From IMG/VR virus record IMGVR_UViG_2654587728_000014, positions 1 through 64,000 of that record: a stretch of DNA of 64,000 nucleotides; one strand, given 5' to 3'. Below, one piece after another: positions 1-64,000 of this stretch. This stretch comes from a virus. Its lineage: Duplodnaviria > Heunggongvirae > Uroviricota > Caudoviricetes. Positions within the stretch are counted from its first letter, which is position 1. Every line of letters starts with the position of its first letter. A program made the translations under genes and the position numbers. Below the pieces are notes generated by a model. It did not search any database, was not told the origin of the DNA, and saw nothing but the letters and a program-made list of their open reading frames with translations.

Positions 1-1110
1 TCACGCTGTTTCTGCTATCCATTCCGGGATTTTTGCCTCAAGCTCAAGCTGCGTGGTAAAGCCGCTGTTATCAATGGTGTGCTCGGCTTTTGCAATAATC
101 CAGTCCTGATTATCAATCTCGCTTTTAAATCCTGTTACCGTGCCATGCATTTCGGGGTAGAGTTCTGCACGTCCACGCGCCAGCGTGATGGAAAATGATG
201 CGGCTCCGCGTTGTAGCTGCTGCCACTTTGCCGCCGCTGCGCGTCTTGCTGCCTGCTCGTTCTGATAAGTCTTGCGTAACACAAACACATTGCCTTCCGC
301 GCCTTCCATATAATCACCTTCACGGCTGCTGCTTTTCTCCTTTTTGGGTTTTGGCGGTTTGCGGCGTTTCACGCTGACTTTTTTCTTTTTCCCGTAATTA
401 AGATCAAGCCAGTAAGCGCGTACCCCCGTATACGCCTCGCGGTCAGCAATGCGGAACTGATGGCGATCGCCGCTGCTGCGTGTGATGGCGAACGATGGCA
501 ACGGCTGGCCCTGTGCGTTCACGCCACCACCTGGCATGATGAATAACAGATTGCCGCTTTTTACCGTGGTGATTGCGCCCAGCATTTCCGCCATGCGCGT
601 AAGGAAGGACATATCGCTTTCTTCGGTCTGGTCGGCGTGGTCGATTTCGATATCCATCAGCATTTCGCTGATTTGCGGTTTCAGACCATACCGATGAGCG
701 ATGGCGGATACCACACGCTCAACGGTCACATCATGCCAGGACACCTCACGTTTAACGTTAAATTCATCCCGAAAATCTGCGCTTCTGGCTGAAACAGTCA
801 GCCTGTCCGGCGGTCCTTCGTGAGCGATTTCATCAACAATGTAAGTGCCTTTTTCTGTCAGCGGTTCTCCTTTCCAGCCAATGAGAACCGTCAGGCGCGC
901 GCCCCGTGGCGGTAGCTGCAACTGACCATCCGCATCATCCAGCGTGATGGTGAGCTGGTCCGCGTCAAATCCCCGGTTGTCGGTCAGTGACAGGCTCATC
1001 AGGCGCTCTGCCACGCCTGACAGCGTTTTACCCTCCGCGAGAATATCAAAATCCGGCATTTTCACGGGGTCTGTGCCCTGACTGAGCAATTGCATGGTGG
1101 TATCGGTCAT
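1..1110 (-). CDS. D: P2-like tail protein gpD (late control D family)
   Basis: ORF track 1..1242; likely start ATG 1108-1110 after GGAGGG RBS; MTDTTMQLLSQG... resembles gpD; window starts at its stop codon. Confidence 0.88.
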   Translation of the reverse strand: MTDTTMQLLSQGTDPVKMPDFDILAEGKTLSGVAERLMSLSLTDNRGFDADQLTITLDDADGQLQLPPRGARLTVLIGWKGEPLTEKGTYIVDEIAHEGPPDRLTVSARSADFRDEFNVKREVSWHDVTVERVVSAIAHRYGLKPQISEMLMDIEIDHADQTEESDMSFLTRMAEMLGAITTVKSGNLLFIMPGGGVNAQGQPLPSFAITRSSGDRHQFRIADREAYTGVRAYWLDLNYGKKKKVSVKRRKPPKPKKEKSSSREGDYMEGAEGNVFVLRKTYQNEQAARRAAAAKWQQLQRGAASFSITLARGRAELYPEMHGTVTGFKSEIDNQDWIIAKAEHTIDNSGFTTQLELEAKIPEWIAETA

Positions 1111-1267
1111 CTGTTCCCTCCCTGTGCGGCATGGTCGCATGTGCGTGCGGAGGGGGTTACTGCTTTTTGTTGTCGCCGGATCGGGAGAACGGCACAGGGG
1201 TGAGATTACGCGCGTGGTGGGTGATGATTGTTGCCGAATCATTTAACGGATACAAGGGGCTAAAGCT

Positions 1268-2452
1268 ATGAGTGAAACTCGTTTTCATGGTGCCCGTGTT
1301 ACGGAAAATACCGACCTGGTAACAGCGATTAACGATGTTGATTCCAGCGTTATCGGTATCGTGGCAACGGCGGATGATGCGGACGCGAAGCTGTTCCCGC
1401 TGAACAAGCCCACACTGCTGACCCGCGTCAATGACGTGCTGGGAAAATGCGGGACAACGGGGACGCTTTATCGTGCGCTTAAGGCCATCGCAGACCAGGT
1501 GAGCACAAAGGTGATCGTCGTTCGCGTGGCTGAACACAAAGAAGAAGACGGAAAGACGCAGGATCAACTGGTTATCGGTGGTTCTGAATCTGACGGCAGC
1601 TATACGGGGATGTATGCGCTGCTTGTTGCAGAGCAGGATGAAAGCATCGGATACCGTCCGCGTATTCTGGCCGCGCCGGAGCTGGACACGGAGGCGGTGA
1701 CAAAATCCCTGTGCGTGATTGCGGGTAAACTGCGCGCGTTTGTGTATGCCTCATGTCACGGCTGTAACACGATGGCTGAGGTGATTACCTACCGCCAGAA
1801 ATTCAACGAACGTGAGGTGATGCTCTTATGGCCGGACTTCATCGCCTACAACCCGAAAAGTGGCAAAAACGAAACGTTCCCCGCGCCTGCCTATGCGTGC
1901 GGCCTTCGTGCGTACATTGACCATGAGCAGGGATGGCACAAATCACTGTCCAACGTTCCGGTTAAAAATGTGCTGGGGATGTCCAGGCATGTGTTCTGGT
2001 CGTTGCAGGCCGAAGACAGCGATGCCAACAGCCTCAACAACAAAGAAATCACGACCATTATTCGTCGCAACGGGTTCCGCTTCTGGGGCAACCGCACACC
2101 GGAAACGAACGCCTACATCTTTGAGGTGTATACCCGAACCGCACAGGTGCTGGCTGATTCAATTGCGGAAGCGCAGTTTGAAACCATCGACAGTCCACTG
2201 ACGCCTGCGAACGTGAAAGATGTTATCAGTGCCATCAGGGCAAAACTGGATTCACTGGTTACTGCCGGGAAACTGATTGGGGCGTCGTGCTGGTATGACG
2301 TGGTGGATAACGGCACCACGAATTTACGTCAGGGGCGTGTGCGTATTCGCTACAAATATACGCCTGTTCCCCCGCTGGAAGACATGGAGCTTTACCAGTC
2401 GTTTACTGATGAATTCTTTGGTCCCGCATTTGCGGTGCTGGGAGGTGCCTGA
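1268..2452 (+). CDS. FI: P2-like contractile tail sheath protein
   Basis: 394 aa; conserved sheath blocks (FPLNKP, LRAF.Y, WPDF, GWHK.LSNV, RRNGFRFWGNRT, YTPVPPLE) as in P2 FI. Confidence 0.92.
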   Translation: MSETRFHGARVTENTDLVTAINDVDSSVIGIVATADDADAKLFPLNKPTLLTRVNDVLGKCGTTGTLYRALKAIADQVSTKVIVVRVAEHKEEDGKTQDQLVIGGSESDGSYTGMYALLVAEQDESIGYRPRILAAPELDTEAVTKSLCVIAGKLRAFVYASCHGCNTMAEVITYRQKFNEREVMLLWPDFIAYNPKSGKNETFPAPAYACGLRAYIDHEQGWHKSLSNVPVKNVLGMSRHVFWSLQAEDSDANSLNNKEITTIIRRNGFRFWGNRTPETNAYIFEVYTRTAQVLADSIAEAQFETIDSPLTPANVKDVISAIRAKLDSLVTAGKLIGASCWYDVVDNGTTNLRQGRVRIRYKYTPVPPLEDMELYQSFTDEFFGPAFAVLGGA

Positions 2453-2964
2453 TGGCTGTACCAAAACATCTTCGCTTTTTTACGCTGTTTGTGGATGGTG
2501 AAAACGAAGTGGGTAAGGTGACGTCCGTCACTCTGCCTAAGCTGACGCGCAAAACCGACAGCTACCGGGGTGGTGGCATGATGGGTGCGGTAAGTATTGA
2601 TCTCGGTCTGGACGACTCCGCGCTTGATGCGAGCTTTGTCATGGGGGGCGCAGTTCGTGAGCTGTTCCTTAAGTATGGCGGCACGATTGACGGCACGCTG
2701 CTGCGTTTTGCGGGTGAATACTACACCGATGCAGAAAGCGATCTGTATGAAATCGAGATGCGCGGACGTGTGACGGAAATTGATATGGGGGAAGCCAAAC
2801 AGGGCGAAGCCACATCACACACTTACGCCATTAAAAACACCTACTACAAGCTGAGTGTTAACGATCGCCCGTTGTGGGAGATTGACCTGCTGAACTTCAT
2901 TTACCGGAAGGACGGCAAGGACATTGTGCCCGATCGCATCCGTTCCGCGCTTGGGCTTGGCTGA
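2452..2964 (+). CDS. FII: P2-like tail tube protein
   Basis: 170 aa directly after sheath gene with ATGA overlap; tube-like sequence. Confidence 0.88.
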   Translation: MAVPKHLRFFTLFVDGENEVGKVTSVTLPKLTRKTDSYRGGGMMGAVSIDLGLDDSALDASFVMGGAVRELFLKYGGTIDGTLLRFAGEYYTDAESDLYEIEMRGRVTEIDMGEAKQGEATSHTYAIKNTYYKLSVNDRPLWEIDLLNFIYRKDGKDIVPDRIRSALGLG

Positions 2965-3018
2965 TAAGTAATATGCAGGCGGCGCAGTGCGCCGCCTCTG
3001 ACTGAAAGGAGTTTCCTG

Positions 3019-3384
3019 ATGAAAGAGACGAAAAACATCGATACCGAAAACACGGTAGTTGCTGACACTGTGAAAGAAACCAGTGAGCGTGGCGTAAAAC
3101 TTACCCAACCAATTGAGCGAGGCGGCGAAAAAATCACGTATGTGGAGATCACCGGGGCTATTGAGCAGGCTGGATCTCTGCGAGATTTGTCGCTGTCTGA
3201 TGTGCTGAATCTGAAAGCGGAATCCATGTTTACGCTGCTGTCACGCGTGACATCACCGCGACTGGATGAAGTGACGATCAAAAAAATGGCATCCCGTGAC
3301 TTTATTCAGTTATGTGTGGTTGCCGTAAATTTTTTGAGCGGTGCGGACTCTGGCGGGAAGAACGAACAGGCGACGGAAGCCTGA
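3019..3384 (+). CDS. E: tail assembly chaperone gpE
   Basis: 121 aa ORF between tube and tape-measure genes; ends ...NFLSGADSGGKNEQATEA. Confidence 0.8.
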   Translation: MKETKNIDTENTVVADTVKETSERGVKLTQPIERGGEKITYVEITGAIEQAGSLRDLSLSDVLNLKAESMFTLLSRVTSPRLDEVTIKKMASRDFIQLCVVAVNFLSGADSGGKNEQATEA

Positions 3385-3548
3385 TCACGGTTGTGTGCTT
3401 TGAGCACATAGAAGACTTTGTGGCAGATATTGCCGTTATTTTTAACTGGTCGCCCGCCGAAATCTTCATGATGACGCCCGGCGAAGTGGTTAGCTGGCGT
3501 GAGCGGGCGGCACTTCGCAGCGGGAATGCAGACAATGAAGACTCTTGA
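3019..3548 (+). CDS. E': gpE+E' extended chaperone made by programmed -1 frameshift at TTTTTTG (3330-3336)
   Basis: slippery heptamer TTTTTTG inside E; the -1 frame continues as ORF 3312..3548 (FFERCGLWREER...NEDS). Confidence 0.65.
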
Positions 3549-4905
3549 TATCCGGGTCGCTTTCAGCGCCGTTGACAGGCTGACCCGACCTGCAGAAAAC
3601 GCACGCCGCCTGATGGGGCAGTTTGGTGACTCCATCCAGCGAACGCAGGGGGCGATCAAAAATCTCGAGCGTCAGGCGCGTTCATTTGAGCGCGCCCGCG
3701 ACGCTGTCAGTAAAGCGGATGCGGGTATCGTGAAAGCACGACGCCAGCTTAACGCCCTTAATCAGTTACAACGCACGGGTACAGTGCTCAGCGAAAAACA
3801 ACAAAAGCTGATGCAGCAGTTAAGCACCCGGCTTGAACGCCTGAATGAATCGCGCACACGGGAGATTCAGAAAATGCGGGAGCTTGGCGGAGAGCTGAAA
3901 CGCCACGGCATTTCCCTGACAGGCAGCGATAACACCATCCAGCAGGCCATCAGACGCACCGAACAGTACAACAACCAGCTTGAACGCGAACGGCAGGCGC
4001 TTGCGCGTGTAACGCGGGCGCGTGAGCGGTATTCGCGCGCGCAGGAAACCGCGGGAAAACTGAAAACAGGTGGTGCACTGGCAACAGGTGCGGCAGCGGC
4101 GGGCGGCTATGCTGCCGGGCGTTTTTTGCAGCCCGCGATTGGGTTCGGGAAAGAGATGTCCCGCGTTCAGGCACTGACGCGAATCGACAAAAACAGCCCA
4201 CAGTTTAAGGCGCTGCGTGAGCAGGCGTTAAAACTTGGCTCTGAAACGCAGTTCACCGCTGGAGATGCCGCCAGTGGACAGGCATTTCTTGCAATGGCTG
4301 GTTTTACTCCGCAGGCCATTCAGGCTGCGTTTCCCGGCGTGCTGAGCATGGCAACGGCTGGCGGTATGGATCTCGGCGAGACGGCGGATATTGGCTCAAA
4401 TATCCTGACGCAGTTCGGCCTCTCTGCTGACCAGATGGACCGGGTTGGCGACACGCTTACAGCGGCGTTTACCCGTACCAACACTGACCTTCGCGCGCTG
4501 GGCGAAACCATGAAATATGCAGGTCCGGTGGCGGGTAAGCTGGGAATATCGCTGGAGCAGGCCGCTGCGATGGCGGGCGTGCTGGCGAATATGGGCATCA
4601 GAGGGAGTGATGCCGGGACGGCAATGCGTGCCAGCCTGGCTCGTCTGGCATCACCGCCAAAGGCGGCAGCAGAGGCGCTGAAAGAGCTGGGTGTGGCTGT
4701 CTCTGACGCGAACGGCAAAATGCGCCCGATGGAGGATGTACTGGCCGACCTTTATAAAGCCACCCGCAAATACGGGGAAGTTGACCGGGTATCGTTCTTT
4801 AAGGACATTGCCGGAGAAGAGGCTTTCACATCGTTTATGGCGCTCGTTGATGCAGCGGGTGACGTGATGCGCCGCGCGATAAATGCACTCTATCTTGTGC
4901 GATAA
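3526..4905 (+). pseudogene. T: P2-like tape measure protein gpT, N-terminal part; native sequence ends about 4864 where a Mu-like end begins
   Basis: ORF 3499..4905 with coiled-coil tape-measure character; last 13 codons (VMRRAINALYLVR) are read from the inserted element. Confidence 0.8.
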
Positions 4906-4940
4906 ATGGCATCCACGCGGCGTTTCATTATTTGAAAAAG
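4865..4940 (+). repeat. Mu-like right-end terminal repeat region (putative transposase-binding sites)
   Basis: TGAT-N9-GATAAATG terminal motif, repeated GCGATAAATG(C/G)CA, then GTTTCATTATTTGAAAAAG; same motif at 10682. Confidence 0.55.
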
Positions 4941-4942
4941 AA

Positions 4943-5515
4943 TTACATTTCAGGTTGCGTTATGACAGTCCCAACAGGGTGATAGCGGTAGATCGTTGAC
5001 AGTCCAATATCATAGATAATTGCCAGCCGCTTTCTGTCATACCCTTTCTGGAGCAATCTTGCGATCTGCTCATGCTGCTCCTTCGTCAGTTTCGGGCGAC
5101 GTCCTCCAACTCTTCCTTGTGCTCGCGCAGCAGCCAGTCCAGCCAGCGTGCGCTCAACTATCAGTTCACGCTCCATTTCTGCCAGTGCACCCATCATATG
5201 AAAAAAGAACCTTCCCATCGGAGTGCTGGTATCGATTGAATCCGTCAGACTGCGAAAATTGACACCTTTTGCGCGTAGCTCTTCTGTGAGAGCAATGAGG
5301 TGTTTCATTCTTCTACCCAACCGATCCAGCTTCCAGACCACCAATGTATCCCCTCTTTTAAGGCACTTTAAAGCGCGTTTCAGGCCTGGTCGTTCCGACT
5401 TGGTTCCGCTCATTTTGTCCTCAAAAATCTGTTCACATCCTGCGCACATTAATGCATTGCGTTGCAAATCTGTGTTTTGGTCATTTGTTGACACACGTAT
5501 GTAGCCAATCAGCAT
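4943..5515 (-). CDS. gin: Gin/Hin/Pin-family serine DNA invertase (invertase 1)
   Basis: 190 aa MLIGYIRVSTNDQNTDLQRNAL...; catalytic Ser motif and C-terminal HTH; AAGGGAG RBS; ORF track 4943..5644 has an upstream non-native extension. Confidence 0.93.
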   Translation of the reverse strand: MLIGYIRVSTNDQNTDLQRNALMCAGCEQIFEDKMSGTKSERPGLKRALKCLKRGDTLVVWKLDRLGRRMKHLIALTEELRAKGVNFRSLTDSIDTSTPMGRFFFHMMGALAEMERELIVERTLAGLAAARAQGRVGGRRPKLTKEQHEQIARLLQKGYDRKRLAIIYDIGLSTIYRYHPVGTVITQPEM

Positions 5516-5569
5516 TAAAAATACTCCCTTTTGAGTGGTTAAAGTACTGAGATAATGTGGGGAGGATTT

Positions 5570-5597
5570 GAGAGATAAACGTTGGTTTGGGAGAAGG
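5570..5597. other. gix-like crossover site A (GAGATAAACGTTGGTTTGGGAGAAGG)
   Basis: matches gix/hix/cix consensus core AAACC-NN-GGTTT; inverted relative to site B at 7984-8011. Confidence 0.6.
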
Positions 5598-6048
5598 TTC
5601 GGCATTACCCGTTGGTGTGCCTGTTCCGTGGCCTTCAGCCACACCGCCTACTGGCTGGCTGAAATGCAACGGTGCGGCTTTTTCTGCTGAAGAATACCCG
5701 GAACTGGCAAAGGTTTATCCGACAAATAAATTGCCGGATTTACGCGGTGAATTTATTCGTGGCTGGGATGACGGACGTGGTGTGGATGCCGGGCGACAAT
5801 TATTATCTTCACAGGGGGATGCAATAAGAAATATTGAGGGATTCGCAGATGGCGGGATCGGTATGTCTTTTGATGCAATCAGAGGGGCTTTTTATGATGC
5901 AGGAACACGATCTGCGAGAATGCCGAATAACACAACTGATATAGGCAAAACCGATGACCTTGGATTCGACGCCTCTCGTGTCGTGCCAACAGCTAATGAA
6001 AACCGTCCACGTAACATCGCCTTTAATTATATTGTGAGGGCTGCATAA
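5587..6048 (+). CDS. tail-fibre variable C-terminal cassette (Sv type), no constant N-terminal part attached in this isomer
   Basis: starts at crossover site with GEGSALPVGVPVPWPSATPPTGWLKCNG, ends ...AFNYIVRAA; homologous to C-termini of S (43887..45341) and H (45962..47611). Confidence 0.75.
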   Translation: MGEGSALPVGVPVPWPSATPPTGWLKCNGAAFSAEEYPELAKVYPTNKLPDLRGEFIRGWDDGRGVDAGRQLLSSQGDAIRNIEGFADGGIGMSFDAIRGAFYDAGTRSARMPNNTTDIGKTDDLGFDASRVVPTANENRPRNIAFNYIVRAA

Positions 6049-6641
6049 TGAAACCTGTTTTTGATGAAAATGGGCTGGCTACAGTGCCGGGTGATATGCG
6101 TTGTTATTATTATGATGCAGTAACGTCTGAATATACGGGCTGGTCTGATGAATATATTAATACTGGCGTAAGTATGCCCGTTTGTTCCACTGGTATTGAC
6201 CCGGGCGAATACATTCCGGGAAGAGTGGCAGTATTTACGGGTAAGGGATGGAGCCATGAAGAAGACCATCGCAATGAGACCGTTTACTCAACTGAAAATG
6301 GCGCAGCTGTTACAGTGGATTATATCGGTGCCATCAAAGACGGTTATGTCACGCTTTCACCGTTAACGCCATACGATAAATGGGATGGTGAGAAATGGGT
6401 GACGGATACCGAGGCACAGCATAGCGCCGCAGTAGAAGCTGCAGAAGCACAGCGCCAGTCGCTGATTGATGCTGCAATGGCTTCCATCAGTCTGATTCAA
6501 CTGAAATTACAGGCCGGGCGGAAGCTGACGCAGCCAGAAAACACCCGACTTAACGCTGTGCTGGATTATATTGACGCGGTGACGGCAACAGATACCAGCA
6601 CAGCGCCGGACGTCATCTGGCCTGAACTGCCGGAGGCGTAG
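6048..6641 (+). CDS. tail fibre assembly protein (Mu U / P2 G family)
   Basis: 197 aa directly after Sv cassette; same family as 45348..45962. Confidence 0.85.
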   Translation: MKPVFDENGLATVPGDMRCYYYDAVTSEYTGWSDEYINTGVSMPVCSTGIDPGEYIPGRVAVFTGKGWSHEEDHRNETVYSTENGAAVTVDYIGAIKDGYVTLSPLTPYDKWDGEKWVTDTEAQHSAAVEAAEAQRQSLIDAAMASISLIQLKLQAGRKLTQPENTRLNAVLDYIDAVTATDTSTAPDVIWPELPEA

Positions 6642-7056
6642 GCCATTCAATATCTGGCGCACCGGAAGTATCGACCAGTTCCAGTGCGTCCAGATAATCC
6701 AGCCACAAATTATATTGCGCCAGTTCCTCACCTTTCAGGCGACCAATCGCCGCTTTACCAGGCCATTGCTTACTGTATATGTATTCGTTGACCTGATTAA
6801 TCAATTGCTGCTTTTCCAGTTCGGCTGCAGCAATTTGTTCCTCATGAGTTGGCGGTGGAATTTCCCCCCAGGTGGGAAGGCCATCATCACCCGCGATGCG
6901 TACTTTCCCTTGCAACGTTCTGTCTTCAATAAATTCCAGGTAAGTGTCATATGTCACTTCGACAACATCAGCAAGTTCCCATCCGGCCTGTTCATATTTC
7001 GCCACATCATTTTTAGCGAAAAAACTATTTTTTGAGGCGCTATAAACCATTTCCAT
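6613..7056 (-). CDS. tail fibre assembly protein (U' type, opposite arm of cassette)
   Basis: 147 aa; conserved ...WPTPPAVQAR end typical of U/G chaperones. Confidence 0.8.
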   Translation of the reverse strand: MEMVYSASKNSFFAKNDVAKYEQAGWELADVVEVTYDTYLEFIEDRTLQGKVRIAGDDGLPTWGEIPPPTHEEQIAAAELEKQQLINQVNEYIYSKQWPGKAAIGRLKGEELAQYNLWLDYLDALELVDTSGAPDIEWPTPPAVQAR

Positions 7057-7057
7057 A

Positions 7058-7531
7058 TTAATACCCTACTGCAATATAAAAAACTGATTCACCAGCGTCC
7101 TGAGAACCTACCCCCGGAACGCCAGACCAGGTTTTGTTAATGAATGCAAAACTGGTATTACTCAGATCAGATGCTCTGTACATCGGGCTGAACATCCAGT
7201 AGTTGGCTCCATATGTTTGTCCGAAAACAATGCCATAGCACTGATTTGTAAATGGCGTAGAAAATAATTTTCCACCAGTACCAGCGATAGTCCCGAATCG
7301 CATCTGGAACCCATTCGGGAAATTAATTCCGCCTGCCGGTGAAGACCAGTAAGACATATCAGGTATTTGCCCAGCACTATTTCCCACGTTTTTTGTTGCA
7401 ACGGTTCCTAACCCAAGATTAGCTCTTGCGTCAGATTTATTTGTTAACTCATAAAGATTATTTGCCTTTTGAAGTGCTCCTATTATGCGTAAATCATCAC
7501 CAGCGGCAACGGTTCCGACTGTCGTGCCCAC
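7058..7531 (-). CDS. tail-fibre-associated protein (extra ORF in cassette)
   Basis: 157 aa, Gly/Asn/Ser-rich with NLGLG motif like fibre distal tips; sits between Sv' and U'. Confidence 0.5.
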   Translation of the reverse strand: MGTTVGTVAAGDDLRIIGALQKANNLYELTNKSDARANLGLGTVATKNVGNSAGQIPDMSYWSSPAGGINFPNGFQMRFGTIAGTGGKLFSTPFTNQCYGIVFGQTYGANYWMFSPMYRASDLSNTSFAFINKTWSGVPGVGSQDAGESVFYIAVGY

Positions 7532-7565
7532 ATCCCTTTTCGCCGCTTCTCCTAAACCAACGTTT

Positions 7566-8072
7566 CTATGCCGCCCTTACGATGTAATTAAACGCAATGT
7601 TACGGGGACGAATGGTCACATAATTAACCCCATCGCCTCGCGAAGGACCTGCAAATGAAAAACGGGAGAATCCAGGTTGGTTGTCAAGGATTTGGTCATA
7701 GTTATTGATTGAATGACCAGACCCAATGTCAAAATTACCTGCGTAATGAGAAAAACTTGTACCATCCTGCCGTGAAAGCAGATCGCGCCCTGTATCCACT
7801 TTTCGCCCGTCGTCCCATCCACGGATAAACTCACCGCGCAAATCGGGAAGACGGAGGGTCGGGTAGACTCTGGCCAGAACAGGATATTGTTCTTTTGTAA
7901 AGGCGCGCCCGTCGCACTTTAACCAGCCTGCTGGCGGTGTGGCAGTGGGCCACGGAACAGGTACACCAACGGGCAGCGCCGAGCCTTCCCCCAAACCAAC
8001 GTTTTCGTTTTTATCCCTACCTATACCAACTCTGTATTTTTCACGAAACAAAGAGGATGTTTTTTTATGCAA
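7566..8072 (-). CDS. tail-fibre variable C-terminal cassette (Sv' type), promoterless in this isomer
   Basis: LGEGSALPVGVPVPWPTATPPAGWLKCDGRAFTKEQYPVLARVYPTLRLPDLRGEFIRGWDDGRKVDTGR nearly identical to the H segment at 46275-46465. Confidence 0.8.
   Translation of the reverse strand: MHKKTSSLFREKYRVGIGRDKNENVGLGEGSALPVGVPVPWPTATPPAGWLKCDGRAFTKEQYPVLARVYPTLRLPDLRGEFIRGWDDGRKVDTGRDLLSRQDGTSFSHYAGNFDIGSGHSINNYDQILDNQPGFSRFSFAGPSRGDGVNYVTIRPRNIAFNYIVRAA
7984..8011. other. gix-like crossover site B (CCTTCCCCCAAACCAACGTTTTCGTT)
   Basis: about 21/26 identical to reverse complement of site A; lies just upstream of invertase 2. Confidence 0.6.
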
Positions 8073-8666
8073 ATTGGCTATATTCGTGTGTCAACAAATG
8101 ACCAGAACACGGATTTACAACGCAATGCACTGAACTGCGCAGGATGTGAACTGATTTTTGAAGATAAAATCAGCGGAACGAAATCAGCCAGACCGGGATT
8201 GAAAAAACTGCTCAGAACGCTATCAGAAGGAGATACGCTGGTTGTCTGGAAGCTGGACAGACTGGGCAGAAGTATGAAACACCTGATCACGCTTATTGAG
8301 GAATTGCGGGAAAAAGGTGTTAATTTCCGTAGTCTGACGGACAGCATTGACACATCAACACCCATGGGGCGTTTCTTTTTTCACGTCATGGGGGCTTTAG
8401 CCGAAATGGAACGTGAATTAATTGTAGAGCGTACACTGGCCGGGCTGGCAGCAGCACGCGCACAAGGACGCATTGGCGGACGTCGCCCGAAGTTGACAAA
8501 AGAACAACACGAGCAAATAGCGAGGCTGATTAAAAACGGTCATGACAGGAAACAACTGGCGATCATTTACGACATCGGCATATCGACGATTTATCGTTAT
8601 CACCCTGTAGGCGATATACAGGCTGAAGAAACAACCAGGCAGACTCAGGAAAATAAAAACCGCTAA
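8067..8666 (+). CDS. Gin/Hin/Pin-family serine DNA invertase (invertase 2)
   Basis: 199 aa MQIGYIRVSTNDQNTDLQRNAL...; paralog of invertase 1 in inverted orientation. Confidence 0.93.
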   Translation: MQIGYIRVSTNDQNTDLQRNALNCAGCELIFEDKISGTKSARPGLKKLLRTLSEGDTLVVWKLDRLGRSMKHLITLIEELREKGVNFRSLTDSIDTSTPMGRFFFHVMGALAEMERELIVERTLAGLAAARAQGRIGGRRPKLTKEQHEQIARLIKNGHDRKQLAIIYDIGISTIYRYHPVGDIQAEETTRQTQENKNR

Positions 8667-8686
8667 TCTGACCATTAGCGGTTTTG
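8659..8686 (+). terminator. rho-independent terminator of invertase 2
   Basis: hairpin ACCGCTAAT-CTGACC-ATTAGCGGT followed by TTTTG. Confidence 0.6.
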
Positions 8687-8692
8687 CGTTAA

Positions 8693-9187
8693 TCAAAACA
8701 GCCCTTTAACGGAGCTGGCCGCGCTGTTAAGGGATGATGTGACCTTATCTTTGAAGCCGGACAGCATATCACTGAACGATGAGGATTGCAGGCGCTCCCG
8801 CAAATCCTCATCACAGCGTTCAAGAGTCAGTGAAAATTCTATCTTTTTCGCCTTACCGTAGCGATCAAACTCGGAACGGGTCGTATTCGTTTCAGTCAGT
8901 ACATACATGCCGTAAATCTGCCCGACACCATCAATCAGAGGCCAGGGGCGTCCTGTATATGCCTGCGTGGTCAGCAACGAAAGCGACACTTCGCCACCTG
9001 TAATTTCAGGATAAAGCACGCCGGAAAGCACGATGCGATCATCACCTGCGCCGATATACTGCCAGCTTGCTGAACGGTTAACGCGTTCATTTTTCACATG
9101 CCGCCAGCTTTTGTTTTGCTGTAACTGCTGATGCGGCAATGTGCGCAGCTCAAAAACAAACATGCCGTAGATCATCATCATGGCCAT
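8693..9187 (-). CDS. U: P2-like tail protein gpU
   Basis: 164 aa MAMMMIYGMFVFELRTLP...; gpU family; D is not downstream as it would be in P2. Confidence 0.88.
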   Translation of the reverse strand: MAMMMIYGMFVFELRTLPHQQLQQNKSWRHVKNERVNRSASWQYIGAGDDRIVLSGVLYPEITGGEVSLSLLTTQAYTGRPWPLIDGVGQIYGMYVLTETNTTRSEFDRYGKAKKIEFSLTLERCDEDLRERLQSSSFSDMLSGFKDKVTSSLNSAASSVKGLF

Positions 9188-9193
9188 GACTCC

Positions 9194-10681
9194 TCAATCT
9201 TTATCGTAAAAACTGCCACGCCCGGCACGGGCGCGCCGTTCCATTTCTGCCCTGACCATTTCGCCAATCAGTTTCGCCAGTTCGCGGGGATTCTGTGTAA
9301 CAACGTTATGCAGATGAACATGAATTTCACCGCCAAATCCGGAGGCAACAGGCTCCCGGTTACGGGAAGTTGCAGGAACTGATGCCACTGGCGATCGTAT
9401 AGCCTCCGCCACCGGGCGGGAGCTGGCCGCAACAACAGGGACCAGCGCCGGAGGCAGCGGAGCCGGAACCACGGGTGTGATAGTAATTGCGGGGGCAGGC
9501 TTACTGACCTGCGCAATCTTCCGCTCCTGCCACTCCCCACGAACAGCAAGTGCGCGGGGCAGGTTCTTAAAGACAATATCGCCGGGGCCAATGCGTTTTT
9601 TCGTCTCATCAACCAGCTTACCTGTGTTATCAGCAATTTTGCTGAGTCTGCGTAGCGTACCGGTATTGTTGTCTGTGAGCGGTTTGTTGTCTCTGGGTTT
9701 ATCGCCTTTTTTGTCGTCGACCTTATCTGACGGGGCCGGGCCGGGAGTCCATGGTTTCTGAACCATTTTCTTGAGAACCGGATCCCATTCCCACATTACA
9801 GGAGCCTTTGAAGCGTTCTCTATTTTCTTTCTCGCCCGTTCCGCTTCATCCGGAAGCACTCCGAGCTTTTCAAGTATCCACGCCAGTGAATCCATCAATG
9901 CTTTTGTTGGCGTCAGGACAAGCTCTATCGCTCCACCGAGTACCCTGCCGAATACCTCGCCAGCACTGGTACATTTATCCAGCGTTTCCTTGCTGGACTC
10001 CATCGGTGACAGCAGCGATTTAAACCAGTTAAAGACCTGAATAATCCCATCGCGCACGACATCAAAAACTGGACCGAACCGTTCAAAGGTTTCGCGCAAC
10101 GGAGCCAGCCGTTCCATAATCCCACTGAACACCCCTGCATAAAACGCCTTGATGGGTTCCCAGTATTTCCAGATGAGAACCGCCGCAGCCACAAACGCAG
10201 CAGCAATCAATCCGACCGGGCTGAACAGCGCCCCGATAGCGCCCCCCAGTAACGAAACGGAACCCGTCACCATTCCCCATAGTGCTGGCAGGAGCCTGAC
10301 AGCATTCATTGATCCGGTCAGGAGGGAAAAGCCAAGACGCAGTTTTGCCAGCGGGCCAGCAAGCACACCAATAGCCAACGACAACGAGCCGACCGTTGCA
10401 GTCATCGCCAGCAATGCCCCACCTGCAATCAGTAGCTGGCGCGTCAGTGCCGGATGGGCCTGCGCCAGCGCCGTCACCTTTGATACCACCCGCGTGAGCC
10501 ACTGCGTGACAGAACGCAGCGGACCGTCAATCAGATCTGCAATGCGGATGCGCAACCCTTCCCATGCACTGCCGAGTGATTTCAGATCGCCGTCAAGGTT
10601 GTTGGCCATAACCTTTGCTGTGCGTTCAGCCTCACCGCGCGCGCCTTCAAGTTCTTTTCTCAGTTTGGGTAAGGAGCCGTC
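9194..10681 (-). pseudogene. T: P2-like tape measure protein gpT, C-terminal part (upstream boundary is the Mu-like end at about 10681)
   Basis: ORF 9194..10609 (471 aa) with Gly/Ala-rich hydrophobic tape-measure segment; frame open only to an in-frame stop at 10658-10660. Confidence 0.78.
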
Positions 10682-10845
<164 letters not shown>

Positions 10846-11235
10846 TTACTCTTTTTTCTCCGTATCTGCATCGGGTTCATCAGCAAATAGCTTGCCCTGC
10901 ATCCGATCCAGTTCTTCTTTTCTTACCCGCTTAACCACGCTGTAGACCCACTGAAGCGAAACACCAAATTTGCGGGCCAGTTCGTGGTGGTTGCGTCCGT
11001 TAAACTCCCTGAAGATTTCCCGGTCGCGCTGACTGACCTTCCATACCATGCCCATCGGGAAATAAACGTTTTGCCCGCCCCAGACCTGCATCATTCGGTT
11101 CGCGACGGCCTGACCAATCTGGTCGGCAACTTCGGGCTCAATATCAATAATCTCGCGAACGGTCTCAGAGGTATGCTGTGCCAGTTCCACCAGGAGTTCC
11201 GGCCCCTTACTTCGAAACTGATTCAGGTCGCTCAT
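10846..11235 (-). CDS. mor: Mor/C-family transcriptional activator
   Basis: 129 aa; C-terminal HTH ...ELARKFGVSLQWVYSVVKRVRK typical of Mor/C; directly downstream of gemA-like gene. Confidence 0.78.
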   Translation of the reverse strand: MSDLNQFRSKGPELLVELAQHTSETVREIIDIEPEVADQIGQAVANRMMQVWGGQNVYFPMGMVWKVSQRDREIFREFNGRNHHELARKFGVSLQWVYSVVKRVRKEELDRMQGKLFADEPDADTEKKE

Positions 11236-11656
11236 GTTTGACTCCCGCAGCTCTGCGCTGCCACTTCTTCAGTTTCTCAATAACACTGCTTGCCTGTTCA
11301 GTACTGAGCCAGCGCAGGGCGCTGATGCCCGTTTCCCGCTTGATCCACCTCGCTAATGCATTTTCTGAACGGTCACGAACAATGCCGGCAGCAGCCATTT
11401 CAAGCCATAGCGCACGAATTTTCCTGGACTGCGGATGGTTATCCAGCGGTAAACCGGAGCTGGCTTTTCTGGCTGGTTTAACGCGAAAGCCTTTCTTTTT
11501 CATGGATTCCAGCACGCAGTTTAGTTGTGTGGTATCCATTCCTTTGGTTGAGGCTTTACCGGTCAGCCCCTGTAACATCTGGCGGTAGGTGTCTTCATCC
11601 ATACCCAGTTCATTACGGGCAATATGGATAAGCTGTATCAGGCGTTTTTTCTGCAT
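11207..11656 (-). CDS. gemA: GemA-like protein (Mu gp16 family)
   Basis: 149 aa; synteny with mor; family call from memory. Confidence 0.65.
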   Translation of the reverse strand: MQKKRLIQLIHIARNELGMDEDTYRQMLQGLTGKASTKGMDTTQLNCVLESMKKKGFRVKPARKASSGLPLDNHPQSRKIRALWLEMAAAGIVRDRSENALARWIKRETGISALRWLSTEQASSVIEKLKKWQRRAAGVKHERPESVSK

Positions 11657-11657
11657 A

Positions 11658-11864
11658 TCATCTCCTTTTTTTCAGTCTGTCGGCAACAATGTCGGTTGCA
11701 GCTGGCAGGGTGACTGGCCAGAACAACATGACGGCGGTCATGTACAGGATGTAATGCGCGGTGTCGTAGTGCCTGCCATAGCCCAGGGAACGATGAAGTC
11801 TTGCGCTGCATGATCCTGCGTACATATACCAGAAAAGAAAACAGACAATGGTTTCAGTAGTCAT
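11658..11864 (-). CDS. small membrane protein
   Basis: 68 aa from ATG after GGGGAGG RBS; hydrophobic (FLFWYMYAG..., LYMTAVMLFWPVTL). Confidence 0.45.
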   Translation of the reverse strand: MTTETIVCFLFWYMYAGSCSARLHRSLGYGRHYDTAHYILYMTAVMLFWPVTLPAATDIVADRLKKRR

Positions 11865-12084
11865 TCTGAATACCTCCCCATTCGATATGAATATTACGGG
11901 CAGCAATGACAGGGTCGTTATTCCACCATGCACCTGACATGTATTTTTCAACCTGTTCGCGTCCGGCAATAACACCAATTGTGATCCCCGGCCTGACGTT
12001 CTTAAAAAAGGCGCGGGCAAAAAGGTATCTGGCAGATATTCGGCAGGCTTTTAATTTCCGGCTTTTACCTGATAGCGTAATCAT
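11854..12084 (-). CDS. hypothetical protein
   Basis: 76 aa; GGAGG RBS; start overlaps upstream stop (ATGA coupling). Confidence 0.5.
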   Translation of the reverse strand: MITLSGKSRKLKACRISARYLFARAFFKNVRPGITIGVIAGREQVEKYMSGAWWNNDPVIAARNIHIEWGGIQNDY

Positions 12085-12764
12085 CTGGCCTCCAGTTTCT
12101 GTTGTTCCTGCCCACTGACCGGGCGGTGCAGTCTGACGTTCTGCCCTTCACGAAACCCCGCATAGCGCGAGGCGTCGCCATTGCGGCTTCTTCCCGGTTT
12201 ACGCGCCCTGGTGGTTTGCGTCTGCGGGTATTTATGTTCCAGCCACTGCTGCATCAGTTCACGCTCATCATCGGTCAGGGCAAAGGACTGTATTTCACTG
12301 ATAACGGCCAGCACCCAGCCTTCGGCAAACTGGTCTCCACGGCTGGTGCGGGTGGCGGTTTTTATTCTTTTGTTCTGTGCACTGATATACTGCTGACGCG
12401 CCTTTTTCAGCTGACGGGCCAGCACTTCCCAGGTGTATGCAGCCAGTGCCGCACGTTCCCGGTTGCCGTAGAACCCCACAGACGGATGCGTGCCGGGGTG
12501 AATGATGGAGTTAACACCAAATACCTCGCGGATGATGTTCATCAGGCCCAGCATGTAGCGCGGTGGACGGAGACTGCCTGTCGGCCAGTAGTGACTGATG
12601 GTTTCATCAATATCACTCATAGCAATGTCGGAATGTGTGATGCCGTGAACATCCATCAGTTTACGGGCTCGGCACAGTGCCAGAGCGGCCTCGTGCGGGT
12701 TGCCGGATGCGGCCAGCGCCAGCAACTTTTTCAGTTTCTCAATGTGTTTATTCTGGTCTGTCAT
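12081..12764 (-). CDS. hypothetical phage protein (DUF2786-like N-terminus)
   Basis: about 227 aa from MTDQNKHIEKLKKLLALAASGNPHEAALAL...; domain call from memory. Confidence 0.5.
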   Translation of the reverse strand: MTDQNKHIEKLKKLLALAASGNPHEAALALCRARKLMDVHGITHSDIAMSDIDETISHYWPTGSLRPPRYMLGLMNIIREVFGVNSIIHPGTHPSVGFYGNRERAALAAYTWEVLARQLKKARQQYISAQNKRIKTATRTSRGDQFAEGWVLAVISEIQSFALTDDERELMQQWLEHKYPQTQTTRARKPGRSRNGDASRYAGFREGQNVRLHRPVSGQEQQKLEAR

Positions 12765-12976
12765 TGTTCTGTATCTCCGGTATTTTTCTGCCGTTTCCAT
12801 GCCCGGACAGCGTCGGACAGCTCTTTCAGGCTGTATGCTGCTTTAAGCTTTTCCCATAACCACTGTGTTGTTATGTGCATCAGCAGGGCAGCCAGGGCTG
12901 CCCCCGCACTGAGGCATGTCGCCAGGCCAGTAAGAATCAGTATCCATGCGGTGATTTCCCTGAGTATGTCAGCCAT
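12761..12976 (-). CDS. small membrane protein
   Basis: 71 aa with one hydrophobic helix (ITAWILILTGLATCLSAGAALAALLM). Confidence 0.45.
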   Translation of the reverse strand: MADILREITAWILILTGLATCLSAGAALAALLMHITTQWLWEKLKAAYSLKELSDAVRAWKRQKNTGDTEQ

Positions 12977-12990
12977 TGAATGCCTCCCGG

Positions 12991-13287
12991 TTACTCGTTC
13001 GTGTAAATCACGCCCAGTCGTGCAGCCAGACGTTCCAGTTTTTTCTGTTTGTGGAAGTCAATCAGCCGGTCCATCCCCTGAAGGCGCAATTGCTCTGTCA
13101 TGATTTCCACGTCTGCCAGCTCTGCCGCGAGGTCGCTTTCGCTGCCCTGTCCGTTCAGATTGCGGGCAGCACTGGCCGCCAGTTCAGCGGCCTCTTCTGT
13201 CAGTTTCAGGGCCTGTGCGTCCGGCCCGAAACGCTGCAGGGCCAGACGGTAGAGGGCGGTGCGGGTGAGTATGGTGTTCCGTGTCAT
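12991..13287 (-). CDS. MazG-like nucleoside triphosphate pyrophosphohydrolase (putative)
   Basis: 98 aa with EEAAELAASA...AAELADV acidic helical motifs typical of small MazG/all-alpha NTP-PPases. Confidence 0.5.
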   Translation of the reverse strand: MTRNTILTRTALYRLALQRFGPDAQALKLTEEAAELAASAARNLNGQGSESDLAAELADVEIMTEQLRLQGMDRLIDFHKQKKLERLAARLGVIYTNE

Positions 13288-13296
13288 GCCGCGCCC

Positions 13297-13569
13297 TCAG
13301 TGCTTCCGGCTGACGGTGATGTGCAGGCCGCCTTCTGCAGTGGTTTCCATCCGGTACGGCACCTCATGCGCTGCCGTGTGGGTTAGTGTGTTCACCAGTA
13401 CCTGCAGGGCAGCCGCCTTTCCGTTGGTCGCCACAATGGCTTGAGCGGTCATGCTGATTAGCGCCGTCAGGACGTGCTTCACATCGGTGAGGTCGCGGCA
13501 TTCACACTCGTTGACATAGTGTTCAACAAGGGTTCGGGTGCGCTGTCGTGCTTCCTGTGGGGTAATCAT
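13297..13569 (-). CDS. hypothetical protein
   Basis: 90 aa ORF in early operon, coupled to neighbours. Confidence 0.45.
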   Translation of the reverse strand: MITPQEARQRTRTLVEHYVNECECRDLTDVKHVLTALISMTAQAIVATNGKAAALQVLVNTLTHTAAHEVPYRMETTAEGGLHITVSRKH

Positions 13570-13760
13570 TGCGAGTCCTCCCTGTCAGGGCGGGAGAATT
13601 CCATGACGGGCACGTCTGCCGAAAAATGCTGGCTGCAGTACGGGCAGACCAGGGTGACGCGTACCGCAGGGATGTGGTATTTACCGGACATCACGGCGAT
13701 GGCGCTGTGAAAACGCAGGGCTGTTATATCCCTCTCGCACTGAATACATTTAAATATCAT
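13566..13760 (-). CDS. zinc-ribbon protein (Com-like CxxC...CxxC)
   Basis: 64 aa MIFKCIQCERDI...VCPYCSQHF resembling Mu Com zinc finger. Confidence 0.5.
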   Translation of the reverse strand: MIFKCIQCERDITALRFHSAIAVMSGKYHIPAVRVTLVCPYCSQHFSADVPVMEFSRPDREDSQ

Positions 13761-13857
13761 GATTTAATTCTCCTCTGTTTCCGGCGTGCAGAAGCCCGCG
13801 GCGCTGACGTCGGAATAAAAAAGAAAATGTTTTTATTAAATAATTAACGTGGTGTGT

Positions 13858-14388
13858 TTACTGCACATCCTGCTCAAAAGGAATTATTGAAAAATCCTCA
13901 ATGTCGCTTTTAATGGAAATACCGGGAATATTTTTCACGGCCTCTTTTTCATTCAGGATAGCGTCTTTATTTATTTCCTCTTTTACACGAATAAAGCGCT
14001 CAAGCCCCAGACGTCTCAGCAGTTCAATGACATTATCCGCCCCGCGAATGCTGACTGACGGCGGACGGTTTCGCCACTGCACCTCGCCGGTGGTGAGGTT
14101 AGCGAACTTCACCTTCCCGTTGCCGGTCAGTTCATCACGGTGCGCCTCACACCATGTCTGGATACCGGACTGCAGTTCGGCCATGCGTTTTTTCAGGCTC
14201 TCGGTGAGCGGGGCATAACGTGCAGTGATGTCGCCAATGGTGTCATTCATTTCTGTTTCAGCCCTGACCAGTTCACGTTGCGCGTCACCAAGCAGTCTGA
14301 TTCCCTCAATGACCTCTTCGCGTGTCCCCGGCACCCAGAGTGCTGCTGCGGCTTTGATACGTTTTGCCCCTTTTGTACTTTTTGCCAT
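13858..14388 (-). CDS. gam: Gam-like host-nuclease inhibitor
   Basis: 176 aa; Mu Gam family by sequence and position downstream of B. Confidence 0.82.
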   Translation of the reverse strand: MAKSTKGAKRIKAAAALWVPGTREEVIEGIRLLGDAQRELVRAETEMNDTIGDITARYAPLTESLKKRMAELQSGIQTWCEAHRDELTGNGKVKFANLTTGEVQWRNRPPSVSIRGADNVIELLRRLGLERFIRVKEEINKDAILNEKEAVKNIPGISIKSDIEDFSIIPFEQDVQ

Positions 14389-14415
14389 ATTTTATGACTC
14401 CTCCTGTTGTGCTGA

Positions 14416-14685
14416 TTACCACAAAGATTCCGGCCACACGACGCGACAGCCGTGCAGTTCGAAAACGCCCTGACGGAAATGTCCCCTGTGGTCATGACCG
14501 GTATACAGATAACAGGCCTTTCCCTGCTCAAGCATGCGCATGCAATGCGCACTCCGGGAAACGCGGATGACAGGTTTGTTACCCCTGATGGTGATGCTTT
14601 GTACATCCGTGTTCGTCGCCTTAAGCGCCATAATGGCTGACTGCACTTTGCTGATTTGCTGGTTGATACCTGTGGTGGATTTCAT
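14416..14685 (-). CDS. hypothetical protein (occupies Mu kil position)
   Basis: 89 aa ORF between B and gam. Confidence 0.4.
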   Translation of the reverse strand: MKSTTGINQQISKVQSAIMALKATNTDVQSITIRGNKPVIRVSRSAHCMRMLEQGKACYLYTGHDHRGHFRQGVFELHGCRVVWPESLW

Positions 14686-14687
14686 TA

Positions 14688-15854
14688 TTAAACCCCTTTG
14701 ACAACGTCAGCGTTGACCTGTGGAACCCCGATTTCAGCGGCCAGATTCATGGCGGCTATTACCAGGTTACTGACGGCCAGCGGATACAGCAGGCTGACCA
14801 TATTTTTACGATGACTTCCCGGATTGCTCAGGCGGGCACGTATGGCATCCACTGCGCTGGCGTCCATAATGTCCGTCAGTTGTTTACCGGCCCGTTGCAG
14901 TTTGAACGTCAGAAACTCTTCAAGGTTATTGTCCAGAGGCAGAAGTTCGACCACCTCACAGCGCTGAACGACTTCACGGACTTCCATATTGCGTTCAGAC
15001 AGTTTTGTCGCCAGTTCCGGCTGGCCAATCAGCACGATGGACAGCAGTTTTTTGAAACCGGACTCCAGCTCAAAAAAGCGTTTGAGGTGTTTCAGTGTCG
15101 GAATGGGCAGACTGTGGGCCTCCTCAATCACCAGAACGTGGCTGAACCCCGCCTGGCTGCTGTCTTTCAGGACGCGATGCAACTGGCGAAAGCGGGCGTC
15201 CTGACTGCGTCTGATGCTTTCCAGTGGTGCGATGGTACTGATAATGGCTTCGGCAATCGCTGCTGCCTTCAGGGTTTTCCCTTTCACATCGTTGTCTTCC
15301 ATAGCGATGATGTATGGCTCGATAACAATTACCGGCGCATTCTCGCGGTTGATACGTTCAGTCAGGTCGCGGCGCAGCGTGGATTTACCCGCACCGGACT
15401 CACCGATGACGGCCATAAACCCACCATGACGGGCTGTCTGGTACAACGCCTCACGCACGTAGCGAATATCCGGGGTGGTGAACACATCATCAGAACCCTG
15501 CATGGCTTCGTCGGCGAACGGGTCACGGAAAAGACCAAACGCTTTTTTGGTTGCTGGAAATAACACCTGTTTTTTGAGTAACATATTCTCTTCCTCACTG
15601 AGGCTCGTTTTATCTGTGGTACCCGCTGTACGGGGCGTGGCCGCGCCCTGTACAGCATCAAAACTCTTCGTTGTATCAATCCCCTGACTTTCCAGCCAGG
15701 ACGCAAGACGCCGGCGCACTTCTCCGGGGCTGGTGCGGGGCCACGCGTTATGATTCACAATCTGGGCCAGCGTGGCCTCAGAAACATCGACAGCTCTCGC
15801 CACCACCGCCTGTGGAATACGGGCCTCTTTCAGTTGCTGCTTCAGTACCAGCAT
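14688..15854 (-). CDS. Mu B-like transposition ATPase
   Basis: Walker A AVIGESGAGKST, N-terminal HTH; probable start MLVLKQ after GGAGGG RBS; ORF track 14688..15893. Confidence 0.8.
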   Translation of the reverse strand: MLVLKQQLKEARIPQAVVARAVDVSEATLAQIVNHNAWPRTSPGEVRRRLASWLESQGIDTTKSFDAVQGAATPRTAGTTDKTSLSEEENMLLKKQVLFPATKKAFGLFRDPFADEAMQGSDDVFTTPDIRYVREALYQTARHGGFMAVIGESGAGKSTLRRDLTERINRENAPVIVIEPYIIAMEDNDVKGKTLKAAAIAEAIISTIAPLESIRRSQDARFRQLHRVLKDSSQAGFSHVLVIEEAHSLPIPTLKHLKRFFELESGFKKLLSIVLIGQPELATKLSERNMEVREVVQRCEVVELLPLDNNLEEFLTFKLQRAGKQLTDIMDASAVDAIRARLSNPGSHRKNMVSLLYPLAVSNLVIAAMNLAAEIGVPQVNADVVKGV

Positions 15855-15864
15855 GTTTCCCTCC

Positions 15865-17634
15865 TCAGTTGCCGTTAACAATGCTGATAACACTGCTGCG
15901 GGCCGGTGTGGTCAGCGTGGCCATGACTTCATCCAGTGCGGCTTCCGGTACGCCGTCCGGGTACTGTGCCGTTAACTGGCGGTAATGTTCCGGCGTCCAG
16001 GTAAGGCCGTCGGCGCTGAACTTATCGCGCAGGGCTTTCGCGGCCTCCACATGAGTCATGGGACGTTGTTCAGTGCGCGGCCCGCGTACGTCAGAGGCCT
16101 GACCACGCTTCGGCATATAGGCCGGAAGTGTGGTGTCGTCGATATGTTTATACGGGTCAAGCCGCCCGCCGAACGGCAGCGCCTTCGCCTTGCGTGCGGC
16201 GGCTGCATCTGCGGCGTTGTCTGTACCGGTAACCAGCGCTTCGGTTTCTTTTGCCGCCATCTGTGCCGGGGTTTCCGGCAGGGCTTTGTAACTTTCGCCA
16301 AATACCGCCGCGCCTTCAGCAAAGCCAAACTCGTTCTTTCTGACCTCTTCGACCAGGAAGAACGTCTCGTGGCCGTCCTCACCGGTCAGAACCACCTGTG
16401 CCACATCGCTGCGCCATGGGTTACGGGTAATCATCAGTTTTTCACCAACCAGTACGCCCGGTACCGTTGATACGTCAAATTCAGTGCCCCGGAACGAGAC
16501 ACGAAGTTTTGGCGTGACTTTGCGGAGTTCTGGTGCCGCCACAGCCAGTTCACGACATACCTCAACGGAAGGCGCTTTTTTCAGCTGCTCAGCAGTAATC
16601 TTCAGCCAGATATCCGTGCGGGTTTTACCGTGGCGGCTGTGAACAGCCGTGGCGTTAAAGTGGCTGCGCCATTTCGCGGCCAGCGCGTTGAGTTCTTCCA
16701 GACTGTGAACCGGCCGGAACTTCAGACCCGGCTCCAGCTTGCGTTCGATAATGTCACGCGCCTTTTCCACCTGTCCGGTGGCGCGGGCGTTATGCGGCTT
16801 GTGCGCTATCAGGTCGATGCCCAGTGAGCGGCACATGTTTTTCGTCATACCCGCGGTGTTTGCCGAGCCGGGGTCGAGATAGAGTATTTTCGGCACGCCG
16901 TGCAGCACGTCTGCGCCGCCACGCTCCTGCATGGCGTTGATAAGCACAGAACACAGGTTCTCACCTGATTCCGCGCCCGTCACATACTCAACGTAAATCC
17001 AGCCGCTGGCATGGTCGGTAATCTCGTAACTCCACACGCGGTCACTGGCGATACGGGCAAGGTTAGCGGGCTTGTTCTTGTAGAACTTCGCGCTGTCCAT
17101 CACCTGCAGCCCTTTATGTCCATTGCTCAGGTAGTAAAGCGTGCAGAGTGAGGCGTCAATCTGCCAGACATGATTGGGATGCAGACTGGCCACTTCGGTA
17201 TGTGGTGCAGGGGCATCCAGTTGTTCCGGGTGCAGGCCATAGTTACGCAGAGCACGGCTGATGGCATCTTCAGACAACGGGAAAAACTCACTGGTGGTTT
17301 CATCTGTTCTGCCTGCGGTGATAAAGCCGTTAGCCCGCAGGGTTTCCACTGCATCTGCGATGGAATAGAGACGCTTACCGTTCTTGCGGGTGGCCTCACG
17401 CAGTGTGGCAGATATCAGCGCGGCTTCGTCGCGGGTCAGGGCGCTGCGCCCGGCATCGGCGCGTTTTTTGCGTTTATCAGTCACAGATACCTCCTTCAGC
17501 CTGCGCAGCAGAGTGGCGCGGGACATGCCAAGTTCAGCACAGGCAGCGTCGTATATTGCACCGCGTTTACCATGCCCCGCGTCACGTGCCGCGCGGGCTG
17601 TTTCAACCAGTTTTTCAGTCAGTGCCGGGGTCAT
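15865..17634 (-). CDS. Mu-like DDE transposase (MuA family)
   Basis: 589 aa; large transposase immediately upstream of B-like ATPase; MuA-like N-terminal DNA-binding and core regions. Confidence 0.88.
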   Translation of the reverse strand: MTPALTEKLVETARAARDAGHGKRGAIYDAACAELGMSRATLLRRLKEVSVTDKRKKRADAGRSALTRDEAALISATLREATRKNGKRLYSIADAVETLRANGFITAGRTDETTSEFFPLSEDAISRALRNYGLHPEQLDAPAPHTEVASLHPNHVWQIDASLCTLYYLSNGHKGLQVMDSAKFYKNKPANLARIASDRVWSYEITDHASGWIYVEYVTGAESGENLCSVLINAMQERGGADVLHGVPKILYLDPGSANTAGMTKNMCRSLGIDLIAHKPHNARATGQVEKARDIIERKLEPGLKFRPVHSLEELNALAAKWRSHFNATAVHSRHGKTRTDIWLKITAEQLKKAPSVEVCRELAVAAPELRKVTPKLRVSFRGTEFDVSTVPGVLVGEKLMITRNPWRSDVAQVVLTGEDGHETFFLVEEVRKNEFGFAEGAAVFGESYKALPETPAQMAAKETEALVTGTDNAADAAAARKAKALPFGGRLDPYKHIDDTTLPAYMPKRGQASDVRGPRTEQRPMTHVEAAKALRDKFSADGLTWTPEHYRQLTAQYPDGVPEAALDEVMATLTTPARSSVISIVNGN

Positions 17635-17649
17635 AGCTTGTCTTCCCTG

Positions 17650-17967
17650 TTATCCGATTCTGGCGGCAATTTTTCTGGCGAGGTCGCACAGTGTTTCGCC
17701 ATCGCAGGTTTTCACCACGGTATTTACCGGTTGCGGTGCAACTACCGGGCGTAATGCTGACTGATTCTGCAGACGTCTTATCTGCTGCATCAGCATCACC
17801 TCCATCGTCAGTACAAACGGGTGCGTCTCCTGTGCGGGTACGCAGATTTCACCGGAAGGGGTCACCACGCGGAAACCCTGCACCATCTCCGGCAGCAGAT
17901 TACACAGTGCGTGCCCCAGTGCCTCCGGGCTGTCCATCAGGGTATTTTGTGTGTTATTCGTATTCAT
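17650..17967 (-). CDS. hypothetical protein
   Basis: 105 aa ORF in early operon. Confidence 0.45.
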   Translation of the reverse strand: MNTNNTQNTLMDSPEALGHALCNLLPEMVQGFRVVTPSGEICVPAQETHPFVLTMEVMLMQQIRRLQNQSALRPVVAPQPVNTVVKTCDGETLCDLARKIAARIG

Positions 17968-18887
17968 TACTGCATATCCTCCGGTCGGTTGATTTCAGGT
18001 TCCGGTTCGGTCAGCCAGGCGGGGGCATCGTTACCCGATGGAGCGGCCTCAAGGTCAAACGTCTCACGTAATGCATGAACACTGCGTTCAATCTGGCAGA
18101 CCAGACCGGCCATGAAATCTCTGGGGGTATCGATCATGTTTTTGGTGCAGTATTCACACAGGGTCTCAAAAACACTGGACAGCCGGACGGCGATAGCCGA
18201 TTCGGCCTCAACCGCTAATGCCGTCACTTCCGCCCGCAATTTTTTCAGTTCTTCGTCTGGCGGCGGAGGTTGCAGGCGCGATTTCTTCTCCAGTTTTGTG
18301 GCCAGTTCGTTGATTTTTTCGTCCTTTCCGGCAAGCACCTGTTGCTGAGCTGCGTTGGTTTCGCGCGCTTCACGCAGGGCGGCCTTCAGTTCGCGGCTGG
18401 TCATGCGATCAATATCATCAAGCGTTGCACCGGCGACGGTTCCACCATCAGCTAATGCGTCGAGTTCTTCGTCATCCAGAACCATCAGTTCATATAACTT
18501 GGTTTTTCCCAAAACGCTCAGCGCTGAGCGTTTTGGCTGTTCATCTCCATTGCCGAGAAATTTCACGCTGGCCTGCATCATGCGACGAGCTACCTGTGGT
18601 GCTAATCCGAGGTCGTTTTCCAGAATATTTGTGAAATCACCATGCGGTTCATTTTCTTTTAAGATGATCAGCCGCTTACCCGCTTCCAACATAGATTCAG
18701 CACTCTGCGCCATATAAAAACGTGCTTCGTGAACGATGCGTTCACGTTCATAAGGCAGTCCATCACCAAACTGCTGCATGATCTCCATGCGATGCTGTGT
18801 CATGGCATTCAGGCTGACGTTGAGATCATCCGACAGCGGTACATCGGCGTTCAGTTCAGTGTTAATCGGTGATTTGGTACGTCCCAT
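17967..18887 (-). CDS. hypothetical protein (DUF3102-like)
   Basis: 306 aa, acidic and coiled-coil rich; domain call from memory. Confidence 0.45.
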   Translation of the reverse strand: MGRTKSPINTELNADVPLSDDLNVSLNAMTQHRMEIMQQFGDGLPYERERIVHEARFYMAQSAESMLEAGKRLIILKENEPHGDFTNILENDLGLAPQVARRMMQASVKFLGNGDEQPKRSALSVLGKTKLYELMVLDDEELDALADGGTVAGATLDDIDRMTSRELKAALREARETNAAQQQVLAGKDEKINELATKLEKKSRLQPPPPDEELKKLRAEVTALAVEAESAIAVRLSSVFETLCEYCTKNMIDTPRDFMAGLVCQIERSVHALRETFDLEAAPSGNDAPAWLTEPEPEINRPEDMQ

Positions 18888-18897
18888 TGATTACTCC

Positions 18898-19212
18898 TTA
18901 CAAACGACTACCTGAAATGACACGTTGGTTAATTTCGTTAATACGATCCTGTGCACGTGCCATCTCGTTACTGTGGGCCATGGCGATCTGCAGTAACTGG
19001 ATGCCCGGTGCAAAACGTCCGTTCTCCAGTTTCAGAGCCAGCCCTTCTTCAATGAGGGTGTTGAGTGCCCGGTTGATGTTTGCCGGTGACTCGTGCAGTG
19101 CTGTCGCCAGTTCACCGTTAGAAATACCGTTCAGGGCATGACCGCGCAGCGCTTTGAGTACCCGGAGGATGCGACTGCCGGAGCTTGAAACATTCGTCTT
19201 ACTCATCTGCAT
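18898..19212 (-). CDS. HTH DNA-binding protein
   Basis: 104 aa with winged-helix-like segment ISNGELATALHESPANINRALNTLIEEGLA. Confidence 0.5.
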   Translation of the reverse strand: MQMSKTNVSSSGSRILRVLKALRGHALNGISNGELATALHESPANINRALNTLIEEGLALKLENGRFAPGIQLLQIAMAHSNEMARAQDRINEINQRVISGSRL

Positions 19213-19258
19213 ACCTCTTTTGCGATATGTGATAACCTTTTACAAAGACTCAAAATAT

Positions 19259-19447
19259 TTAGGCCGCCTGAGCTGTTGATTTCAGTCCCAACTTCACGGC
19301 GATTTCATGGGATTTACCGTAACGGGCTTTGGTCTGCCCGTTGAGAACGCGGTATACCTCATTGCGGTTGTAGCCGTTTTCTTCTGCCCAGCGGGTGAAA
19401 GTGATCCCGCGCTGGCGGAAGAGAGCTTTGACTTGTTCTGCAGTCAT
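19259..19447 (-). CDS. ner: Ner-like DNA-binding regulator
   Basis: 62 aa; pattern FRQRGITFTRWAEENGYN...GKSHEIAVKLGL parallels the Ner/Nlp family; divergent from repressor gene. Confidence 0.65.
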   Translation of the reverse strand: MTAEQVKALFRQRGITFTRWAEENGYNRNEVYRVLNGQTKARYGKSHEIAVKLGLKSTAQAA

Positions 19448-19499
19448 CGTTGTCTCCTTTGTTGATGCAATGATGTTTGCCTTATATGTGTTAGATTAT

Positions 19500-19547
19500 T
19501 GCTCATAATTATGAGCATATCAAGATAGAGATTCACTTTTATGAGCA
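19500..19547. promoter_or_regulatory. operator region: perfect palindrome TGCTCATAATTATGAGCA plus extra TTATGAGCA half-site over the repressor start codon
   Basis: seen directly in the ner/repressor divergent intergenic region. Confidence 0.5.
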
Positions 19548-19897
19548 AAGATATAGGAGAGCGCGTTATTTCTGTGAGGAAGAAAGCAGGGTTGAACCAG
19601 AGAGAATTTGCAGCTCGTTTAGGTATTTCTAATGGTGGTATCAGTCAGATTGAAAATGGAAAGGCGATGCCTGGAGGGGAGTTTCTGTTAAAGATGCATC
19701 AAGAGTTTAATGTTGATGTAAATTGGTTGCTCACTGGAATGAGCACAGATGGTATGACTAGAAACCAGAATCAAATTTCCCCAGAAAAACAAAAACTAAT
19801 AGATACTTTTGACGACATGACACCAGACCAACAACGCTCATTTCTTGAGATTGGGCGATTCTATACTCAGCCAAAACCAGGAAAAATCGCAGGCTGA
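19541..19897 (+). CDS. XRE-family HTH repressor (Mu c-like)
   Basis: 118 aa; HTH QREFAARLGISNGGISQIENGK; divergent from ner-transposase operon. Confidence 0.8.
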   Translation: MSKDIGERVISVRKKAGLNQREFAARLGISNGGISQIENGKAMPGGEFLLKMHQEFNVDVNWLLTGMSTDGMTRNQNQISPEKQKLIDTFDDMTPDQQRSFLEIGRFYTQPKPGKIAG

Positions 19898-19983
19898 TAC
19901 TGACCCGGACACAAAGGACAGGTGGTTGATCTGGATGCTTTCAGAAAACATCGCCAGTGACATAGTGGAAGTTGTTTGGTTTA

Positions 19984-20014
19984 CCGGAAAGCATTGTGCT
20001 TTCCGGTTTTGTTT
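19984..20014 (+). terminator. rho-independent terminator after repressor gene
   Basis: hairpin CCGGAAAGCA-TTGT-GCTTTCCGG followed by TTTTGTTT. Confidence 0.6.
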
Positions 20015-20778
20015 CAGAAGTTGCAGATTAGCAGTTCACGGCGCGGCGTGGGTTTACCCGCCAGACTGTAGTTGATATTCACTGTCTGTATGTTCAGTCC
20101 AGTGAACACCTCGCGCATCTGCGGGATGTCGTTCACCGAAATTATCATTTTTCCTCTGATGCACCGGGCCAGCTCTGCCAGCCGCGAGTAGTTCCCTTCA
20201 GGAAAATCCACACCATAGCCTTCCGTACCCAGGTACGGTGGGTCGCAGTAGAACAGCGTGTGCGGACGATCATAACGCTCAATGCACTGTTGCCAGTCCA
20301 TGTGTTCTATGACTGTTCTGGAAAGCCGCAGGTGTGCCGCTGACAGTTCTTCTTCAATACGTAGCAGGTTGAAGCGTGGCGGGGATGTGGTGGAGGTACC
20401 GAAGCTGTGCTCTGCCACCTTGCCGCCAAACGCCTGCTTCTGAAGGTAGTAGAACCGTGCCGCACGCTGGATATCCGTCAGTGTTTCTTCCGGGGTGATC
20501 TGCAGCCATTTGTAGATCTGACGGCTGACCAGCGCCCATTTGAACTGGCGGACAAATTCTTCCAGGTGATGCTTTACCACCCGGTACAGATTCACCAGTT
20601 CACCGTTGATATCATTGATGACTTCGATCTTGCCGGGTGTCTTAAGAAAATAGAGCGCTGCTGCCCCACAAAACGGCTCCACATAACATTCATGCGCCGG
20701 AAACAGCGGCAGAATGTGTTTTGCAAGGCGGCGTTTGCCACCAATCCACGGCACGATGGGTAATGTCTGCATTTTCAT
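20014..20778 (-). CDS. dam: DNA adenine methyltransferase (Dam-like, orphan)
   Basis: about 254 aa; IVPWIGGKRRLAKHILPLFP... and DPPY motif (FYCDPPYLGTEGYG). Confidence 0.85.
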   Translation of the reverse strand: MKMQTLPIVPWIGGKRRLAKHILPLFPAHECYVEPFCGAAALYFLKTPGKIEVINDINGELVNLYRVVKHHLEEFVRQFKWALVSRQIYKWLQITPEETLTDIQRAARFYYLQKQAFGGKVAEHSFGTSTTSPPRFNLLRIEEELSAAHLRLSRTVIEHMDWQQCIERYDRPHTLFYCDPPYLGTEGYGVDFPEGNYSRLAELARCIRGKMIISVNDIPQMREVFTGLNIQTVNINYSLAGKPTPRRELLICNF

Positions 20779-20968
20779 AATCTGCAAGCCTTTTACAATT
20801 ATTAAAAAATATGGCAGTCTGGTCAGGTCTCGCGAGACTGACTGAACCTTGGTCGGCTCACAGCGCATTCCTGTGGGGCGATGACCAGCCCGGCTTTCGG
20901 GTGCCGGGCTGGTCGTTCTTTCATGATGCGGCAGGGATGGCGGGATTTCTGTTAATGTGGTTTAGGGA

Positions 20969-21184
20969 TTATCCGGGGCGATTTTCTGACCTTATCCGGT
21001 CCAGGGCATAAGTAATACCTTCTGCAAAAACAGAAGTATCAAACTGCTTTTGTATTCCCTGAAAATGAAAAGCGGCACGACAGACACTCAGTTCTCCGCG
21101 GTATAACCGGATAATATCTTCCAGAACATTGTTCACTGCTTCAGCACGGCGCTGATGTTCTGTTAACGTTAATCGGGGATTCAT
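20969..21184 (-). CDS. hypothetical protein
   Basis: 71 aa with strong AAGGAG RBS 6 nt upstream of ATG. Confidence 0.45.
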   Translation of the reverse strand: MNPRLTLTEHQRRAEAVNNVLEDIIRLYRGELSVCRAAFHFQGIQKQFDTSVFAEGITYALDRIRSENRPG

Positions 21185-21587
21185 GATGCACTCCTTAAAT
21201 GATGATTTTTATGTACTCACCGGCAAAATATTCTGCCGATTACTGAACACGCATCCGGCACCTCAGGTTTTGATTTATTCTGGTTTTTTCGATATCCCGG
21301 ACCAGGTTGATCACGACCAGAAAAAGTGCCGGTGTTTTATTGATACGCTGATATGGCTTCGGGATAACAGCTATATTCGTTACTCTCAGTTGCTGGCTGT
21401 GGGAGCGGCTGATGTCGTCCTCACGGAAAAAACGCTCTGTCTGCTCAATGCCATGCCGACCTTTCTGCAGCCCCGGCCCGTACCATTTAAAGAGTCACTT
21501 CTGGATGCAGTAAAAACCGGTGAAAATGCAGTCATCGCTGAATGCGTATCCCGGATTATGCGTTACGTGTTTAATGAACGTAAGTGA
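21183..21587 (+). CDS. hypothetical protein
   Basis: 134 aa; start codon overlaps the divergent 71-aa ORF start; weak GGGGA RBS. Confidence 0.35.
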   Translation: MMHSLNDDFYVLTGKIFCRLLNTHPAPQVLIYSGFFDIPDQVDHDQKKCRCFIDTLIWLRDNSYIRYSQLLAVGAADVVLTEKTLCLLNAMPTFLQPRPVPFKESLLDAVKTGENAVIAECVSRIMRYVFNERK

Positions 21588-22291
21588 GGTTTATCCGCTG
21601 TCTGCATAATCCCGATAGCCAGTGCGAGGGGAAGTAATTCCGGGGAAACTCTTTCAAACAGCGATGCCCATTCTCCTCTCGCCATCACTCTGTCCAGCCC
21701 GCCCTCCAGTTGCATTTCAGCAATCTTCCTGATTTCCCGGAACAACGCCGCTTTGATCTCTTCATGCTCAGCTTTATTTTCCGGTGTCAGAAGGTATTCG
21801 TCGAAGAACCGGGGAGGCTGGTTAATCGGGATGTGTTCCTGTTTGCCGTACTTCGGGGACGAACAACATTCTGTTGACTGACCAGTGAGTTTACGTAACT
21901 CCTTCATGAGCAGCTCCTGATCGTAAACTGTCATCAGTGCCGCAATGGTGGCATGCAGTGCATCGGGCAGTATCCAGGGTTGCCGGCCCGTGGGGCATAT
22001 AACATCCAGCAGCTCATTCGTCCGACAGATACGCTCCTCGCCGTATGACAACAGGCCCTGTCCCGTGTATTCCTCCAGCCTGATCACTGTGCCAGCCCGT
22101 GGTTTCTGCCATGTGCTCAGATCATCCCCACTCATACGGCGCTCACCGTCCACGTCTGCGGCGTCGACAATGACGCTGTTTCCGAATTCCTGTTTCACCA
22201 CTTCCTCTATTCGCGCCAGTACGTAACTTTTACCGCTGCCCACAGGACCGGACACGGTGACAGTGATGACCGGATTCAGTGTCTGCGTCAT
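21563..22291 (-). CDS. P-loop NTPase of unknown function
   Basis: 242 aa; N-terminal Walker A VSGPVGSGKSYVL; no recognisable second domain. Confidence 0.55.
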   Translation of the reverse strand: MTQTLNPVITVTVSGPVGSGKSYVLARIEEVVKQEFGNSVIVDAADVDGERRMSGDDLSTWQKPRAGTVIRLEEYTGQGLLSYGEERICRTNELLDVICPTGRQPWILPDALHATIAALMTVYDQELLMKELRKLTGQSTECCSSPKYGKQEHIPINQPPRFFDEYLLTPENKAEHEEIKAALFREIRKIAEMQLEGGLDRVMARGEWASLFERVSPELLPLALAIGIMQTADKPHLRSLNT

Positions 22292-22421
22292 ATCGTATTC
22301 TCCTCTGTGAATAATTCATCGTTTATCCTGCACATCCCGTATCCCCGGCTCTCTTAACGCGCTTTAAAATCCTTCGCGCCCTGTATTTGTGATGCTGTCT
22401 CCACCAGATAAGGAGACACAC

Positions 22422-22772
22422 ATGAAAAAACTGAAAAAATTCATTCCCCCTGTTAAAAAACCTCGCCTCAGCGGCTGGCTGCTGACCTCAGTGCTGTTGC
22501 TGGGCACCATCGCTCTGGTCTCACCACAGCAGCTGCCTGTTGTGATCTACAAGCTGGCACTCATCACGCTGGCAGCAGTGCTGGGTTACTGGCTTGACCG
22601 TTCGCTCTTCCCCAAAGCCCGTCCCGGTCAGTACCTGAAACATGACGACAGGCTGATGGCTGAAGGGCGTTTCCCGGTACAGACCGGCCTTCACCTGGTG
22701 TTTTCTGCTGCGTTAATCCGCCGTGCACTGATTGTTGCAGCGGTCTGCCTGGCTGTTGCGATGGGGCTTTAA
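22422..22772 (+). CDS. membrane protein at head of lysis cassette (possible holin)
   Basis: 116 aa from MKKLKKF after AAGGAG RBS; two hydrophobic segments. Confidence 0.45.
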   Translation: MKKLKKFIPPVKKPRLSGWLLTSVLLLGTIALVSPQQLPVVIYKLALITLAAVLGYWLDRSLFPKARPGQYLKHDDRLMAEGRFPVQTGLHLVFSAALIRRALIVAAVCLAVAMGL

Positions 22773-22774
22773 TC

Positions 22775-23515
22775 ATGAACTGGCCGCAGATCACCTGGAT
22801 TGTATGCATGTCCCTGAAACTGGCTTTCGAAGCCTTTCGGGTCTTCATCAGAACCGAACGCCTGTCAGTCCGCGCCGGGACCTTTCTGGTTCATATGGCA
22901 TGGGTATTCTTTGTCGCAATGTTGCTCTGGTGTGGCGGCTTTTTCAGCCAGGCATGCGCAGCACAACCTCCGCAGGCTGCGCTGCAGTATCGCGATGATG
23001 TGATCCGTAATGCCCGGCTTGAATGGGGACTGTCTGCGCCGGTGGCCGATTTCGCCGCGCAACTGCATCAGGAAAGCGGCTGGCGACCTGATGCGATCTC
23101 GCCGGCTGGCGCTCAGGGACTGGCGCAGTTCATGCCTGCCACTGCCGACTGGATAAGCCAGTTGATACCGATGCTGAGCAGTCGTGAGCCGTTTAATCCG
23201 GCATGGGCTATCCGGGCGCTGGTCAGCTATGACCGCTGGCTGTGGCAGCGTGTCAGCGCCGCCAGTGACTGCGAGCGTATGGCCATGACACTGTCGGGCT
23301 ATAACGGTGGTCTGGGCTGGGTACAACGGGACAGGCGGCTTGCATCACAGAAAGGTCTGGACAGCACCCGCTGGTTCGGACATGTCGCCACGGTGAATGC
23401 CGGACGCAATGCGGCCAGCTGGCGGGAGAACCGCCATTATCCGCAGCGCATCCTGCGCGAACTGGCACCGCGATATCTCACATGGGGAGGCAGCAGTTGT
23501 GTGGCATCTGGTTAA
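22775..23515 (+). CDS. lytic transglycosylase endolysin with N-terminal signal-anchor
   Basis: 246 aa; SLT motif ESGWRP...GAQGLAQFMP; hydrophobic N-terminus. Confidence 0.8.
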   Translation: MNWPQITWIVCMSLKLAFEAFRVFIRTERLSVRAGTFLVHMAWVFFVAMLLWCGGFFSQACAAQPPQAALQYRDDVIRNARLEWGLSAPVADFAAQLHQESGWRPDAISPAGAQGLAQFMPATADWISQLIPMLSSREPFNPAWAIRALVSYDRWLWQRVSAASDCERMAMTLSGYNGGLGWVQRDRRLASQKGLDSTRWFGHVATVNAGRNAASWRENRHYPQRILRELAPRYLTWGGSSCVASG

Positions 23516-24149
23516 AAAGCTGCCGTGGCGCGGCATTCTGCTGGCCATTCTTATCAATGCCTTTCTGGTCGGCCTGTATGCCATGGGATACAGAAGTGGT
23601 CATGACTCTGCAAAGCGTGACGGTGATACCGCGCTAAGTCAGTTGCAGTCAGCATTTGACGCGTACAAAACGGAGCAGGCAACGCTTGAGAATGCTGCGC
23701 TGCGGGCCTGGGCCAGACGGTATCAGGAGCAGGTGGCCGCCGGGCAGCGGGCTGAAGCCGGTTATCTTGAGCAGATTGCTCAACTGGAGAGCCGGAACAA
23801 ACAACTACAGGGGCAAATTAACGATGTCACACAGCGCTGGATTGATGAAAAAGGTAAGAGTCATCCCATTGAGTGCGTGTTTACTCGCGGTTTCGTGCGC
23901 CAGTACAACGCCGCACTCGGATATGACAACGCATCCGTCGACACCGGTCATTCAGACTCAGTTGCCGCCACTGGCACCCGCTCTGGCACAGCGACCGGGC
24001 AACCTGAAACCACTGACACCCGGTTACGCGATTCGGGTGTCTCCCAGCGTGACGTTCTCGCCAACATCATCGACAACGCATGGCAATGTCGTCGCTGGCG
24101 GAACCAGATAAACGCGCTGCTGGATGAACGGGAAGGATTACAGAAATGA
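23499..24149 (+). CDS. i-spanin (Rz-like)
   Basis: GTG start after GGAGG; N-terminal TM helix then coiled coil; ORF track 23397..24149. Confidence 0.6.
   Translation: MWHLVKKLPWRGILLAILINAFLVGLYAMGYRSGHDSAKRDGDTALSQLQSAFDAYKTEQATLENAALRAWARRYQEQVAAGQRAEAGYLEQIAQLESRNKQLQGQINDVTQRWIDEKGKSHPIECVFTRGFVRQYNAALGYDNASVDTGHSDSVAATGTRSGTATGQPETTDTRLRDSGVSQRDVLANIIDNAWQCRRWRNQINALLDEREGLQK
23845..24111 (+). CDS. o-spanin (Rz1-like lipoprotein) embedded in +1 frame of Rz
   Basis: MKKVRVIPLSACLLAVSC lipobox-like signal then proline-rich tail; ORF track 23656..24111. Confidence 0.55.
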   Translation: MKKVRVIPLSACLLAVSCASTTPHSDMTTHPSTPVIQTQLPPLAPALAQRPGNLKPLTPGYAIRVSPSVTFSPTSSTTHGNVVAGGTR

Positions 24150-24472
24150 CACTGCAGGTTGAATTCTGGACGGTGGTGAGTTTTCTGCTCACCTTCATGG
24201 GGTTTGTGGGAGGGCTCGCCAAATGGTTGTTCAGTAAAACAGAAGAACGCCAGGCGGCACGATTCGCCTCCCTTGAACAGGCCCTGCAACAATCCGCCTC
24301 CAACTGGGGCGAGCTGGAAAAAGAATTTATGCGATTTAAAGCGGATTTACCGCTGAATTATGTCCGTCGAGAGGATTATATCCGTGGCCAGACAGTCATT
24401 GAGGCCAAACTGGACGCGCTTTATAACAAACTGGAAGTGGTACAGCAGTACCGCAATACCGGAGGTCAATAA
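24146..24472 (+). CDS. small membrane protein (Mu gp25-like position)
   Basis: 108 aa with one TM helix, ATGA-coupled after spanin. Confidence 0.5.
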   Translation: MTLQVEFWTVVSFLLTFMGFVGGLAKWLFSKTEERQAARFASLEQALQQSASNWGELEKEFMRFKADLPLNYVRREDYIRGQTVIEAKLDALYNKLEVVQQYRNTGGQ

Positions 24473-24783
24473 TGGTCGATATTACCCGGGTACGCCGCGA
24501 ATCCCTGCGCTGGAGTCTGCTGGTTGCCCTGAACAAGACCCGCCCTTACACCGCCAGCGAGACGCTGCTGCTGGATGTGTCCCGTGCCATCTACCCGGAC
24601 ACCACACCGCTGGAACTGCGCCGCGAACTGGATTATCTGGCTGACCGTAAAATGGTTGAGCTGGAGAAAAAACCTTCTGGCGACTGGTTTGCTGACCTGA
24701 CCCGCCTCGGCGTAGACCTGGTGGAATACACCGTGGAATGTGGTCCGGGTATTGCCCGCCCGGAAAAGTACTGGAGTGAATAA
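24472..24783 (+). CDS. hypothetical protein (Mu gp26-like position)
   Basis: 103 aa ORF coupled between lysis and packaging genes. Confidence 0.45.
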   Translation: MVDITRVRRESLRWSLLVALNKTRPYTASETLLLDVSRAIYPDTTPLELRRELDYLADRKMVELEKKPSGDWFADLTRLGVDLVEYTVECGPGIARPEKYWSE

Positions 24784-25328
24784 TGGCCAGACGCAGCACA
24801 ATAGAAAAGCTGCCGGAAGACGTGCGCCGCTGGCTTGAACGGGCGCTGACTGAATCCGGCTTCAGCGGGTATAACGAGCTGGAGTCACTGTTGCGTGAGC
24901 GGGGGTACGTCATCAGCAAATCCGCTATCCATCGCTATGGACAGAAGATTGAGCGCCGCTATGGTGCTATCCGTGCGGCAACAGAAGCGGCCCGCATGCT
25001 GACCGAAGGCGCAGCAGACGATCAGGATGCGCGTTCGGAGGCTGTGATAGCCCTTATTCAGACCGAGCTGTTCGAGAGTATTGTCCAGTTGCAGGAGGCG
25101 GAAGAAGGCGAAGTCGATCCTAAAGAACGCGTGGCCCTGCTGTCGAAGGTGGCGAAGAATGTGGCTACGCTGTCCCGCGCGTCCGTCAACCTCAAAAAGT
25201 TCCAGTCTGAAGTACGGGCCAGAGCGCAGCAGGCAGCCAGCAACGCCGAGAAAATTGCCCGTAAGGGGGGACTGTCAAGCGACGCAGTACAGGCGCTTCG
25301 TCGCGAGATTCTGGGGATTGCCACATGA
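24783..25328 (+). CDS. Mu gp27-like protein (putative small terminase subunit)
   Basis: 181 aa immediately upstream of large terminase. Confidence 0.65.
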   Translation: MARRSTIEKLPEDVRRWLERALTESGFSGYNELESLLRERGYVISKSAIHRYGQKIERRYGAIRAATEAARMLTEGAADDQDARSEAVIALIQTELFESIVQLQEAEEGEVDPKERVALLSKVAKNVATLSRASVNLKKFQSEVRARAQQAASNAEKIARKGGLSSDAVQALRREILGIAT

Positions 25329-26920
25329 CAAAATCATCCGGAGTGATTTTAAACGCCGCTGGCGGCGGCCCCGAAGGGATGAGTCCCATGGACGGGAGGA
25401 ATAACCTTGCTCCCGTTTTGCCTGATACCTCGGCGCTGGATGCCCCTCCCGTTCTGTTGCCTTACCAGCAGCGCTGGGTGGCAGACACCTCTCCGCTTAA
25501 GGTGATAGAAAAGAGCCGTCGTACCGGTATTACATGGGCTGAGGCATCCGATAACGTACTGACCGCCGCCTCTTCTGCGCCAGCAGGCGGGATGAATGTG
25601 TATTACATCGCTTATAACCAGGACATGACCGTCGAATACATTCAGGCGTGTGCGATGTGGGCACGGGCATTCAACTATGCGGCCAGTGAAATTGAAGAAG
25701 GATTCTGGGAAGAGGACGACGACGACAAACACATCAGGACTTACACCATCAAATTTCCTGACTCCGGCTTTCGTATTGTTGCGCTCTCCAGCCGCCCGTC
25801 TAACCTGCGTGGCCGTCAGGGTATTATTGTTATCGACGAAGCGGCGTTCCATGAGCAACTGGACGAACTGCTGAAAGCGGCGCTGGCGATGCTTATCTGG
25901 GGGGGAAAGGTACGCGTTATCTCCACCCATGACGGTGACGACAATCCGTTCAATACGCTTATCGGGGATATCCGTGCCGGACGTCAGGGAGGCAGCATAC
26001 ATCGCATCACTTTCCGGGAAGCCGTATCTGAGGGGCTGTTCCGGCGCGTCTGTCTGCGCACCGGGAAGGAATGGTCGGAGGCATCCGAGCAGGCCTGGAT
26101 GGCATCGGTGTACAAATTCTACGGTGCCGGCGCATCCGAAGAGCTTGACTGTATTCCGGCCAACGGTGGCGGTGCCTGGCTGTCCCGTGCCCTGATAGAG
26201 TCCCGCATGTCCGCTGATACGCCGGTATTGCGTCTGACCTGCAAGGAAGGTTATGAACTGCTGTCTGATGAGGTTCGCTTCCGCGAGACGCAGGACTGGC
26301 TTGATGAGTATCTGAAACCATTGCTGGAGGCACTCCCCACTGATGCCCGCTCTTTCCTGGGGCGCGACTTTGGCCGTAGCGGTGATTTGTCGGTGGACTA
26401 TCCCCTGCTGCAGGAGAAGAACCTGGTACGACGCGTGCCATTCGTACTGGAGCTGCGTAACGTGCCGTTCAGACAGCAGGAGCAAATCACCTGGTATCTG
26501 ATGGATGGCCTGCCCGGTCTGCTGGGTGCAGCGTTTGATGCCCGTGGTAATGGTGCCTATCTGGCTGAATACGCCATGCAGCGCTACGGCTCCGGCCGGG
26601 TTCAGCAGGTGATGCCAACCGAAGGCTGGTACCGGGAGCATATGCCTCCGGTCAAAGCTGCACTGGAAGACGGCAACCTGGTGGACTTACCAAAGGATGA
26701 AGACACACTGGATGACCTGCGGGCCGTTCAGGTGGTGAACGGTGTCCCCCGCGTACCGGAGCAACGCTCAAAAGCAAAGGCTGACGGTGGTAAACGCCAC
26801 GGGGATTCAGCCATCGCACTGGCGCTGGCGTATTTCGCCAGCCGTGAAATTAACAAAGGGCCGGTGAAGGCAAGCTCACGCCGTCGTCGTCAGGCGGCCC
26901 GTATGCTGGAGGGATTCTGA
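25325..26920 (+). CDS. terminase large subunit (Mu gp28-like)
   Basis: 531 aa; position and size; acidic nuclease-type motifs. Confidence 0.82.
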   Translation: MTKSSGVILNAAGGGPEGMSPMDGRNNLAPVLPDTSALDAPPVLLPYQQRWVADTSPLKVIEKSRRTGITWAEASDNVLTAASSAPAGGMNVYYIAYNQDMTVEYIQACAMWARAFNYAASEIEEGFWEEDDDDKHIRTYTIKFPDSGFRIVALSSRPSNLRGRQGIIVIDEAAFHEQLDELLKAALAMLIWGGKVRVISTHDGDDNPFNTLIGDIRAGRQGGSIHRITFREAVSEGLFRRVCLRTGKEWSEASEQAWMASVYKFYGAGASEELDCIPANGGGAWLSRALIESRMSADTPVLRLTCKEGYELLSDEVRFRETQDWLDEYLKPLLEALPTDARSFLGRDFGRSGDLSVDYPLLQEKNLVRRVPFVLELRNVPFRQQEQITWYLMDGLPGLLGAAFDARGNGAYLAEYAMQRYGSGRVQQVMPTEGWYREHMPPVKAALEDGNLVDLPKDEDTLDDLRAVQVVNGVPRVPEQRSKAKADGGKRHGDSAIALALAYFASREINKGPVKASSRRRRQAARMLEGF

Positions 26921-28416
26921 TGGCGAGGGGTATCTGGGTTTCACCCGATGAATTTGTTGCTTTTTCTGAGCCTCAGAAATCACTGACCGCGCAGATTGCC
27001 TCCCGCAGCCGCGCGATCGACTTTTACGGACTGGGCATGTATCTGCCCAATCCTGATCCCATTCTCAAGGCTCAGGGACGGGATATCCGTATCTACCGCG
27101 AACTGCGCACCGACCCGCTGGTCGGGGGCTGTATCCGCAGACGTAAAGCAGCGCTTAAATCGCTGGAGCGTGGACTGGAGCGTGGTCACGCCTCTGCCCG
27201 GGTCTTCCGTTTCATCCGCGACATGCTCGACGATCTGGATCTGTCCCGCATCATCGGTGAAATGAGCGATGCCGTGCTCTACGGGTATCAGCCCTGTGAA
27301 ATCATGTGGGGCCGTTCGGTCAGGTCGTGGGCGGTGACGGATATTGTCGGCAAACCGCCTGAGTGGTTTCAGTTTGATACGGACAACTGCCTGCGCTTCC
27401 GGGCGCGTGATGCGGGTGTGGAGGGTGAGCTGCTGTCACCGTCAAAATTCGTGGTGCCGGCACAGGATGCCTCGTATGACAATCCTTACGGTTTCCCGGA
27501 CCTGTCCATGTGCTTCTGGCCGGTCGCCTTCAAGAAAGGCGGGATGAAATTCTGGCTCCGCTTTGCCGAAAAGTTTGGCTCCCCGTGGGTGATCGGTAAG
27601 CACCCGAGGGGTGCAAATGATGCAGAGATTGAAAAACTGCTGGACTCCATGGAGCAGATGGTGGAGGACGCGGTGGCCGCCATCCCCGATGACAGCAGCA
27701 TCGAACTCAAAGCCGCGGATGGTAAGGCGGACAGCAGCGAGGTATTCCGCGAGCTGATCACACTGTCACGCAGTGAGATCTCCATTGCATTACTCGGTCA
27801 GAATCAGACCACGGAAGCGAACAGTAACAAGGCCTCTGCACAGGCCGGGCTGGAGGTAACGGCTGATATCCGCGATGCGGATGCGGACATCATTCAGGCG
27901 GCAGTGAATCAGGTCATCAGAACGGTGGTCACCCTGAACTTCGGCGATGTGCCGTGTCCGGTCTGGGCCATGTGGGAACAGGAGGCCATTGATGACACCC
28001 GTGCCACCCGCGACGAAAAACTCACCCGGGCGGGTCTGCGTCTGACCCCGCAGTACTTCAAGCGTGAGTACCAACTGCAGGACGGCGATATTGACGAGAC
28101 ACCACCGTCGGAACGACAGAATAACATGCTGCCGCTGTCATTTGCCGAGGCGATTGATGCTGATATTCAGGCTCAGCAGCAGCTTGACGACGCGCTGGAC
28201 ATTCTGATGAACGGAGGCGCGTTAAATGGCACGCTGGAACCCGTCCTGGCACCTCTGTTCAGGCGGGTCGAAAATGGGGTTAACCCGTCTGAGCTGCTGG
28301 GCGAACTGGCGGAGCTCTACCCTCAGATGAACACGGACGATCTGCAGGAGCGGCTGGCCCGCATTCTCTTTGTGACAAATATCCGGGGGCGTCTGCATGA
28401 GCGTGACAACGGCTGA
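26920..28416 (+). CDS. portal protein (Mu gp29-like)
   Basis: 498 aa following terminase. Confidence 0.82.
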   Translation: MARGIWVSPDEFVAFSEPQKSLTAQIASRSRAIDFYGLGMYLPNPDPILKAQGRDIRIYRELRTDPLVGGCIRRRKAALKSLERGLERGHASARVFRFIRDMLDDLDLSRIIGEMSDAVLYGYQPCEIMWGRSVRSWAVTDIVGKPPEWFQFDTDNCLRFRARDAGVEGELLSPSKFVVPAQDASYDNPYGFPDLSMCFWPVAFKKGGMKFWLRFAEKFGSPWVIGKHPRGANDAEIEKLLDSMEQMVEDAVAAIPDDSSIELKAADGKADSSEVFRELITLSRSEISIALLGQNQTTEANSNKASAQAGLEVTADIRDADADIIQAAVNQVIRTVVTLNFGDVPCPVWAMWEQEAIDDTRATRDEKLTRAGLRLTPQYFKREYQLQDGDIDETPPSERQNNMLPLSFAEAIDADIQAQQQLDDALDILMNGGALNGTLEPVLAPLFRRVENGVNPSELLGELAELYPQMNTDDLQERLARILFVTNIRGRLHERDNG

Positions 28417-29218
28417 ACTGGCGTACTGCATGACGCTTCCCCCGAAGCGGGCAATCAACTACCTGAAGTCCAAAGGGTATCAGATTACCTGGGACTGGGA
28501 AGAAATGTGGCAGGAGGCCCATGCCCGCGCCTTTACCGTTGCTAAAGTGACCCGCCTGGATATCCTGGAAGATATTCGCGGGGCACTGCAGCAGGCTGTC
28601 GATGAAGGAAAAACCGATCGCTGGTTCCGGCAGGAGCTGGAGCCGGTGCTGAAGCGTAAGGGATGGTGGGGACCACGTGACACGACTGACCCGGTAACGG
28701 GTGAGCCAGTCACCATTCAGCAGGGCAGTCCGTGGCGGCTCGATACCATCTTTCGCACCAATATGTCCGTACTCTACAGCGCCGGTCGTTGGGCGGAACA
28801 GATGGAAAACGTCGACGACAGGCCGTACTGGATGTATACCGGCATCAACGACAGCCATACCCGCAGGAGCCATCTGGCGCTGCATGGTCTGGTGCTGCGC
28901 TGGGATGACCCGTTCTGGCAGGCATTTTACCCGCCGAACGGCTGGCGCTGCCGCTGTAGTGTGATTGCCCTGAGTGCGGCGGATGTACGTGCCCGTGGCC
29001 TGAAGGTTATCAGCTCCGGCTCTGCCATGGGCCAGGAACTGAAACTGGTCTCAGAGAAAACCGGCGAAATGCGGAACGTGGCCACCTTTAATACCGGCAC
29101 CACGAAGGTGATCACCGACGTCGGCTGGTCTTATGCACCGGGGGCAGCATACCGTCCCGACCTGGCCCGCTATCAGGGTACGCTTCAGCCACTGGCACAA
29201 CAGGAACTGAGAGGATAA
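28397..29218 (+). CDS. head morphogenesis protein (Mu F-like)
   Basis: 273 aa; Mu F family by position after portal. Confidence 0.75.
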   Translation: MSVTTAELAYCMTLPPKRAINYLKSKGYQITWDWEEMWQEAHARAFTVAKVTRLDILEDIRGALQQAVDEGKTDRWFRQELEPVLKRKGWWGPRDTTDPVTGEPVTIQQGSPWRLDTIFRTNMSVLYSAGRWAEQMENVDDRPYWMYTGINDSHTRRSHLALHGLVLRWDDPFWQAFYPPNGWRCRCSVIALSAADVRARGLKVISSGSAMGQELKLVSEKTGEMRNVATFNTGTTKVITDVGWSYAPGAAYRPDLARYQGTLQPLAQQELRG

Positions 29219-29220
29219 CA

Positions 29221-29679
29221 ATGGCTTCCGATAACCTGGTCAGTATCACCATTAACGATAAATCCCTGCGCCGGAGCCTCCGTGCGCTGGATCTTGCTGC
29301 CACAGACCTGGAGCCCGCGATGCGCAAAATTGCCGGAACCCTGCTGGCGGAAACACAGTTTAACTTTCTTGATGAGGGGCGTCCGGGGTGGATGCCCTCG
29401 CTGGCAGCGGAAGAGCGTGACGGGCAGACACTGCAGGATACCGGGCGTCTGATGGGGTCAGTATCAACCGACCATGACGACCGGCAGGCTGTTGTGGGGA
29501 CCAACGTTGTTTACGGTGCCATTCACCAGTTCGGGGGTAAAACGGGGCGTAATGAGTCTGTTGAACTTCCGGCCCGCCCGTTCCTGCCGGTGACGGGGGA
29601 TGGAGAACTACAGCCTGAAGTGGTAATCCCCATCCTCGATACCATTGTCCGCCATCTTGAATCAGCGGCCCGTCGCTGA
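29221..29679 (+). CDS. virion morphogenesis protein (Mu G-like)
   Basis: 152 aa after F-like gene. Confidence 0.65.
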   Translation: MASDNLVSITINDKSLRRSLRALDLAATDLEPAMRKIAGTLLAETQFNFLDEGRPGWMPSLAAEERDGQTLQDTGRLMGSVSTDHDDRQAVVGTNVVYGAIHQFGGKTGRNESVELPARPFLPVTGDGELQPEVVIPILDTIVRHLESAARR

Positions 29680-29724
29680 GTTTTCTCTCTTCAGGCGGGT
29701 GATTTATCATTGCCAGCGAATGAG

Positions 29725-29770
29725 GGGCTGTATTACCTTTATAAAGGCTTTACAGCCTCTGTTTTATAAC
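29725..29770 (+). terminator. hairpin/terminator before a 215-bp promoter gap upstream of protease gene
   Basis: GGCTGTA...TACAGCC dyad followed by TCTGTTTTAT; Mu has a late promoter before gene I. Confidence 0.4.
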
Positions 29771-29893
29771 CGCCTCCGGTTCACCGTATTGCTTTCCCTG
29801 TCCTTCTCCCCTGATGTTTTCTAAAGCAGATTAAAATCGCCGGGCCTGCATTTCTCACAAACTGTCTCCGACAACATAACGCGGGACAGCAAA

Positions 29894-31009
29894 ATGTCAG
29901 CCATTCACATTTTTAAAGCCGGTACTCATACCGATATGCACGGCAAAAAACTGCCGTTCACGCCAGACGATCTTGCCGCCTGCGTGAAAGCCTATGACCC
30001 GTCCGTCCATGAAGCACCACTCGTGATTGGTCATCCCAGAACGGAAGACCCGGCGTGGGGCTGGGTGAAAGCCCTGTCGCTCAGCGGCGTCGATCTGATG
30101 GCAGAGCCTGCCCAGCTGGACCCGCAGTTTGCTGAGATGGTCACCGACGGACGATTCAAAAAAGTGTCCGCCTCTTTCTACCTCCCGGATTCACCGTCCA
30201 ATCCGAAGCCCGGCGTGCTCTACCTGCGCCATGTGGGCTTTCTCGGGGCACAGCCACCTTCCGTCAAGGGGCTGAAACAGGTGTCCTTCAGTGAGCAGGA
30301 AGAAGGTGTGGTGGAGTTCGCCGACTGGCAGGCCATCACGAATGCCTCCCTGTGGGGAAAGCTGCGCGATTTTCTGATCGCCCGCTTCAGTCTGGACGAA
30401 GCAGAAAAAGTCCTGCCGGAATGGCAGCTCAACAATCTGCGCGAAGAGGCGTACCGCGACACACCGTCGCAGGATGCAGCAGGTGCGCAATTCAGTGAGA
30501 CAGGCCAGGTGCCGTCTTCCGCAAGTAACGAGGAATCATCGATGACAAAAGAAGAGATTGAAGCCCTTCAGGAGGAGAACCGCCGCCTGAAGCAGCAGGC
30601 TGCTGATCGCGATGCGCGTGATGCACAGGTCAGACAGGAGCAACTGCATAAGGACAATGTGGCCTTTGCAGAAAAACTGGTCGCAGAGGGCCGTCTGGCT
30701 CCCCGCGCCTCCTCCGTGGTGGTTGCCCTGCTGGATGCCGTCGCCGGTGGCGACAAGCCGGTGGAGTTTGCTGAGGGGGAAAGCCGCACACCGCTGGCCA
30801 CCGCCTTTCGTTCATTGCTCTCCGACGGGGAGCCGGTGATGAATTTCGCCGAACAGGCCACAAAAGAGCGTGTCGGCGACACGGTGAAGGTGGATGTGGC
30901 AGAGTTTGCGGAAGCCGATCCTGAGCGTCTGGCCCTGCATCAGAAAGCAGTGGCCCTGTCCAAAAAAGAAGGCATCAGCTATGAGGCTGCTGTCGCACGC
31001 TGCCTGTAA
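29894..31009 (+). CDS. prohead protease/scaffold (Mu I-like)
   Basis: 371 aa; MSAIHIFKAGTHTDMHGK... Mu I family. Confidence 0.8.
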   Translation: MSAIHIFKAGTHTDMHGKKLPFTPDDLAACVKAYDPSVHEAPLVIGHPRTEDPAWGWVKALSLSGVDLMAEPAQLDPQFAEMVTDGRFKKVSASFYLPDSPSNPKPGVLYLRHVGFLGAQPPSVKGLKQVSFSEQEEGVVEFADWQAITNASLWGKLRDFLIARFSLDEAEKVLPEWQLNNLREEAYRDTPSQDAAGAQFSETGQVPSSASNEESSMTKEEIEALQEENRRLKQQAADRDARDAQVRQEQLHKDNVAFAEKLVAEGRLAPRASSVVVALLDAVAGGDKPVEFAEGESRTPLATAFRSLLSDGEPVMNFAEQATKERVGDTVKVDVAEFAEADPERLALHQKAVALSKKEGISYEAAVARCL

Positions 31010-31023
31010 TTTAAGGAGAGAGC

Positions 31024-31977
31024 ATGTCTGATTACTTAAAAGGTAAACGTGTCGTTGATCCGGTACTGACCAGTATCGCCCGTGGCTATAAAAATGCCGC
31101 ATTCATCGGCGAACGTATTTTCCCCGTCGTGCTGACGGACAAGGAAGGCGTGCGTGTACCGACCTTCGGGAAAACCGCCTTTGTGGAATATGACACCGAG
31201 CGTGCCGTCGGGGCGGACAGCAATGTTCTGGTTCGTGAAAAAACAGGCACGCTGGACCTGGTGCTGGGTGAACACGATCTGGCTGCGCCGGTGGACTATC
31301 GCGAGCAGGCGGAGTCCATGTTTAACGAAGAGAGCAAGGCCATCCGTCGCGCCACGAATGGCGTGAACCTGCGCCGTGAACTTATCGCTGCCCGTCTGGC
31401 TCAGGATGAAAAGGTCTACCGTACCGGGCACGTCAAAAAACTGACAGCCAGTGATCGCTGGGTCGGTGGTAAGGGGGACCCCATCGGGGTGATTGAAGCC
31501 GGTATGGAAGCGGTCCGTACGGCCACGGGGCTGCGTCCTAACCTGATGACCATGGGGGCCGGCGTGATGGCGCTGCTGAAGTTCCACCCGGCGATTCAGG
31601 CCGCCATCGGAGCCAACGAACGCAAGCGCATCACCACAGAAATCCTGCAGGACCTCTTTCAGATCGAAGAGATCGTCATCGGTGCCCCAGTCTCCCTGCC
31701 GTCCATGAAAGCGGCAATGGATAAGAACAGCGTGCCGGCGGATATCTGGGGAGACAATCTGATGCTGCACTATGTCGGCAAACCGCAGCCGGGGGCGGAC
31801 AGCGCGGACGAGAACGAGCCGTCCTTCGGCTACACCCTGCGTCGTAAGGGGATGCCTGTTGCCGACAAATACGACGGAGCCGGTGGCAAGGTGAAGTACT
31901 GCCGTTATACCGATATCTACAAAGTCGCCGTGGTTGGTGGCGATGCCGGGTATCTCATTACCGGTATCAGTAAATAA
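31024..31977 (+). CDS. major capsid protein (Mu T-like)
   Basis: 317 aa after protease/scaffold. Confidence 0.82.
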   Translation: MSDYLKGKRVVDPVLTSIARGYKNAAFIGERIFPVVLTDKEGVRVPTFGKTAFVEYDTERAVGADSNVLVREKTGTLDLVLGEHDLAAPVDYREQAESMFNEESKAIRRATNGVNLRRELIAARLAQDEKVYRTGHVKKLTASDRWVGGKGDPIGVIEAGMEAVRTATGLRPNLMTMGAGVMALLKFHPAIQAAIGANERKRITTEILQDLFQIEEIVIGAPVSLPSMKAAMDKNSVPADIWGDNLMLHYVGKPQPGADSADENEPSFGYTLRRKGMPVADKYDGAGGKVKYCRYTDIYKVAVVGGDAGYLITGISK

Positions 31978-31986
31978 GGAGGCGTT

Positions 31987-32325
31987 ATGGGAACCACTCA
32001 GCAGGTCATTCTGATCACAACCGTAACGGCAGGGGCAGCACTGGCACAGCAGCGTTTTGTCGGGGCAGATAATACCCCCTGTAAAGCCGGTGCCGCAGCG
32101 CTCGGGGTTGCCGAAGTGGATGCTGTTACCGGCGACAGCACGCCGGTGAGCGTTCTGGGCATTATTGCTGTCGAGGCCGGGGCCGCTGTCAGCCGTGGTG
32201 TGGCTGTTCAGTCAGATGCTCAGGCCAGAGCCGTGCCGCAGTCCGGCGACGGTAAATCCTGTGGTATTGCACTTGATGAAGCCGGGGGTGAAGGCGACGT
32301 CATTCGTATCCTGCGCGGGGTGTGA
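31987..32325 (+). CDS. hypothetical head protein
   Basis: 112 aa Ala/Gly/Val-rich ORF after capsid gene. Confidence 0.45.
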   Translation: MGTTQQVILITTVTAGAALAQQRFVGADNTPCKAGAAALGVAEVDAVTGDSTPVSVLGIIAVEAGAAVSRGVAVQSDAQARAVPQSGDGKSCGIALDEAGGEGDVIRILRGV

Positions 32326-32326
32326 C

Positions 32327-32773
32327 ATGTACTGCACCCTGGAGGATTTGCTTGCGCAGGTGCCGGAGCGGACGCTTATCGAGCTCACCAGTGAAGAGAT
32401 GGACTTCGACTCGCCTGCAACAGTGAATACCCGTGTGGTGGACAGCTGTATCCGCTATGCCGACGAGCTGATTGATGCCCATCTGCGCGGACGCTATATC
32501 CTGCCACTGGCAGAGATACCGACTGTTCTGCGGGACATTGCCATCACGCTGGTCCGTTACCGGCTCTACGCCCGCCGCCCGGAAGGTGACCTCCCGGATA
32601 CGGTGAAGGATGACCACAAAGAAGCGCTGCGGCAACTCAGGGAGTTACGTGATAACAGGCTCACGCTGGGGCTGCCGTCCACTCAGAAAGATGTGCCTGA
32701 GCCTGGCGAGTTTCGTGTACGCAGTCGCCCGGCCACTTTCGGCGGTCGTGACGGTTTACTGGAGAAATACTGA
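32327..32773 (+). CDS. head-tail joining protein (Mu gp36-like)
   Basis: about 149 aa from MYCTLEDLL; ORF track 32165..32773. Confidence 0.55.
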   Translation: MYCTLEDLLAQVPERTLIELTSEEMDFDSPATVNTRVVDSCIRYADELIDAHLRGRYILPLAEIPTVLRDIAITLVRYRLYARRPEGDLPDTVKDDHKEALRQLRELRDNRLTLGLPSTQKDVPEPGEFRVRSRPATFGGRDGLLEKY

Positions 32774-33237
32774 TGAACGTTCTGCCCGTCCTTGATGCGG
32801 TACTGGCCCGGTTACGCGAGAAGCTGCCGCAACTGCAGGTGGAGTACTTCCCGGAGAAACCGGCTGAATATCGCCTGAACCATCCGGTTGGCGCGTTGCT
32901 GCTGAGCTATGCCGGTTCGCGCTTTGACAGGCCGGATGATACCGGTGCGGTGATCCAGTCTCAGACTATCCAGCTCTGCGTCACGGTGGTCTTCCGCCAG
33001 CTCAACGGTAAAAAAGGGGCGATTAATGTCCTGGATGCTGTCCGCCGCATTCTCGGTGGCCACACCCCGCCCGGCTGCCGCCGCCGTATCTGGCTGACCC
33101 GCGAGGTGTTTATCGGTGAAGTCAGGGGGCTGTGGCAATACGCCCTCGACTTCGCGACTGAAAGCATCTTTATCGAAGACAGCGATTTACCGTCCGGCCC
33201 GCTGTTAACCGAAGTGAACTATGAGGAAAGCGAGTGA
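32773..33237 (+). CDS. Mu gp37-like protein
   Basis: 154 aa, ATGA-coupled. Confidence 0.55.
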   Translation: MNVLPVLDAVLARLREKLPQLQVEYFPEKPAEYRLNHPVGALLLSYAGSRFDRPDDTGAVIQSQTIQLCVTVVFRQLNGKKGAINVLDAVRRILGGHTPPGCRRRIWLTREVFIGEVRGLWQYALDFATESIFIEDSDLPSGPLLTEVNYEESE

Positions 33238-33488
33238 TGAAAGCATACCGCTATTCCGGCCCGGCCAGCGGCGTCACGCTGTCGGACGGAACCGAAATCC
33301 TGCTCTGGCCGGGGAAGGCGGTTTCCCTGCCGGAGGAGCATGACTACGTGAAGGTACTGGTGGCGCTGAAGCATCTGACGCCGGTACCAGAAGATACTAA
33401 ACCCGCCGTCACACCGGCTGTGCAGTCACCAAAGCGCAGAAGCAGCAGTGACAGCGAAGTGAAAACGGAGGACGCCCATGGCAGCTAA
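33234..33488 (+). CDS. Mu gp38-like protein
   Basis: 84 aa, coupled upstream of sheath. Confidence 0.45.
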   Translation: MMKAYRYSGPASGVTLSDGTEILLWPGKAVSLPEEHDYVKVLVALKHLTPVPEDTKPAVTPAVQSPKRRSSSDSEVKTEDAHGS

Positions 33489-34905
33489 CTATCTGCATGG
33501 TCCCGAAACCATTGAGGTGGAAAACGGAGCCCGCCCGGTTAAAACGGTGAAATCTGCCGTTATTGGCCTGATTGGTACCGCCCCGATGGGGGATGTCAAT
33601 ACGCTGGTACAGTGCCTGTCTGAGAAAGACGCAGCGGCATTTGGCAGCCAGTTCACCGGCTTTACCATTCCGCAGGCGCTGGATGCGATTTATGACCATG
33701 GTGCAGGCACCGTTCTGGTCATTAACGTCCTCGACCCGGCGAAACATAAAACGGCGATCGAGGATGAGGTGGTTACCTTTGACAAATCGACAGGGCAGGC
33801 CAGACTGGCGCATCCGGTTGTCGCTAATGTGGTGGTGAAAAACAGTGAAGGCAGCACCACCCACACGGCGAACACGGACTACCGTGTTGATGCGCAGGCG
33901 GGTGTGCTCACGAACCTGGGCAAGGCTATTGAGGCCGGTGGCAGCGTGAAGGTGAGCTATGAGTACGCGGACCCGTCGAAGGTGACTGCGGCGGACATCA
34001 TCGGCGGGGTGAACAGCGCCGGAAACCGAACCGGCATGAAGCTGCTTAACGACAGCTTCAACCTGTACGGCTATTTCGCCAAAATTCTGATTGCGCCGGT
34101 GTTCTGCACCCAGAAGAGTGTCGCAGTTGAGCTTATCGCCATGGCAGAGAAGCTGGGCGCGGTAACCTACATTGATGCGCCTGTCGGTACCACCTTTGCA
34201 CAGGCTCTGGCAGGTCGTGGCCCGGAAGGCACCATCAACTTCAATACCAGCTCCGACCGCGTCCGTCTGTGCTATCCGCATGTGAAGGTATATGACCCGG
34301 TGACAAACACAGAGCGTCTGGAGCCGCTCAGCCAGCGTGCAGCAGGTCTGCGTGCCAGAGTCGATCTGGACAAGGGCTACTGGTGGTCATCCTCCAATCA
34401 GGAGATTCTGGGGATCACCGGCGTGGAGCGCCAGCTGTCCGCGATGATTGATGACCCGCAGAGTGAGGTAAACCTGCTTAACGAACAGGGGATCACCACG
34501 GTATTCAGCAGTTACGGCAGCGGCCTTCGTCTGTGGGGTAACCGGACGGCAGCATGGCCAACGGTCACCCATATGCGTAACTTTGAGAACGTTCGCCGCA
34601 CCGGTGATGTGATCAACGAGTCCATTCGTTATTTCAGCCAGCAGTACATCGACATGCCGATTACTCAGGCGCTGATTGATGCACTGACGGAGTCGGTCAA
34701 CGCCTACGGTCGCAAAATGACTGGTGATGGTGCGGTACTGGGCTTCCGTTGCTGGTTTGATCCGGCCCGCAATCCGGAGACGGAGCTGGCCGCCGGGCAC
34801 CTGTTGCTGAGCTACAAATATACGCCACCACCGCCGCTGGAGCGACTGACGTTTGAGACTGAGATCACCTCGGAATACCTGTTAACCCTGAAAGGGGGCA
34901 ACTGA
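33478..34905 (+). CDS. contractile tail sheath protein (Mu L-like)
   Basis: 475 aa; sheath family; ends ...YKYTPPPPLE like the FI-type terminus. Confidence 0.9.
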   Translation: MAANYLHGPETIEVENGARPVKTVKSAVIGLIGTAPMGDVNTLVQCLSEKDAAAFGSQFTGFTIPQALDAIYDHGAGTVLVINVLDPAKHKTAIEDEVVTFDKSTGQARLAHPVVANVVVKNSEGSTTHTANTDYRVDAQAGVLTNLGKAIEAGGSVKVSYEYADPSKVTAADIIGGVNSAGNRTGMKLLNDSFNLYGYFAKILIAPVFCTQKSVAVELIAMAEKLGAVTYIDAPVGTTFAQALAGRGPEGTINFNTSSDRVRLCYPHVKVYDPVTNTERLEPLSQRAAGLRARVDLDKGYWWSSSNQEILGITGVERQLSAMIDDPQSEVNLLNEQGITTVFSSYGSGLRLWGNRTAAWPTVTHMRNFENVRRTGDVINESIRYFSQQYIDMPITQALIDALTESVNAYGRKMTGDGAVLGFRCWFDPARNPETELAAGHLLLSYKYTPPPPLERLTFETEITSEYLLTLKGGN

Positions 34906-35426
34906 TGTCAAAGATTGAGATAAACCGCATCACGAATGCCAACATCTATCTGGATGGTACTAACCTGCTGGGACGGGCTGAGGAAGTTAAACTCCCCGAT
35001 GTCTCCATGATTATGCAGGAACACAAGGCGCTGGGGATGGTGGGTAAGGTGGAACTCCCGGCTGGTTTTGACAAACTGGAAGGCGAAATCAAATGGAACA
35101 GCTTTTACCGCGATGCGATGCTGTCTGCCGCTAACCCGTACAGGTCGCTGGCACTGCAGTGTCGTTCCAGCGTCCAGCGCTACAGCTCGCAGGGGCTGAT
35201 TGACGAAATCCCGCTGGTCACCTTCCTGACGATTATGTTCAAGAAGAACCCTCTGGGGACGTTCAAACAGCACGAGAACGCCGAGTTCTCCAGTAGCTTC
35301 ACCTGCACGTATATCAGACAGGTACTGGATGGTGAAGAGCTGCTGCAACTGGACTATCTGGCCAACATCTTCCGGGTCGGCGGTGTTGATCAACTGACTG
35401 ACTACCGTATCAATATCGGGGGCTGA
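34905..35426 (+). CDS. tail tube protein (Mu M-like)
   Basis: 173 aa immediately after sheath. Confidence 0.85.
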   Translation: MSKIEINRITNANIYLDGTNLLGRAEEVKLPDVSMIMQEHKALGMVGKVELPAGFDKLEGEIKWNSFYRDAMLSAANPYRSLALQCRSSVQRYSSQGLIDEIPLVTFLTIMFKKNPLGTFKQHENAEFSSSFTCTYIRQVLDGEELLQLDYLANIFRVGGVDQLTDYRINIGG

Positions 35427-35717
35427 CGATGAGTGTTGAACTGACGGATAAAGGAAGACGATGTGCGGCACTGGGCATGTCAAATGGTACGTGGTTAACC
35501 CTCCTTGATATTCCGGGGGGTGGAAACCCTTTTTAATACCCGTAAAACCAATGACCCGATTGACTGCACACGTTCAAAGGCCCGCAAACTGGCGGATTTG
35601 ATTGAAGCATGGGAGCCTCCCGACCACTGGTTCTCCGGCACCGGCAAATCTGAGGGAAAGACGCTTCTCATCGCTTTCCTGCGTAACTGCAAGGGGTTTC
35701 GCACTTGCTGACATCAC

Positions 35718-35745
35718 AGGGGCTCCGGCCCCTTCTTCTTAATCT
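35718..35745 (+). terminator. hairpin terminator GGGGCTCCGGCCCC plus T-rich tail
   Basis: seen between tube gene and chaperone gene. Confidence 0.4.
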
Positions 35746-35808
35746 CCTTTAATATCCGTCACGCGCTTCTCCCGACATACTGCCCTGAACTTACACAGGA
35801 GCACAATC

Positions 35809-36081
35809 ATGTCACAGACCCCATCCGATACTTTTAAATTGTCTTATCCCTTCACCACTGCTGCAGGCACCAGAATTGAGCAGGTTGAACTGAAACGCCT
35901 GACGGTAAAAGACCTGAAGCAGGTGCGCAAAATCAGCAAAAACCCGGCAGACTGGGACGAACCGCTGATTGCCCGCAGTACTGGTCTTCTCCCGGAAGAT
36001 CTCGACAATATGGATCTGGCTGATTACCTGCAGTTACAGAAACGATTTCAGCTCATCACGGGGATGGGTGAGAGCAACTAG
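35809..36081 (+). CDS. tail assembly chaperone (Mu gp41-like)
   Basis: 90 aa before tape-measure gene; overlapping +1-frame ORF 35969..36226 suggests a frameshift extension. Confidence 0.55.
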   Translation: MSQTPSDTFKLSYPFTTAAGTRIEQVELKRLTVKDLKQVRKISKNPADWDEPLIARSTGLLPEDLDNMDLADYLQLQKRFQLITGMGESN

Positions 36082-36301
36082 GGCGCTGACGCAGGCGCAG
36101 GGGCTGCTGGCGAGATGGTTCCGGTTTCAGCCGGGGGAGATTGATGCCCTCGATACTGACGATCTGGAGATGTGGCTGGAGCAGGCTGAAGAGCAAATAA
36201 AAAGCGAGTACGGCGACAAATCATAGTACAGACAGCCGCCAGTAGCGGCTGTTCTGCGTTATCCCCTCACGTCTTCTCACCTTCCCCGGAGGTTAACCAC
36301 T

Positions 36302-38992
36302 ATGTCGGGACAGTTTTCAGTCGGCGTTGTTATCGGCGGGATGATTGGTAGCACATTCCGTTCTGCAATGAGCGGTACCCGCCGTGCGCTTGATTCCCTG
36401 AGCGATACCTCACGCCGCCTGCAGGAACGTCAGAACGCTTTAACCCGTGCAACAGAACGTTATGGTCAACTGGGTTCTTCCCGGATGCAGCATCTCAACA
36501 GCGAGCTGCTGCGGGTAAGCCGCACCATGGAGCAAATTGAGCGCCAGCAGCGCCGTCTGTCAGCGGCATCCGCTACCAGTGATGCGCTGAAAGCTAACCG
36601 CATGGCGCTGTATGGTCAGGGGATTGAAGCGTATGGCATGGCACAGACTGTTTATCATACGGTTTCCCCTGCCGTTCAGCAGTCCATGTCTTTTCAGGAC
36701 AAAATGATTGATATGTCGATCACCGCAAAATATGACAATAAAACGCGGGATGGACTTGCCGGACAGATAAAAGGCTGGGCGCTTAAATACAATCAGTATC
36801 AGGATGAGCTGCAGGAGGCGGTGGGTTCACTCATCAGCGACAATATTGATAATGTGTCAGATATCGGTTTTCTGATGCCGGATATTGCCCGCGCGGCAAC
36901 GGCAACACGCACGTCTGCTCAGGACTGGGCAAAAGTGGCCGCAGTCTGGCAAAACTCCCTGAAAGGTGCGGCCAGAGATTTTGGTGCCGTTCAGAATATT
37001 ATGGCTTATGCCGGTGACCAGGGGTCATTTGAAATCCCGGATCAGGTCAAGTGGATGCAGTCCCTGGCCCCAATGATGGCGGGTATTGCCAGTGGAAAAG
37101 AGGCTGTTGCTGAAATCGGGGCCAGTCTCCAGATAGCAAAAATCGGTGCAGGTTCCACCGACGAAGCAGCCAATAATTTTAAAAACTTTCTTACCAAAAT
37201 TTTTGCCCGCGATACTCAGAAACAGTTTGCTGATCTGGGTATTGATTTGCAGGGATCTATTGCGAGTTATAAAGCTGCGGGGATCTCTCCGATTGAAGGG
37301 ATGTTGAGTGTTATAGAACGTTACCTCAATGCCAAAAGCCCCGAAGCGCTGGCCGGCTTCAAATCAGCCATGAAAATAAAGAATGATACGGCAAGAGATG
37401 AGGCACTTCAGGCTCTGGCGAAAAACTTTGGTCTGGGCGATATGTTCGCGGATATGCAGGTCATGGCATTTATCCGCCCGATGCTGGCCAACATGGACAG
37501 ATATCGAGAGATCCGTGCCGGTGCTCTCAGGGCTGCGGATAACGATTTGCTTGCCAGTGCTTATGATCAGCGGCTGAAATCTCCCCTTGAAGCCACTAAA
37601 ACACTTATGGTCAGCAGTCGCGATCTGGCAATTACGCTGGGCGATCAATTAGCTCCATCTTTTATTTCTTTGACTCAGGAACTGCTTCCACTCATTCAGG
37701 GGGCAAAACACTGGGTAGCGACTCACCCGCAATTTGTCAGTGGGGCTTTTAAGCTCATCAGTGCGCTCCTTGCGATTAAGATAGCGACTGTTGGTCTCAA
37801 ACTGGGGCTGAATCTCCTTATTTCCCCCTTTGTAAGTGTCTGGAAAAATGCTGTTTTACTTCGGGCCAACTGGCTTCGTCTGTCGCTCGCACTGGGGCAA
37901 GGCGGTAAGCTCCGCTGGCTGGTGACCGGATTTAGCGCCGTCGCCAGAGGAGCCAGAACACTGAGTGGCGTGCTCTCCGGGGGGCTGGTTCGCGGAATTA
38001 TGCTCGCCGGACGTGCTGTTCTCTGGATTGGACGTGCGCTGATGATGAATCCCATCGGTCTCGTTATCACCGCTGTCGCGGCAGCAGCTTACCTTATCTA
38101 CCGCAACTGGGGGGCAGTCAGTGGCTGGTTTAAACAGCGCTGGGCAGACATTCAGGAAGCCTTTAACGGCGGCATTGTGGGAATTGGTAAGTTACTGATT
38201 AACTGGTCGCCGGCAGGCCTGCTCTATAAAGCCTTTGCAGCTGCGCTGAAATATCTTGGTGTTGATCTGCCGGCAAAGTTTACCGACTTCGGTGGCCATC
38301 TTGTCGATGGTCTGATTAACGGTATCAAAAACAAATGGGAGTCGCTCAAATCCAGTGTAACCGGAATGGGTGACAGCATCAGTGGCTGGTTCAGCGAAAA
38401 GCTGGGCATTCATTCGCCGAGCCGCGTGTTTATGGGCTTTGGTGACAATATCGCGCAGGGGGCCGCCATTGGCCTGCAGCGGACCACTCCGCTTGCAGCT
38501 CTGGCCGGGCAGCGAATGGCCAGTGAACTGCTCCCCAGAATGCCCGTGAGCATCCAGGGGCCAGAAATACGGGATAACACTTCAGGTGTTCGCTTCAGTA
38601 TGCCGTTGCCCGATATCAATGGGTTTATGTCGTCTGCTAAAAATGCGATCGGAGCCGTAATCAATAGTTTGTCTTCCATGCCCGCTATTCCGCTCTCCAC
38701 CCGGGCATCGATTTTACCAGGGCAACGTCTGGCAAATGAGATGACACCGGATGTTCCCCGTATCCCCTCGCCTGAAATCCTGGCTGCCGGATATTCAGGC
38801 CGTGGTGCAGCTGCAACCGGCGGTGGAACGTCTGGTGGTATCCAGGTCAGCTTTAATCCTCAGTTTTTCCTCAATGGCAGGGAAACCACAGCGCCTGCAG
38901 GACTGACTGGTGCCCTGAATATGAGTCTGCATGAGCTGGAAAAAATGCTGGAGCGTCTGCTGGCTCAGAAACAACGTAAGGAGTACCGCTGA
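36302..38992 (+). CDS. tape measure protein (Mu-like element)
   Basis: 896 aa, coiled-coil N-terminus and Gly/Ala-rich hydrophobic centre. Confidence 0.85.
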   Translation: MSGQFSVGVVIGGMIGSTFRSAMSGTRRALDSLSDTSRRLQERQNALTRATERYGQLGSSRMQHLNSELLRVSRTMEQIERQQRRLSAASATSDALKANRMALYGQGIEAYGMAQTVYHTVSPAVQQSMSFQDKMIDMSITAKYDNKTRDGLAGQIKGWALKYNQYQDELQEAVGSLISDNIDNVSDIGFLMPDIARAATATRTSAQDWAKVAAVWQNSLKGAARDFGAVQNIMAYAGDQGSFEIPDQVKWMQSLAPMMAGIASGKEAVAEIGASLQIAKIGAGSTDEAANNFKNFLTKIFARDTQKQFADLGIDLQGSIASYKAAGISPIEGMLSVIERYLNAKSPEALAGFKSAMKIKNDTARDEALQALAKNFGLGDMFADMQVMAFIRPMLANMDRYREIRAGALRAADNDLLASAYDQRLKSPLEATKTLMVSSRDLAITLGDQLAPSFISLTQELLPLIQGAKHWVATHPQFVSGAFKLISALLAIKIATVGLKLGLNLLISPFVSVWKNAVLLRANWLRLSLALGQGGKLRWLVTGFSAVARGARTLSGVLSGGLVRGIMLAGRAVLWIGRALMMNPIGLVITAVAAAAYLIYRNWGAVSGWFKQRWADIQEAFNGGIVGIGKLLINWSPAGLLYKAFAAALKYLGVDLPAKFTDFGGHLVDGLINGIKNKWESLKSSVTGMGDSISGWFSEKLGIHSPSRVFMGFGDNIAQGAAIGLQRTTPLAALAGQRMASELLPRMPVSIQGPEIRDNTSGVRFSMPLPDINGFMSSAKNAIGAVINSLSSMPAIPLSTRASILPGQRLANEMTPDVPRIPSPEILAAGYSGRGAAATGGGTSGGIQVSFNPQFFLNGRETTAPAGLTGALNMSLHELEKMLERLLAQKQRKEYR

Positions 38993-39876
38993 TGTTTGCC
39001 GTACTGGGTGATATTGAGTTTGAGCTGATTACCTACTGGGACGGCTTCGAGGCCACGTTCGGCGTCGATTATGCGGAGCATGCCCGCATCGGGGGTAAGC
39101 CTGGCCTGCAGTTCGTCGGCGACAGGCTGGACGAAATCCAGATAACTCTGGTTTTCCATCAGCATTATTGTGTACCCGATGTGGAGCTGGCGAGACTGCG
39201 AACAGCCATGAAAGCCCATCAGGCACTGGCGCTGGTCTTCGGCAACGGTGACTATCGCGGCTGGTTCGTGATTACCGATGTGACTGCAACCAGCGAGCAG
39301 ACTGACAGTACCGGCAACGTGCTGGCTGTCAGTGCCACCGTGTCTCTCCGGGAATACACCGGTGACCCGAAAAATCCTCTGCAACCACCGGCAATACGCA
39401 CGAAGCTCCCGGGTGTCGGGGCGGTCTCCGGTGCCATACCTTCACCTTCAGGGGTGGCGCAGTTCATCCGCAACGGCGTCAACTATGCGAAACAGGCGCA
39501 GTCTGTACTCCAGACCACTATCAGCGCCGTTCGGGTGACACAGAAAATGAAGGATAACCCCGTTGTCGCACTGACCCGTGTGCCGGGGCTGATGAGCGGA
39601 CTGGGTAATATCTCCGGGGCTCTGGGGAAAAGTGTTCCGGCGTTTAACGCACTCTCTGAATCCATGCCCGATGCCATCAGTCTGGCCAGAACAGCCAGCG
39701 AAGCAGCCACGTATGTACAGCAGGCACAGTCTGCGCTGAGTGGTGTGGACAAAAGAAATATTGCAGGTGCTCTGGATACCGTTTCCGGGCAGCTTAACGC
39801 CGCCGGCACAGCATTCAACCGCATGTCTCCGGAATTAAGTGCAATGGCCGCCAGAATACTGACGAGGAGTGTGTGA
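38992..39876 (+). CDS. DNA circularisation protein N-like tail protein (gpU-related N-terminus)
   Basis: 294 aa after tape measure. Confidence 0.65.
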   Translation: MFAVLGDIEFELITYWDGFEATFGVDYAEHARIGGKPGLQFVGDRLDEIQITLVFHQHYCVPDVELARLRTAMKAHQALALVFGNGDYRGWFVITDVTATSEQTDSTGNVLAVSATVSLREYTGDPKNPLQPPAIRTKLPGVGAVSGAIPSPSGVAQFIRNGVNYAKQAQSVLQTTISAVRVTQKMKDNPVVALTRVPGLMSGLGNISGALGKSVPAFNALSESMPDAISLARTASEAATYVQQAQSALSGVDKRNIAGALDTVSGQLNAAGTAFNRMSPELSAMAARILTRSV

Positions 39877-40088
39877 TGTTTCTTGAACATGTTACCCGTG
39901 ACGGAGAGCGCTGGGATTCGCTGGCATGGCAGTACTACGGTGACCCGCTGGGCTATCCCCGGATTATTGCCGCCAATCCGCACGTGGCCATCACGCCGGT
40001 GCTGCCCTCCGGGCTGTTGTTACTGATCCCGGTGATTGAGGCTGAAGAAGCCCGTACAGAAGAGGATATTGCCCCATGGCTGAGATAA
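39873..40088 (+). CDS. tail protein X-like (LysM-like)
   Basis: 71 aa; ERWDSLAWQYYGDP...NP motif like P2 gpX and the X at 52386..52586. Confidence 0.65.
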   Translation: MMFLEHVTRDGERWDSLAWQYYGDPLGYPRIIAANPHVAITPVLPSGLLLLIPVIEAEEARTEEDIAPWLR

Positions 40089-41230
40089 ACAGCACTGCGC
40101 AAGTCACATCAGCGTTAACCGGCGTCAGCGATGTGCTGACACCGGTGTTCACTTTGTGGTATCTGCAGAAAAACATCACCTCTGATATCGCGCCTTATGT
40201 CACCCGTGTGACCTGGAGCGATAACATCAAAAATGAGTCCGATACCATTGAGGTGGAGCTGGACGACACCGATGGCCGCTGGCTGGATAAATGGTATCCG
40301 GGCAAGGGTGACACGCTGACGCTGAAAATGGGCTATCAGGGCGAGAAGCTGCTGTCCTGCGGTACGTTCTCTATAGACGAGATCGAAGTGAGTTCGCCCG
40401 CTTCCGTTGTTTCTATCCGTGGGGTGGCCACCTCGGTTAACAGTGCCCTGCGGACTAAAACCAGTCGTGGTTTTGAGAACACCACGCTGGCAGCTGTTGC
40501 GGGGCGGATTGCCAGAAAGCACCGACTGAAACTGGTGGGCAGCATTGAGTCCATCAGAATCGACCGGGTGACCCAGTATGCTGAAACCGACGTGGGTTTT
40601 CTGCGCCGGCTGGCCAGCGAGTATGGTTATGCAGTGAAAGTGGTCAGTGACCAGCTGATTTTTTCTCATCTGGCCACACTGCGCAGTCAGGAGCCGGTCA
40701 GGCAGTTAAAACCGCAGGATGTGGCCCGCTTTTCCCTGCGTGACACCATCAACCGGGTCTATAAATCTGCAAAGGTAAAACACCAGAAAAGCAGCAGTAA
40801 AAAACTGATCGTCTACGAAGCTGATGGTGGTACCCGTGAAAGCGACAAAAAGCTCAAAGGTGGTAAGGTTACCAGCGCTGACTCACTTAAAGTTAACAGC
40901 CGCGTCAGCGACCCGGACAGTGCCCGGATTAAAGCGGATTCAGCACTGGCCAGACATAACGAATACCAGCAGAACGGCTCCCTGACGCTGACGGGAACAC
41001 CTCAACTGACAGCAGGCAACAAAATTGAACTGGTGGGTTTTGGGCAGTTATCCGGGCCATGGCTCATAACCACTGCCCGCCATGCGTTTGACCGTAACAG
41101 CGGCTACACCACAGAGCTGGAAGTGGCACGGGGGCCAGTCACAAGAGGGAAAAAACAAAAAACTCAGAAACTCACGGTTTATCACCCGGATGGCAGTACA
41201 TCGACGGTGATTAAGGAGAAGAAAAAATGA
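40076..41230 (+). CDS. baseplate hub protein (gpD family, Mu P-like)
   Basis: 384 aa; distant paralog of P2 D at 1..1110. Confidence 0.82.
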   Translation: MAEINSTAQVTSALTGVSDVLTPVFTLWYLQKNITSDIAPYVTRVTWSDNIKNESDTIEVELDDTDGRWLDKWYPGKGDTLTLKMGYQGEKLLSCGTFSIDEIEVSSPASVVSIRGVATSVNSALRTKTSRGFENTTLAAVAGRIARKHRLKLVGSIESIRIDRVTQYAETDVGFLRRLASEYGYAVKVVSDQLIFSHLATLRSQEPVRQLKPQDVARFSLRDTINRVYKSAKVKHQKSSSKKLIVYEADGGTRESDKKLKGGKVTSADSLKVNSRVSDPDSARIKADSALARHNEYQQNGSLTLTGTPQLTAGNKIELVGFGQLSGPWLITTARHAFDRNSGYTTELEVARGPVTRGKKQKTQKLTVYHPDGSTSTVIKEKKK

Positions 41231-41823
41231 CTGGTGTCACTCGTCAGGTCGGTACGGTCAGTGCCGTTGATGCCGACAGGGTTCAGGCCCGCGTTCGTCT
41301 GCCTGAATGCGATAACCTGCGCACAAACTGGCTTAACGTGCTGCAGCGCAATACCCAGGATAACAAAGATTACTGGCTCCCTGACGTGGGGGAGCAGGTT
41401 GAGGTGCTGCTCGATGCCAACGGCGAGGATGGTGTTATTCTGGGCGCGGTGTATTCAGACGTCGATAAACCACCGTTCAGTGACAAAAATATCCGGGGAA
41501 CCCGGTTTGCTGATGGTGCAGAGTACAGCTACAACCGGAAGACGCACACTCTGACCATCCGGGGCGGCATTGAGCATATTGTCATTGAGTGTGGTGCTGA
41601 TGTGGTATTGAAAACACAGAAAGCCACGATTGACGCACCGGAAACCGAACTTACCGGAGATCTGCGTGTCAGGGGTAAGCTGATTTACGAAGGAGGCATG
41701 GCGGGTTCTGGTGGTGAAGGTGTTACCGCGACCATCCATGGCAATATCGAGATTAAAGGGAATGCCCATGCCACGGGCAGTATGTTGTCTGATGGCGAAA
41801 ACTCCAGCCACCACTCCCACTGA
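41227..41823 (+). CDS. baseplate spike protein (gpV family)
   Basis: 198 aa; paralog of P2 V at 49456..50037. Confidence 0.8.
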   Translation: MTGVTRQVGTVSAVDADRVQARVRLPECDNLRTNWLNVLQRNTQDNKDYWLPDVGEQVEVLLDANGEDGVILGAVYSDVDKPPFSDKNIRGTRFADGAEYSYNRKTHTLTIRGGIEHIVIECGADVVLKTQKATIDAPETELTGDLRVRGKLIYEGGMAGSGGEGVTATIHGNIEIKGNAHATGSMLSDGENSSHHSH

Positions 41824-41877
41824 GCTTTTTAAACGCCTTTAATATCAGCGTTCCCGCACGGGGGCAATACTGCCCCC

Positions 41878-42225
41878 ATGAAAACAACCTCAGTATTCTG
41901 GCAACCGACCCTGCAGGCTCCCGGCGAAATTGTCCGGGGGCTGGATGATATCCGGCAGGCGATTCAAATTATCCTGCGGACTCCCCGCGGCAGCGACCCG
42001 CATCGCCCGGAGTTCGGCAGCAATCTGCATCTTTATATCGACTGGCCTGTAGACCGGGCCATTCCGCATGTGGTGCGCGAATCCGTCGATGCCATCCGGC
42101 GCTGGGAGCCCCGCTGCCAGCTTATGTCAGTTAAACCCGCCGTCGACGGCGAACATCTTACGCTCCGGGTGAGCTGGAAAGGCTCAGACGGACAGACCCG
42201 GACTCAGGAGCTGCTATGGCGCTGA
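41878..42225 (+). CDS. baseplate wedge protein (gpW/GP25 family)
   Basis: 115 aa; paralog of P2 W at 49109..49459. Confidence 0.8.
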   Translation: MKTTSVFWQPTLQAPGEIVRGLDDIRQAIQIILRTPRGSDPHRPEFGSNLHLYIDWPVDRAIPHVVRESVDAIRRWEPRCQLMSVKPAVDGEHLTLRVSWKGSDGQTRTQELLWR

Positions 42226-43319
42226 CAGAACCCGATTTTATTGAACGCGATGCCGACAAAATCACGGCAGAAATGATTGCGAAGTATGAAGCGGATACCG
42301 GCAAAACGCTGTACCCGGCACAGGCAGAACGTCTGCTGATTGATCTGTGGGCCTATCGCGAAATGCTGGTCAGGGTTGCGGTACAGGAGGCAGCAAAGCA
42401 GAATCTGGTCGCCTTTGCCCGTGAGCCGATGATTGATTACCTCGGTGAACTGGTCGGTGTATACCGTCTTGCCGCGCAGCCTGCCACTACCACGCTCCAG
42501 TTCTCCGTAGATGAGGCACTGGCCATTGATGTGCTGATCCCGGCAGGCACCCGCGTCAGCGCTTCCGACAGCGTTATTTTTGCCACCGATACAGATGTGG
42601 TACTGAAGGCCGGATTGCTGCTGGTCAATGTCACGTCCACCTGTACCGAACCCGGTACCGCTGGTAACGGCTGGCAACCTGCGCAGGTCAGTCAGTTACT
42701 CGATGAGATTGATAACGTCGACCTGCTGGTGAGCAATCTGACGGCCAGTTCCGGCGGTTCAGAACAGGAAGACGATGACAGGCTCCGGGAGCGTATCAGG
42801 CTGGCCCCGGAGTCATTCACCAATGCCGGAAGCCGTGGCGCATACCGCTTTCATGCCATGCAGGCCCATCCCAACATTGTCGATGTTGCTGTGCTTTCCC
42901 CGGTTCCCGGGACCGTAGATCTGTATCCGCTGCTCAGTACCGGTCTGCCGGACGGCGGTGTTCTCACGCTGGTAGAGAGTTTCTGCTCTGATGAGAAAGT
43001 CAGGCCACTCACTGATACAGTGCGGGCTAAAACACCAGTGAAGGTGGATTACACCATTGAAGCCAAGATTACGATCTATCGTGATCAGGATGCCAGGTCT
43101 GTAAAAGATGCCGCTAACAGCGCCATACAGAACTGGGTGGCATCACGTGCCGCCACGCTGGGGCGCGATATTGTCCCCAGCCAGATTATCAGTGCATTGT
43201 CCGTTTCCGGGGTGTACCAGGTTGAACTGGTGACACCGGCACTGCGGGTGGTGGCAGAAAACGAATGGGCAAACTGTACGGCAATCACTCTTAACATGAC
43301 TGGAGTGTCTGATGACTGA
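42216..43319 (+). CDS. baseplate protein J family
   Basis: 367 aa after W-like gene. Confidence 0.85.
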   Translation: MALTEPDFIERDADKITAEMIAKYEADTGKTLYPAQAERLLIDLWAYREMLVRVAVQEAAKQNLVAFAREPMIDYLGELVGVYRLAAQPATTTLQFSVDEALAIDVLIPAGTRVSASDSVIFATDTDVVLKAGLLLVNVTSTCTEPGTAGNGWQPAQVSQLLDEIDNVDLLVSNLTASSGGSEQEDDDRLRERIRLAPESFTNAGSRGAYRFHAMQAHPNIVDVAVLSPVPGTVDLYPLLSTGLPDGGVLTLVESFCSDEKVRPLTDTVRAKTPVKVDYTIEAKITIYRDQDARSVKDAANSAIQNWVASRAATLGRDIVPSQIISALSVSGVYQVELVTPALRVVAENEWANCTAITLNMTGVSDD

Positions 43320-43890
43320 GCCATTACAACTCCCGCCACCGCTTGAGGGTGATATCAGTCTCAGGACGCTGGGAAGACTGGCAGGACGGCTGGATAACAT
43401 CGACCTGAGCGTACTGATGGTCTTTCTCGTCGATATCGTCGACAGTTCCGCGCTGCCATGGCTGGGCGAGCAGTTCTCACTGTCTGGCGATGGCTGGGAG
43501 CTGGCGGAATCGGACGATGTTCGCCGCATGCTTATAAAAGCAGCCATCGAACTGCACCGGTATAAAGGGACGCCGTGGTCAATCCGGGAAGTTATCCGCC
43601 GTTTTGGCTTTGGTGAAGTGGATCTGATTGAAGGCACAGGTCGTCTCAGTTACGACGGCAATCGCAGCTATAACGGACTGTTTGTTCATGGAGATGCAGC
43701 CGCCTGGGCAGTTTATCGCGTTATTCTGAAACAGCCCATTACTAACGATCAGGCCGCGATGCTGCGTCAGACGCTCGCTGCATTTGCACCGGCCCGCTGC
43801 CATCTGGCCAGCCTGGAGTATCAGTCTGTGGCCATTCGCTATAACAATACCGCCATCCATGATGGCAGTTATAACCACGGGAGCAGTTGA
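43312..43890 (+). CDS. tail protein I family
   Basis: 192 aa before tail-fibre gene. Confidence 0.78.
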   Translation: MTEPLQLPPPLEGDISLRTLGRLAGRLDNIDLSVLMVFLVDIVDSSALPWLGEQFSLSGDGWELAESDDVRRMLIKAAIELHRYKGTPWSIREVIRRFGFGEVDLIEGTGRLSYDGNRSYNGLFVHGDAAAWAVYRVILKQPITNDQAAMLRQTLAAFAPARCHLASLEYQSVAIRYNNTAIHDGSYNHGSS

Positions 43891-45341
43891 TTATGGGAAA
43901 CCTGAATGAAACAGAAAAGTGGGAAGAAAATATCTATCAACTGGAGACATCAGATCCGGTTCTGGGTGGTGCAGACGGGATATCAAATCGAGCCCCCCGG
44001 CAACTGGCAAACAGGACGAAATGGCTGAAGAAAAAAACGGAGGAAGCCGCACAGTCACTGGCTGAACACGTACGTTCCCGTAACCACCCGGACGCGACAC
44101 TGACAGCTAAGGGGTTCACCCAACTGAGCAGTGCCACCAACAGCACCTCTGAAACGCTGGCCGCCACACCAAAGGCCGTCAAGGCTGCATATGACCTGGC
44201 TGCCGGCAAGGCCCCCGTCAGCCATACTCACCCGTGGAGTCAGATAACGGGAGTGCCTGCTGCCTCGCTGACGGCAAAAGGCACCGTACAACTGAGCAGC
44301 GCCACGGACAGTCAATCAGAAACTGAGGCTGCCACGCCGAAGGCGGTCAAGGCTGCATACGACCTTGCAGCCGGCAAGGCGCCCGTCAGCCACACTCACC
44401 CGTGGAGTCAGATAACGGGAGTGCCTGCTGCCTCGCTGACGGCAAAAGGCACCGTACAACTGAGCAGCGCCACGGACAGTCAATCAGAAACTGAGGCTGC
44501 CACGCCGAAGGCGGTCAAGGCTGCATACGACCTTGCAGCCGGCAAGGCGCCCGTCAGCCACACTCACCCGTGGAGTCAGATAACGGGAGTGCCTGCTGCC
44601 TCGCTGACGGCAAAAGGCACCGTACAATTGAGCAGTGCCATCAACAGCACGTCTGAAATACTGGCCGCCACACCGAAAGCGGTCAAGGCTGCATACGATC
44701 TGGCAAACGGAAAACAACCGGCAGATGCCACGCTCACTGCTCTGGCAGGACTTGCCACTGCAGCAGATCGGTTGCCTTATTTTACCGGAGCAGACCGCGC
44801 AGAGCTGGCAACCCTTACAGCTATTGGTCGCGCTATTATCGCTAAGGGCAGTATAAAAGATGTCCTCAATTACCTTGGTTTGGGGGAAGGCTCTGCATTG
44901 CCTGTTGGTGTACCGGTTCCATGGCCCACCGCCACACCGCCAGCAGGCTGGTTACAGTGCAACGGAGCTACGTTCACCAAAGAACAATATCCTGTTCTGG
45001 CCAGAGTCTACCCGACCCTCCGTCTTCCCGATTTGCGCGGTGAGTTTATCCGTGGATGGGACGGTGGTCGCAAGGTTGATACCGGGCGTGCGCTACTTTC
45101 ATTTCAGGAAGGGACTATCGTATCCGGTTTTGATGATAATGATACCGGAGATATCAGTTCGCTCGGCTCTACACAATACGGATTTGGTGACGCTTTAACC
45201 TCTAATCAACTGGGGGTCTTAAATGGCAAAAAGTGGATATTTGATGCATCCTCTAAAGGTGCACAAAGATATGACTGGTGGGCTTATGTATCAGCTCGCC
45301 CCCGCAATATCGCATTTAACTATATCGTGAGGGCGGCGTGA
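43887..45341 (+). CDS. tail fibre protein S of Mu-like element (constant part up to site C, then variable part)
   Basis: 484 aa; tandem shaft repeats; C-terminus LGLGEGSALPVGVPVPWP...NYIVRAA shared with H and the cassette ORFs. Confidence 0.9.
   Translation: MIMGNLNETEKWEENIYQLETSDPVLGGADGISNRAPRQLANRTKWLKKKTEEAAQSLAEHVRSRNHPDATLTAKGFTQLSSATNSTSETLAATPKAVKAAYDLAAGKAPVSHTHPWSQITGVPAASLTAKGTVQLSSATDSQSETEAATPKAVKAAYDLAAGKAPVSHTHPWSQITGVPAASLTAKGTVQLSSATDSQSETEAATPKAVKAAYDLAAGKAPVSHTHPWSQITGVPAASLTAKGTVQLSSAINSTSEILAATPKAVKAAYDLANGKQPADATLTALAGLATAADRLPYFTGADRAELATLTAIGRAIIAKGSIKDVLNYLGLGEGSALPVGVPVPWPTATPPAGWLQCNGATFTKEQYPVLARVYPTLRLPDLRGEFIRGWDGGRKVDTGRALLSFQEGTIVSGFDDNDTGDISSLGSTQYGFGDALTSNQLGVLNGKKWIFDASSKGAQRYDWWAYVSARPRNIAFNYIVRAA
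44099..44700 (+). repeat. tandem 168-bp coding repeats (about 3.5 copies; two perfect copies at 44267-44434 and 44435-44602)
   Basis: exact 168-nt periodicity encoding LTAKGTVQLSSATDSQSETEAATPKAVKAAYDLAAGKAPVSHTHPWSQITGVPAAS. Confidence 0.85.
44865..44891. other. gix-like crossover site C (CTCAATTACCTTGGTTTGGGGGAAGG)
   Basis: consensus core; same orientation as site A; at the constant/variable junction of S. Confidence 0.6.
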
Positions 45342-45347
45342 TACCGT

Positions 45348-45962
45348 TCAGCCGGCAAGCGCCAGTGGCGCTTCCGGCCAGCTGATTTCAGGTGCCTTGC
45401 TGATATCCAGTGCGTTCAGCTCGTCGATATAATCCAGCACGGCGTTCAGTTTTGCCGTTTCTTCTGGTTTCAGACTGCGACCAGCACGCAGTTTGAGGTT
45501 GATAAGATCGACGGACGCCATCGCCTGTTTCACCCGTTGCTGGCGTTGCTGTCTGGCAACCTCCAGTTCTGCGGCTCGCTGCCGTTCAGTATCGGTTACC
45601 CACGCCTCACCGTTCCAGGTATCCCATGGCGTGGCTGGCTGTTTTGTGGTGGTGTCCGCCGGGTAATCACCCGGTTGGGTAATCAGAACGGGGTTACCGT
45701 TCTCCGTGCTGTATACCGTCTCGCCGCGGTGATCAGGCACATGCTCCCACCCGTTCAGCGTGGCAGTCCGGCAAACCACGTAACCCGAAATTGCTTCCGG
45801 CGGTGCATCGGCGCACGAATGTGCCGGAGTACCCACCCCAAGGGCGAGATACTCCACAGAGGATGAGGTGTATTCCCGGGTTTCCTCGTCATAGTGATAT
45901 ACAGTGATATCGCCCGCTACAGTGGCGATACCGTTTTCATCCAGAACTGCAGTGTTACTCAT
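45348..45962 (-). CDS. G: tail fibre assembly protein (P2 G / Mu U family)
   Basis: 204 aa directly downstream of H; stop is 6 bp from the stop of S on the other strand. Confidence 0.85.
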   Translation of the reverse strand: MSNTAVLDENGIATVAGDITVYHYDEETREYTSSSVEYLALGVGTPAHSCADAPPEAISGYVVCRTATLNGWEHVPDHRGETVYSTENGNPVLITQPGDYPADTTTKQPATPWDTWNGEAWVTDTERQRAAELEVARQQRQQRVKQAMASVDLINLKLRAGRSLKPEETAKLNAVLDYIDELNALDISKAPEISWPEAPLALAG

Positions 45963-47611
45963 TAAACTGCCCTCACAATGTAATTAAGTGCAATGCTACG
46001 GGGTCTGACAGTGATACCCTTCGCATACCCGCTTCTGATAGAGGTCAGAATAGTAGCCTGCATACCATTGTCTGACATTGCCACGACAGGATCGCTGAAT
46101 GTTGTCCCGTCCGGCATTTTAAAGCTGCCCTCACGAAGGTCTGTAATGGAATCTTCATTGTTGAATCCCATGCCGACTATCCCCGAGGTTCCCGTAGTGT
46201 CCTGGTTATAATAATCCAGCATTGCTGTTCTTAACAGCGTTGCCCCTTGTGCGGACAGCAACTTACGTCCTGTATCAACTTTGCGCCCGTCGTCCCATCC
46301 ACGGATAAACTCACCGCGTAAATCGGGAAGACGGAGGGTCGGGTAGACTCTGGCCAGAACAGGATATTGTTCTTTTGTAAAGGCGCGCCCGTCGCACTTT
46401 AACCAGCCTGCTGGCGGTGTGGCGGTGGGCCACGGAACAGGCACACCAACGGGTAGCGCCGAGCCTTCTCCTAAACCAAGGTAATCAAGAACTCCCTGAG
46501 TGCTGGTTTTACCAAGAATGGCACGTCCAACACTTGTCAACGCGGTTAACGCGGCACGATCTGCCCCTGTAAAATATGGGAGTTTATCTGCTGATGTAGC
46601 AAGCTCCGCCAGCGCCGTCAGGGTGGCATCCTTCGGTTGCTTACCCGCAAGCGCGTTAGTCATGGTGGTCGCAAAATTCGGGTCATTGCCCAGCGCTGCA
46701 GCCAGTTCGTTCAGCGTGTTCAGTGCATCAGGTGACGAATCTACAAGTGCGGCAATCGCAGCCATAACGAAAGCCGTGCTTGCGATCTGGGCACTATTAG
46801 TCCCCTGTGGCGCTGTTGGTGTTGTTGGCGTTCCGGTCAGTGCCGGGCTGTTTAATGGTGCTTTCTTGTTCGTTTCATCCATTACCGCCTTAACAGCTTT
46901 TGGTGTCGCTGCCAGCGTTTCAGACGTGCTGTTCGTGGCGCTACTGAGCTGAACAATCCCTTTTTGTGTAGTGGTGGCGTTCTGGGCGGTATATTTCCCG
47001 TTAGCCAGGTCATATGCAGCCTTAACCGCTTTCGGTGTTGCGGCCAGTGTTTCTGATTCACTGTTAATTGCACTGCTTAACTGAGTAAAACCTTTTACGG
47101 TCAGCGAGGCGTCCGGGTGACGTCGTGACTGTTCGTGCTCTGATATTTTATCATCCACATATTTGCGGGTTGCCAGAACCACAGACGGGTCGATTTTCAG
47201 CGTGATGGCTTCGGTGTTCGTGACAACCAGAATCATGCGGATAGTCTGGGTGCGTCCACTGCCTTCCTGCAACTGCGGTTTGTACGTTTCCGGGCAGTTT
47301 GCCACCGCAATGAGTGCACCTTCATCATCATAAAGACCAATCTCACGGATCCAGAATCCTCCCTCGTTTTCAGGGATGATTTGCTCCGCAATAATCTGGC
47401 TCTGATTGTTAGGGTCAACACTCAGAAGATTCAGCGGTGCAATGCGTTTCTGGTTAATCAGTTTTGTTTGTGCAGGGTCTGGTGTTGGTAACACACCATT
47501 TGCATCACCAACGGCCATTTGCGTCAGATTCAGCTTACTGCCGAGCATCGTCGCGTTAGCCAGTCGTGCTGCGCCCTGATTAGTCAGAATGGCGTAGTAT
47601 TTCACTGTCAT
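45962..47611 (-). CDS. H: P2-like tail fibre protein
   Basis: 549 aa; N-terminus MTVKYYAILTNQGAARLANA...IAVANCPETYKPQLQEGSGR matches P2 H; C-terminal part after site D matches Mu-type Sv. Confidence 0.9.
   Translation of the reverse strand: MTVKYYAILTNQGAARLANATMLGSKLNLTQMAVGDANGVLPTPDPAQTKLINQKRIAPLNLLSVDPNNQSQIIAEQIIPENEGGFWIREIGLYDDEGALIAVANCPETYKPQLQEGSGRTQTIRMILVVTNTEAITLKIDPSVVLATRKYVDDKISEHEQSRRHPDASLTVKGFTQLSSAINSESETLAATPKAVKAAYDLANGKYTAQNATTTQKGIVQLSSATNSTSETLAATPKAVKAVMDETNKKAPLNSPALTGTPTTPTAPQGTNSAQIASTAFVMAAIAALVDSSPDALNTLNELAAALGNDPNFATTMTNALAGKQPKDATLTALAELATSADKLPYFTGADRAALTALTSVGRAILGKTSTQGVLDYLGLGEGSALPVGVPVPWPTATPPAGWLKCDGRAFTKEQYPVLARVYPTLRLPDLRGEFIRGWDDGRKVDTGRKLLSAQGATLLRTAMLDYYNQDTTGTSGIVGMGFNNEDSITDLREGSFKMPDGTTFSDPVVAMSDNGMQATILTSIRSGYAKGITVRPRSIALNYIVRAV
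46464..46491. other. gix-like crossover site D (CCTTCTCCTAAACCAAGGTAATCAAGAA)
   Basis: very good match to hix/gix consensus; same orientation as site B. Confidence 0.6.
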
Positions 47612-48249
47612 GCGTTTACTCTCAGATTATCAATTAAATGAATGGCCGGGGCAGGGAAATAATCCCCTTCGACAATAATGGACTCCGGGGTGTAGGGATA
47701 AACCGTCAGGGCATCGCCGTGATAGCATCCCGTACCAACGAAAATCTTTCCGTTCACACTCAGGCTGATCGCCAGCCCCGTCAGATGGCGACTTACTGGT
47801 TTTGCATCCGCAATAAGGCGCTCAAGTTCCTGATACATTTCATCGGTGATGCCCTGATCAAGTACTCCGACAACAATGCGAAATGTTCCTGGCTCCTCGT
47901 TGAGTTGCCACCACTCCTTTACTTCAATCAGGTAGCCGAGAGGCTCCACGGCTCTTCGCAGTGCGCTGATGGTCCCTTTGTGTCGGTGTATCAGCCATGC
48001 ATCACGAATTACCTGTCGCTTTGTCTCTTCCGGCCAGTTGCGATCCCAGCGGTCAACGGAAAACGCCCAGGCGAGATAAGGCAGCAGATGCACCGGGCAG
48101 GTGTCCGGCGACCACAGCGTGTTGAGGTCTACCGGAATGTCTGTAATGCGTGTTCCGACGGCTTCGGCACAACGCATGAAATTGCTGGCTGATGGTGGTA
48201 ACAGTGAATTACTCATTGCGTCCACCTTCGCTGATGGTGAATGACTCAC
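47608..48249 (-). CDS. I: P2-like tail protein gpI
   Basis: 213 aa; LLPYLAWAFSVDRWD and ERLIADAKPVSRHL blocks as in P2 I. Confidence 0.88.
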   Translation of the reverse strand: MSHSPSAKVDAMSNSLLPPSASNFMRCAEAVGTRITDIPVDLNTLWSPDTCPVHLLPYLAWAFSVDRWDRNWPEETKRQVIRDAWLIHRHKGTISALRRAVEPLGYLIEVKEWWQLNEEPGTFRIVVGVLDQGITDEMYQELERLIADAKPVSRHLTGLAISLSVNGKIFVGTGCYHGDALTVYPYTPESIIVEGDYFPAPAIHLIDNLRVNA

Positions 48250-49105
48250 AGCGCGCCGCCTGTATGTCGCTGATGGTCATATTCTGTGTGGGTTCGATTA
48301 TCTCCACGCGTTGCACACCGTGCACATGCAGTGCGGCAGCAATGGCGGACAACGCCACGTCCTGACCGATAAGCCCCTGCTCAGCCAGCCACTTCCTGAA
48401 CGACGATTCAGCCGCGGCCAGAATAGGTTCGGATTCCGGGCCGGGGTAAAAGTACAGTTTTGCATTCAGCCGCCATGTCACGATTCTGGCGCTCTGTACG
48501 GTCAGGCGGTCGGCCACCGGGCGGGTATCCTCTGCATTCAGAACGGCGCGAACGGTATTAAGCAACGCCTCCGTTGCTGTGCCGTCGCCTTCAGTGGACA
48601 GGATGGAAACCGTCACATTTGCCGGAGACGGACTGATAGCCCGCGCATCACGCACCAGACCGCTGGCGCTGCGGGCAAAATACTCGTATGCACCTGACGG
48701 GCCAGCAACACTCAGGCCATCGTACGCCCGCTGTGCCCGCAGTCTCAGCGAGGTGTCACTTTCCATCACTGCGTCGGTGGTATCCGTTGCCGGAGTGATG
48801 GTCAGGCGCTTTGTGTTCATATTGCCCGCGAGGTTGTCCAGGTCTGTCCCGGCGCTGTGGCTTAACATGCAGGCGTGTGCCCCCTCATTGACCCGCTGGC
48901 GTAACAGCATTTCACGAAACGCTGTTGTCTGGGCGATAACGTTCAGGGGTTCCGATTCCAGCTCCAGCGCGGCGGAGACGGCTTCACGCTGTTCGGCGGG
49001 ATAAGCCGCAATCATCATGGCCTTTGTGTCAGCCAGAATTGCCTCAAAGTCAGGCTCCGCGATGATGGCGGGTTCCGGTAACTGGGAAAGGTCAACGGCG
49101 GGCAT
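48209..49105 (-). CDS. J: P2-like baseplate assembly protein gpJ
   Basis: 298 aa; synteny. Confidence 0.88.
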   Translation of the reverse strand: MPAVDLSQLPEPAIIAEPDFEAILADTKAMMIAAYPAEQREAVSAALELESEPLNVIAQTTAFREMLLRQRVNEGAHACMLSHSAGTDLDNLAGNMNTKRLTITPATDTTDAVMESDTSLRLRAQRAYDGLSVAGPSGAYEYFARSASGLVRDARAISPSPANVTVSILSTEGDGTATEALLNTVRAVLNAEDTRPVADRLTVQSARIVTWRLNAKLYFYPGPESEPILAAAESSFRKWLAEQGLIGQDVALSAIAAALHVHGVQRVEIIEPTQNMTISDIQAARCESFTISEGGRNE

Positions 49106-49108
49106 GAT

Positions 49109-49459
49109 TTACTCCTTCAGCGTGATGGTTAACTCAACATTCTGCATGGTCTGCATGACAGTGCCCGACAGCGTCACCCCGGCGCGGCCTCCCGCTTTCC
49201 AGACAACGTCGATGGCGTCCAGGGCAATGCGGGGTTCCCATCGTGTCAGCGCAATCACGGCAGCACTCATGCATTGCAGACGAGTTGTGTTATTCATGGG
49301 TTCGTCAATCAAATCAGGCACAAGGCTGCCATATTCCCGTCGCATAACCCGGCTTGCCAGCGGGGTGATCAGGATGTCCCTGACTGACTGTTTCAGGTGC
49401 TCCATATCGTTCAGGTTTCCCGTCCCGTCCGGATTCATTCCTGTGTAGCGGGTTGTCAC
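49109..49459 (-). CDS. W: P2-like baseplate protein gpW
   Basis: 116 aa; synteny. Confidence 0.85.
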   Translation of the reverse strand: MTTRYTGMNPDGTGNLNDMEHLKQSVRDILITPLASRVMRREYGSLVPDLIDEPMNNTTRLQCMSAAVIALTRWEPRIALDAIDVVWKAGGRAGVTLSGTVMQTMQNVELTITLKE

Positions 49460-50037
49460 TGCGGGCCTCCTGTCGAATCGCTGCCACCTTTAACGCCACC
49501 GTGCTTATGCGTATGCACTGTGATGCCGTTTGAGGTGAAATCGCCGCCGCTGTGCGTGATATTGCCGCTCATCTTTCCCCCTTTTGTGACGTCAAGCGTC
49601 GCTGTTCTCAGAAGGTCTGTGCATTCCACGACGGGCGTATCCAGTGTCACGCTGACGGATGCCTGCAGGGTGGCTGTTTTCATGCCGCTGGCGCTCAGTG
49701 CGCCTGCGTCCGTGTCGTAGCGGAACACCGCGCCATCCGGCGCGCTGATCACGATTTCTTTCAGGCTTTTGCCGGGGGCCGGACTGGCATCACTCCACAG
49801 GCTGCCAATTATCATGGCGGTTTCCGGGTTGCCGCCAATGCAGGCAATTACCACCTGTTCGCCTGGTGATGGCGGCAGCCACACATTGAAGGCTCCCGCG
49901 CGCGTGGTGTTCCAGCGCAGCCAGCCTGTTTCCAGTTCGCCGCTGCGAACGCGCACGCACCAGGATTCCTCATCAACTTCAGAGATGATCCCGGTACGGA
50001 TGATGTTGCTCAGCAGTCGCATGAGTTCTGCGCTCAC
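49456..50037 (-). CDS. V: P2-like baseplate spike gpV
   Basis: 193 aa; synteny. Confidence 0.85.
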   Translation of the reverse strand: MSAELMRLLSNIIRTGIISEVDEESWCVRVRSGELETGWLRWNTTRAGAFNVWLPPSPGEQVVIACIGGNPETAMIIGSLWSDASPAPGKSLKEIVISAPDGAVFRYDTDAGALSASGMKTATLQASVSVTLDTPVVECTDLLRTATLDVTKGGKMSGNITHSGGDFTSNGITVHTHKHGGVKGGSDSTGGPQ

Positions 50038-50678
50038 CGTACAGCCTCCGCAATCCGGCCCAGCACCGTGTTATAAATCAGGCGCTCATCTGCCTGGCTG
50101 ATACCCAGCAGCTCACGTACCGGGTAATCGGTGAAAATGCCCGGCGCAACCTGATCGCGCTCACCGAACTGATGAACGCGTGCAATACGTGCGGCCACGC
50201 CGCTGTAACCCACCGTCACACCGGAAGCATCTGCACGGGCTTTCAGGTAGCGGGCGGTGCGCAGTTTTACGAACATGGGGACGCGCTTTGTGCTGTCCTG
50301 GTTGATGCGCCGGGTGCGTATTTCCAGAAAACGGTCGATGTCATCCCGGTAAAACGTGCGGATATTGTTTTTATCCTCATCCCACCCGGTAATGGTTCGC
50401 CCGTATTTCCCCGTGTCGTGATGCCAGTTTTTCAGCGTGCGTGCTTCGTTATTCCAGATAAAGCGAATGCGCTCCTGTATCCGGGTTACGCGGCGTCTGC
50501 GTGGTGTCCATGCGGTCCCGTCCGGCGCTTTCTGTGACCGGATGCGCGCCTGCTGGGCGCGGCGTAAATCCTGTGCCAGCTTTCTGGCGATGTTATTGAT
50601 GGCCTGCTGATTCAGGCTGTCGCGGATGGCCTCAAAGGTTTCATCCACACGGGTGAATGCCTTATCCATCGCTTTCAC
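50034..50678 (-). CDS. S: P2-like tail completion protein gpS
   Basis: 214 aa; synteny. Confidence 0.8.
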   Translation of the reverse strand: MKAMDKAFTRVDETFEAIRDSLNQQAINNIARKLAQDLRRAQQARIRSQKAPDGTAWTPRRRRVTRIQERIRFIWNNEARTLKNWHHDTGKYGRTITGWDEDKNNIRTFYRDDIDRFLEIRTRRINQDSTKRVPMFVKLRTARYLKARADASGVTVGYSGVAARIARVHQFGERDQVAPGIFTDYPVRELLGISQADERLIYNTVLGRIAEAVR

Positions 50679-51129
50679 CCCACGTCACATCCTGGAATAT
50701 ATGCGACCAGTCGCCTTCGGAAGATGGCAGACGGGGTTTTGGCTCCGGCAGGTGCTCTGCCTGCGGTGTCCCCTGACTGCTGCGCGTAATGCGAACGCGT
50801 TCCCGCAGGGGGAGCGTAAACAGGAGATCGGCGCTGTCATCGTCATTGATAACGGCGGAGAATTTGATGTCCTGATTACGCTCCGGATTGAGCAACAACT
50901 GTGGCTGATTTTCGGATAACCACGCCAGTAGCGGCAGCGTGAGGTCGTCCAGCTCCCCGGCGTAATCCATGACAAACATCACCATCTGATAGCGGTAAAC
51001 AAACGAGGGCGTTTCTCCGGTCGTTTCAATGTTGCCGCTCTCCACGAAAATGGTGAATTTTTCCGGGTTGGCCTGACACCATCGGCATGAACGGGTCATG
51101 GCTTCACGCAGGGAATCAGTTTTCAGCAT
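50662..51129 (-). CDS. R: P2-like tail completion protein gpR
   Basis: 155 aa MLKTDSLREAM... resembles P2 R. Confidence 0.82.
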   Translation of the reverse strand: MLKTDSLREAMTRSCRWCQANPEKFTIFVESGNIETTGETPSFVYRYQMVMFVMDYAGELDDLTLPLLAWLSENQPQLLLNPERNQDIKFSAVINDDDSADLLFTLPLRERVRITRSSQGTPQAEHLPEPKPRLPSSEGDWSHIFQDVTWGESDG

Positions 51130-51436
51130 GGTTGTTGTCCTCGTTGTTCAGTCGTTGCAGTCTGCGCTGTTCCAGTAATTCAATGGCCCGTTTATCCGCG
51201 TTACAGGTTTCCAGTGCATCCAGAAGGCGGTCGCCCCATATACCGAGATTTCCCCATGTGGGAGTGTCAGGGAAGGGGGGAGGCGTTACCGGTATGGTCA
51301 GCGTCTGCGGTATAAGCCGGACTGACGGCGCTGGCCGTGGCGCGTTCTGCGTGCCTGCGCAACCTGTCAGTAAAACGAGCATCAGACAAAGCGTGGGCGC
51401 ATTCATCTTTTGCAATATCGTTGCGTAGCTGTTCAC
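51116..51436 (-). CDS. lysC: o-spanin lipoprotein (LysC/Rz1 type), overlapping lysB
   Basis: 106 aa; signal with LLTGC lipobox, proline-rich. Confidence 0.6.
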   Translation of the reverse strand: MNSYATILQKMNAPTLCLMLVLLTGCAGTQNAPRPAPSVRLIPQTLTIPVTPPPFPDTPTWGNLGIWGDRLLDALETCNADKRAIELLEQRRLQRLNNEDNNHAEN

Positions 51437-51674
51437 GTCTGGCTTCTCCGTCCTGATTGCGTTGCTGATTTTCCACGCGGAGTTGCGCCAGCACCTGCTG
51501 CATATCCTGTACCCCGGTGCTGATGATATTCAGGGTGTCGACGGTACTTTTCAGGGTGCTGGCCTGCGCTTCGTTTCTGGCGTTCTCCCGGCCCAGCGAC
51601 CACGACAGACGTATGGATGTTCCCCATGCGGCAATCAGAAGGAAAGCGACACCCAGCGTGGGCCAGAGCTTCAT
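51267..51674 (-). CDS. lysB: i-spanin (LysB/Rz type)
   Basis: about 136 aa from MKLWPTLGVAFLLIAAWG (TM) then coiled coil; ORF track 51267..51818. Confidence 0.65.
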   Translation of the reverse strand: MKLWPTLGVAFLLIAAWGTSIRLSWSLGRENARNEAQASTLKSTVDTLNIISTGVQDMQQVLAQLRVENQQRNQDGEARREQLRNDIAKDECAHALSDARFTDRLRRHAERATASAVSPAYTADADHTGNASPLP

Positions 51675-52063
51675 GCCGGATAGGCTCCGTGTGGTAACTG
51701 AAAATGCGGTCCGTCTTTCAGGGTCTTCCAGTCGCCGCCCCATTCCACCGGAATATTCAGTTCCCGGCTGGCCTGTCTGAATGCTGCTGCGATTTTTTCG
51801 TACAGCGACCATTCCCATGACACCTGGCTGCCGATATAAGCCACAACATCCACGGCATGCCCCGTAAGGTGGCGGCTGTTCATGGTCTGGCTCTTACCCG
51901 TGGCCACCAGTTGCTTCTGGCGGTAACGGCTGCGCAACCCTTCGGTGATACCAAAATCCACTTCCGAGATTTCCAGTGCCCGTCGGGTCACTTTCACCAG
52001 ATCAGGATTTACGCCCTGCAAATTCTTTTCGCTCCGGCTGCTGAATTTAAATGTGTTGCTCAT
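51671..52063 (-). CDS. endolysin, peptidase M15-like (putative L-Ala-D-Glu peptidase)
   Basis: 130 aa with SRHLTGHAVDV metal-binding-like motif; replaces the lysozyme K of P2. Confidence 0.65.
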   Translation of the reverse strand: MSNTFKFSSRSEKNLQGVNPDLVKVTRRALEISEVDFGITEGLRSRYRQKQLVATGKSQTMNSRHLTGHAVDVVAYIGSQVSWEWSLYEKIAAAFRQASRELNIPVEWGGDWKTLKDGPHFQLPHGAYPA

Positions 52064-52383
52064 TCGTCCTTCTCCTTCACCCTGCGATTAAAGGCCGCAA
52101 TAACCTTGTCGCGTGCTTTCTCTGCCCCCATAAAACCGATTGATGCGCCGATAAACGTCACGGCATCTTCAGGAAAACCGAAGAAGCGCAACGACCCGGC
52201 CACGGCCATGGCAAGAACGCCGCACGCCAGCGATCCCGTTACGGTCTGAACCAGTGTTCGTCCGTCATAAAGACTCATCAGCGCGGAAATGCTGACCGCC
52301 GCGCCTACTGCATACACCGTTGGCAGGTGGTCAAAGAGCCATGCAATAACCTGCTCTGTGATCCCTGTTTGAATGGTGCTCAC
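52060..52383 (-). CDS. holin (putative)
   Basis: about 107 aa from GTG after GGGGGGAG RBS; hydrophobic helices; ORF track 52060..52602 over-extended. Confidence 0.55.
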   Translation of the reverse strand: MSTIQTGITEQVIAWLFDHLPTVYAVGAAVSISALMSLYDGRTLVQTVTGSLACGVLAMAVAGSLRFFGFPEDAVTFIGASIGFMGAEKARDKVIAAFNRRVKEKDE

Positions 52384-52385
52384 TG

Positions 52386-52586
52386 CTACTCCCCCCACAA
52401 CGGAATCATTTCTCGTTTCTTCTTCTCCGGCTCCGGCATCTCCACTTCCTGCCCGGCGTCCAGAAATACCTGCTGACAGAGTCCGGGGTTGGCATCCAGC
52501 ACCTTTTCGGTGACGCCCTGCGTCGTGCCGTAGTACCGGAAACAGAGCGAATCCACGGTGTCGCCTTCCAGTGCCTTTACTTTCAT
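52386..52586 (-). CDS. X: P2-like tail protein gpX
   Basis: MKVKALEGDTVDSLCFRYYG... LysM-like, as P2 X. Confidence 0.8.
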   Translation of the reverse strand: MKVKALEGDTVDSLCFRYYGTTQGVTEKVLDANPGLCQQVFLDAGQEVEMPEPEKKKREMIPLWGE

Positions 52587-53089
52587 CAGCACAACTCCGC
52601 AAAGATTCGCGGACGGCACAGAATGTCAGAGATGGCCCAGCTCACATCACGCCACAAATCCGATGTCTGTATATCCAGTGCGTCCGCCCGGCGGTCGCCC
52701 TTGTCCGTTGTGTCCGCATCGCGGTAACGCTCCAGAATCAGGGCGCGTGTGGCGGTGTAAACCGCATTGCGCCAGTGCCAGAGATTGACACTTTCTCCGT
52801 TAATTACGGGTGCCGGAACATCGGCCAGCGTCTGATGGCCAGCCGCCTGCTGTTCCTGCTGCCATGCTTCCAGCTCGCGGGTAACATGTGCCACAGCCCC
52901 GGTGGCGGTATGCAGCAGACGGGAGGTGGTCACACGGCCCGGCAGTCGTACCGCCAGACGCAGCTCACGCAGCACAATATCCGGCCAGAATGCACCCGCT
53001 GAAATACGGGTATCACCATCATCGGTATCGGTGATGTCGTCCTCTGCGGGGCCGGGGTTGGTTCTGGCAACCATACTCATGGGGTTCAC
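52586..53089 (-). CDS. L: P2-like head completion protein gpL
   Basis: 167 aa; synteny. Confidence 0.78.
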   Translation of the reverse strand: MNPMSMVARTNPGPAEDDITDTDDGDTRISAGAFWPDIVLRELRLAVRLPGRVTTSRLLHTATGAVAHVTRELEAWQQEQQAAGHQTLADVPAPVINGESVNLWHWRNAVYTATRALILERYRDADTTDKGDRRADALDIQTSDLWRDVSWAISDILCRPRIFAELC

Positions 53090-53182
53090 TCCTGAAAAAA
53101 ATCGGGCGGTGGGTGCGCGGTGTAAACGGTCACGGAGTCAAACCGGAACACCGCGCACGCCGCCCGCTGACGGGGTCAGTCG

Positions 53183-53983
53183 TTAACCGCGCTTCGCCTT
53201 CTGCGTCGCGGTGGTTTTTCGTGTTGCAGGCTTCCGCGTTGTCTTTTTACTTTTGCTGCTTTCGTCCTGCGCCTGCTGTGCGCTGGCGTCTTCTGGTTCG
53301 GCTGCGGAATCGGCTTTTTTCAGGGCGCGGGAAAGGGTTGCAATCTCGCGTTTCACACCTGCATTCGGGTTCAGGTGCATTGCTTCGCGCAGCAGCTTCA
53401 GTGACAGGGCCATGCTGTCCGCATCACTCAGGCCACGACGGGCAAAGGCGCACGCCTTGCATAATTTGGCGCGCACTTCGTCCGGCATGTCCTGGTCGGT
53501 GACAATCTCCCGGAGGGTATCCAGTGGTTCGATAAAGGCGGACAAATCCGCGTCGGCATCCGTCCCGGCCTGCGTCAGTACCGGGTTGCAGATTTCTTCG
53601 GTCAGCACTGTGGCAGCAGTACGGCCAAAGTTATCCGGCATAATGAGGTTATGACGGACCACATACGCACCAATACGCAACGCCAGCGGAAGATCGCCGC
53701 AGTCAATCGCCCACACCATCAGCGTGGCAATCACTTCATCCTGCTGCCCGCCGTCAGCCTCCAGCGTTCCCTCAATCCAGCCGGAAAAGTCCGGCAACAA
53801 CTCTTTTTTGATGGCGGCTTTCGCGCTTCTGGCCTGTACGCCCTTAAGCCGGGCCTGTGCCAGACGCAGACGATACAGCACCTCTTCATGCGCGGTACGC
53901 GCGGCGTGGTCCACGCCTTCGTTCGCCCGGCCTGCGCGCTGTGCCATCACGTTCTGCCAGTGTTGCTGTGCAGGAGTAATCAT
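53183..53983 (-). CDS. M: P2-like terminase small (endonuclease) subunit gpM
   Basis: 266 aa; synteny between N and L. Confidence 0.78.
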   Translation of the reverse strand: MITPAQQHWQNVMAQRAGRANEGVDHAARTAHEEVLYRLRLAQARLKGVQARSAKAAIKKELLPDFSGWIEGTLEADGGQQDEVIATLMVWAIDCGDLPLALRIGAYVVRHNLIMPDNFGRTAATVLTEEICNPVLTQAGTDADADLSAFIEPLDTLREIVTDQDMPDEVRAKLCKACAFARRGLSDADSMALSLKLLREAMHLNPNAGVKREIATLSRALKKADSAAEPEDASAQQAQDESSKSKKTTRKPATRKTTATQKAKRG

Positions 53984-54028
53984 TTTTTCTCTCCGTTACA
54001 GGCGGGCATGATGCCCGCTGTGAGTTGA

Positions 54029-55081
54029 TTAGCTGTCGGCGAACTTCAGGCCAGTGACCATCGCGCACTTGCCATAGTCTTCAACGACATAAGCGTCATT
54101 GATGGACTGGTAGGTGGCGATGCGGTTGTATTCCGGTTCGTCTTTCATCAGACGACGCATTGAACCTTTCTGCCAGTAAATCGACAGGTTGTTGAACGAG
54201 GTGATCAGCATCGTTGCATCCGGGAAGAACGGCGCAAGGAACACACCCAGCCCGCCAATGGTGCGCGATGACAGGATGAGCTGTCCGGCGAGTAATTCCG
54301 CATTGGGATTCTGGCCGCTGATGCTGTTCAGCACGGGCAGACGCAGCGAGTTAAACAGGTTGCGCCCCATAATCACCACGAGGTCGTCAGCTTCCTTGTG
54401 CCATTCATCCAGCAGGGATGAGCGTGCGTCCTGAACCAGTGCATCAGCGTTCGCATACTCACCCGCGTGCGCCACGGTGTTGTCCATGTTGCGGGAGGTC
54501 AGCGTCACGTCATTCATTACGCGCGCGCTGGCATTGGTTCTGATGTGCTCCAGCCACCCCACGTTAACGTCCTGAAGCAGCTTGTTGGTGCTGAAGTTGG
54601 ATTTTTCCGCGTGTGACGTGCCGTTAAAGCCGATCATGATGCGGTCAAGCGCCACCTGTCGGGCAATCTGTGCGCTGATGCGGGTCTGGAAGTCATTGTG
54701 CGCCGCCCAGGCATCAAGCTGCGGATACGAAATAAACGTGTCGTAGTTCACCTGCTCACACTGGTACTGACGGGACTTCAGGTCGACAGCGTTAATCGGG
54801 TTGCGGCGATCTGTGCCGTCATAACTGGTATTTGTGCGCGCAATCGGCCCGGTGGTGTCCATGAGGACTTTTTCGCCTTTCTGGTCGGTCACACCGATCA
54901 CGTTAATTTTTTTTGTAAGTTCGGTGCTATCCTTTGAGGCGTTTTCAAAACGCTGCTGCACCGAGGGTTCCACGGTAAATCGCGATACCAGCCCAGAAAC
55001 CGGGATATTGTTAATCGACGCCTGTCGCGTCATGTAGCAGCCCAGCTTGTTACGGGCATTATCTGACATCACCAGATTCAT
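54029..55081 (-). CDS. N: P2-like major capsid protein gpN
   Basis: 350 aa; FTVEPSV and VVEDY blocks as in P2 N. Confidence 0.9.
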   Translation of the reverse strand: MNLVMSDNARNKLGCYMTRQASINNIPVSGLVSRFTVEPSVQQRFENASKDSTELTKKINVIGVTDQKGEKVLMDTTGPIARTNTSYDGTDRRNPINAVDLKSRQYQCEQVNYDTFISYPQLDAWAAHNDFQTRISAQIARQVALDRIMIGFNGTSHAEKSNFSTNKLLQDVNVGWLEHIRTNASARVMNDVTLTSRNMDNTVAHAGEYANADALVQDARSSLLDEWHKEADDLVVIMGRNLFNSLRLPVLNSISGQNPNAELLAGQLILSSRTIGGLGVFLAPFFPDATMLITSFNNLSIYWQKGSMRRLMKDEPEYNRIATYQSINDAYVVEDYGKCAMVTGLKFADS

Positions 55082-55104
55082 AAAAAATTTGCTCCTTTGT
55101 CTTA

Positions 55105-55974
55105 TCAGAAGTCAGCCAGCTGGTCGGAGGCTGCGCCCGTTGCGGTGAACCGGTTCTGCGGATCGCCGTCCTGCGTGCGCAGCTTTTCCTTCAGTGCTGT
55201 CAGCTCTGTGGTCAGCGAAGTGATTTTCTGGCTGTCCTGCTGATGGCGGGTTTCCAGTGCATTAAAGCGGTCGATAATATCGGCCTGTGACGTTGCGACA
55301 CCTTCCACCGCTTCCTGAATACGGGAGAAACTGGCGTCATCCGCTTTGCGGCCACGGCCAATAATCCCCATAACGCGGTTAAACCACTGGGTGCCTTCTT
55401 CCTGACGTTGTTCGGTGAGTTCGATAAGTTCTGACTCCATAGCGGCGGTGAACATCGCCACGTCTCCCTGCTGACAGTTGAATGTCATCAGTTGCATACG
55501 TTGTTGTGCCGCAAAGGCCAGACGTTCCGTGCCCAGGCTGGCGGGGGTGTCGGTCATTGCCAGCCCGCGCAGGTAAGGGCCTCCCGTGATGGTTGACTGT
55601 GGTTCCAGCTCAATACTGGAGTAAATTTTTTTACCATCGTTAAGCAGGGACATCATGCGAGCGGTCGGCTCAATTTCGGCATACAGTGCCGTGCGGCCTG
55701 CCAGCGGGCCATCGGTTATGTCTTCGGTGCTCAACCCCACAACATCGCCCATAGCGGAAAACTCGCTACCGGGGAGTGGTGACAGGATGTGCTCAATATT
55801 CACACGTGCACCATAAACGGACGGGTTATAACTGGTGGCGGCAGCTTTCAGCATGTCGCCGTTGATTTCGCGCCCGTCTGCCGTCACACCGGAGACAGCC
55901 ACGCGAAACTTTTTGCGGGATGTCTTTTTTTCATTAGTCATAGTTTTTGCCCCTCTGACTGGTTCTTCAGTCAT
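55105..55974 (-). CDS. O: P2-like capsid scaffold protein gpO
   Basis: 289 aa; divergent from P-Q. Confidence 0.85.
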   Translation of the reverse strand: MTEEPVRGAKTMTNEKKTSRKKFRVAVSGVTADGREINGDMLKAAATSYNPSVYGARVNIEHILSPLPGSEFSAMGDVVGLSTEDITDGPLAGRTALYAEIEPTARMMSLLNDGKKIYSSIELEPQSTITGGPYLRGLAMTDTPASLGTERLAFAAQQRMQLMTFNCQQGDVAMFTAAMESELIELTEQRQEEGTQWFNRVMGIIGRGRKADDASFSRIQEAVEGVATSQADIIDRFNALETRHQQDSQKITSLTTELTALKEKLRTQDGDPQNRFTATGAASDQLADF

Positions 55975-56095
55975 GATGGCAAAGCGTAACAGGCTGATAC
56001 AAAGGGCTTTTGTTGTAAGAAAACAGTCAGAACAGGGGGTTAAGGAGAACGGTTTCGCGCGCGGGTAATCTTCCTGTAATTACTCAGGGGGAGCA

Positions 56096-57847
56096 ATGAT
56101 TCAGGACGCTTTTGTGCGCCAGCGTGCGCGGCAACTTTACTGGCAGGGTTATCCGCCCGCAGAAATATCACGTCTGATGGGAATAAACCCGAACACGATT
56201 TATGCGTGGAAAAAACGCGACCAGTGGGATGAAACGCCACCCGTGCAGCGTGTCACGCAGTCCATCGATGCGCGCCTCATCCAGCTTACTGAAAAACAGA
56301 ATAAAACAGGTGGTGACTTCAAGGAAATAGACCTGCTGACCCGGCAGCTTAAAAAGCTGCATGATGGCCAGCCGGATGTGATGGCCGCAGGAAAGAAAGG
56401 CCGGGCGAAAAAACTCAAAAATCATTTCACGCCGGAACAGATTGCCGCACTGCGGGAAAAAATCATCAGCAGGCTGGAGTGGCATCAGCGGGGCTGGTTT
56501 GACTCCCTGACCCTTTGCAGGGAAGCCGGGATACGTAACAGGATGGTCCTGAAATCCCGACAGATTGGGGCGACCTGGTATTTTGCTCAGGAAGCACTGC
56601 TGATGGCGCTGCGTGACGATGTGGCGCAACCTTACCAGCGTAACCAGATTTTTTTGTCTGCGTCGCGTCGTCAGGCGTTCCAGTTTAAAAGCATTATTCA
56701 GGAGGCTGCATCTGAAGTTGATGTGGAGCTGAAAGGGGGCGATAAAATCATCCTCTCCAACGGCGCAGAGCTGCATTTTCTTGGTACTTCTGCTGCGACG
56801 GCACAGTCCTACACGGGCAATTTTTATTTTGATGAATTTTTCTGGGTCAGTCGCTTTGCTGAACTGCGCAAGGTGGCTGGCGCTATGGCAACCCTCAGCG
56901 GACTGCGGCGCACCTACTTCTCCACGCCATCCACCGAAACGCACGAGGCATACGCCTACTGGAACGGCGACCGCTGGAACGAGAAAAAGGCCTCGCATAA
57001 ACGCCAGCGTTTTTCTGTGGACTGGAAAACGCTGCATAACGGGCTTATCTGCCCTGACCGGACGTGGCGGCAAATTGTCACGCTGGAAGATGTGGTTAAT
57101 CACGGCTGGAAACACACCGATATTGATGAAATTCGTGATGAAAACACCGAAGACGAGTTCCTCAATCTCTATATGTGTGAGTTTGTCCGCGAAGGGGAAT
57201 CGGCATTTAACCTGAATATCCTGATTGGCTGTGGTGTTGACGGATACGACGACTGGAAAGACTGGAAACCTTTTGCTCCCCGCCCGATGGGGAATCGTCC
57301 GGTATGGATTGGGTATGACGCAAACGGCAGCAGTGGAAACGGCGACAGCGGCGCTGTGTCCGTGGTGGTTCCTCCGGCTGTTCCTGGCGGCCGTTTTCGA
57401 ACGGTGGAGACGCGACGCGTTCAGGGGCTGGAGTTTGAAGAACAGGCCAGAGTCATTGAAGAGTTCACGTGTCGCTACAACGTGGAACACATCGGCATTG
57501 ATGTGACAGGCGGGAACGGGGAGGCTGTTTATCAGATAGTGAAACGGTTTTTCCCTGCTGCTATTCCGTACACCTTCACGCTGTCATCAAAACGGTCGCT
57601 GGTACTGAAAATGCTGCAAATAATGCGTGCCGGGCGGTGGGAATACGATCGCGCCGAACGCGAGCTGGTCGCAGCCTTTAACGCCGTGCGTAAGGTGAAA
57701 ACACCGGGCGGCTTTATCACTTACGAAACGGACCGCGCGAGGGGGATCAGCCACGGCGACCTTGCGTGGGCAACCATGCTTGCTGTCATTAACGAACCAA
57801 TTGGCGGCGAAGGAGAAAACGAGCGTTTCACGGTTATGGAGTTCTGA
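56096..57847 (+). CDS. P: P2-like terminase large (ATPase) subunit gpP
   Basis: 583 aa; synteny. Confidence 0.9.
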   Translation: MIQDAFVRQRARQLYWQGYPPAEISRLMGINPNTIYAWKKRDQWDETPPVQRVTQSIDARLIQLTEKQNKTGGDFKEIDLLTRQLKKLHDGQPDVMAAGKKGRAKKLKNHFTPEQIAALREKIISRLEWHQRGWFDSLTLCREAGIRNRMVLKSRQIGATWYFAQEALLMALRDDVAQPYQRNQIFLSASRRQAFQFKSIIQEAASEVDVELKGGDKIILSNGAELHFLGTSAATAQSYTGNFYFDEFFWVSRFAELRKVAGAMATLSGLRRTYFSTPSTETHEAYAYWNGDRWNEKKASHKRQRFSVDWKTLHNGLICPDRTWRQIVTLEDVVNHGWKHTDIDEIRDENTEDEFLNLYMCEFVREGESAFNLNILIGCGVDGYDDWKDWKPFAPRPMGNRPVWIGYDANGSSGNGDSGAVSVVVPPAVPGGRFRTVETRRVQGLEFEEQARVIEEFTCRYNVEHIGIDVTGGNGEAVYQIVKRFFPAAIPYTFTLSSKRSLVLKMLQIMRAGRWEYDRAERELVAAFNAVRKVKTPGGFITYETDRARGISHGDLAWATMLAVINEPIGGEGENERFTVMEF

Positions 57848-58893
57848 TGAGCAGAAAAAATAAAAAAGTGCGCATGAGTTCACGCATTGATCTCGCTGAT
57901 GCGCTCAGGAAAGAATCATCGCTCAGTGCATTCACATTTGATGGTCCTTATCGCCTGACCGGGCATGACCTGCTGGACAATATGTACTGTGCTGATAACG
58001 GGCGGTGGTATGAAACCCCGGTGGACTGGTACGGTCTGGCAAGAGCAGCCCGGCAAACGTCCTGGCATCAGTCTGCGCTTTACTTTAAGCGCAATGTATT
58101 ACTCGGTTGCTACATCCCGCACCCGCTGCTTTCCCGGCAGGATTTCTCGGCGCTGGCGCTGGACTGGTTTGTGTTCGGTAACGCATTCCTTGAGCTTCGA
58201 AGCAATATGCTCGGCGAACCGCTTAAATTACGGCACGCCCTGGCGAAATACATGCGACGCGGAAGCGATCTTGAATCATGGTGGTATGTGCAGGATGGCA
58301 AGGACGCGTTTCAGTTTCGTCCTGGCAAAGTGTGCCACCTGATGAATCCGGATATTAACCAGGAAATCTACGGCATGCCGGAATATCTTGGCGCATTACT
58401 CTCGGCCAGCCTTTCTCATTCGGCGGACATGTTCAGAAAACTGTACTACGACAACGGATCCCACGCCGGGTGCATCATCTACATCGGTGCAGCGCAGGTA
58501 AACCGCGAAAGCATGGACTCCCTGAAAGAAACGCTACAGGGGGCACGTGGTGGTGGTGCGTTTAAAAACGTGCTCATTCATGCGCCCAACGGGGGCAAAG
58601 AGGGGGTGCAAATTTTGCCGTTCCAGCAGATCACCGCAAAAGATGAATTCATGAATGTTAAGGCGGCATCCCGTGATGATGTGCTGGCTGCGCACCGCGT
58701 TCCGCCGCAACTGATGGGGGCGATGCCGGGCGAAAAAAGTGCGTTTGGCGATGTGGAGAAGGCAGCGCGGGTTTACGCAATTAACGAGCTGATGCCCGTC
58801 ATGGAGGCTATGAAGCACATCAATGACTGGCTTGGCGAAGAGGTGATCCGTTTTAACTCTTATGCTCTTCTTGATGAAAAAACAGCCCCGTGA
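57847..58893 (+). CDS. Q: P2-like portal protein gpQ
   Basis: 348 aa; ATGA-coupled to P. Confidence 0.9.
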   Translation: MSRKNKKVRMSSRIDLADALRKESSLSAFTFDGPYRLTGHDLLDNMYCADNGRWYETPVDWYGLARAARQTSWHQSALYFKRNVLLGCYIPHPLLSRQDFSALALDWFVFGNAFLELRSNMLGEPLKLRHALAKYMRRGSDLESWWYVQDGKDAFQFRPGKVCHLMNPDINQEIYGMPEYLGALLSASLSHSADMFRKLYYDNGSHAGCIIYIGAAQVNRESMDSLKETLQGARGGGAFKNVLIHAPNGGKEGVQILPFQQITAKDEFMNVKAASRDDVLAAHRVPPQLMGAMPGEKSAFGDVEKAARVYAINELMPVMEAMKHINDWLGEEVIRFNSYALLDEKTAP

Positions 58894-58910
58894 TGGGGCT
58901 GTCCTTTTTA
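58883..58910. terminator. bidirectional hairpin terminator between Q and the first cargo gene
   Basis: CAGCCCCG-TGA-TGGGGCTG with T-runs on both strands. Confidence 0.6.
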
Positions 58911-59432
58911 CCAGAGTTGAACCATTTTCTGGGTGCCGTCAGGCTTGAGATTATCAATTTCAGAGAGAACGTAATATTGAATGGCTTCACAAACGGTGGT
59001 GTAGGGTGAATTACCTTCTTTAAGTGGCACGATATTATTATTAACGCGAACCTGTATTTCATCGTTATACATTGCGATCGAAACAGGCGTGTGCACGAAC
59101 GCGACTTCGCCAGGTGTGTCGTCAACCACCGTTTCAATACTAAAAGTCAGTTTTCGCTCATCATTGCTGCCCCGTGCTTTGGGGGTAGCGGCAGGGATCT
59201 GGGATAAAGGCATTCTGCGAAATCCTTCGGCTGCTTCCAGTCCGCATGAAACGTAATGCTGGCGATTACCGTCGCTATCTGTCCAGGTCTGTGATGGCAG
59301 CTCCAGCGAGATTTCATAAGCATCAACAATGCCCTGGGCAAGGCGTACAAGCGGGGTCAGATCTTCATTGCGGCGAAAGCTCTCCTTTACCTGCTCCCGT
59401 TTTTCTCTTAACTGCTTGTAATTAATGACCAT
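58908..59432 (-). CDS. hypothetical protein, hotspot cargo (174 aa)
   Basis: ATG after GGAGG RBS; no family recognised; ORF track 58908..59471. Confidence 0.5.
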   Translation of the reverse strand: MVINYKQLREKREQVKESFRRNEDLTPLVRLAQGIVDAYEISLELPSQTWTDSDGNRQHYVSCGLEAAEGFRRMPLSQIPAATPKARGSNDERKLTFSIETVVDDTPGEVAFVHTPVSIAMYNDEIQVRVNNNIVPLKEGNSPYTTVCEAIQYYVLSEIDNLKPDGTQKMVQLW

Positions 59433-59954
59433 AAGACAGCCTCCATTGATTTCTTTGCTCGTATTTTGCACTTATGAAGTATGGTCGGCAAGGTGCCGTA
59501 TCGCTGACGCGCTTCGCTTGTCTGCTGCTTCGCCGGGGCATAAAAAATTTATGCCCCGGCTCTCCAGCTCCTGTATCAATCAGATAATTTCACGACGCCT
59601 TCCAGTTTATCGCCACCATCGACGGTCAGACTCTTACGCAATTCCACCGCGTTGACTGTATGTTCTCGCTGCCTCAGTGCGATTTTGACGGCCTTACCTT
59701 TCACCCCATCAAATCAAAAGCCCTCACGCCTTTTTCATGCTCAGCGTGAGAAATATGGCCATTCTGTTGTGTCTCTGCGACATCGTTCAGGGAATGCTAT
59801 TTACCCCCTGAAACGCGGGCTGTTCCCCCGTCACCTGCGCGCAGAAAAAACGCGTTTTTTTGTGCACGTACGGATCCTTGACGGATCCAGCCACCACGCG
59901 GGCCGGAAGTACAAAAAGTCGTTCAAAAAAATTGTGCAAACTTGTGCACTATCG

Positions 59955-59986
59955 TGCAAACAAAAAAAGCGCCTTATCGGCGCTTC
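59955..59986 (-). terminator. rho-independent terminator of 89-aa cargo gene
   Basis: on minus strand AAGCGCCGATAAGGCGCTT followed by TTTTTTTGTTTG. Confidence 0.6.
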
Positions 59987-59993
59987 AAAAGTA

Positions 59994-60263
59994 TCAATTG
60001 TTGCTGTTTATTAATCGCCAACCACGAACATATGCTTCATAGGCATCTCTGTGCCTTACAGTTCCAGCCTGGCTAAACGGAATGTTAGCTAAAACTAAAT
60101 CATTCTGAGCCATAGCGCGTCCTTCAAGCGCATCTTTTATGCCTAGCTCAAAAGCACAGGCAGCGCATTTGTGCCGACCTTCTTGTCCTTGATATTCAGG
60201 GAGAGACAGAAATGTTGGATTATAACGATGAGGGTTCTTGCAAATACCTGTTTTAGCCCGCAC
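59994..60263 (-). CDS. hypothetical small protein, hotspot cargo (89 aa, Cys-containing)
   Basis: GTG start with GAGG RBS; own strong terminator; no family recognised. Confidence 0.45.
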   Translation of the reverse strand: MRAKTGICKNPHRYNPTFLSLPEYQGQEGRHKCAACAFELGIKDALEGRAMAQNDLVLANIPFSQAGTVRHRDAYEAYVRGWRLINSNN

Positions 60264-60393
60264 TTTATTTACCTCATAGGAAAAATATGCGTGCCTTTAC
60301 AGAGGTGCGTGTAAGCAATAAAATATACGACGCACATTTTGATTTACTTCGGAAGGCACGCATATCAGGTTAAGTGAGCCCGACCGAGTTTTA

Positions 60394-60427
60394 CGCCCCA
60401 ATAGTTGCTGCTATTGGGGCGTTTTGC
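60394..60427 (+). terminator. plus-strand hairpin terminator with no upstream plus-strand CDS (possible small RNA 3' end)
   Basis: CGCCCCAATAG-TTGCTG-CTATTGGGGCG followed by TTTTG; long-range inverted repeat TATGCGTGCCTT...AAGGCACGCATA upstream. Confidence 0.4.
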
Positions 60428-60627
60428 ATGGACAATGCCGCGCAATTATCTTGTCGCTCACAATGCGAACGATCTTACAAAAAGGCACATTACTGTCAAG
60501 ATAATTGATCGTTTTAATCGATAGATAATAGACAATCTATTTGTTTAACAGATCGATTATTGAAGTAAGTGTGCCAAATGGAATGATACTGTCTCTATAA
60601 ACGTGAGCATTTTTCGCGCAGATGCTT

Positions 60628-60939
60628 TTACTCAGGAAATAACGCCCGGATATTCCCAGCCATCTGGCTGGTTATCTTAGCCACTGGTGCAGACTGTGCT
60701 TCAAACTTTTTTGAGCTGATTTGTGTCACAGGTAACATCTCATCATCAGCCCATGCGGCCAGTCGGTAAGCCTCTGCCGGATTCGTCTTCAGAAGTGCCA
60801 GCCCGGCCAGAAAAGCCACGCGTTGGCCGCTTTTGCGGGCTTCTGGTGTAAGGCTGTCCAGCCAGGCGCATGCTTCTCCTTCGTTCTTGACGGCGGCGGG
60901 CTTCAGATAGAAACTTATCCGTCTGGTTGGTGTCGTCAT
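60628..60939 (-). CDS. parR: ParR-like centromere-binding protein
   Basis: 104 aa from MTTPTRRISFYLKP (compare R1 ParR RRTIAFKLNPD); AAGGAG RBS; 4 nt after parM stop. Confidence 0.6.
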   Translation of the reverse strand: MTTPTRRISFYLKPAAVKNEGEACAWLDSLTPEARKSGQRVAFLAGLALLKTNPAEAYRLAAWADDEMLPVTQISSKKFEAQSAPVAKITSQMAGNIRALFPE

Positions 60940-60943
60940 TGGT

Positions 60944-61903
60944 TTACTCCTTGTCCATTGCGTACAGCCCATTAACCAGAGCAAACTGTGGCACCCCGTC
61001 CGCGATGAAAGTCGCATTAACTCCGCAGGCTTCGCGGATAGCGGGTGCCACAATCTCCGCCCCGCCACCGACAACCATCACCCGCCCGTAACCCGAAAAA
61101 ACCGCCAGCGCGCGGATCACGCGTTGTTTCAGTGTTTCTTCCTTTTCACGAATAACCGCCATCAGGCTGGCGTAATGCGCGTCATTGTGGATGTGCTGGC
61201 GCAGCCAGGCTTCATTATGGCGATGTTCGATAATGGTATTGGCGATGTGGTGACTGGTGCGCATACCGTTAGTGGCCATCACCGACAGTACGGCATCGGC
61301 CATAAGAGAAACGCCTACGTGTGGATCGCAAAACACCTGGCTGATACCTGCCAGTTGCCCCTGAACCTTTGCCACATCCAGCGTGGTTCCGCCCAAATCC
61401 ACAATCAGCAGGGATTCAAACGGACTCATGTCAGCCAGTGCTTTAAAGCCAGCCGGAATGGATTCAGGCATAACCCGTACGTTACGGATAGTGAATGCTT
61501 CGCCGTTCTGGTACTCCACCGGGCGCATGACGTTCGCTTTTTTGCGGTTGATGTTGGCCATGTCCGGCTGTGCGTTTGTGTCGAAATATTCGCTCAGTGG
61601 CAGGGTAACAACCACATCCACTTCCTGTGGCGTGATGTCTGATTTGACCAGCGCGTGATGAATGGCAATGACATTCACATCGCTGTACTGGTATTGCGTG
61701 TCGGTCGTCTGGACAAAGCGATCGCTGACCGGATCAAAACCATAGCGCACGCCATCAAGCATGTAGTTAGCAGGCTGCGAGCCACCGAACGGCGCAGACC
61801 ATTCCGACTTGAAGCTGTTCGGGCTGATGGCGTTGCGGCGTTCGCCGTTCTCAGTCCATGCCAGCTTGATGTTGGTGGAGCCGTCGTCGATGTAAATTTT
61901 CAT
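60944..61903 (-). CDS. parM: ParM/StbA-like actin-family segregation ATPase
   Basis: 319 aa; blocks IDDGSTNIKL, SPNSFK, YSDVNVIAIHHAL, VMPESIPAG, LIVDLGGTTLDV, MVVGGGAE shared with R1 ParM. Confidence 0.85.
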   Translation of the reverse strand: MKIYIDDGSTNIKLAWTENGERRNAISPNSFKSEWSAPFGGSQPANYMLDGVRYGFDPVSDRFVQTTDTQYQYSDVNVIAIHHALVKSDITPQEVDVVVTLPLSEYFDTNAQPDMANINRKKANVMRPVEYQNGEAFTIRNVRVMPESIPAGFKALADMSPFESLLIVDLGGTTLDVAKVQGQLAGISQVFCDPHVGVSLMADAVLSVMATNGMRTSHHIANTIIEHRHNEAWLRQHIHNDAHYASLMAVIREKEETLKQRVIRALAVFSGYGRVMVVGGGAEIVAPAIREACGVNATFIADGVPQFALVNGLYAMDKE

Positions 61904-61932
61904 GTCGGTTTTCCTTATGTTGATTAATTAAT

Positions 61933-62046
61933 CGTTTACGGGATTCTGAAATCCCGTTTTTGCCTGTTTTGTGCGCGCCTCATATATCGCTGCGCGTTTT
62001 TTGCTCATTTACGGGATTCGTGAGTCCCGTTTCTGTCTGTTTTTTG
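61933..62046 (+). repeat. two 41-bp direct repeats, each containing a dyad (ACGGGATTC..GAATCCCGT) and T-rich tail
   Basis: 61933-61973 and 62006-62046, about 80% identical; one in the last codons of A, one between A and parM. Confidence 0.5.
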
Positions 62047-64000
62047 TTTCCACTGGTCAGGCCACCCCGCAGCAGGTCTGCTTTGCGGCTGGCGCGTTCA
62101 GTGGTTTCACTGATTCTCTGTGCGTGCTCTGCGTCGCGGATGGCGCGCAGCATGTCAGAAAGCACGGTAACGGGTGTTTTCATGGTGTTCTGGTCCTGCT
62201 GAAGTGTGGATGCCAGGCGTGCGGCGGCTTCAGGGTCTGATGCCCCCAGCTGTGCCAGATAGCTGGCGACCGGGTTATGGCGGATCTCCGTGCTGCTTAC
62301 GCCATGATTACGGCTCAGACGCTGCCAGAGCTGCGTGATTCGGCTGTCCGGGCGGGTATCCGGTTTGCGTACAATTTCAAATCCCTGCGGTGCAATGATG
62401 CTGCCGTCAACGTACAGACTGCCGCCCCGTAACAGGTGCTGCATCTGTTGTTCACCGATATGCAGGCCGAGAGATTCAGCAGACTCCCGCCATTCTTTAG
62501 CGAGTAACTCGTGGTTATCAGGCAAAGGCCGCTGCTGTTTGCGGCTCTGTGTCCAGTTCTGCATTTCATCGCTGCTGTTTTTTGCCTGTTTGTCACGAAG
62601 CGAACGCATCAGCGCCCGGCGTTCGTGCCGTTTCAGTGAGCGCATCCATTCATTTACTTCAACGCCGTCAGGAAGCTGCGGCCACGGTGCTGGCCGTTCT
62701 TCCGGCTGTTCTGTCCCGTTGTTGCCTGTTTCCTGTACACGGGGACAGTTATTGCCACGAGTCCAAGGGGCGGCAGGGCCGCCCTGAAGGTCAAAACCAT
62801 TTTCGCGGGCGCTGTCTTCCGCTTCCGGTTTGCGTCTTACCAGCTTCCAGTTATCCGGATGCGTGCATACGCGGGAAGACTCCCCAATGAGCGGCGACCA
62901 GATCCCGTAAATCTGTACGCTCTGTTCACCGTAATCGTTCAGCTCATCTGCGAGGTCGTAGGCGGTGCGAATCAGGTAGTCTTTGCGTGGAACAAGTACG
63001 CCACCCTGTTTCTCAATGTAGGTGGCAAAACATCCGGCATCAGCGGCAGCGAGTACCGCGTCCATTGCGTCATCCTTCAGCCGTTGCGGGCCTTCCGGAT
63101 TGCGTGCCATCTGGCTGGCAAGGCGGCGCAGTTCACGCCACACCTGACGGGAGGGGATGCCAAAGAACTGGAACTGACGGACCCGGTGAAGGCGCGCCCA
63201 GCCGATGGCGCGCTCCACGCTCTCGGCCATTGATTTACCTGTTTCGTGGTCAACGCGTGGCTTGCCCGTTTTCGGGTCGATGCCATCCACGGCGCGGCTG
63301 TCCAGGTTCTTTCCGATGTAGGTGGCGATGTAGCTGGTTGGCGTGCCTTTTGAGCCGTCGACGTACTCCGCCTTAAAACGCGGAGTTATGTCATCGCCCA
63401 GCTCGTGGCGGTCTTCCTGAATGGCAATATCGCAGACGTGGGACACGATGGTTTCAATCTCGTCCGGATGTGCAAAGACCATCATATGCCAGTGCACAGT
63501 GCCGTCATGGTGAGGCTCCACCGTGCGGATGCCATACCAGCGCAGGCCGTCGCGGTTCAGTTTTTTGCGGACCGCCGCAAAAAACGTGTTAACCAGGTAA
63601 TCGCTGGAGTCGCGCATTGTGGCCCCGTTCCATTTGGGATTCGGATGACCGTTCTCCGTTGTTGCGTGGTATTTTGACGGGCAGGTGACAGTCAGAAACA
63701 CCGCTCTGTCGCCACGGGCTTCGGCCAGAAGTTCCAGCCCCTTCATGGTGGCCATCATTTCTGCCTTACGGTGAACCGGGTTACTTACTCCCGCGTAATA
63801 CACCGTCTCGAGATCAATCGTGAACCCGTCTTCATTTTCCAGCATGAAACTTTTCAGGAAATCGCGTGTTTTCTCGCGCTGTGCGCGAAACTCGCTTAAC
63901 GCGTCCTGGCTCAGATAGGGTGATGTTTTTCTGGAAACCAGACAGGCGGCGCGGAGTTGTTCTTCCCGCCACTCGCAACGTAACAGCCACAGTTTGCGTT
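61980..64000 (-). CDS. A: P2-like replication initiation protein gpA, C-terminal part (gene continues beyond window end)
   Basis: ORF 61980..63845 open to window edge; rolling-circle initiator with histidine pair HWHMMVF. Confidence 0.85.
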   Translation of the reverse strand, partial: RKLWLLRCEWREEQLRAACLVSRKTSPYLSQDALSEFRAQREKTRDFLKSFMLENEDGFTIDLETVYYAGVSNPVHRKAEMMATMKGLELLAEARGDRAVFLTVTCPSKYHATTENGHPNPKWNGATMRDSSDYLVNTFFAAVRKKLNRDGLRWYGIRTVEPHHDGTVHWHMMVFAHPDEIETIVSHVCDIAIQEDRHELGDDITPRFKAEYVDGSKGTPTSYIATYIGKNLDSRAVDGIDPKTGKPRVDHETGKSMAESVERAIGWARLHRVRQFQFFGIPSRQVWRELRRLASQMARNPEGPQRLKDDAMDAVLAAADAGCFATYIEKQGGVLVPRKDYLIRTAYDLADELNDYGEQSVQIYGIWSPLIGESSRVCTHPDNWKLVRRKPEAEDSARENGFDLQGGPAAPWTRGNNCPRVQETGNNGTEQPEERPAPWPQLPDGVEVNEWMRSLKRHERRALMRSLRDKQAKNSSDEMQNWTQSRKQQRPLPDNHELLAKEWRESAESLGLHIGEQQMQHLLRGGSLYVDGSIIAPQGFEIVRKPDTRPDSRITQLWQRLSRNHGVSSTEIRHNPVASYLAQLGASDPEAAARLASTLQQDQNTMKTPVTVLSDMLRAIRDAEHAQRISETTERASRKADLLRGGLTSGNKKQTETGLTNPVNEQKTRSDI

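What the first reader, a model, noticed from the sequence alone, without database searches (positions are those of the whole stretch)
21180..21190. Divergent ORFs with overlapping start codons
The minus-strand 71-aa ORF starts at ATG 21182-21184 and the plus-strand 134-aa ORF at ATG 21183-21185, so each start lies within the other's RBS footprint. The minus ORF has the better RBS (AAGGAG, 6-nt spacer). Either one ORF is spurious or initiation is mutually exclusive.
Basis: seen in the sequence. Interest (0 to 1): 0.3.

Follow-up and report, generated by a model that had tools for sequence, protein, structure and literature searches.

The report
Two real phage genes sharing CATG
Two back-to-back genes on opposite strands of a Mu-like E. 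coli prophage really do share the four bases CATG as their start codons; both are genuine conserved genes of an uncharacterised two-gene phage accessory module, and the same odd layout recurs in distantly related phages.

Summary
Window 21182-21185 is CATG: the minus-strand 71-aa ORF starts at 21184-21182 and the plus-strand 134-aa ORF at 21183 (a second ATG is at 21186). AAGGAG lies 6 nt upstream of the minus start.

Neither ORF is spurious. Both are under purifying selection, and the pair persists in relatives of the large protein at 53% and about 30% identity. The geometry is kept in Serratia- and Salmonella-type Bcepmu-like prophages, in 45 of 45 P2-like loci, and in one further phage lineage (2-nt gap). 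In each, a gene's Shine-Dalgarno sits in its partner's first codons.

The large protein is an acidic winged-helix protein from a large unannotated family. The small one is a fast-evolving three-helix bundle. The module sits in accessory slots: between repressor and holin in Bcepmuviruses, and at the cos edge of the P2 defence hotspot.

The "mutually exclusive initiation" argument fails as stated, because the two starts are on different mRNAs. The layout does force the two mRNAs to be antisense at their 5' ends, so antagonism through transcription or RNA pairing is plausible but unproven. Function is unknown. Interest is modest: a rare, conserved architecture, already annotated in RefSeq.

The parts
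20969..21184 (-). Small partner gene, 71 aa (RefSeq WP_001069611; phrog_4490). Predicted three-helix bundle.
   Evidence: ORF. PHROG full-length hit, E 7e-53. Annotated in RefSeq. Homologues in Serratia- and Salmonella-type elements. Coding-type substitution pattern. AF2 pLDDT 91, helices 3-28, 34-47 and 50-68.
21183..21587 (+). Large gene, 134 aa (133 aa if started at ATG 21186; RefSeq WP_000972294; phrog_2266). Acidic winged-helix-fold protein of a large unannotated family.
   Evidence: dN/dS 0.18 against the Serratia homologue. 195 family clusters with E<1e-3. No Pfam, NCBIfam or PADLOC hit. AF2 pLDDT 92. Only weak fold hits, all to winged-helix domains. Family median pI 5.1.
21182..21188 (.). 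Junction CATGATG: minus ATG (21184-21182), plus ATG-1 (21183-21185), plus ATG-2 (21186-21188).
   Evidence: Identical CATGATG in the Serratia type and in all ten contigs L008-L017 (nine E. coli-type plus the Serratia-type L017). CATG in the Salmonella type and in 45/45 P2-type loci.
21191..21196 (-). Shine-Dalgarno AAGGAG of the small gene, embedded in codons 3-5 of the large gene; 6-nt spacer.
   Evidence: Equivalent GGAG/GAGG/AGGAG at the same place in the Serratia, P2-type, Salmonella and L089 lineages.
21175..21179 (+). Weak SD-like GGGGA for the large gene, embedded in codons 2-4 of the small gene; 6 nt from ATG 21186, 3 nt from ATG 21183.
   Evidence: A GGGRA/GGAG-type purine run at the equivalent place in the other lineages.
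21221..21238 (.). 18-bp near-palindrome CGGCAAAATATTCTGCCG inside the large gene (codons for GKIFCR), 37-54 nt upstream of the small gene's start. Candidate operator or promoter element; weak evidence.
   Evidence: Nearly the same sequence in the Serratia type, but it encodes a conserved peptide, so conservation of the DNA is not diagnostic.
21563..22291 (-). Neighbouring 242-aa P-loop gene (phrog_3787). Its 3' end overlaps the 3' end of the large gene by 25 nt, so the plus-strand gene has no non-coding flank at either end.
   Evidence: Homologue in the Salmonella type (258 aa); only the C-terminal part in the Serratia type (89 aa).
20014..20778 (-). DNA adenine methylase, downstream of the small gene on the same strand. 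Context gene of the accessory slot.
   Evidence: Pfam MethyltransfD12, E 9e-29. RefSeq start at 20778.

Best explanation
Both ORFs are genuine genes. They form a conserved head-to-head two-gene accessory module of temperate phages: a fast-evolving ~65-73-aa three-helix protein and a ~135-145-aa acidic winged-helix protein.

Their start codons abut or overlap (CATG), and each gene's ribosome-binding site is written into the first 2-5 codons of its partner. Translation of the two is not in direct conflict, because they are read from two different mRNAs made from opposite strands.

Because there is no intergenic DNA, each gene must be transcribed from a promoter lying inside or beyond its partner. 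The two transcripts are then necessarily complementary over both ribosome-binding sites and start codons, and RNA polymerases for the two genes converge.

The most likely consequence is that expression of the two genes is reciprocally antagonistic, through transcriptional interference and/or pairing of the 5' leaders. The module would then behave as a compact two-state unit, with one gene or the other favoured.

Shown: both genes are coding and conserved; the geometry and the embedded SDs are conserved across lineages; the module lives in accessory or defence slots.

Inferred: where the promoters are, that the mRNAs interfere, and what the proteins do. My guess is that the small protein is a binding partner or modulator of the winged-helix protein, and that the pair regulates or constitutes a lysogen-expressed accessory function.
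For: Both frames coding:
- Window versus Serratia type: 134-aa ORF dN/dS 0.18 with positions 2>1>3; 71-aa ORF position identity 0.45/0.54/0.28.
- 37 distinct P2-type modules: dN/dS 0.15 (small) and 0.07 (large), third-position variation dominant.
- Full-length PHROG hits for both. RefSeq annotates both.

Geometry conserved:
- CATGATG in the Serratia type, where the large protein is 53% identical.
- CATG in the Salmonella Bcepmu-like prophage L087, about 30% identity.
- CATG plus an intact 63-64-aa partner in 45/45 P2-like loci.
- CATaaATG in L089/L090.
- SD motifs embedded in the partner's first codons in all five lineages.
- Divergent overlaps are otherwise very rare (PMC4161906).

Embedded cis-element:
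- In P2-type modules, synonymous variation collapses to 0.05-0.14 over codons 39-50 of the large gene, against a mean of 0.34 (permutation p = 0.004). It is also low over codons 1-16.
- The strong dip overlaps the -35 hexamer (and the ~20 nt upstream of it) of a minus-strand promoter-like TAGTCA-16-TAAATT site whose -10 end lies about 96 nt upstream of the small gene's ATG. The two hexamer regions (read one base out of register) are unchanged in 33/37 and 30/37 modules.

No flanking non-coding DNA: the large gene also overlaps its downstream neighbour convergently.

Accessory context:
- The repressor-to-holin slot differs in BcepMu and KP12.
- The P2-type module lies in the gpA-gpQ hotspot (PMC9122126), next to a type VI retron, PDC-M48, Fic, a GmrSD-like enzyme and others.
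Against: - No transcript data. No sigma-70-like promoter scores above threshold within 260 nt of the junction on either strand in the window itself, so the promoters there are unlocated.
- The plus-strand promoter candidate in P2-type modules is not conserved.
- Low synonymous variation at codons 1-16 is also expected from ordinary selection on gene 5' ends.
- The candidate hairpin at the P2-type junction is not supported by covariation.
- Seven of 12 sampled family lineages do not have the head-to-head layout, so the protein family does not need it.
- The winged-helix protein is acidic with an uncharged recognition helix and wing, so a classical repressor role is doubtful.
- Homology of the small partners across lineages is only suggestive.
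Confidence: 0.6

Rival explanations
1. One of the two ORFs is a spurious open frame. Only one gene is real, and the overlap is an annotation artefact.
For: The GenBank record of the identical phage PhiKM annotates only the 71-aa ORF and omits the 134-aa ORF. The plus ORF has a weak SD. The large gene is interrupted in two related contigs, L007 and L016.
Against: Both frames show purifying selection in two independent module types. The large protein belongs to a family of 195 or more clusters, matched over full length, and folds with pLDDT 92. The small ORF is intact in 45/45 P2-type loci and folds with pLDDT 91. Both have full-length PHROG families.
Confidence: 0.03
2. The layout is genome compaction with no regulatory meaning. 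Both genes are transcribed from distant promoters, both mRNAs coexist, and the shared CATG is a frozen accident inherited with the module.
For: Phage genomes are compact. The large gene also overlaps its 3' neighbour. The head-to-head lineages could all descend from one ancestor, so conservation may reflect inheritance plus the difficulty of separating interdigitated signals. Other family members work with ordinary spacers or in operons. No promoters were found near the junction in the window.
Against: The geometry has survived divergence of the large protein to about 30% identity, and of the small partner beyond recognition, in three different phage backbones. A single small insertion would have relaxed it. 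Fully complementary leaders covering both SDs are hard to keep functionally neutral. There is an embedded conserved element in the P2-type large gene.
Confidence: 0.25
3. Temporal separation. The minus-strand genes (P-loop gene, 71-aa gene, dam) form one operon that reads straight through the antisense of the large gene. The large gene is a separately expressed (for example lysogen-expressed) gene embedded antisense in that operon, so the two starts are simply used at different stages of the phage life cycle.
For: The large gene is flanked on both sides by minus-strand genes with no non-coding DNA and no predicted minus-strand terminator between 21200 and 21600. The arrangement is the same in the Serratia, Salmonella and L089 lineages. 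In phage Midge a LexA-box operon (hyp and DinI-like) points through the large gene toward the small gene. A promoter-like site for dam and a plus-strand promoter-like site lie in the 20772-20826 region.
Against: In Salmonella phage FSL SP-004 the gene to the right of the large gene is on the plus strand (Fic), so read-through from that side cannot be general. In P2-type modules a conserved promoter-like site for the small gene lies inside the large gene. There are no expression data.
Confidence: 0.12

Closest known systems
Face-to-face promoter switches of P2-family phages (P2 C/Cox with Pc/Pe; 186 CI/Apl with pL/pR). Basis: established knowledge of these systems, not tested here.
   Same: Two small divergent phage genes lie so close that their transcripts must overlap at the 5' ends. 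Convergent transcription produces interference between the two directions. The setting is a temperate phage.
   Different: In P2 and 186 the genes are separated by a short intergenic region holding both promoters and the operators, both products are DNA-binding regulators, and the pair is the lysis-lysogeny switch. Here there is no intergenic DNA at all and the start codons share bases. The large protein is acidic with no recognisable DNA-binding family, and the small one has no HTH. The prophage has its own separate repressor/Ner-like immunity region at 19259-19897.
scbA/scbR of Streptomyces coelicolor and prgQ/prgX of pCF10: divergent genes with 5'-overlapping transcripts acting as bistable switches (scbA/scbR: PMC3134472, seen; prgQ/prgX from my own knowledge).
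   Same: Divergent genes whose promoters lie within each other's transcribed regions. Antisense 5' overlap and polymerase collision are proposed or shown to give mutually antagonistic expression.
   Different: Those overlaps involve untranslated leaders, not start codons and coding sequence. The proteins and biology (quorum signals, conjugation) are unrelated. Here the antagonism is only inferred.
Generic divergent (5'-5') overlapping gene pairs in prokaryote annotations
   Same: A two-base CATG overlap of opposite-strand start codons; the rarest class of gene overlap (2 of 663 overlapping pairs in E. coli K-12; PMC4161906).
   Different: Many annotated divergent overlaps are suspected start-site mis-calls (my own knowledge). 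Here the starts are supported by embedded SDs and by conservation across lineages at about 30% protein identity.
MarR/PadR-like winged-helix regulators and other small viral winged-helix proteins (SSV1 F-93, YjcQ, AspA)
   Same: Predicted helix / strand / long helix / beta-wing topology and the W-L-x3-G-Y-I ... L-T-x-K-G sequence pattern. These are the best, though weak, Foldseek and profile hits.
   Different: No hit is significant (best Foldseek E 0.056; no Pfam family). There is an extra C-terminal pair of helices. The family is acidic, with no basic recognition surface.

Membership tests
Divergent overlapping gene pair (5'-5' overlap) | Both overlapping ORFs are real protein-coding genes | tested here: met
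   Purifying selection on both frames in two module types. Family and PHROG hits. Confident folds.
Divergent overlapping gene pair (5'-5' overlap) | Start codons on opposite strands share bases, and the starts are correctly placed | tested here: met
   CATG at 21182-21185. SDs at proper spacing. The same junction in five lineages. Caveat: the plus gene may start at ATG 21186, giving a 1-nt gap instead of a 2-nt overlap.
Face-to-face promoter genetic switch (P2 C/Cox, 186 CI/Apl type) | Two convergent promoters whose transcripts overlap at the 5' ends | tested here: inconclusive
   Required by the geometry, but promoters were not located in the window. There is a conserved promoter-like site for the small gene only in P2-type modules. 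No transcript data.
Face-to-face promoter genetic switch (P2 C/Cox, 186 CI/Apl type) | Both products are DNA-binding regulators acting on the shared control region | tested here: not met
   No HTH or regulator family hit for either protein. The small protein is a plain three-helix bundle with no fold match. The large protein is acidic.
Face-to-face promoter genetic switch (P2 C/Cox, 186 CI/Apl type) | The pair is the phage's lysis-lysogeny immunity region | tested here: not met
   A separate HTH repressor / Ner-like divergent pair lies at 19259-19897, next to the transposase operon. The module sits in an exchangeable accessory slot.
MarR/PadR-type winged-helix transcription factor | Significant match to a wHTH regulator family | tested here: not met
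   Pfam scan of 60 family members: no wHTH family. PDB profile search: AspA and YjcQ at E about 0.2. Foldseek best E 0.056.
MarR/PadR-type winged-helix transcription factor | Winged-helix fold with a basic DNA-contacting helix and wing | tested here: inconclusive
   The fold is winged-helix-like, but the helix and wing have no net positive charge and the family's median pI is 5.1.
Type II toxin-antitoxin pair | Co-directional bicistronic operon with a recognisable toxin or antitoxin domain | tested here: not met
   The genes are divergent. No TA domain was found in Pfam, NCBIfam or PADLOC.
Known or candidate anti-phage defence system (PADLOC-DB v2) | A protein matches a defence-system model | tested here: not met
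   No PADLOC hit for either protein or for their Serratia homologues. Only the neighbours in P2-type loci are defence genes.
T7 gp5.5 / gp5.7-like proteins (suggested in the phage Midge annotation) | Profile-level similarity to T7 gp5.5 or gp5.7 | tested here: not met
   hhalign of the 76-sequence family profile against gp5.5: probability 0.1%; against gp5.7: 1.1%. The template was a single sequence, so sensitivity was limited.
Mor/C family late-gene activators of Mu-like phages | Match to the Mor/C family | tested here: not met
   No Pfam hit at E <= 0.1-1. The module also occurs in P2-like phages, which use a different late activator (own knowledge).

The most novel reading that the evidence does not exclude
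The shared-CATG pair is a self-contained, mobile two-state switch. Two proteins with no known relatives (an acidic winged-helix protein and a fast-evolving three-helix partner) are encoded so that their mRNAs mutually mask each other's ribosome-binding sites and their polymerases collide. This gives either/or expression that controls, or itself constitutes, a lysogen accessory function such as phage exclusion or the regulation of neighbouring defence cargo. It would be an undescribed class of phage hotspot module, and a natural example of a bistable element with zero intergenic DNA.
Probability: 0.2. Interest if true: 0.6.

Novelty: new variant of a known kind. Interest (0 to 1): 0.36.

Why it matters
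Divergent start-codon overlaps are usually dismissed as annotation errors. Here is a case where both genes are demonstrably real and the layout has been kept while the proteins diverged to about 30% identity, in three phage backbones.

This makes it a clean natural test-bed for how two genes with interdigitated ribosome-binding sites and obligatorily antisense leaders are expressed.

It also flags an uncharacterised, widespread gene pair. The window's version is in about 10% of complete E. coli genomes. The P2-type version has been seen on more than 1000 contigs. The pair sits beside known anti-phage cargo, so it is a reasonable candidate for functional screening.

A practical point: public annotations disagree, since the PhiKM record omits the large gene, so gene callers and curators should not drop one member of such pairs.

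Tried and rejected
1. Sigma-70 promoter scans. The tool's scan found nothing between the ORFs, and my PWM scan found nothing of 4 bits or more within 260 nt of the junction in the window. Promoters remain unlocated.

2. An RNA hairpin or inverted repeat at the P2-type junction (L020 531-540 / 565-574). Three of ten pairs are unpaired in most of the 37 modules and there is no covariation. Rejected.

3. Rfam over 19000-23000 at E <= 1: no hit.

4. LexA boxes at the junctions: none. The only one is upstream of the neighbouring DinI operon in Midge.

5. T7 gp5.5/5.7 similarity, suggested by the Midge annotation: not reproduced.

6. The UniRef name "DUF2513" for the Serratia homologue: not reproduced in this Pfam scan; no family matched P0012 at E < 0.1.

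7. Homology of the small partners across lineages. hhalign of Bcepmu-type against P2-type: probability below 1%. A possible bridge through the L095 partner: E 2.9e-4 to the Bcepmu-type and 0.066 to the P2-type. Suggestive only.

8. Fold searches for both models against PDB, and for the large one against BFVD: no significant match.

9. Genome-collection scans. The narrow alignment found nothing and the bridging alignment found only three P2-type loci. The full family alignment was too diverse to back-translate.

10. The 18-bp near-palindrome at 21221-21238 as an operator. It is conserved in the Serratia type but encodes a conserved peptide, so the evidence is weak.

11. GC content as a sign of recent acquisition. 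The region is only mildly lower (0.44-0.50 against about 0.55), which is not decisive.

Full report
**1. The observation**

The window reads 21180-tt CATG ATG cactcctt.
- The minus-strand ORF 20969..21184 (71 aa) begins with the ATG complementary to 21182-21184.
- The plus-strand ORF 21183..21587 (134 aa, MMHSL...) begins at 21183, with a second in-frame ATG at 21186.
- The minus-strand Shine-Dalgarno AAGGAG is CTCCTT at 21191-21196, 6 nt from its ATG.
- The plus strand offers only GGGGA at 21175-21179. That is 3 nt from ATG 21183 and 6 nt from ATG 21186.

The one refinement is that the plus gene may well start at the second ATG. In that case the starts are back-to-back with a 1-nt gap rather than overlapping by 2 nt. 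Either way, each gene's SD lies within the first codons of the other. RefSeq (PGAP) already annotates both CDSs with the 2-bp overlap, as WP_001069611 and WP_000972294, both "hypothetical protein".

**2. Context**

The window carries a Bcepmuvirus-type (Mu-like, transposable) prophage of E. coli. Its layout is:
- a DDE transposase, an ExeA/MuB-like gene and a Ner-like gene on the minus strand;
- an HTH repressor on the plus strand;
- then dam (-), the 71-aa gene (-), the 134-aa gene (+) and a 242-aa P-loop gene (-);
- then the plus-strand late operon, beginning with holin, SLT endolysin and spanins, followed by terminase and portal.

An identical sequence is deposited as Escherichia phage PhiKM, classified as Bcepmuvirus. 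That record annotates the 71-aa ORF but not the 134-aa ORF. The 901-bp region occurs in 534 of 5426 complete E. coli genomes.

**3. Are both ORFs real?**

Yes.
- Each has a full-length PHROG family.
- A Serratia-type relative encodes a 139-aa homologue (53% identity) and a 73-aa partner (25-31% identity) in the same arrangement.
- Between the two elements the large gene has dN/dS of about 0.18, with codon-position identities 0.63/0.75/0.43. The small gene has 0.45/0.54/0.28. Both show the 2>1>3 signature of coding sequence.
- An exhaustive profile search places the large protein in a diverse family: 195 clusters at 50% identity with E<1e-3, nearly all full-length matches to proteins of 125-150 aa.
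- In a second, distantly related module type (see section 4), 37 distinct versions give dN/dS of 0.146 for the small gene and 0.074 for the large one. Third-position variation is dominant, and both alternative frames of the small gene contain stops.

**4. The geometry is conserved far beyond this prophage**

tblastn found homologues of the large protein at about 31% identity in three P2-like Peduoviridae: Escherichia phage Midge, Klebsiella phage ST147-VIM1phi7.1 and Salmonella phage FSL SP-004. In all three records a small divergent 63-64-aa ORF is annotated with exactly a 2-bp start overlap.

Across 45 further P2-type loci, 45 of 45 have CATG at the junction and an intact partner ORF.

A Salmonella Bcepmu-like prophage, with the large protein about 30% identical to the window's, has the same 2-bp overlap. 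An unrelated phage contig (L089/L090) has the two starts separated by 2 nt.

In all five lineages the SD of each gene is embedded in its partner's first codons. CTCC or CCTC lies in codons 3-5 of the large gene, and a GGGRA- or GGAG-type run lies in codons 2-4 of the small gene.

The layout is not universal in the family. Of the 12 lineages sampled:

| Arrangement | Lineages |
|---|---|
| Head-to-head, starts within 2 nt | 5 |
| Divergent upstream gene with an ordinary 89-256-nt spacer | 3 |
| Co-directional with neighbours | 4 |

Divergent overlaps are the rarest overlap class: 2 of 663 overlapping pairs in E. coli K-12 (PMC4161906). Retention of this one through such divergence is therefore not a chance feature. 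Common descent of the head-to-head lineages, rather than repeated invention, is the simplest reading.

**5. What the proteins are**

Neither protein matches Pfam, NCBIfam or PADLOC, and all database names are "hypothetical".

The large protein:
- It models with pLDDT 92 as a helix, a strand, a long helix and a beta-wing, followed by three further helices, the last two forming a C-terminal pair.
- All structural neighbours are weak (best E 0.056) but consistently winged-helix domains: SSV1 F-93, MarR, CodY-C, YjcQ, ScpB and MukE.
- A PDB profile search gives AspA and YjcQ at E of about 0.2. BFVD gives nothing significant.
- The family is acidic (median pI 5.1, 86% below 6), and the presumed recognition helix and wing carry no net positive charge. 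I therefore call it a winged-helix-fold protein, not a demonstrated DNA-binding regulator.
- The T7 gp5.5/5.7 similarity noted in the Midge record was not reproduced.

The 71-aa protein:
- It models (pLDDT 91) as a three-helix bundle with no informative fold match.

The small partners evolve faster than the large proteins; in the E. coli lineage they are 61-65/71 identical where the large protein is 132-133/134 identical. They are not demonstrably homologous between module types. The partner of a spacer-type lineage (L095) gives suggestive bridges, with hhalign E of 2.9e-4 to the Bcepmu-type and 0.066 to the P2-type.

**6. Where the module lives**

In Bcepmuviruses the module occupies the interval between the repressor/dam region and the holin. 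This interval holds different genes in BcepMu (gp18-20) and in a KP12 clone.

In P2-like phages it lies in the cos-proximal gpA-gpQ locus, which is a published defence hotspot (PMC9122126). The portal side is constant. The gpA side carries varying cargo: a type VI retron (RT_VI plus HTH_VI), PDC-M48A/B, a Fic/PDC-S04 protein, a GmrSD-like enzyme, a GNAT, or DinI directly.

The module is thus an accessory unit that keeps company with anti-phage genes. It is not itself in PADLOC.

**7. How it most likely works**

Ribosomes initiate on mRNA.

What the geometry does enforce is the following.
- (a) Each gene's promoter must lie inside or beyond its partner, because there is no intergenic DNA. In four lineages the large gene also overlaps its 3' neighbour.
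- (b) The two leaders are therefore perfectly complementary across both SDs and both start codons.
- (c) Polymerases for the two genes converge.

By analogy with face-to-face promoter systems (P2 Pe/Pc and 186 pR/pL, from established knowledge; scbA/scbR, PMC3134472), I infer reciprocal antagonism by transcriptional interference and/or leader pairing.

Partial support comes from the P2-type set.
- Synonymous variation in the large gene falls to 0.05-0.14 over codons 39-50, against a mean of 0.34 (permutation p = 0.004). It is also depressed over codons 1-16.
- The strong dip overlaps the -35 hexamer, and about 20 nt upstream of it, of a minus-strand promoter-like TAGTCA-16-TAAATT site. The -10 end of that site lies about 96 nt upstream of the small gene's ATG. 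The two hexamer regions, which I read one base out of register, are unchanged in 33/37 and 30/37 modules.

Against this, several points weaken the model.
- No promoter was found near the junction in the window.
- The plus-strand candidate in P2-type modules is not conserved.
- A junction hairpin failed the covariation test.
- There are no expression data.

An alternative is that the P-loop gene, the 71-aa gene and dam form one leftward operon reading antisense through the large gene, with the two strands used at different life-cycle stages. FSL SP-004, where the right-hand neighbour is on the plus strand, shows that this cannot be general.

**8. Verdict**

- The "spurious ORF" reading is refuted.
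- The "mutually exclusive initiation" reading is wrong in mechanism, but a related antagonism at the RNA or transcription level is plausible and untested.
- The thing itself is an uncharacterised, conserved, head-to-head two-gene accessory module of temperate phages, already annotated as hypothetical genes in RefSeq.
- I rate it a new variant of a known kind (5'-overlapping divergent gene pairs), of modest interest.

Noticed in passing
window 20806-20924: A ~120-nt non-coding element between the dam start (20778) and the 71-aa gene's stop is 86% identical to sequence in a Klebsiella phage KP12 clone and in Escherichia phage Phi06_2974 B. In KP12 it again lies just upstream of dam, but is followed by a different gene. 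It contains a 12-nt palindrome (GTCTCGCGAGAC, about 20829-20840), a 12-bp-stem hairpin (20883-20914) with a T-rich tail on the plus strand, and promoter-like sites on both strands (20772-20799 plus; 20826-20798 minus). There is no Rfam match. It could be a dam leader or regulatory region, a small RNA, or the recombination boundary of the exchangeable slot.
   Followed up: partly
window 21563-21587: The 3' end of the plus-strand 134-aa gene overlaps the 3' end of the minus-strand 242-aa P-loop gene by 25 nt. Convergent overlaps of 37, 4 and 8 nt occur in the Serratia, Salmonella and L089 lineages. The plus-strand gene is therefore wedged between minus-strand genes with no non-coding DNA at either end.
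   Followed up: partly
L019 (Escherichia phage PhiKM, PQ738613) versus window 19541-19897 and 21183-21587: The GenBank record of the identical phage omits both the HTH repressor ORF and the 134-aa ORF, both of which RefSeq annotates in E. coli chromosomes. It also calls dam from an upstream start (284 aa against 254 aa).
   Followed up: no
window 21563-22291: The 242-aa protein has an N-terminal P-loop (VSGPVGSGKS), with only weak AAA/KAP hits and weak PADLOC hits (Csx3-AAA, mad8, HerA). It is conserved in the Salmonella Bcepmu-like element (258 aa), but only its C-terminal ~90 aa are present in the Serratia type.
   Followed up: no
L094 1058-1914: One metagenomic contig carries two tandem, co-directional paralogues of the winged-helix family next to an SSB gene.
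   Followed up: no
L016 and L007 (E. coli-type relatives): The large gene is interrupted in two related contigs: a premature stop after codon 40 in L016 and a frameshift in L007. The small gene stays intact in both. This is either assembly error or occasional loss of the large gene.
   Followed up: no
L020 1466-1481 (phage Midge): A canonical LexA box (CTGTATATTTATACAG) lies upstream of the leftward hyp/DinI-like operon, which points at the 3' end of the winged-helix gene. SOS-driven read-through into the module is conceivable. A hairpin with a plus-strand T-tail lies between them.
   Followed up: partly
L026-L070 (P2-type loci), gpA side of the module: The neighbours of the P2-type module are a catalogue of defence cargo: a type VI retron (RT_VI plus HTH_VI), PDC-M48A/B, Fic/PDC-S04, a GmrSD-like Orf5/HEC-06 enzyme and a GNAT. 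The portal side is constant.
   Followed up: partly

Follow-up and report, generated by a model that had tools for sequence, protein, structure and literature searches.

The 64,000-nt window analyzed here comes from an Escherichia coli draft whole-genome shotgun assembly (GCA_001267345.1; contig JHRJ01000008.1) and carries two tail-fiber genes that face each other across a single assembly gene. A first-pass annotation had taken the segment between them to be invertible and, by implication, to serve two different phages. This raises the question of how two phages came to have one such segment in common, and whether it works as a switch for both.

Two convergent fiber genes and the segment between them

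The fiber gene S of a BcepMu-like prophage (43887-45341, plus strand) encodes 484 aa from a TTG start; the source record instead begins it at the ATG at 43893, which gives 482 aa. Its constant part, Sc (43887-44876), holds 168-nt tandem repeats at 44100-44713, is 95-96% identical to Sc of the ST131 prophage, and is now joined to the variable C-terminal (receptor-binding) part, Sv (44877-45341). The fiber gene H of a P2-like prophage (45962-47611, minus strand; 549 aa) starts with a constant part, Hc (46479-47611; PF12571 N-terminal domain), which has 99% identity with Hc of the 160-11H1 prophage. The variable C-terminal part now joined to this P2-type Hc, Hv′ (45962-46477), originates from the BcepMu-like prophage, with 100% identity across 230 nt when compared with the variable half of ST131 site y2. 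Between the two tips lies the tail-fiber assembly (chaperone) gene (45348-45962; 204 aa; Caudo_TAP, E 6e-27), on the minus strand like H. A Pfam profile search of the window ORFs found Phage_fiber_2 four times (E 1e-73) plus Collar in S, and an N-terminal Phage_tail_fib domain (E 1e-62), Phage_fiber_2 and Collar in H. Each fiber gene is preceded, on its own strand, by a Tail_P2_I gene.

The segment is bounded by an inverted pair of 26-bp sites of the Gin/Cin/Pin type, whose core dinucleotides are 1601 bp apart. Site C (44863-44888, minus strand; TTCCCCCAAACCAAGGTAATTGAGGA; halves TTCCCCCAAACC-AA-GGTAATTGAGGA) is the native Sc-Sv junction and matches ST131 site y1 exactly on both sides. Site D (46466-46491, plus strand; TTCTCCTAAACCAAGGTAATCAAGAA; halves TTCTCCTAAACC-AA-GGTAATCAAGAA) is a hybrid of a Mu-side variable half-site and a P2 Hc half-site. 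The sites consist of two imperfect 12-bp inverted half-sites flanking a 2-bp core, resemble the gix/cix/hix consensus, and sit at the constant-variable boundary. Inverting the C-D segment in silico leaves both ORFs intact and in frame (S, 501 aa; H, 532 aa), so that Sv and Hv′, together with the chaperone, would trade places between S and H. The k-mers GATGTCCTCAATTACCTTGGTTTAGGAGAAGGCTCGGCG and GGAGTTCTTGATTACCTTGGTTTGGGGGAAGGCTCTGCATTG are diagnostic for the resulting Sc-Hv′ and Hc-Sv junctions, respectively. Single phages, too, naturally contain junctions of the predicted kinds.

Much of the first-pass annotation is borne out by these features. The two genes do converge and do stem from different phages (transposase and PhiKM identity for S, P2-family identity for H); the 1.6-kb segment between C and D does contain both C-termini and one chaperone gene; the stops of S and the assembly gene are indeed 6 bp apart (45342-47); inversion is predicted to swap the tips between the fibers, as claimed; and in this isomer H alone is followed by a chaperone gene on its own strand. 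The same 6-bp gap between the assembly gene and an Sv-type tip is present in both parental comparison loci, L002 (BcepMu-like; 99% identical to window 44289-46482) and L003 (P2-like). Going by these parental sequences, a cassette in which two convergent tips enclose a single chaperone gene, with the 6-bp spacing, is native to both phage families; the fusion did not create this layout.

Two broken prophages and their distant invertase genes

The prophage that contributes S is transposable. Its DDE transposase (rve domain) is 100% identical to that of Bcepmuvirus PhiKM and 68% identical to that of phiE255/BcepMu, the same right end is found beside a wide variety of genes elsewhere, and the insertion is accompanied by a short target duplication. 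The PhiKM record itself was dropped as a free-phage reference for the fiber region, since it is incomplete and its invertible region is collapsed. The prophage body, from the left end to the gpI-like gene (10684-43886, plus strand), runs colinear with that of strain 4/0. Its ends lie at 10684 and 4865, match prophage ends elsewhere (TGATGCG... and TGATTAG...), and both point the same way in the present isomer. The insertion interrupts the tape-measure gene T of the P2-like prophage: the N-terminal part (3535-4864, plus strand) stops at the transposon right end, and the C-terminal part (9194-10683, minus strand) abuts the left end. The 6-bp target duplication GTGACG is found in two copies (4859-4864 and 10678-10683), now in inverted orientation, and window 1-4864 plus 7804-10683 match one intact T region of comparison locus L004, overlapping at L004 12784-12789. 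As for the P2-like prophage, window 46266-64000 shares 96-98% identity with prophages of the P2 family, in which the P2 capsid, gpM, portal and replication endonuclease are annotated; its V-W-J-I-H-G genes are colinear, and the capsid and terminase module is of P2 type. Neither prophage is whole in the present isomer, T being split and the transposable prophage being itself split, and both are presumably disabled.

Two invertase genes are present. That of the BcepMu-like prophage (4943-5515, minus strand; 190 aa) is now detached from its fiber gene, and that of the P2-like prophage (8067-8666, plus strand; 199 aa) lies nearby. Both are full length, with Resolvase (PF00239) and HTH_7 (PF02796) domains and the catalytic-serine motif GYIRVSTNDQ, giving each the N-terminal resolvase domain, catalytic serine and C-terminal HTH of a small serine recombinase; they are 86% identical to each other. 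The P2-like enzyme matches PDB 4M6F/3UJ3 ("DNA-invertase"; E 3e-91), which we take to be Mu Gin, at about three quarters identity as judged by eye from the alignment. In the parental prophages L002 and L003 the invertase gene adjoins the invertible segment, whereas here the nearest is 36 kb away from C and D. Genes for Gin/Hin-type invertases contain a Fis-dependent recombinational enhancer toward their 5′ end. Any such enhancers here would be 36-40 kb from C and D, and flipping between these two sites may be inefficient as a result.

The region at 4865-8666, bounded by the two intact divergent invertase genes, is the reciprocal product of the convergent region. The invertase region and right end of L002 match window 4865-5795. 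Between the invertase genes lies a P2-derived G-segment-like cassette (5587-7546) of four parts: var a (5587-6048, plus strand), a TAP gene (6048-6641, plus strand), a second TAP gene (6613-7056, minus strand), and var c (7058-7546, minus strand), which is without homology to the other tips. It is followed by frag2 (7566-7998, minus strand), the third variable tip of the BcepMu-like prophage, 100% identical to the ST131 y3 variable side.

Could the convergent genes still form a functional shared switch, maintained so that two co-resident phages alternate two tips and one chaperone? The intact, inverted sites, the frames kept on inversion and the two intact invertase genes are what such a switch would need, and the order Hc-Hv′-TAP is the natural P2-like arrangement seen in L003. 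However, T of the P2-like partner is split by the transposable prophage, the right end and invertase of the latter are detached with both ends facing the same way, the arrangement is confined to the source strain and one independent case among 5426 genomes, and there is no sign of selection for it. We therefore consider a maintained shared switch very improbable. The service to two phages that the first-pass annotation implied is likewise unsupported, because the arrangement is one junction of a ~40-kb inversion between the prophages' own invertible regions, both prophages are broken, the invertase genes (4943-5515 and 8067-8666) are 36-40 kb off, and the single-chaperone convergent layout is native to both families. 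With both prophages apparently disabled, the arrangement would be a by-product rather than a working two-phage switch.

Crossover sites and the history of the composite

Besides C and D, the reciprocal product contains three sites: alpha (5570-5595, minus strand), which combines the Mu y3 context with the P2-type tip var a; beta (7547-7572, plus strand), the Mu y2 context with var c; and gamma (7986-8011, plus strand), the P2 invertase-proximal context with Mu frag2. The window contains the motif TTCYCCYAAACCAASGT five times, against 0 occurrences in 100 shuffles. The five sites form a half-site mosaic, in which the upstream contexts Mu y1, y2 and y3 and P2 x1 and x_last are each used once, and the five tips likewise occur exactly once each. 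The switch from one phage to the other lies inside the 26-bp site, exactly at the core in the four hybrid junctions. At D, the tip is 100% Hv′ from the first base past the core, and no chimeric tip was seen. At beta, var c and Hv′ have only the 15-bp TTGGTTTAGGAGAAG in common, and the crossover is thus confined to the site. Taken as sequence evidence, the hybrid half-sites prove that exchange occurred in the past.

Homologous prophage-prophage inversions are well known in E. coli, and RecA-mediated recombination between the similar fiber genes, not an invertase, might have joined the prophages. A 392-nt inverted repeat, 77% identical with perfect runs of at most 56 nt, does extend across the sites. 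Against this, the exchanged upstream contexts are without homology (Hc coding sequence versus y2 and y3, which are non-coding or 3′-end sequence, is 21-37% identical), the partner tip at beta is unrelated past the half-site, and none of the four hybrid junctions switches anywhere but at the core. Furthermore, Hc of strain 4/0 is joined to the non-coding, invertase-proximal y3. Joining by RecA is, in our judgment, very improbable. The conserved 5′ part of the tips, with perfect runs of 56, 33 and 28 nt, could nevertheless permit occasional RecA-mediated inversion, with a similar outcome at some junctions.

Another explanation is that a short-read assembler linked the prophages artificially by way of the repeat around the sites. 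In its favor, the window comes from a draft contig, and the contig of a second run breaks within the repeat. An exact-protein look-up (S, H and the T-fusion ORF) for other isomers of the strain returned only the source contig and this second one, a 6.2-kb Logan contig from sample SRR21136863, which has site alpha in the same state, ends inside the repeat and is uninformative on C and D. However, the true and the alternative junctions have only ~15-20 bp in common at the site, and at D bases specific to Hv′ begin 3-6 bp from the core, so that reads must cross the junction. In addition, the five junctions are mutually consistent as reciprocal products, and the finished genome of strain 4/0 has the same kind of structure. 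An assembly artefact is accordingly hardly credible.

The composite was very probably made by insertion of a BcepMu-like phage into T followed by two inter-prophage site-specific inversions, and it very probably represents an intermediate of tip-cassette exchange. First, the transposable phage entered T of a resident P2-like prophage, as the split gene and its target duplication show. The Hc-Hv site of the P2-like H then recombined with y2 of the three-site BcepMu-like invertible region, as the junctions show, presumably catalyzed by a serine invertase of the Gin/Cin/Pin type. This inverted ~40 kb and placed Sc and Hc in convergence around the BcepMu-like block of Sv, TAP and Hv′, with Sv on the plus and the other two on the minus strand. 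A second inversion rearranged the reciprocal product at 4865-8666, leaving the P2 cassette (var a, TAP, TAP, var c) and frag2 between the divergent invertase genes. The number and order of inversions represent a minimal path only. A 37-kb flip, gamma x C or beta x C, is predicted to return both prophages to colinearity, each with the other's tip cassettes; this single inversion would yield a contiguous BcepMu-like prophage with P2-derived cassettes (var a, var c). It is this network of five sites and two invertases, with its predicted flips, that points to an intermediate of inter-family cassette exchange by site-specific recombination.

Related strains, known systems and significance

A lack of swapped variants in related strains would have counted against the first-pass annotation, but such variants exist. 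Among 5426 complete E. coli genomes, both orientations of the S cassette are common, the present isomer being found in 389 and the predicted flipped isomer (contiguous) in 230; on the H side, the P2-type H of strain 4/0 bears the Sv tip. In the finished genome of that strain, dmsA-aroA is inverted over 44 kb relative to strain 4/1-1 and ST131. At one end, the P2-type and Mu-type invertase genes diverge from a set of tips, the Mu-type gene pointing toward aroA; at the other, Sc and Hc converge on a set of tips. The exchange there fused Hc to y3, the non-coding invertase-proximal context. Strain 4/0 was considered as the opposite isomer of the same structure and rejected, because its transposable prophage lies at ycaL/aroA and not in T; its event is thus independent of that in the window. 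Conversion of its Hc by Sc was also rejected, this being a native DA33135-type Hc (97% identical). The convergent region at ≥80% coverage was found in 0 of the 5426 genomes (best match, strain 4/0 at 75%), and neither the two-invertase region nor the junction between T and the transposon was found in any of them. In ST131-type genomes, these two prophages lie 16 kb apart. An ST131 study reported reversible, PCR-confirmed inversions in these prophage families (bioRxiv 10.1101/2022.05.07.487787).

As in Mu (G/Gin), P1 (C/Cin) and e14 (P/Pin), a serine invertase system is present with 26-bp sites, a central AA/TT core at the constant-variable boundary, tips and chaperone genes inside the segment, and fusion in frame both ways. 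Unlike those systems, which have one constant part and one adjacent invertase in one phage, here the constant part of a second, unrelated phage replaces the invertase gene at the far site, with the invertases 36-40 kb off. Min of plasmid p15B is a multiple-inversion system. So is an EPEC P2-like prophage with three repeats (Goldberg 2014, PMC4272514). Both resemble the present locus in having more than two crossover sites and several alternative C-termini, with fewer chaperone genes than tips. In contrast to their clustered sites within one element, the five sites here belong to two elements and form two clusters ~37 kb apart, so that some flips would turn most of a prophage. Action of one element's invertase on another's sites is also known: PinQ of Qin inverts the P segment of e14 (PMC12529663), and Fin of Fels-2 acts on hix (Kutsukake 2006, as cited in PMC4272514). 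Such cross-talk arises because the sites are interchangeable. Whereas those enzymes act in trans on a site pair within one element, here the recombining sites belong to different prophages. The ST131 wound isolates of the bioRxiv study (10.1101/2022.05.07.487787) have tail-fiber inversions and a "translocation" among P88-like, BP-4795-like and phiE255-like prophages; the families concerned, and the GpH and Mup49-S homologous regions involved, are those found here. In contrast to our finding, the available text of that study reports within-prophage inversions and one unexplained translocation, but neither a large prophage-joining inversion nor the half-site logic.

When prophages with compatible invertase sites share a chromosome, tens of kilobases can be inverted, core genes included (aroA-dmsA in strain 4/0). 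Inversion at invertase sites generates structural variation by a route other than the usual homologous inversions between prophages or rRNA operons, and it bears on the reading of ST131-type genome assemblies. Among the parts of temperate phages, tail-fiber tips move horizontally the most. Horizontal exchange of tail-fiber genes by attached invertases has been proposed, but from sequence mosaics alone (Sandmeier 1994, as cited by De Paepe 2014, PMC3945230). The present locus displays what that proposal requires, unrelated phages having traded tip cassettes precisely at crossover sites, and keeps both reciprocal products in one chromosome; strain 4/0 provides a second, independent pair. Since both products persist together, the proposal becomes testable in a living strain. 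We tentatively suggest, as a possibility short of even chances, that the network is live, its flips reversibly splitting and rejoining the transposable prophage (phase-variable replication) and moving tip-chaperone cassettes between BcepMu-like and P2-like phages without homologous recombination. If this is true and general, inter-element invertase recombination would be a main route to the long-known mosaicism of tail-fiber genes.

Convergent fibre genes and crossover sites C and D

The S fibre gene (43887-45341, plus strand, an ORF of 484 aa) belongs to the transposable prophage, and the H fibre gene (45962-47611, minus strand, an ORF of 549 aa) to the P2-like prophage. Between them lies an ORF for tail-fibre assembly (45348-45962, minus strand, 204 aa), with 6 bp separating its stop codon from that of S. 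Pfam identified four Phage_fiber_2 repeats and a Collar domain on S; the P2-type N-terminal Phage_tail_fib domain, Phage_fiber_2 and Collar on H; and Caudo_TAP on the gene in between. A Tail_P2_I gene and baseplate genes lie upstream of S and of H, on the same strand in each case. S and H have in common an inverted repeat of 392 nt (77% identical), at the centre of which are two 26-bp sites in inverted orientation, C (44863-44888, minus; TTCCCCCAAACC-AA-GGTAATTGAGGA) and D (46466-46491, plus; TTCTCCTAAACC-AA-GGTAATCAAGAA). The motif TTCYCCYAAACCAASGT has five matches in the window and none in 100 shuffles. In-silico inversion of the 1601 bp between the cores yields intact ORFs joining the constant part of S (Sc) to the H tip Hv' (501 aa) and the constant part of H (Hc) to the S tip Sv (532 aa). 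Thus, the ORFs, domains, sites and in-silico inversion bear out the anatomy described in the first-pass annotation; the "shared switch" reading implied there is better replaced by that of a by-product.

Sequence analysis finds intact sites, compatible frames and encoded enzymes. C x D could flip, in which case S and H would trade Sv and Hv' along with the chaperone. In Gin/Hin systems, the enhancers are located in the 5′ portion of the invertase gene. If placed likewise, those of this locus would be 36-40 kb from C and D, so the efficiency of C x D may be low. A functional pay-off of the segment for the two phages is doubtful.

Tandem repeats of 168 nt occur in S at 44100-44713, one Phage_fiber_2 unit apiece. 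Sc measures 989 nt in the window vs 821 nt in ST131 and strain 4/0, i.e., one 168-nt unit more, and Hc has one unit more in 4/0 than in DA33135. Because these copies differ by one repeat unit, fibre shaft length varies through gain and loss of units.

The parent prophages and the two-invertase region

The DDE transposase of the transposable prophage (15865-17634) matches that of Escherichia phage PhiKM (genus Bcepmuvirus) at 100% identity and those of phiE255 and BcepMu at 68%; across other E. coli, the prophage (99-100% identical) adjoins many different host genes. Its lifestyle is "Mu-like", but it is of BcepMu type with a P2-type tail. In the normal state, both phages have their own invertible fibre region and their own invertase. 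The BcepMu-like prophage of ST131 (sites y1-y3) reads Sc - y1 - [Sv -> <- TAP <- Hv'] - y2 - [<- frag2] - y3 - invertase - right end - aroA, where TAP is the assembly gene and frag2 a further tip. The P2-like prophage of DA33135 (sites x1-x3) reads Hc - x1 - [Hv -> TAP -> <- tip] - x2 - [<- tip] - x3 - invertase - U, T... Judged from these native layouts, the cassette of a single chaperone between convergent tips 6 bp apart is native to both families and not caused by the fusion.

Window 4865-8666 is a second hybrid invertible region, containing four variable fibre tips and two assembly genes between divergent, intact invertase genes, that of the BcepMu-like phage (inv_Mu, 4943-5515, minus) and that of the P2-like phage (inv_P2, 8067-8666, plus). 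The order is <- inv_Mu, alpha, [var a -> TAP -> <- TAP <- var c], beta, [<- frag2], gamma, inv_P2 ->, <- U, with alpha, beta and gamma as further crossover sites. Since the constant fibre part is absent, no tip of this region can be expressed as fibre at present. The invertases are 86% identical to one another, and both match PDB "DNA-invertase" entries 3UJ3/4M6F (E 3e-91), which we take to be Mu Gin.

Several other features of the parents were observed. The BcepMu-like tape-measure gene (36302-38992) encodes 896 aa in the window vs 983 aa in ST131 and 4/0, and its BLAST pieces overlap by ~290 nt, which suggests loss of one repeat unit; such loss would predict a shorter tail. In canonical P2, FI-FII-E-T-U, H-G and D all run in the same direction. 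In this P2-like lineage (L003, DA33135, 9290-14875; L004, a reference with intact tape-measure gene T, 10805-15001; window 1268-4864), the orientation of the tail operon FI-FII-E-T-U is reversed with respect to H-G and D, with an invertase gene at one boundary. ParM-like and partition/stability genes, unusual for an integrated P2-type phage, adjoin its replication endonuclease gene (window 60944-61903; L008, from 4/0, 21858-23136). In the deposit for PhiKM, the matching free phage (PQ738613, "partial genome", 19287-20544), the fibre gene stops at 960 nt with early genes next; assembly seems to have dropped or collapsed the invertible region along with the invertase.

Half-site mosaic and origin of the arrangement

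The T gene of the P2-like prophage is split into pieces at 3535-4864 (plus) and 9194-10683 (minus), which jointly match one intact T, their matches overlapping at L004 12784-12789. The right end of the transposable prophage (TGATGCG..., 4865) abuts one piece and its left end (TGATTAG..., 10684) the other. The 6-bp GTGACG, single copy in intact T, flanks each end, and in the window one copy is now inverted relative to the other. The split T and the inverted copies therefore show that the BcepMu-like phage transposed into T of the P2-like prophage, with inversion afterwards.

Every site was compared with reference prophages over its upstream flank (the half-site and a further 40 nt) and over 230 nt on the downstream side. 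C combines the Mu (BcepMu-like) y1 context with the unchanged tip Sv; D, the P2 x1 context (98% to 160-11H1) with the Mu tip Hv' (100%); alpha, Mu y3 (100%) with the P2-type tip var a; beta, Mu y2 (100%) with tip var c; and gamma, the last P2 site, x_last (100%), with the Mu tip frag2 (100%). The five sites form an exact mosaic: every context and tip is used once, and all switches are located within the 26-bp site. The new tip at beta has only TTGGTTTAGGAGAAG in common with the old one, so the crossover was limited to ~15 bp around the core. On this sequence evidence, such confinement is the hallmark of conservative site-specific recombination rather than of RecA, and we infer catalysis by the two encoded invertases. 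Along a minimal path, x1 x y2 would first have inverted ~40 kb, generating D and the convergent S/H pair, followed by x_last x y3 inside the two-invertase region thus formed.

Because the window comes from a draft contig (GCA_001267345.1, JHRJ01000008.1), misassembly was considered. However, that explanation is unlikely: the alternative junctions have only ~15-20 bp in common, Hv'-specific bases occur 3-6 bp from the core in the tip at D, the five junctions make up a closed set of reciprocal products, and a second run (SRR21136863) gave a contig 100% identical to window 1-5706, alpha-var a included. The best interpretation of the locus is that of a trapped intermediate in reciprocal tip-cassette exchange between phage families.

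The P2-like prophage is without intact T in every isomer. In the present isomer, both ends of the transposable prophage point in the same direction and its invertase and right end are detached; replication as one unit is not expected of it. One flip of ~37 kb, either gamma x C or beta x C, would make the BcepMu-like prophage contiguous again, now with frag2 and the cassette derived from P2 (var a, two TAPs and var c), leaving the P2-like prophage with the Sv/TAP/Hv' cassette.

A second fusion and relation to known systems

The finished genome of strain 4/0, a urinary-tract isolate, has prophages of the same two types in their usual locations, P2-like at serS/dmsA and BcepMu-like at aroA/ycaL. 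Its convergent point reads Sc - [frag2 ->] - [Hv' -> TAP -> <- Sv] - <- Hc, and ~44 kb away lies <- inv_P2 - [tips] - inv_Mu -> - aroA. Between the two junctions, dmsA to aroA is inverted, the un-inverted order being found in 4/1-1 and ST131; Hc is joined to y3, a non-coding invertase-proximal context. Because its transposable prophage is not in T, this fusion is a separate event. The 44-kb inversion between the neighbouring prophages (L009, L008; NZ_CP023849, ~957.8-1001.9 kb), relative to L013 of 4/1-1, flips the core genes dmsABC, ycaC, ycaD, pflAB, focA, ycaO, ycaP, serC and aroA.

Contiguous S in the window state was found in 389 of 5426 complete genomes and the in-silico flipped S in 230 of 5426, with best matches for both states at 100% query coverage and ~97% identity. 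Thus, C-type and y2-type sites recombine in nature. A preprint describes PCR-confirmed reversible inversions in these prophage families inside single ST131 isolates (bioRxiv 10.1101/2022.05.07.487787).

The mechanism is conventional. In enzyme, sites and in-frame products, the locus works like Mu G/Gin, P1 C/Cin and e14 P/Pin; unlike in those systems, the C-D segment does not adjoin an invertase gene. Min of p15B is a multiple-inversion system, which the five-site locus resembles. It also resembles the three-repeat P2-like prophage of Goldberg 2014 (PMC4272514). Action in trans on another prophage's segment has been reported for PinQ on e14 (PMC12529663), and invertases have been proposed to drive the exchange of fibre genes between unrelated phages (De Paepe 2014, citing Sandmeier 1994; PMC3945230). 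Our literature search found no description of two prophages recombined together at such sites with both products kept. Together with strain 4/0, the locus offers a concrete case in which exchange between phages through invertases, and inversion of 40-44 kb of chromosome by the same means, can be tested.

Follow-up and report, generated by a model that had tools for sequence, protein, structure and literature searches.

A probable very recent duplication of a shaft module in the tail-fibre gene of a BcepMu-like prophage

In the tail-fibre gene S of a BcepMu-like transposable prophage, two adjacent 168-bp units are identical base for base, and it is very likely that they arose through a very recent in-frame tandem duplication of a single unit within the constant shaft of the fibre. 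The DNA analysed here (the window) is a stretch of 64,000 nucleotides that corresponds to positions 432-64431 of the draft contig JHRJ01000008.1. The repeat in S belongs to a curated Pfam repeat family and represents a familiar, unexceptional type of polymorphism in fibre length; what is new is the specific allele, the clean comparison that isolates a single event, and the documented range of 3 to 11 modules in this prophage family.

Results

The repeat array of gene S

Gene S (43893..45341, plus strand) encodes a protein of 482 aa, as judged from the open reading frame, its translation and the matches to the Pfam families PF03406 (four) and PF07484; the likely start is the ATG at 43893, which overlaps the stop codon of the upstream gene. 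At 168 bp, the unit spans 56 codons, and the array lies in frame inside the open reading frame (43887/43893-45341). Direct base comparison of the two central units, A1 (44267-44434) and A2 (44435-44602), both on the plus strand, shows that 0 of the 168 positions differ, precisely as the earlier, sequence-only reading of this DNA had claimed. That reading had also described diverged copies on either side, which we find as well: upstream, the older unit C1 (44099-44266, plus strand), with the SHTHPW motif, shares 82% identity with the central unit, from which it differs at 29 nucleotides, and downstream, the stretch 44603-44770 is 62% identical overall and is repeat-like only in its first 111 nucleotides. 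The latter comprise the partial last unit C4 (44603-44713, plus strand), which consists of the Pf2 motif without the HxH half and differs from the A units at 23 of the 111 positions.

The perfect period-168 block extends beyond the two units to 44226-44627 on the plus strand (402 bp or 2.4 copies, with the identity unbroken for start positions 44226 to 44459), and it contains three copies of a perfect 66-bp junction repeat, at 44226-44291, 44394-44459 and 44562-44627. Tandem Repeats Finder reports a somewhat broader array at 44121-44705, with a period of 168, 3.5 copies, 91% matches and a score of 907; the period-168 repeat is far beyond chance. As in a variable-number tandem repeat (VNTR), the copies are arranged head to tail, the unit length is a multiple of three and the reading frame of 482 aa is intact. 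A slipped-strand contingency locus that would switch expression on and off was rejected as a description of the array, given that the unit is 168 bp rather than 1-9 bp and is always in frame; all S alleles that we inspected remain open reading frames.

The module and the layout of the fibre

Each repeat unit of S is one PF03406 module. Comparison with Pfam detects PF03406 (Phage_fiber_2) in four stretches with a score of 243 bits (E=1.1e-73; the gathering score is 22 bits), along with the tail-collar domain PF07484. The full unit of 56 aa, LTAKGxxQLSSAxxSxSExxAATPKAVKAAYDLAAGKAPVSHTHPWSQITGVPAAS, consists of the Pf2 motif followed by a half with the HxH motif, and there are three SHTHPW (HxH) motifs in the protein. 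The codon differences between C1 and the central unit are mostly synonymous (18 synonymous versus 5 non-synonymous), indicating that the modules are kept by purifying selection.

From the N-terminus onward, the protein comprises a part of ~68 aa, the four modules (aa 69-275), a linker described as helical, the sequence NYLGLGEGS, the collar and a tip of ~90 aa. The array of modules thus forms the connection between the baseplate-binding N-terminus and the collar with its tip. At the end of the constant part lies a 26-bp Gin-type crossover site, TCCTCAATTACCTTGGTTTGGGGGAA (44863..44888, plus strand), found by pattern search, and relatives switch tips exactly at this site. Since the site is downstream of the array, the whole array belongs to the constant shaft, and variation of the tip has a mechanism of its own. 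The assignment of the repeats to the shaft of the S fibre in the sequence-only reading was therefore right in substance, the array lying between the baseplate-attachment N-terminus on one side and the crossover site and the collar on the other, and the phage being BcepMu-like.

Directly upstream of S is a baseplate wedge gene of the Tail_P2_I family (43312..43890, plus strand), and Pfam also identifies a Baseplate_J gene upstream. In phage Mu, the N-terminus of the fibre docks on the wedge protein gp48 (the gp48-gp49 contact; PMC11915804), although the cryo-EM paper models just 'the N-terminus' of gp49, the limits of which are not given there. By analogy, the product of 43312-43890 is presumed to be the docking partner of the N-terminus of S.

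In the fibres of R-type pyocins and in the needle of T4 gp37, a buried iron ion is coordinated by the HxH motifs of three chains, which contribute six histidines (PMC6116203). The R1/R2 pyocin shaft, the gp37 needle and S are alike in carrying HxH in the shaft of a trimeric fibre, and by the same analogy each SHTHPW site of S would bind a metal ion in the trimer; a search for sequence similarity between S and the pyocin fibre found no match. A search of the sequences in the PDB yielded no structure that covers the module beyond a sequence match to the single motif of Mu S. The AlphaFold2 model of the S monomer, built from an alignment of 27 sequences (mean pLDDT 31.7, pTM 0.17), is of no use, which is unsurprising for a single chain of a fibre that is trimeric.

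The phage that encodes S

The genes around S are a Mu-type set that, according to Pfam, includes an rve transposase, an AAA+ protein (AAA_22), Phage_Mu_Gam, Portal_Mu and Phage_Mu_F, with the early genes on the strand opposite to the late genes. As is the case for a Mu-like fibre gene S, the gene occupies the last region of the late operon. Moreover, the recovered phage PhiKM, which is classified as a Bcepmuvirus, carries an orthologous fibre gene with 3 modules. Given the Mu-type phage and this relative, the gene name S used in the sequence-only reading is apt.

Copy number in related prophages

Orthologues of S in complete E. coli genomes have the N-terminus MGNLNETEKW in common. The upstream I protein is identical in these orthologues except in IPCEC31 and EC5654 (the flanking DNA of IPCEC31 is 98.8-99.9% identical), and the downstream recombinase WP_000904922.1 is common to all of them wherever the fetched stretch reaches it. 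The number of modules differs among these genomes: 3 in IPCEC31, WGS1363 and S5, 5 in FCI23 and E-1246, 6 in EC5654, 7 in GN03204, and 8 in IAI39. The array of EC5654 has a perfect neighbour pair of its own, which represents an independent recent duplication. In the best 120 protein clusters, S-type proteins contain 3 to 11 motifs spaced by 56 or 44 aa: seven modules are found in 38 clusters, six in 27, five in 18, eight and nine in 6 each, and three, four, ten and eleven in a single cluster each. The lengths of the best clusters form ladders, for example 426/482/538/594 and 555/611/667/723/779 aa. The claim of the sequence-only reading that the copy number can change is borne out by these counts, and the invariance across related genomes that would have contradicted it is not seen.

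The array is present in 623 of the 5,426 complete genomes of E. coli. The perfect A-A pair, by contrast, occurs in none of the 5,426, the best match being 99.2% identical (three genomes), and the exact 482-aa S protein was found on one contig only, JHRJ01000008.1 of the draft assembly GCA_001267345.1. A search for S in the phage collection returned just four records, none of which reached 80% coverage.

Several observations on these homologues concern their annotation and distribution. RefSeq splits intact S genes of relatives (L001, 6205-7287; L004 and L006) into 'incomplete' pseudogene pieces even though the reading frame is open, and the name 'short-chain fatty acid transporter' has been given to many S homologues; 'Fe2+ ABC transporter permease' is the name in PhiKM of an opposite-strand open reading frame that overlaps the 3' end of the fibre gene. 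The split pseudogenes and the transporter names given to the relatives of S look like propagated misannotations. In addition, P1-type fibre proteins (P0020, P0025, P0084, P0091 and others), which share the N-terminus MGADKTNNIMTL, contain 9 motifs with alternating 44/56-aa spacing and are encoded on contigs of 82-183 kb (mostly 91-97 kb), two of which are annotated as plasmid-borne. This alternation implies that both unit types are common to Mu-like, P2-like and P1-like fibres.

Origin of the extra module

The allele of E. coli IPCEC31, which has three modules, encodes the 426-aa protein of cluster P0086, with 266 member sequences. When one unit, which can be either A1 or A2, is removed from the S gene of the window, direct comparison with this allele gives 0 mismatches over 1287 bp. 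(A BLAST value of 97.8% identity to IPCEC31 is misleading, being an artefact of averaging over overlapping pieces.) The perfect agreement means that the duplication is the sole difference between the two alleles and that it is very recent, and together with the 0/168 differences between the units it upholds the proposal of a recent amplification made in the sequence-only reading. The rarer four-module state is most simply regarded as the derived one.

The 66-bp perfect repeats at the unit borders are the likely substrate for misaligned pairing. They occur twice, 168 bp apart, in the three-module allele (L001), three times in the window and four times in a five-module allele. Misalignment of these repeats, through unequal sister-strand exchange or through replication slippage, would add or remove whole modules with the frame kept, and S would accordingly behave as a minisatellite-like locus the product of which shifts in length by 56 aa (or by 44 aa in relatives with the short unit type). 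In E. coli, unequal sister-strand exchange and replication slippage are both known to act on tandem repeats of this size. We infer this mechanism of module gain and loss, exchange and slippage alike, from the arrangement of the repeats.

Discussion

Alternative explanations

Because the window derives from a draft whole-genome shotgun contig of 159 kb, one has to ask whether the strain actually has the common three-module allele and a short-read assembler went around the repeat loop once too often. The difference from the widespread 426-aa allele is, after all, exactly one perfect unit and nothing more, the four-module allele was found on no second contig or complete genome among those searched, and the Logan contigs of a second sample with matching prophage junctions stop at the crossover sites, and the 36-kb one among them would, by an estimate of its length, end inside the array. 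Nevertheless, the usual error of assemblers at tandem repeats is collapse, not expansion, and the 66-bp repeat is spanned by ordinary reads of 100-250 nt. Moreover, finished genomes genuinely vary between 3 and 8 modules, down to the independent perfect pair in EC5654, and it is this variation of a like kind that leads us to consider an assembly artefact improbable. Even less credible is a history in which four modules are the older state, the central units were homogenised by gene conversion and the three-module allele of the relatives is a later deletion. The arrays of relatives do show patterns of concerted evolution, with alternating A and B units that are 87-90% identical and near-identical units that are not adjacent, and a deletion between 66-bp repeats is as easy as a duplication. 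However, the remaining 1287 bp carry no substitution compared with the three-module allele, which is widespread (266 members) where the four-module allele is confined to a single contig, and conversion followed by an exact deletion amounts to two events where one suffices. We regard this scenario as highly improbable and retain the recent duplication of one unit.

What the duplication means for the phage is a separate matter, on which two readings deserve to be weighed. The variation in length might simply be neutral, with the sequence being recombinogenic and the function of the fibre independent of the number of modules: the same tip is found on alleles that have anywhere from 3 to 11 modules, and PhiKM, a phage that has been recovered, manages with 3. 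Set against neutrality are the purifying selection on the old modules (18 synonymous versus 5 non-synonymous codons), the observation that none of the S-type proteins listed has fewer than 3 motifs, and the precedent of the T4 fibre, where the duplication of a domain changes the host range, according to Tetart 1996 as cited in PMC3157838. Neutrality thus appears to be a serious contender, albeit one that falls somewhat short of probable. The other reading, to which we give less credence and which we consider rather unlikely, is that the Pf2/HxH array is a fast-changing 'rheostat' of fibre length, heterogeneous within a lysogen culture or a burst, that tunes the reach or stiffness of the fibre to the thickness of the O-antigen or the capsule. 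If so, host range would vary along two independent axes, the rheostat being one and the switching of tips by the invertase the other. Presumably, the physical length or stiffness of the fibre changes with the number of modules, and this number may affect adsorption or host range.

Relation to known systems

The motif of S is the same as in the Pf2 repeats of lambda Stf/StfR, P2 H, P1 S and Mu S (G.xQLSSAxxSxSExxAATPKAVKxxxD), and in the fibres of the Pf2 family it occurs, in one to many copies, between an attachment domain and a receptor-binding tip. Unlike in Pf2 fibres in general, the motif of S is embedded in a unit of 56 aa, which is longer and includes an HxH half, and two neighbouring units are identical in DNA sequence. 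By comparison, Mu S has a single Pf2 copy, H has two copies of the short type, and the P1-type proteins have 9 (11 in one fragment) alternating 44/56 units.

Growth of fibres by module duplication is an accepted theme (PMC6116203), which appears also in Sandmeier 1994, as cited in PMC4134206, and in Tetart 1996, as cited in PMC3157838, and fibre length can be adjusted by means of repeating elements (PMC6116203). One parallel is T4 gp37 (Tetart et al. 1996, J Mol Biol 258:726), in which a small domain was likewise duplicated in frame via short His-containing motifs; as PMC3157838 cites that work, this duplication expands the host range. The gp37 duplication, however, lies in the receptor-binding tip and its effect on host range was demonstrated, whereas that of S lies in the constant shaft, and no sequence relation was detected between the duplicated parts of gp37 and S, with only the collar matching 2xgf. 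The start of the 66-bp border repeat of S coincides with the second His codon of SHTHPW (THPWSQITGVPAASLTAKGTVQ), which recalls the T4 gp37 duplications bounded by His boxes. S also resembles the VNTRs of bacterial surface proteins, which have units of a multiple of three, high DNA identity, strain-polymorphic copy number and a preserved frame, except that S is a gene for a phage virion protein and not for a cell-surface adhesin.

The S allele is a clean example, with one event and no other substitution, of shaft growth by whole modules. The strong polymorphism in module number within the BcepMu-like prophage family should be useful for strain typing and for the engineering of fibre length. 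The case also cautions that such fibre genes are poorly served by short-read assembly and automatic annotation.

An invertible segment common to S and H

Downstream of the array, the tip of S is part of an invertible segment that it has in common with a second fibre gene, H (45962..47611, minus strand), a P2-type gene of 549 aa with a PF12571 N-terminus, two PF03406 stretches and a collar. The sequence-only reading had noted that H carries a related motif twice, and so it does: PF03406 matches two stretches with 141 bits, and the motifs, at aa 190 and 234 (about 46808-47107 in the DNA), are 44 aa apart and have no HxH. A pattern search places a second 26-bp crossover site, TTCTTGATTACCTTGGTTTAGGAGAA, inside H (46466..46491, minus strand). 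Detection of the S and H sites required the degenerate Gin-type core WWACSWWSGTWW, which has 6 matches in the window versus 0.4 expected; the strict gix core AAACCNNGGTTT, with 1 mismatch allowed, retrieved only three sites near the recombinases, which is not above chance.

The segment (1.6 kb, 44889..46465, no strand assigned), recognised by the inverted sites and an inverted repeat, contains the collar and tip of S (plus strand), an assembly gene (45348-45962, minus strand; Pfam Caudo_TAP) and the collar and tip of H (minus strand), and is flanked by a 392-nt imperfect inverted repeat (44709-45100 / 46254-46645). As in Gin-type segments, the two 26-bp sites are in inverted orientation and one of them lies inside the fibre gene. 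The segment shares 99% identity with the G segment of IPCEC31. That it occurs in both orientations is seen only from relatives: L001, L004 and L005 have it one way round, and L006 and L007 the other. In the isomer represented by the window, no serine recombinase gene adjoins the S/H segment, both such genes being ~37-40 kb away.

Five crossover sites in the window form one family: 5570-5595 (plus), 7547-7570 (minus), 7986-8009 (minus), 44863-44888 (plus) and 46466-46491 (minus). All of them have a central TT, and each site is followed by GG(G/A)GAAG, encoding LGLGE; they closely match the sites of the E. coli EC958 prophage Phi2 (PMC4134206), where the 5' site has 2 of its 26 positions different from the S site. 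The five sites allow several inversions, both short and long. In EC958, inversion of a 2-kb segment of Phi2 was seen in PacBio reads (PMC4134206). The Gin, Cin, Pin and Min systems and Phi2 resemble the present one in the 26-bp site family, the inverted repeats that encode the collar, the alternative tips, the assembly protein and the serine recombinase, but the fibre genes on either side of the segment in the window belong to two different prophages. Inversion of the Gin type is a system of variation that neighbours the repeat and is distinct from it.

Nested prophages and a probable long-range inversion

The surroundings of S are more unusual than the repeat, in that a transposable prophage lies inside the tape-measure gene of another prophage. 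The window consists of prophage DNA throughout, with the P2-like prophage at 1-4864, in part of 5596-10683 and at 46492-64000. The tape-measure gene T of the P2-like prophage is split into an N-terminal half (3535-4864, plus strand) and a C-terminal half (9194-10683, minus strand), and the Mu-type ends at 4865 and 10684 adjoin these halves, each reading TGAT, 9 nt and GATAAATG; the junction stretches are 4859-4870 and 10678-10689. The ends have the TG...CA form, repeated transposase-binding motifs and a short target duplication, as in Mu. Excision of the element together with one 6-bp GTGACG restores an intact open reading frame of 937 aa for T, which excision of 5 bp fails to do, and the intact T genes of other strains match up to exactly 4864, from which we conclude that the Mu-like phage transposed into T. 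No Mu-in-T junction matching that of the window was detected in complete E. coli genomes; both T/Mu junction proteins are also encoded in contigs of the independent run SRR21136863, which stop at crossover sites.

Both Mu ends read inward on the plus strand, which calls for a subsequent inversion that had one of its breaks within the element. In addition, T-C, U and the P2-type recombinase lie in the opposite orientation to that in intact relatives. These features of the sequence are best explained by an inversion of 37-41 kb between Gin-type sites of the Mu-like G region and the P2-like H region, and the pair involved is most likely that of the sites at 5570 and 46466. Recombination of site a with the H site and of the S site with site b would both yield the observed gene order; the similarities of the cassettes favour the former. 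With such an inversion, S of the Mu-like prophage and H of the P2-like prophage point towards each other across a single invertible segment of 1.6 kb, the Mu-like prophage falls into two parts of 0.7 kb and 35.8 kb, and the two recombinase genes flank the other cassette cluster. The inversion systems of the two prophages would thus have recombined over ~40 kb, with one invertible segment now serving two fibre genes, and the orientation of the 37-41 kb stretch would decide whether the Mu-like prophage is contiguous. As the Mu-like prophage is split in the isomer represented by the window, S may not currently enter any virion.

The Gin-like serine recombinase of the Mu-like prophage (4943..5515, minus strand; Pfam Resolvase and HTH_7), parted from S by the proposed inversion, is 94% identical to the recombinase region of the IPCEC31 prophage. 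The serine recombinase at 8067..8666 (plus strand; Pfam Resolvase/HTH_7) is assigned to the P2-like prophage by synteny with L003, and the two genes flank the other segment, 5596-7985. The cassette cluster at 5587-8072 holds a pair of collar-type tips and a C-terminal tip that is gp53-like, along with two tail-fibre assembly genes facing in opposite directions; in the isomer represented by the window, none of these is joined to the N-terminus of a fibre. Finally, between its early and late regions, the Mu-like prophage carries a gene for a D12-class N6-adenine DNA methyltransferase (20014-20868, minus strand).
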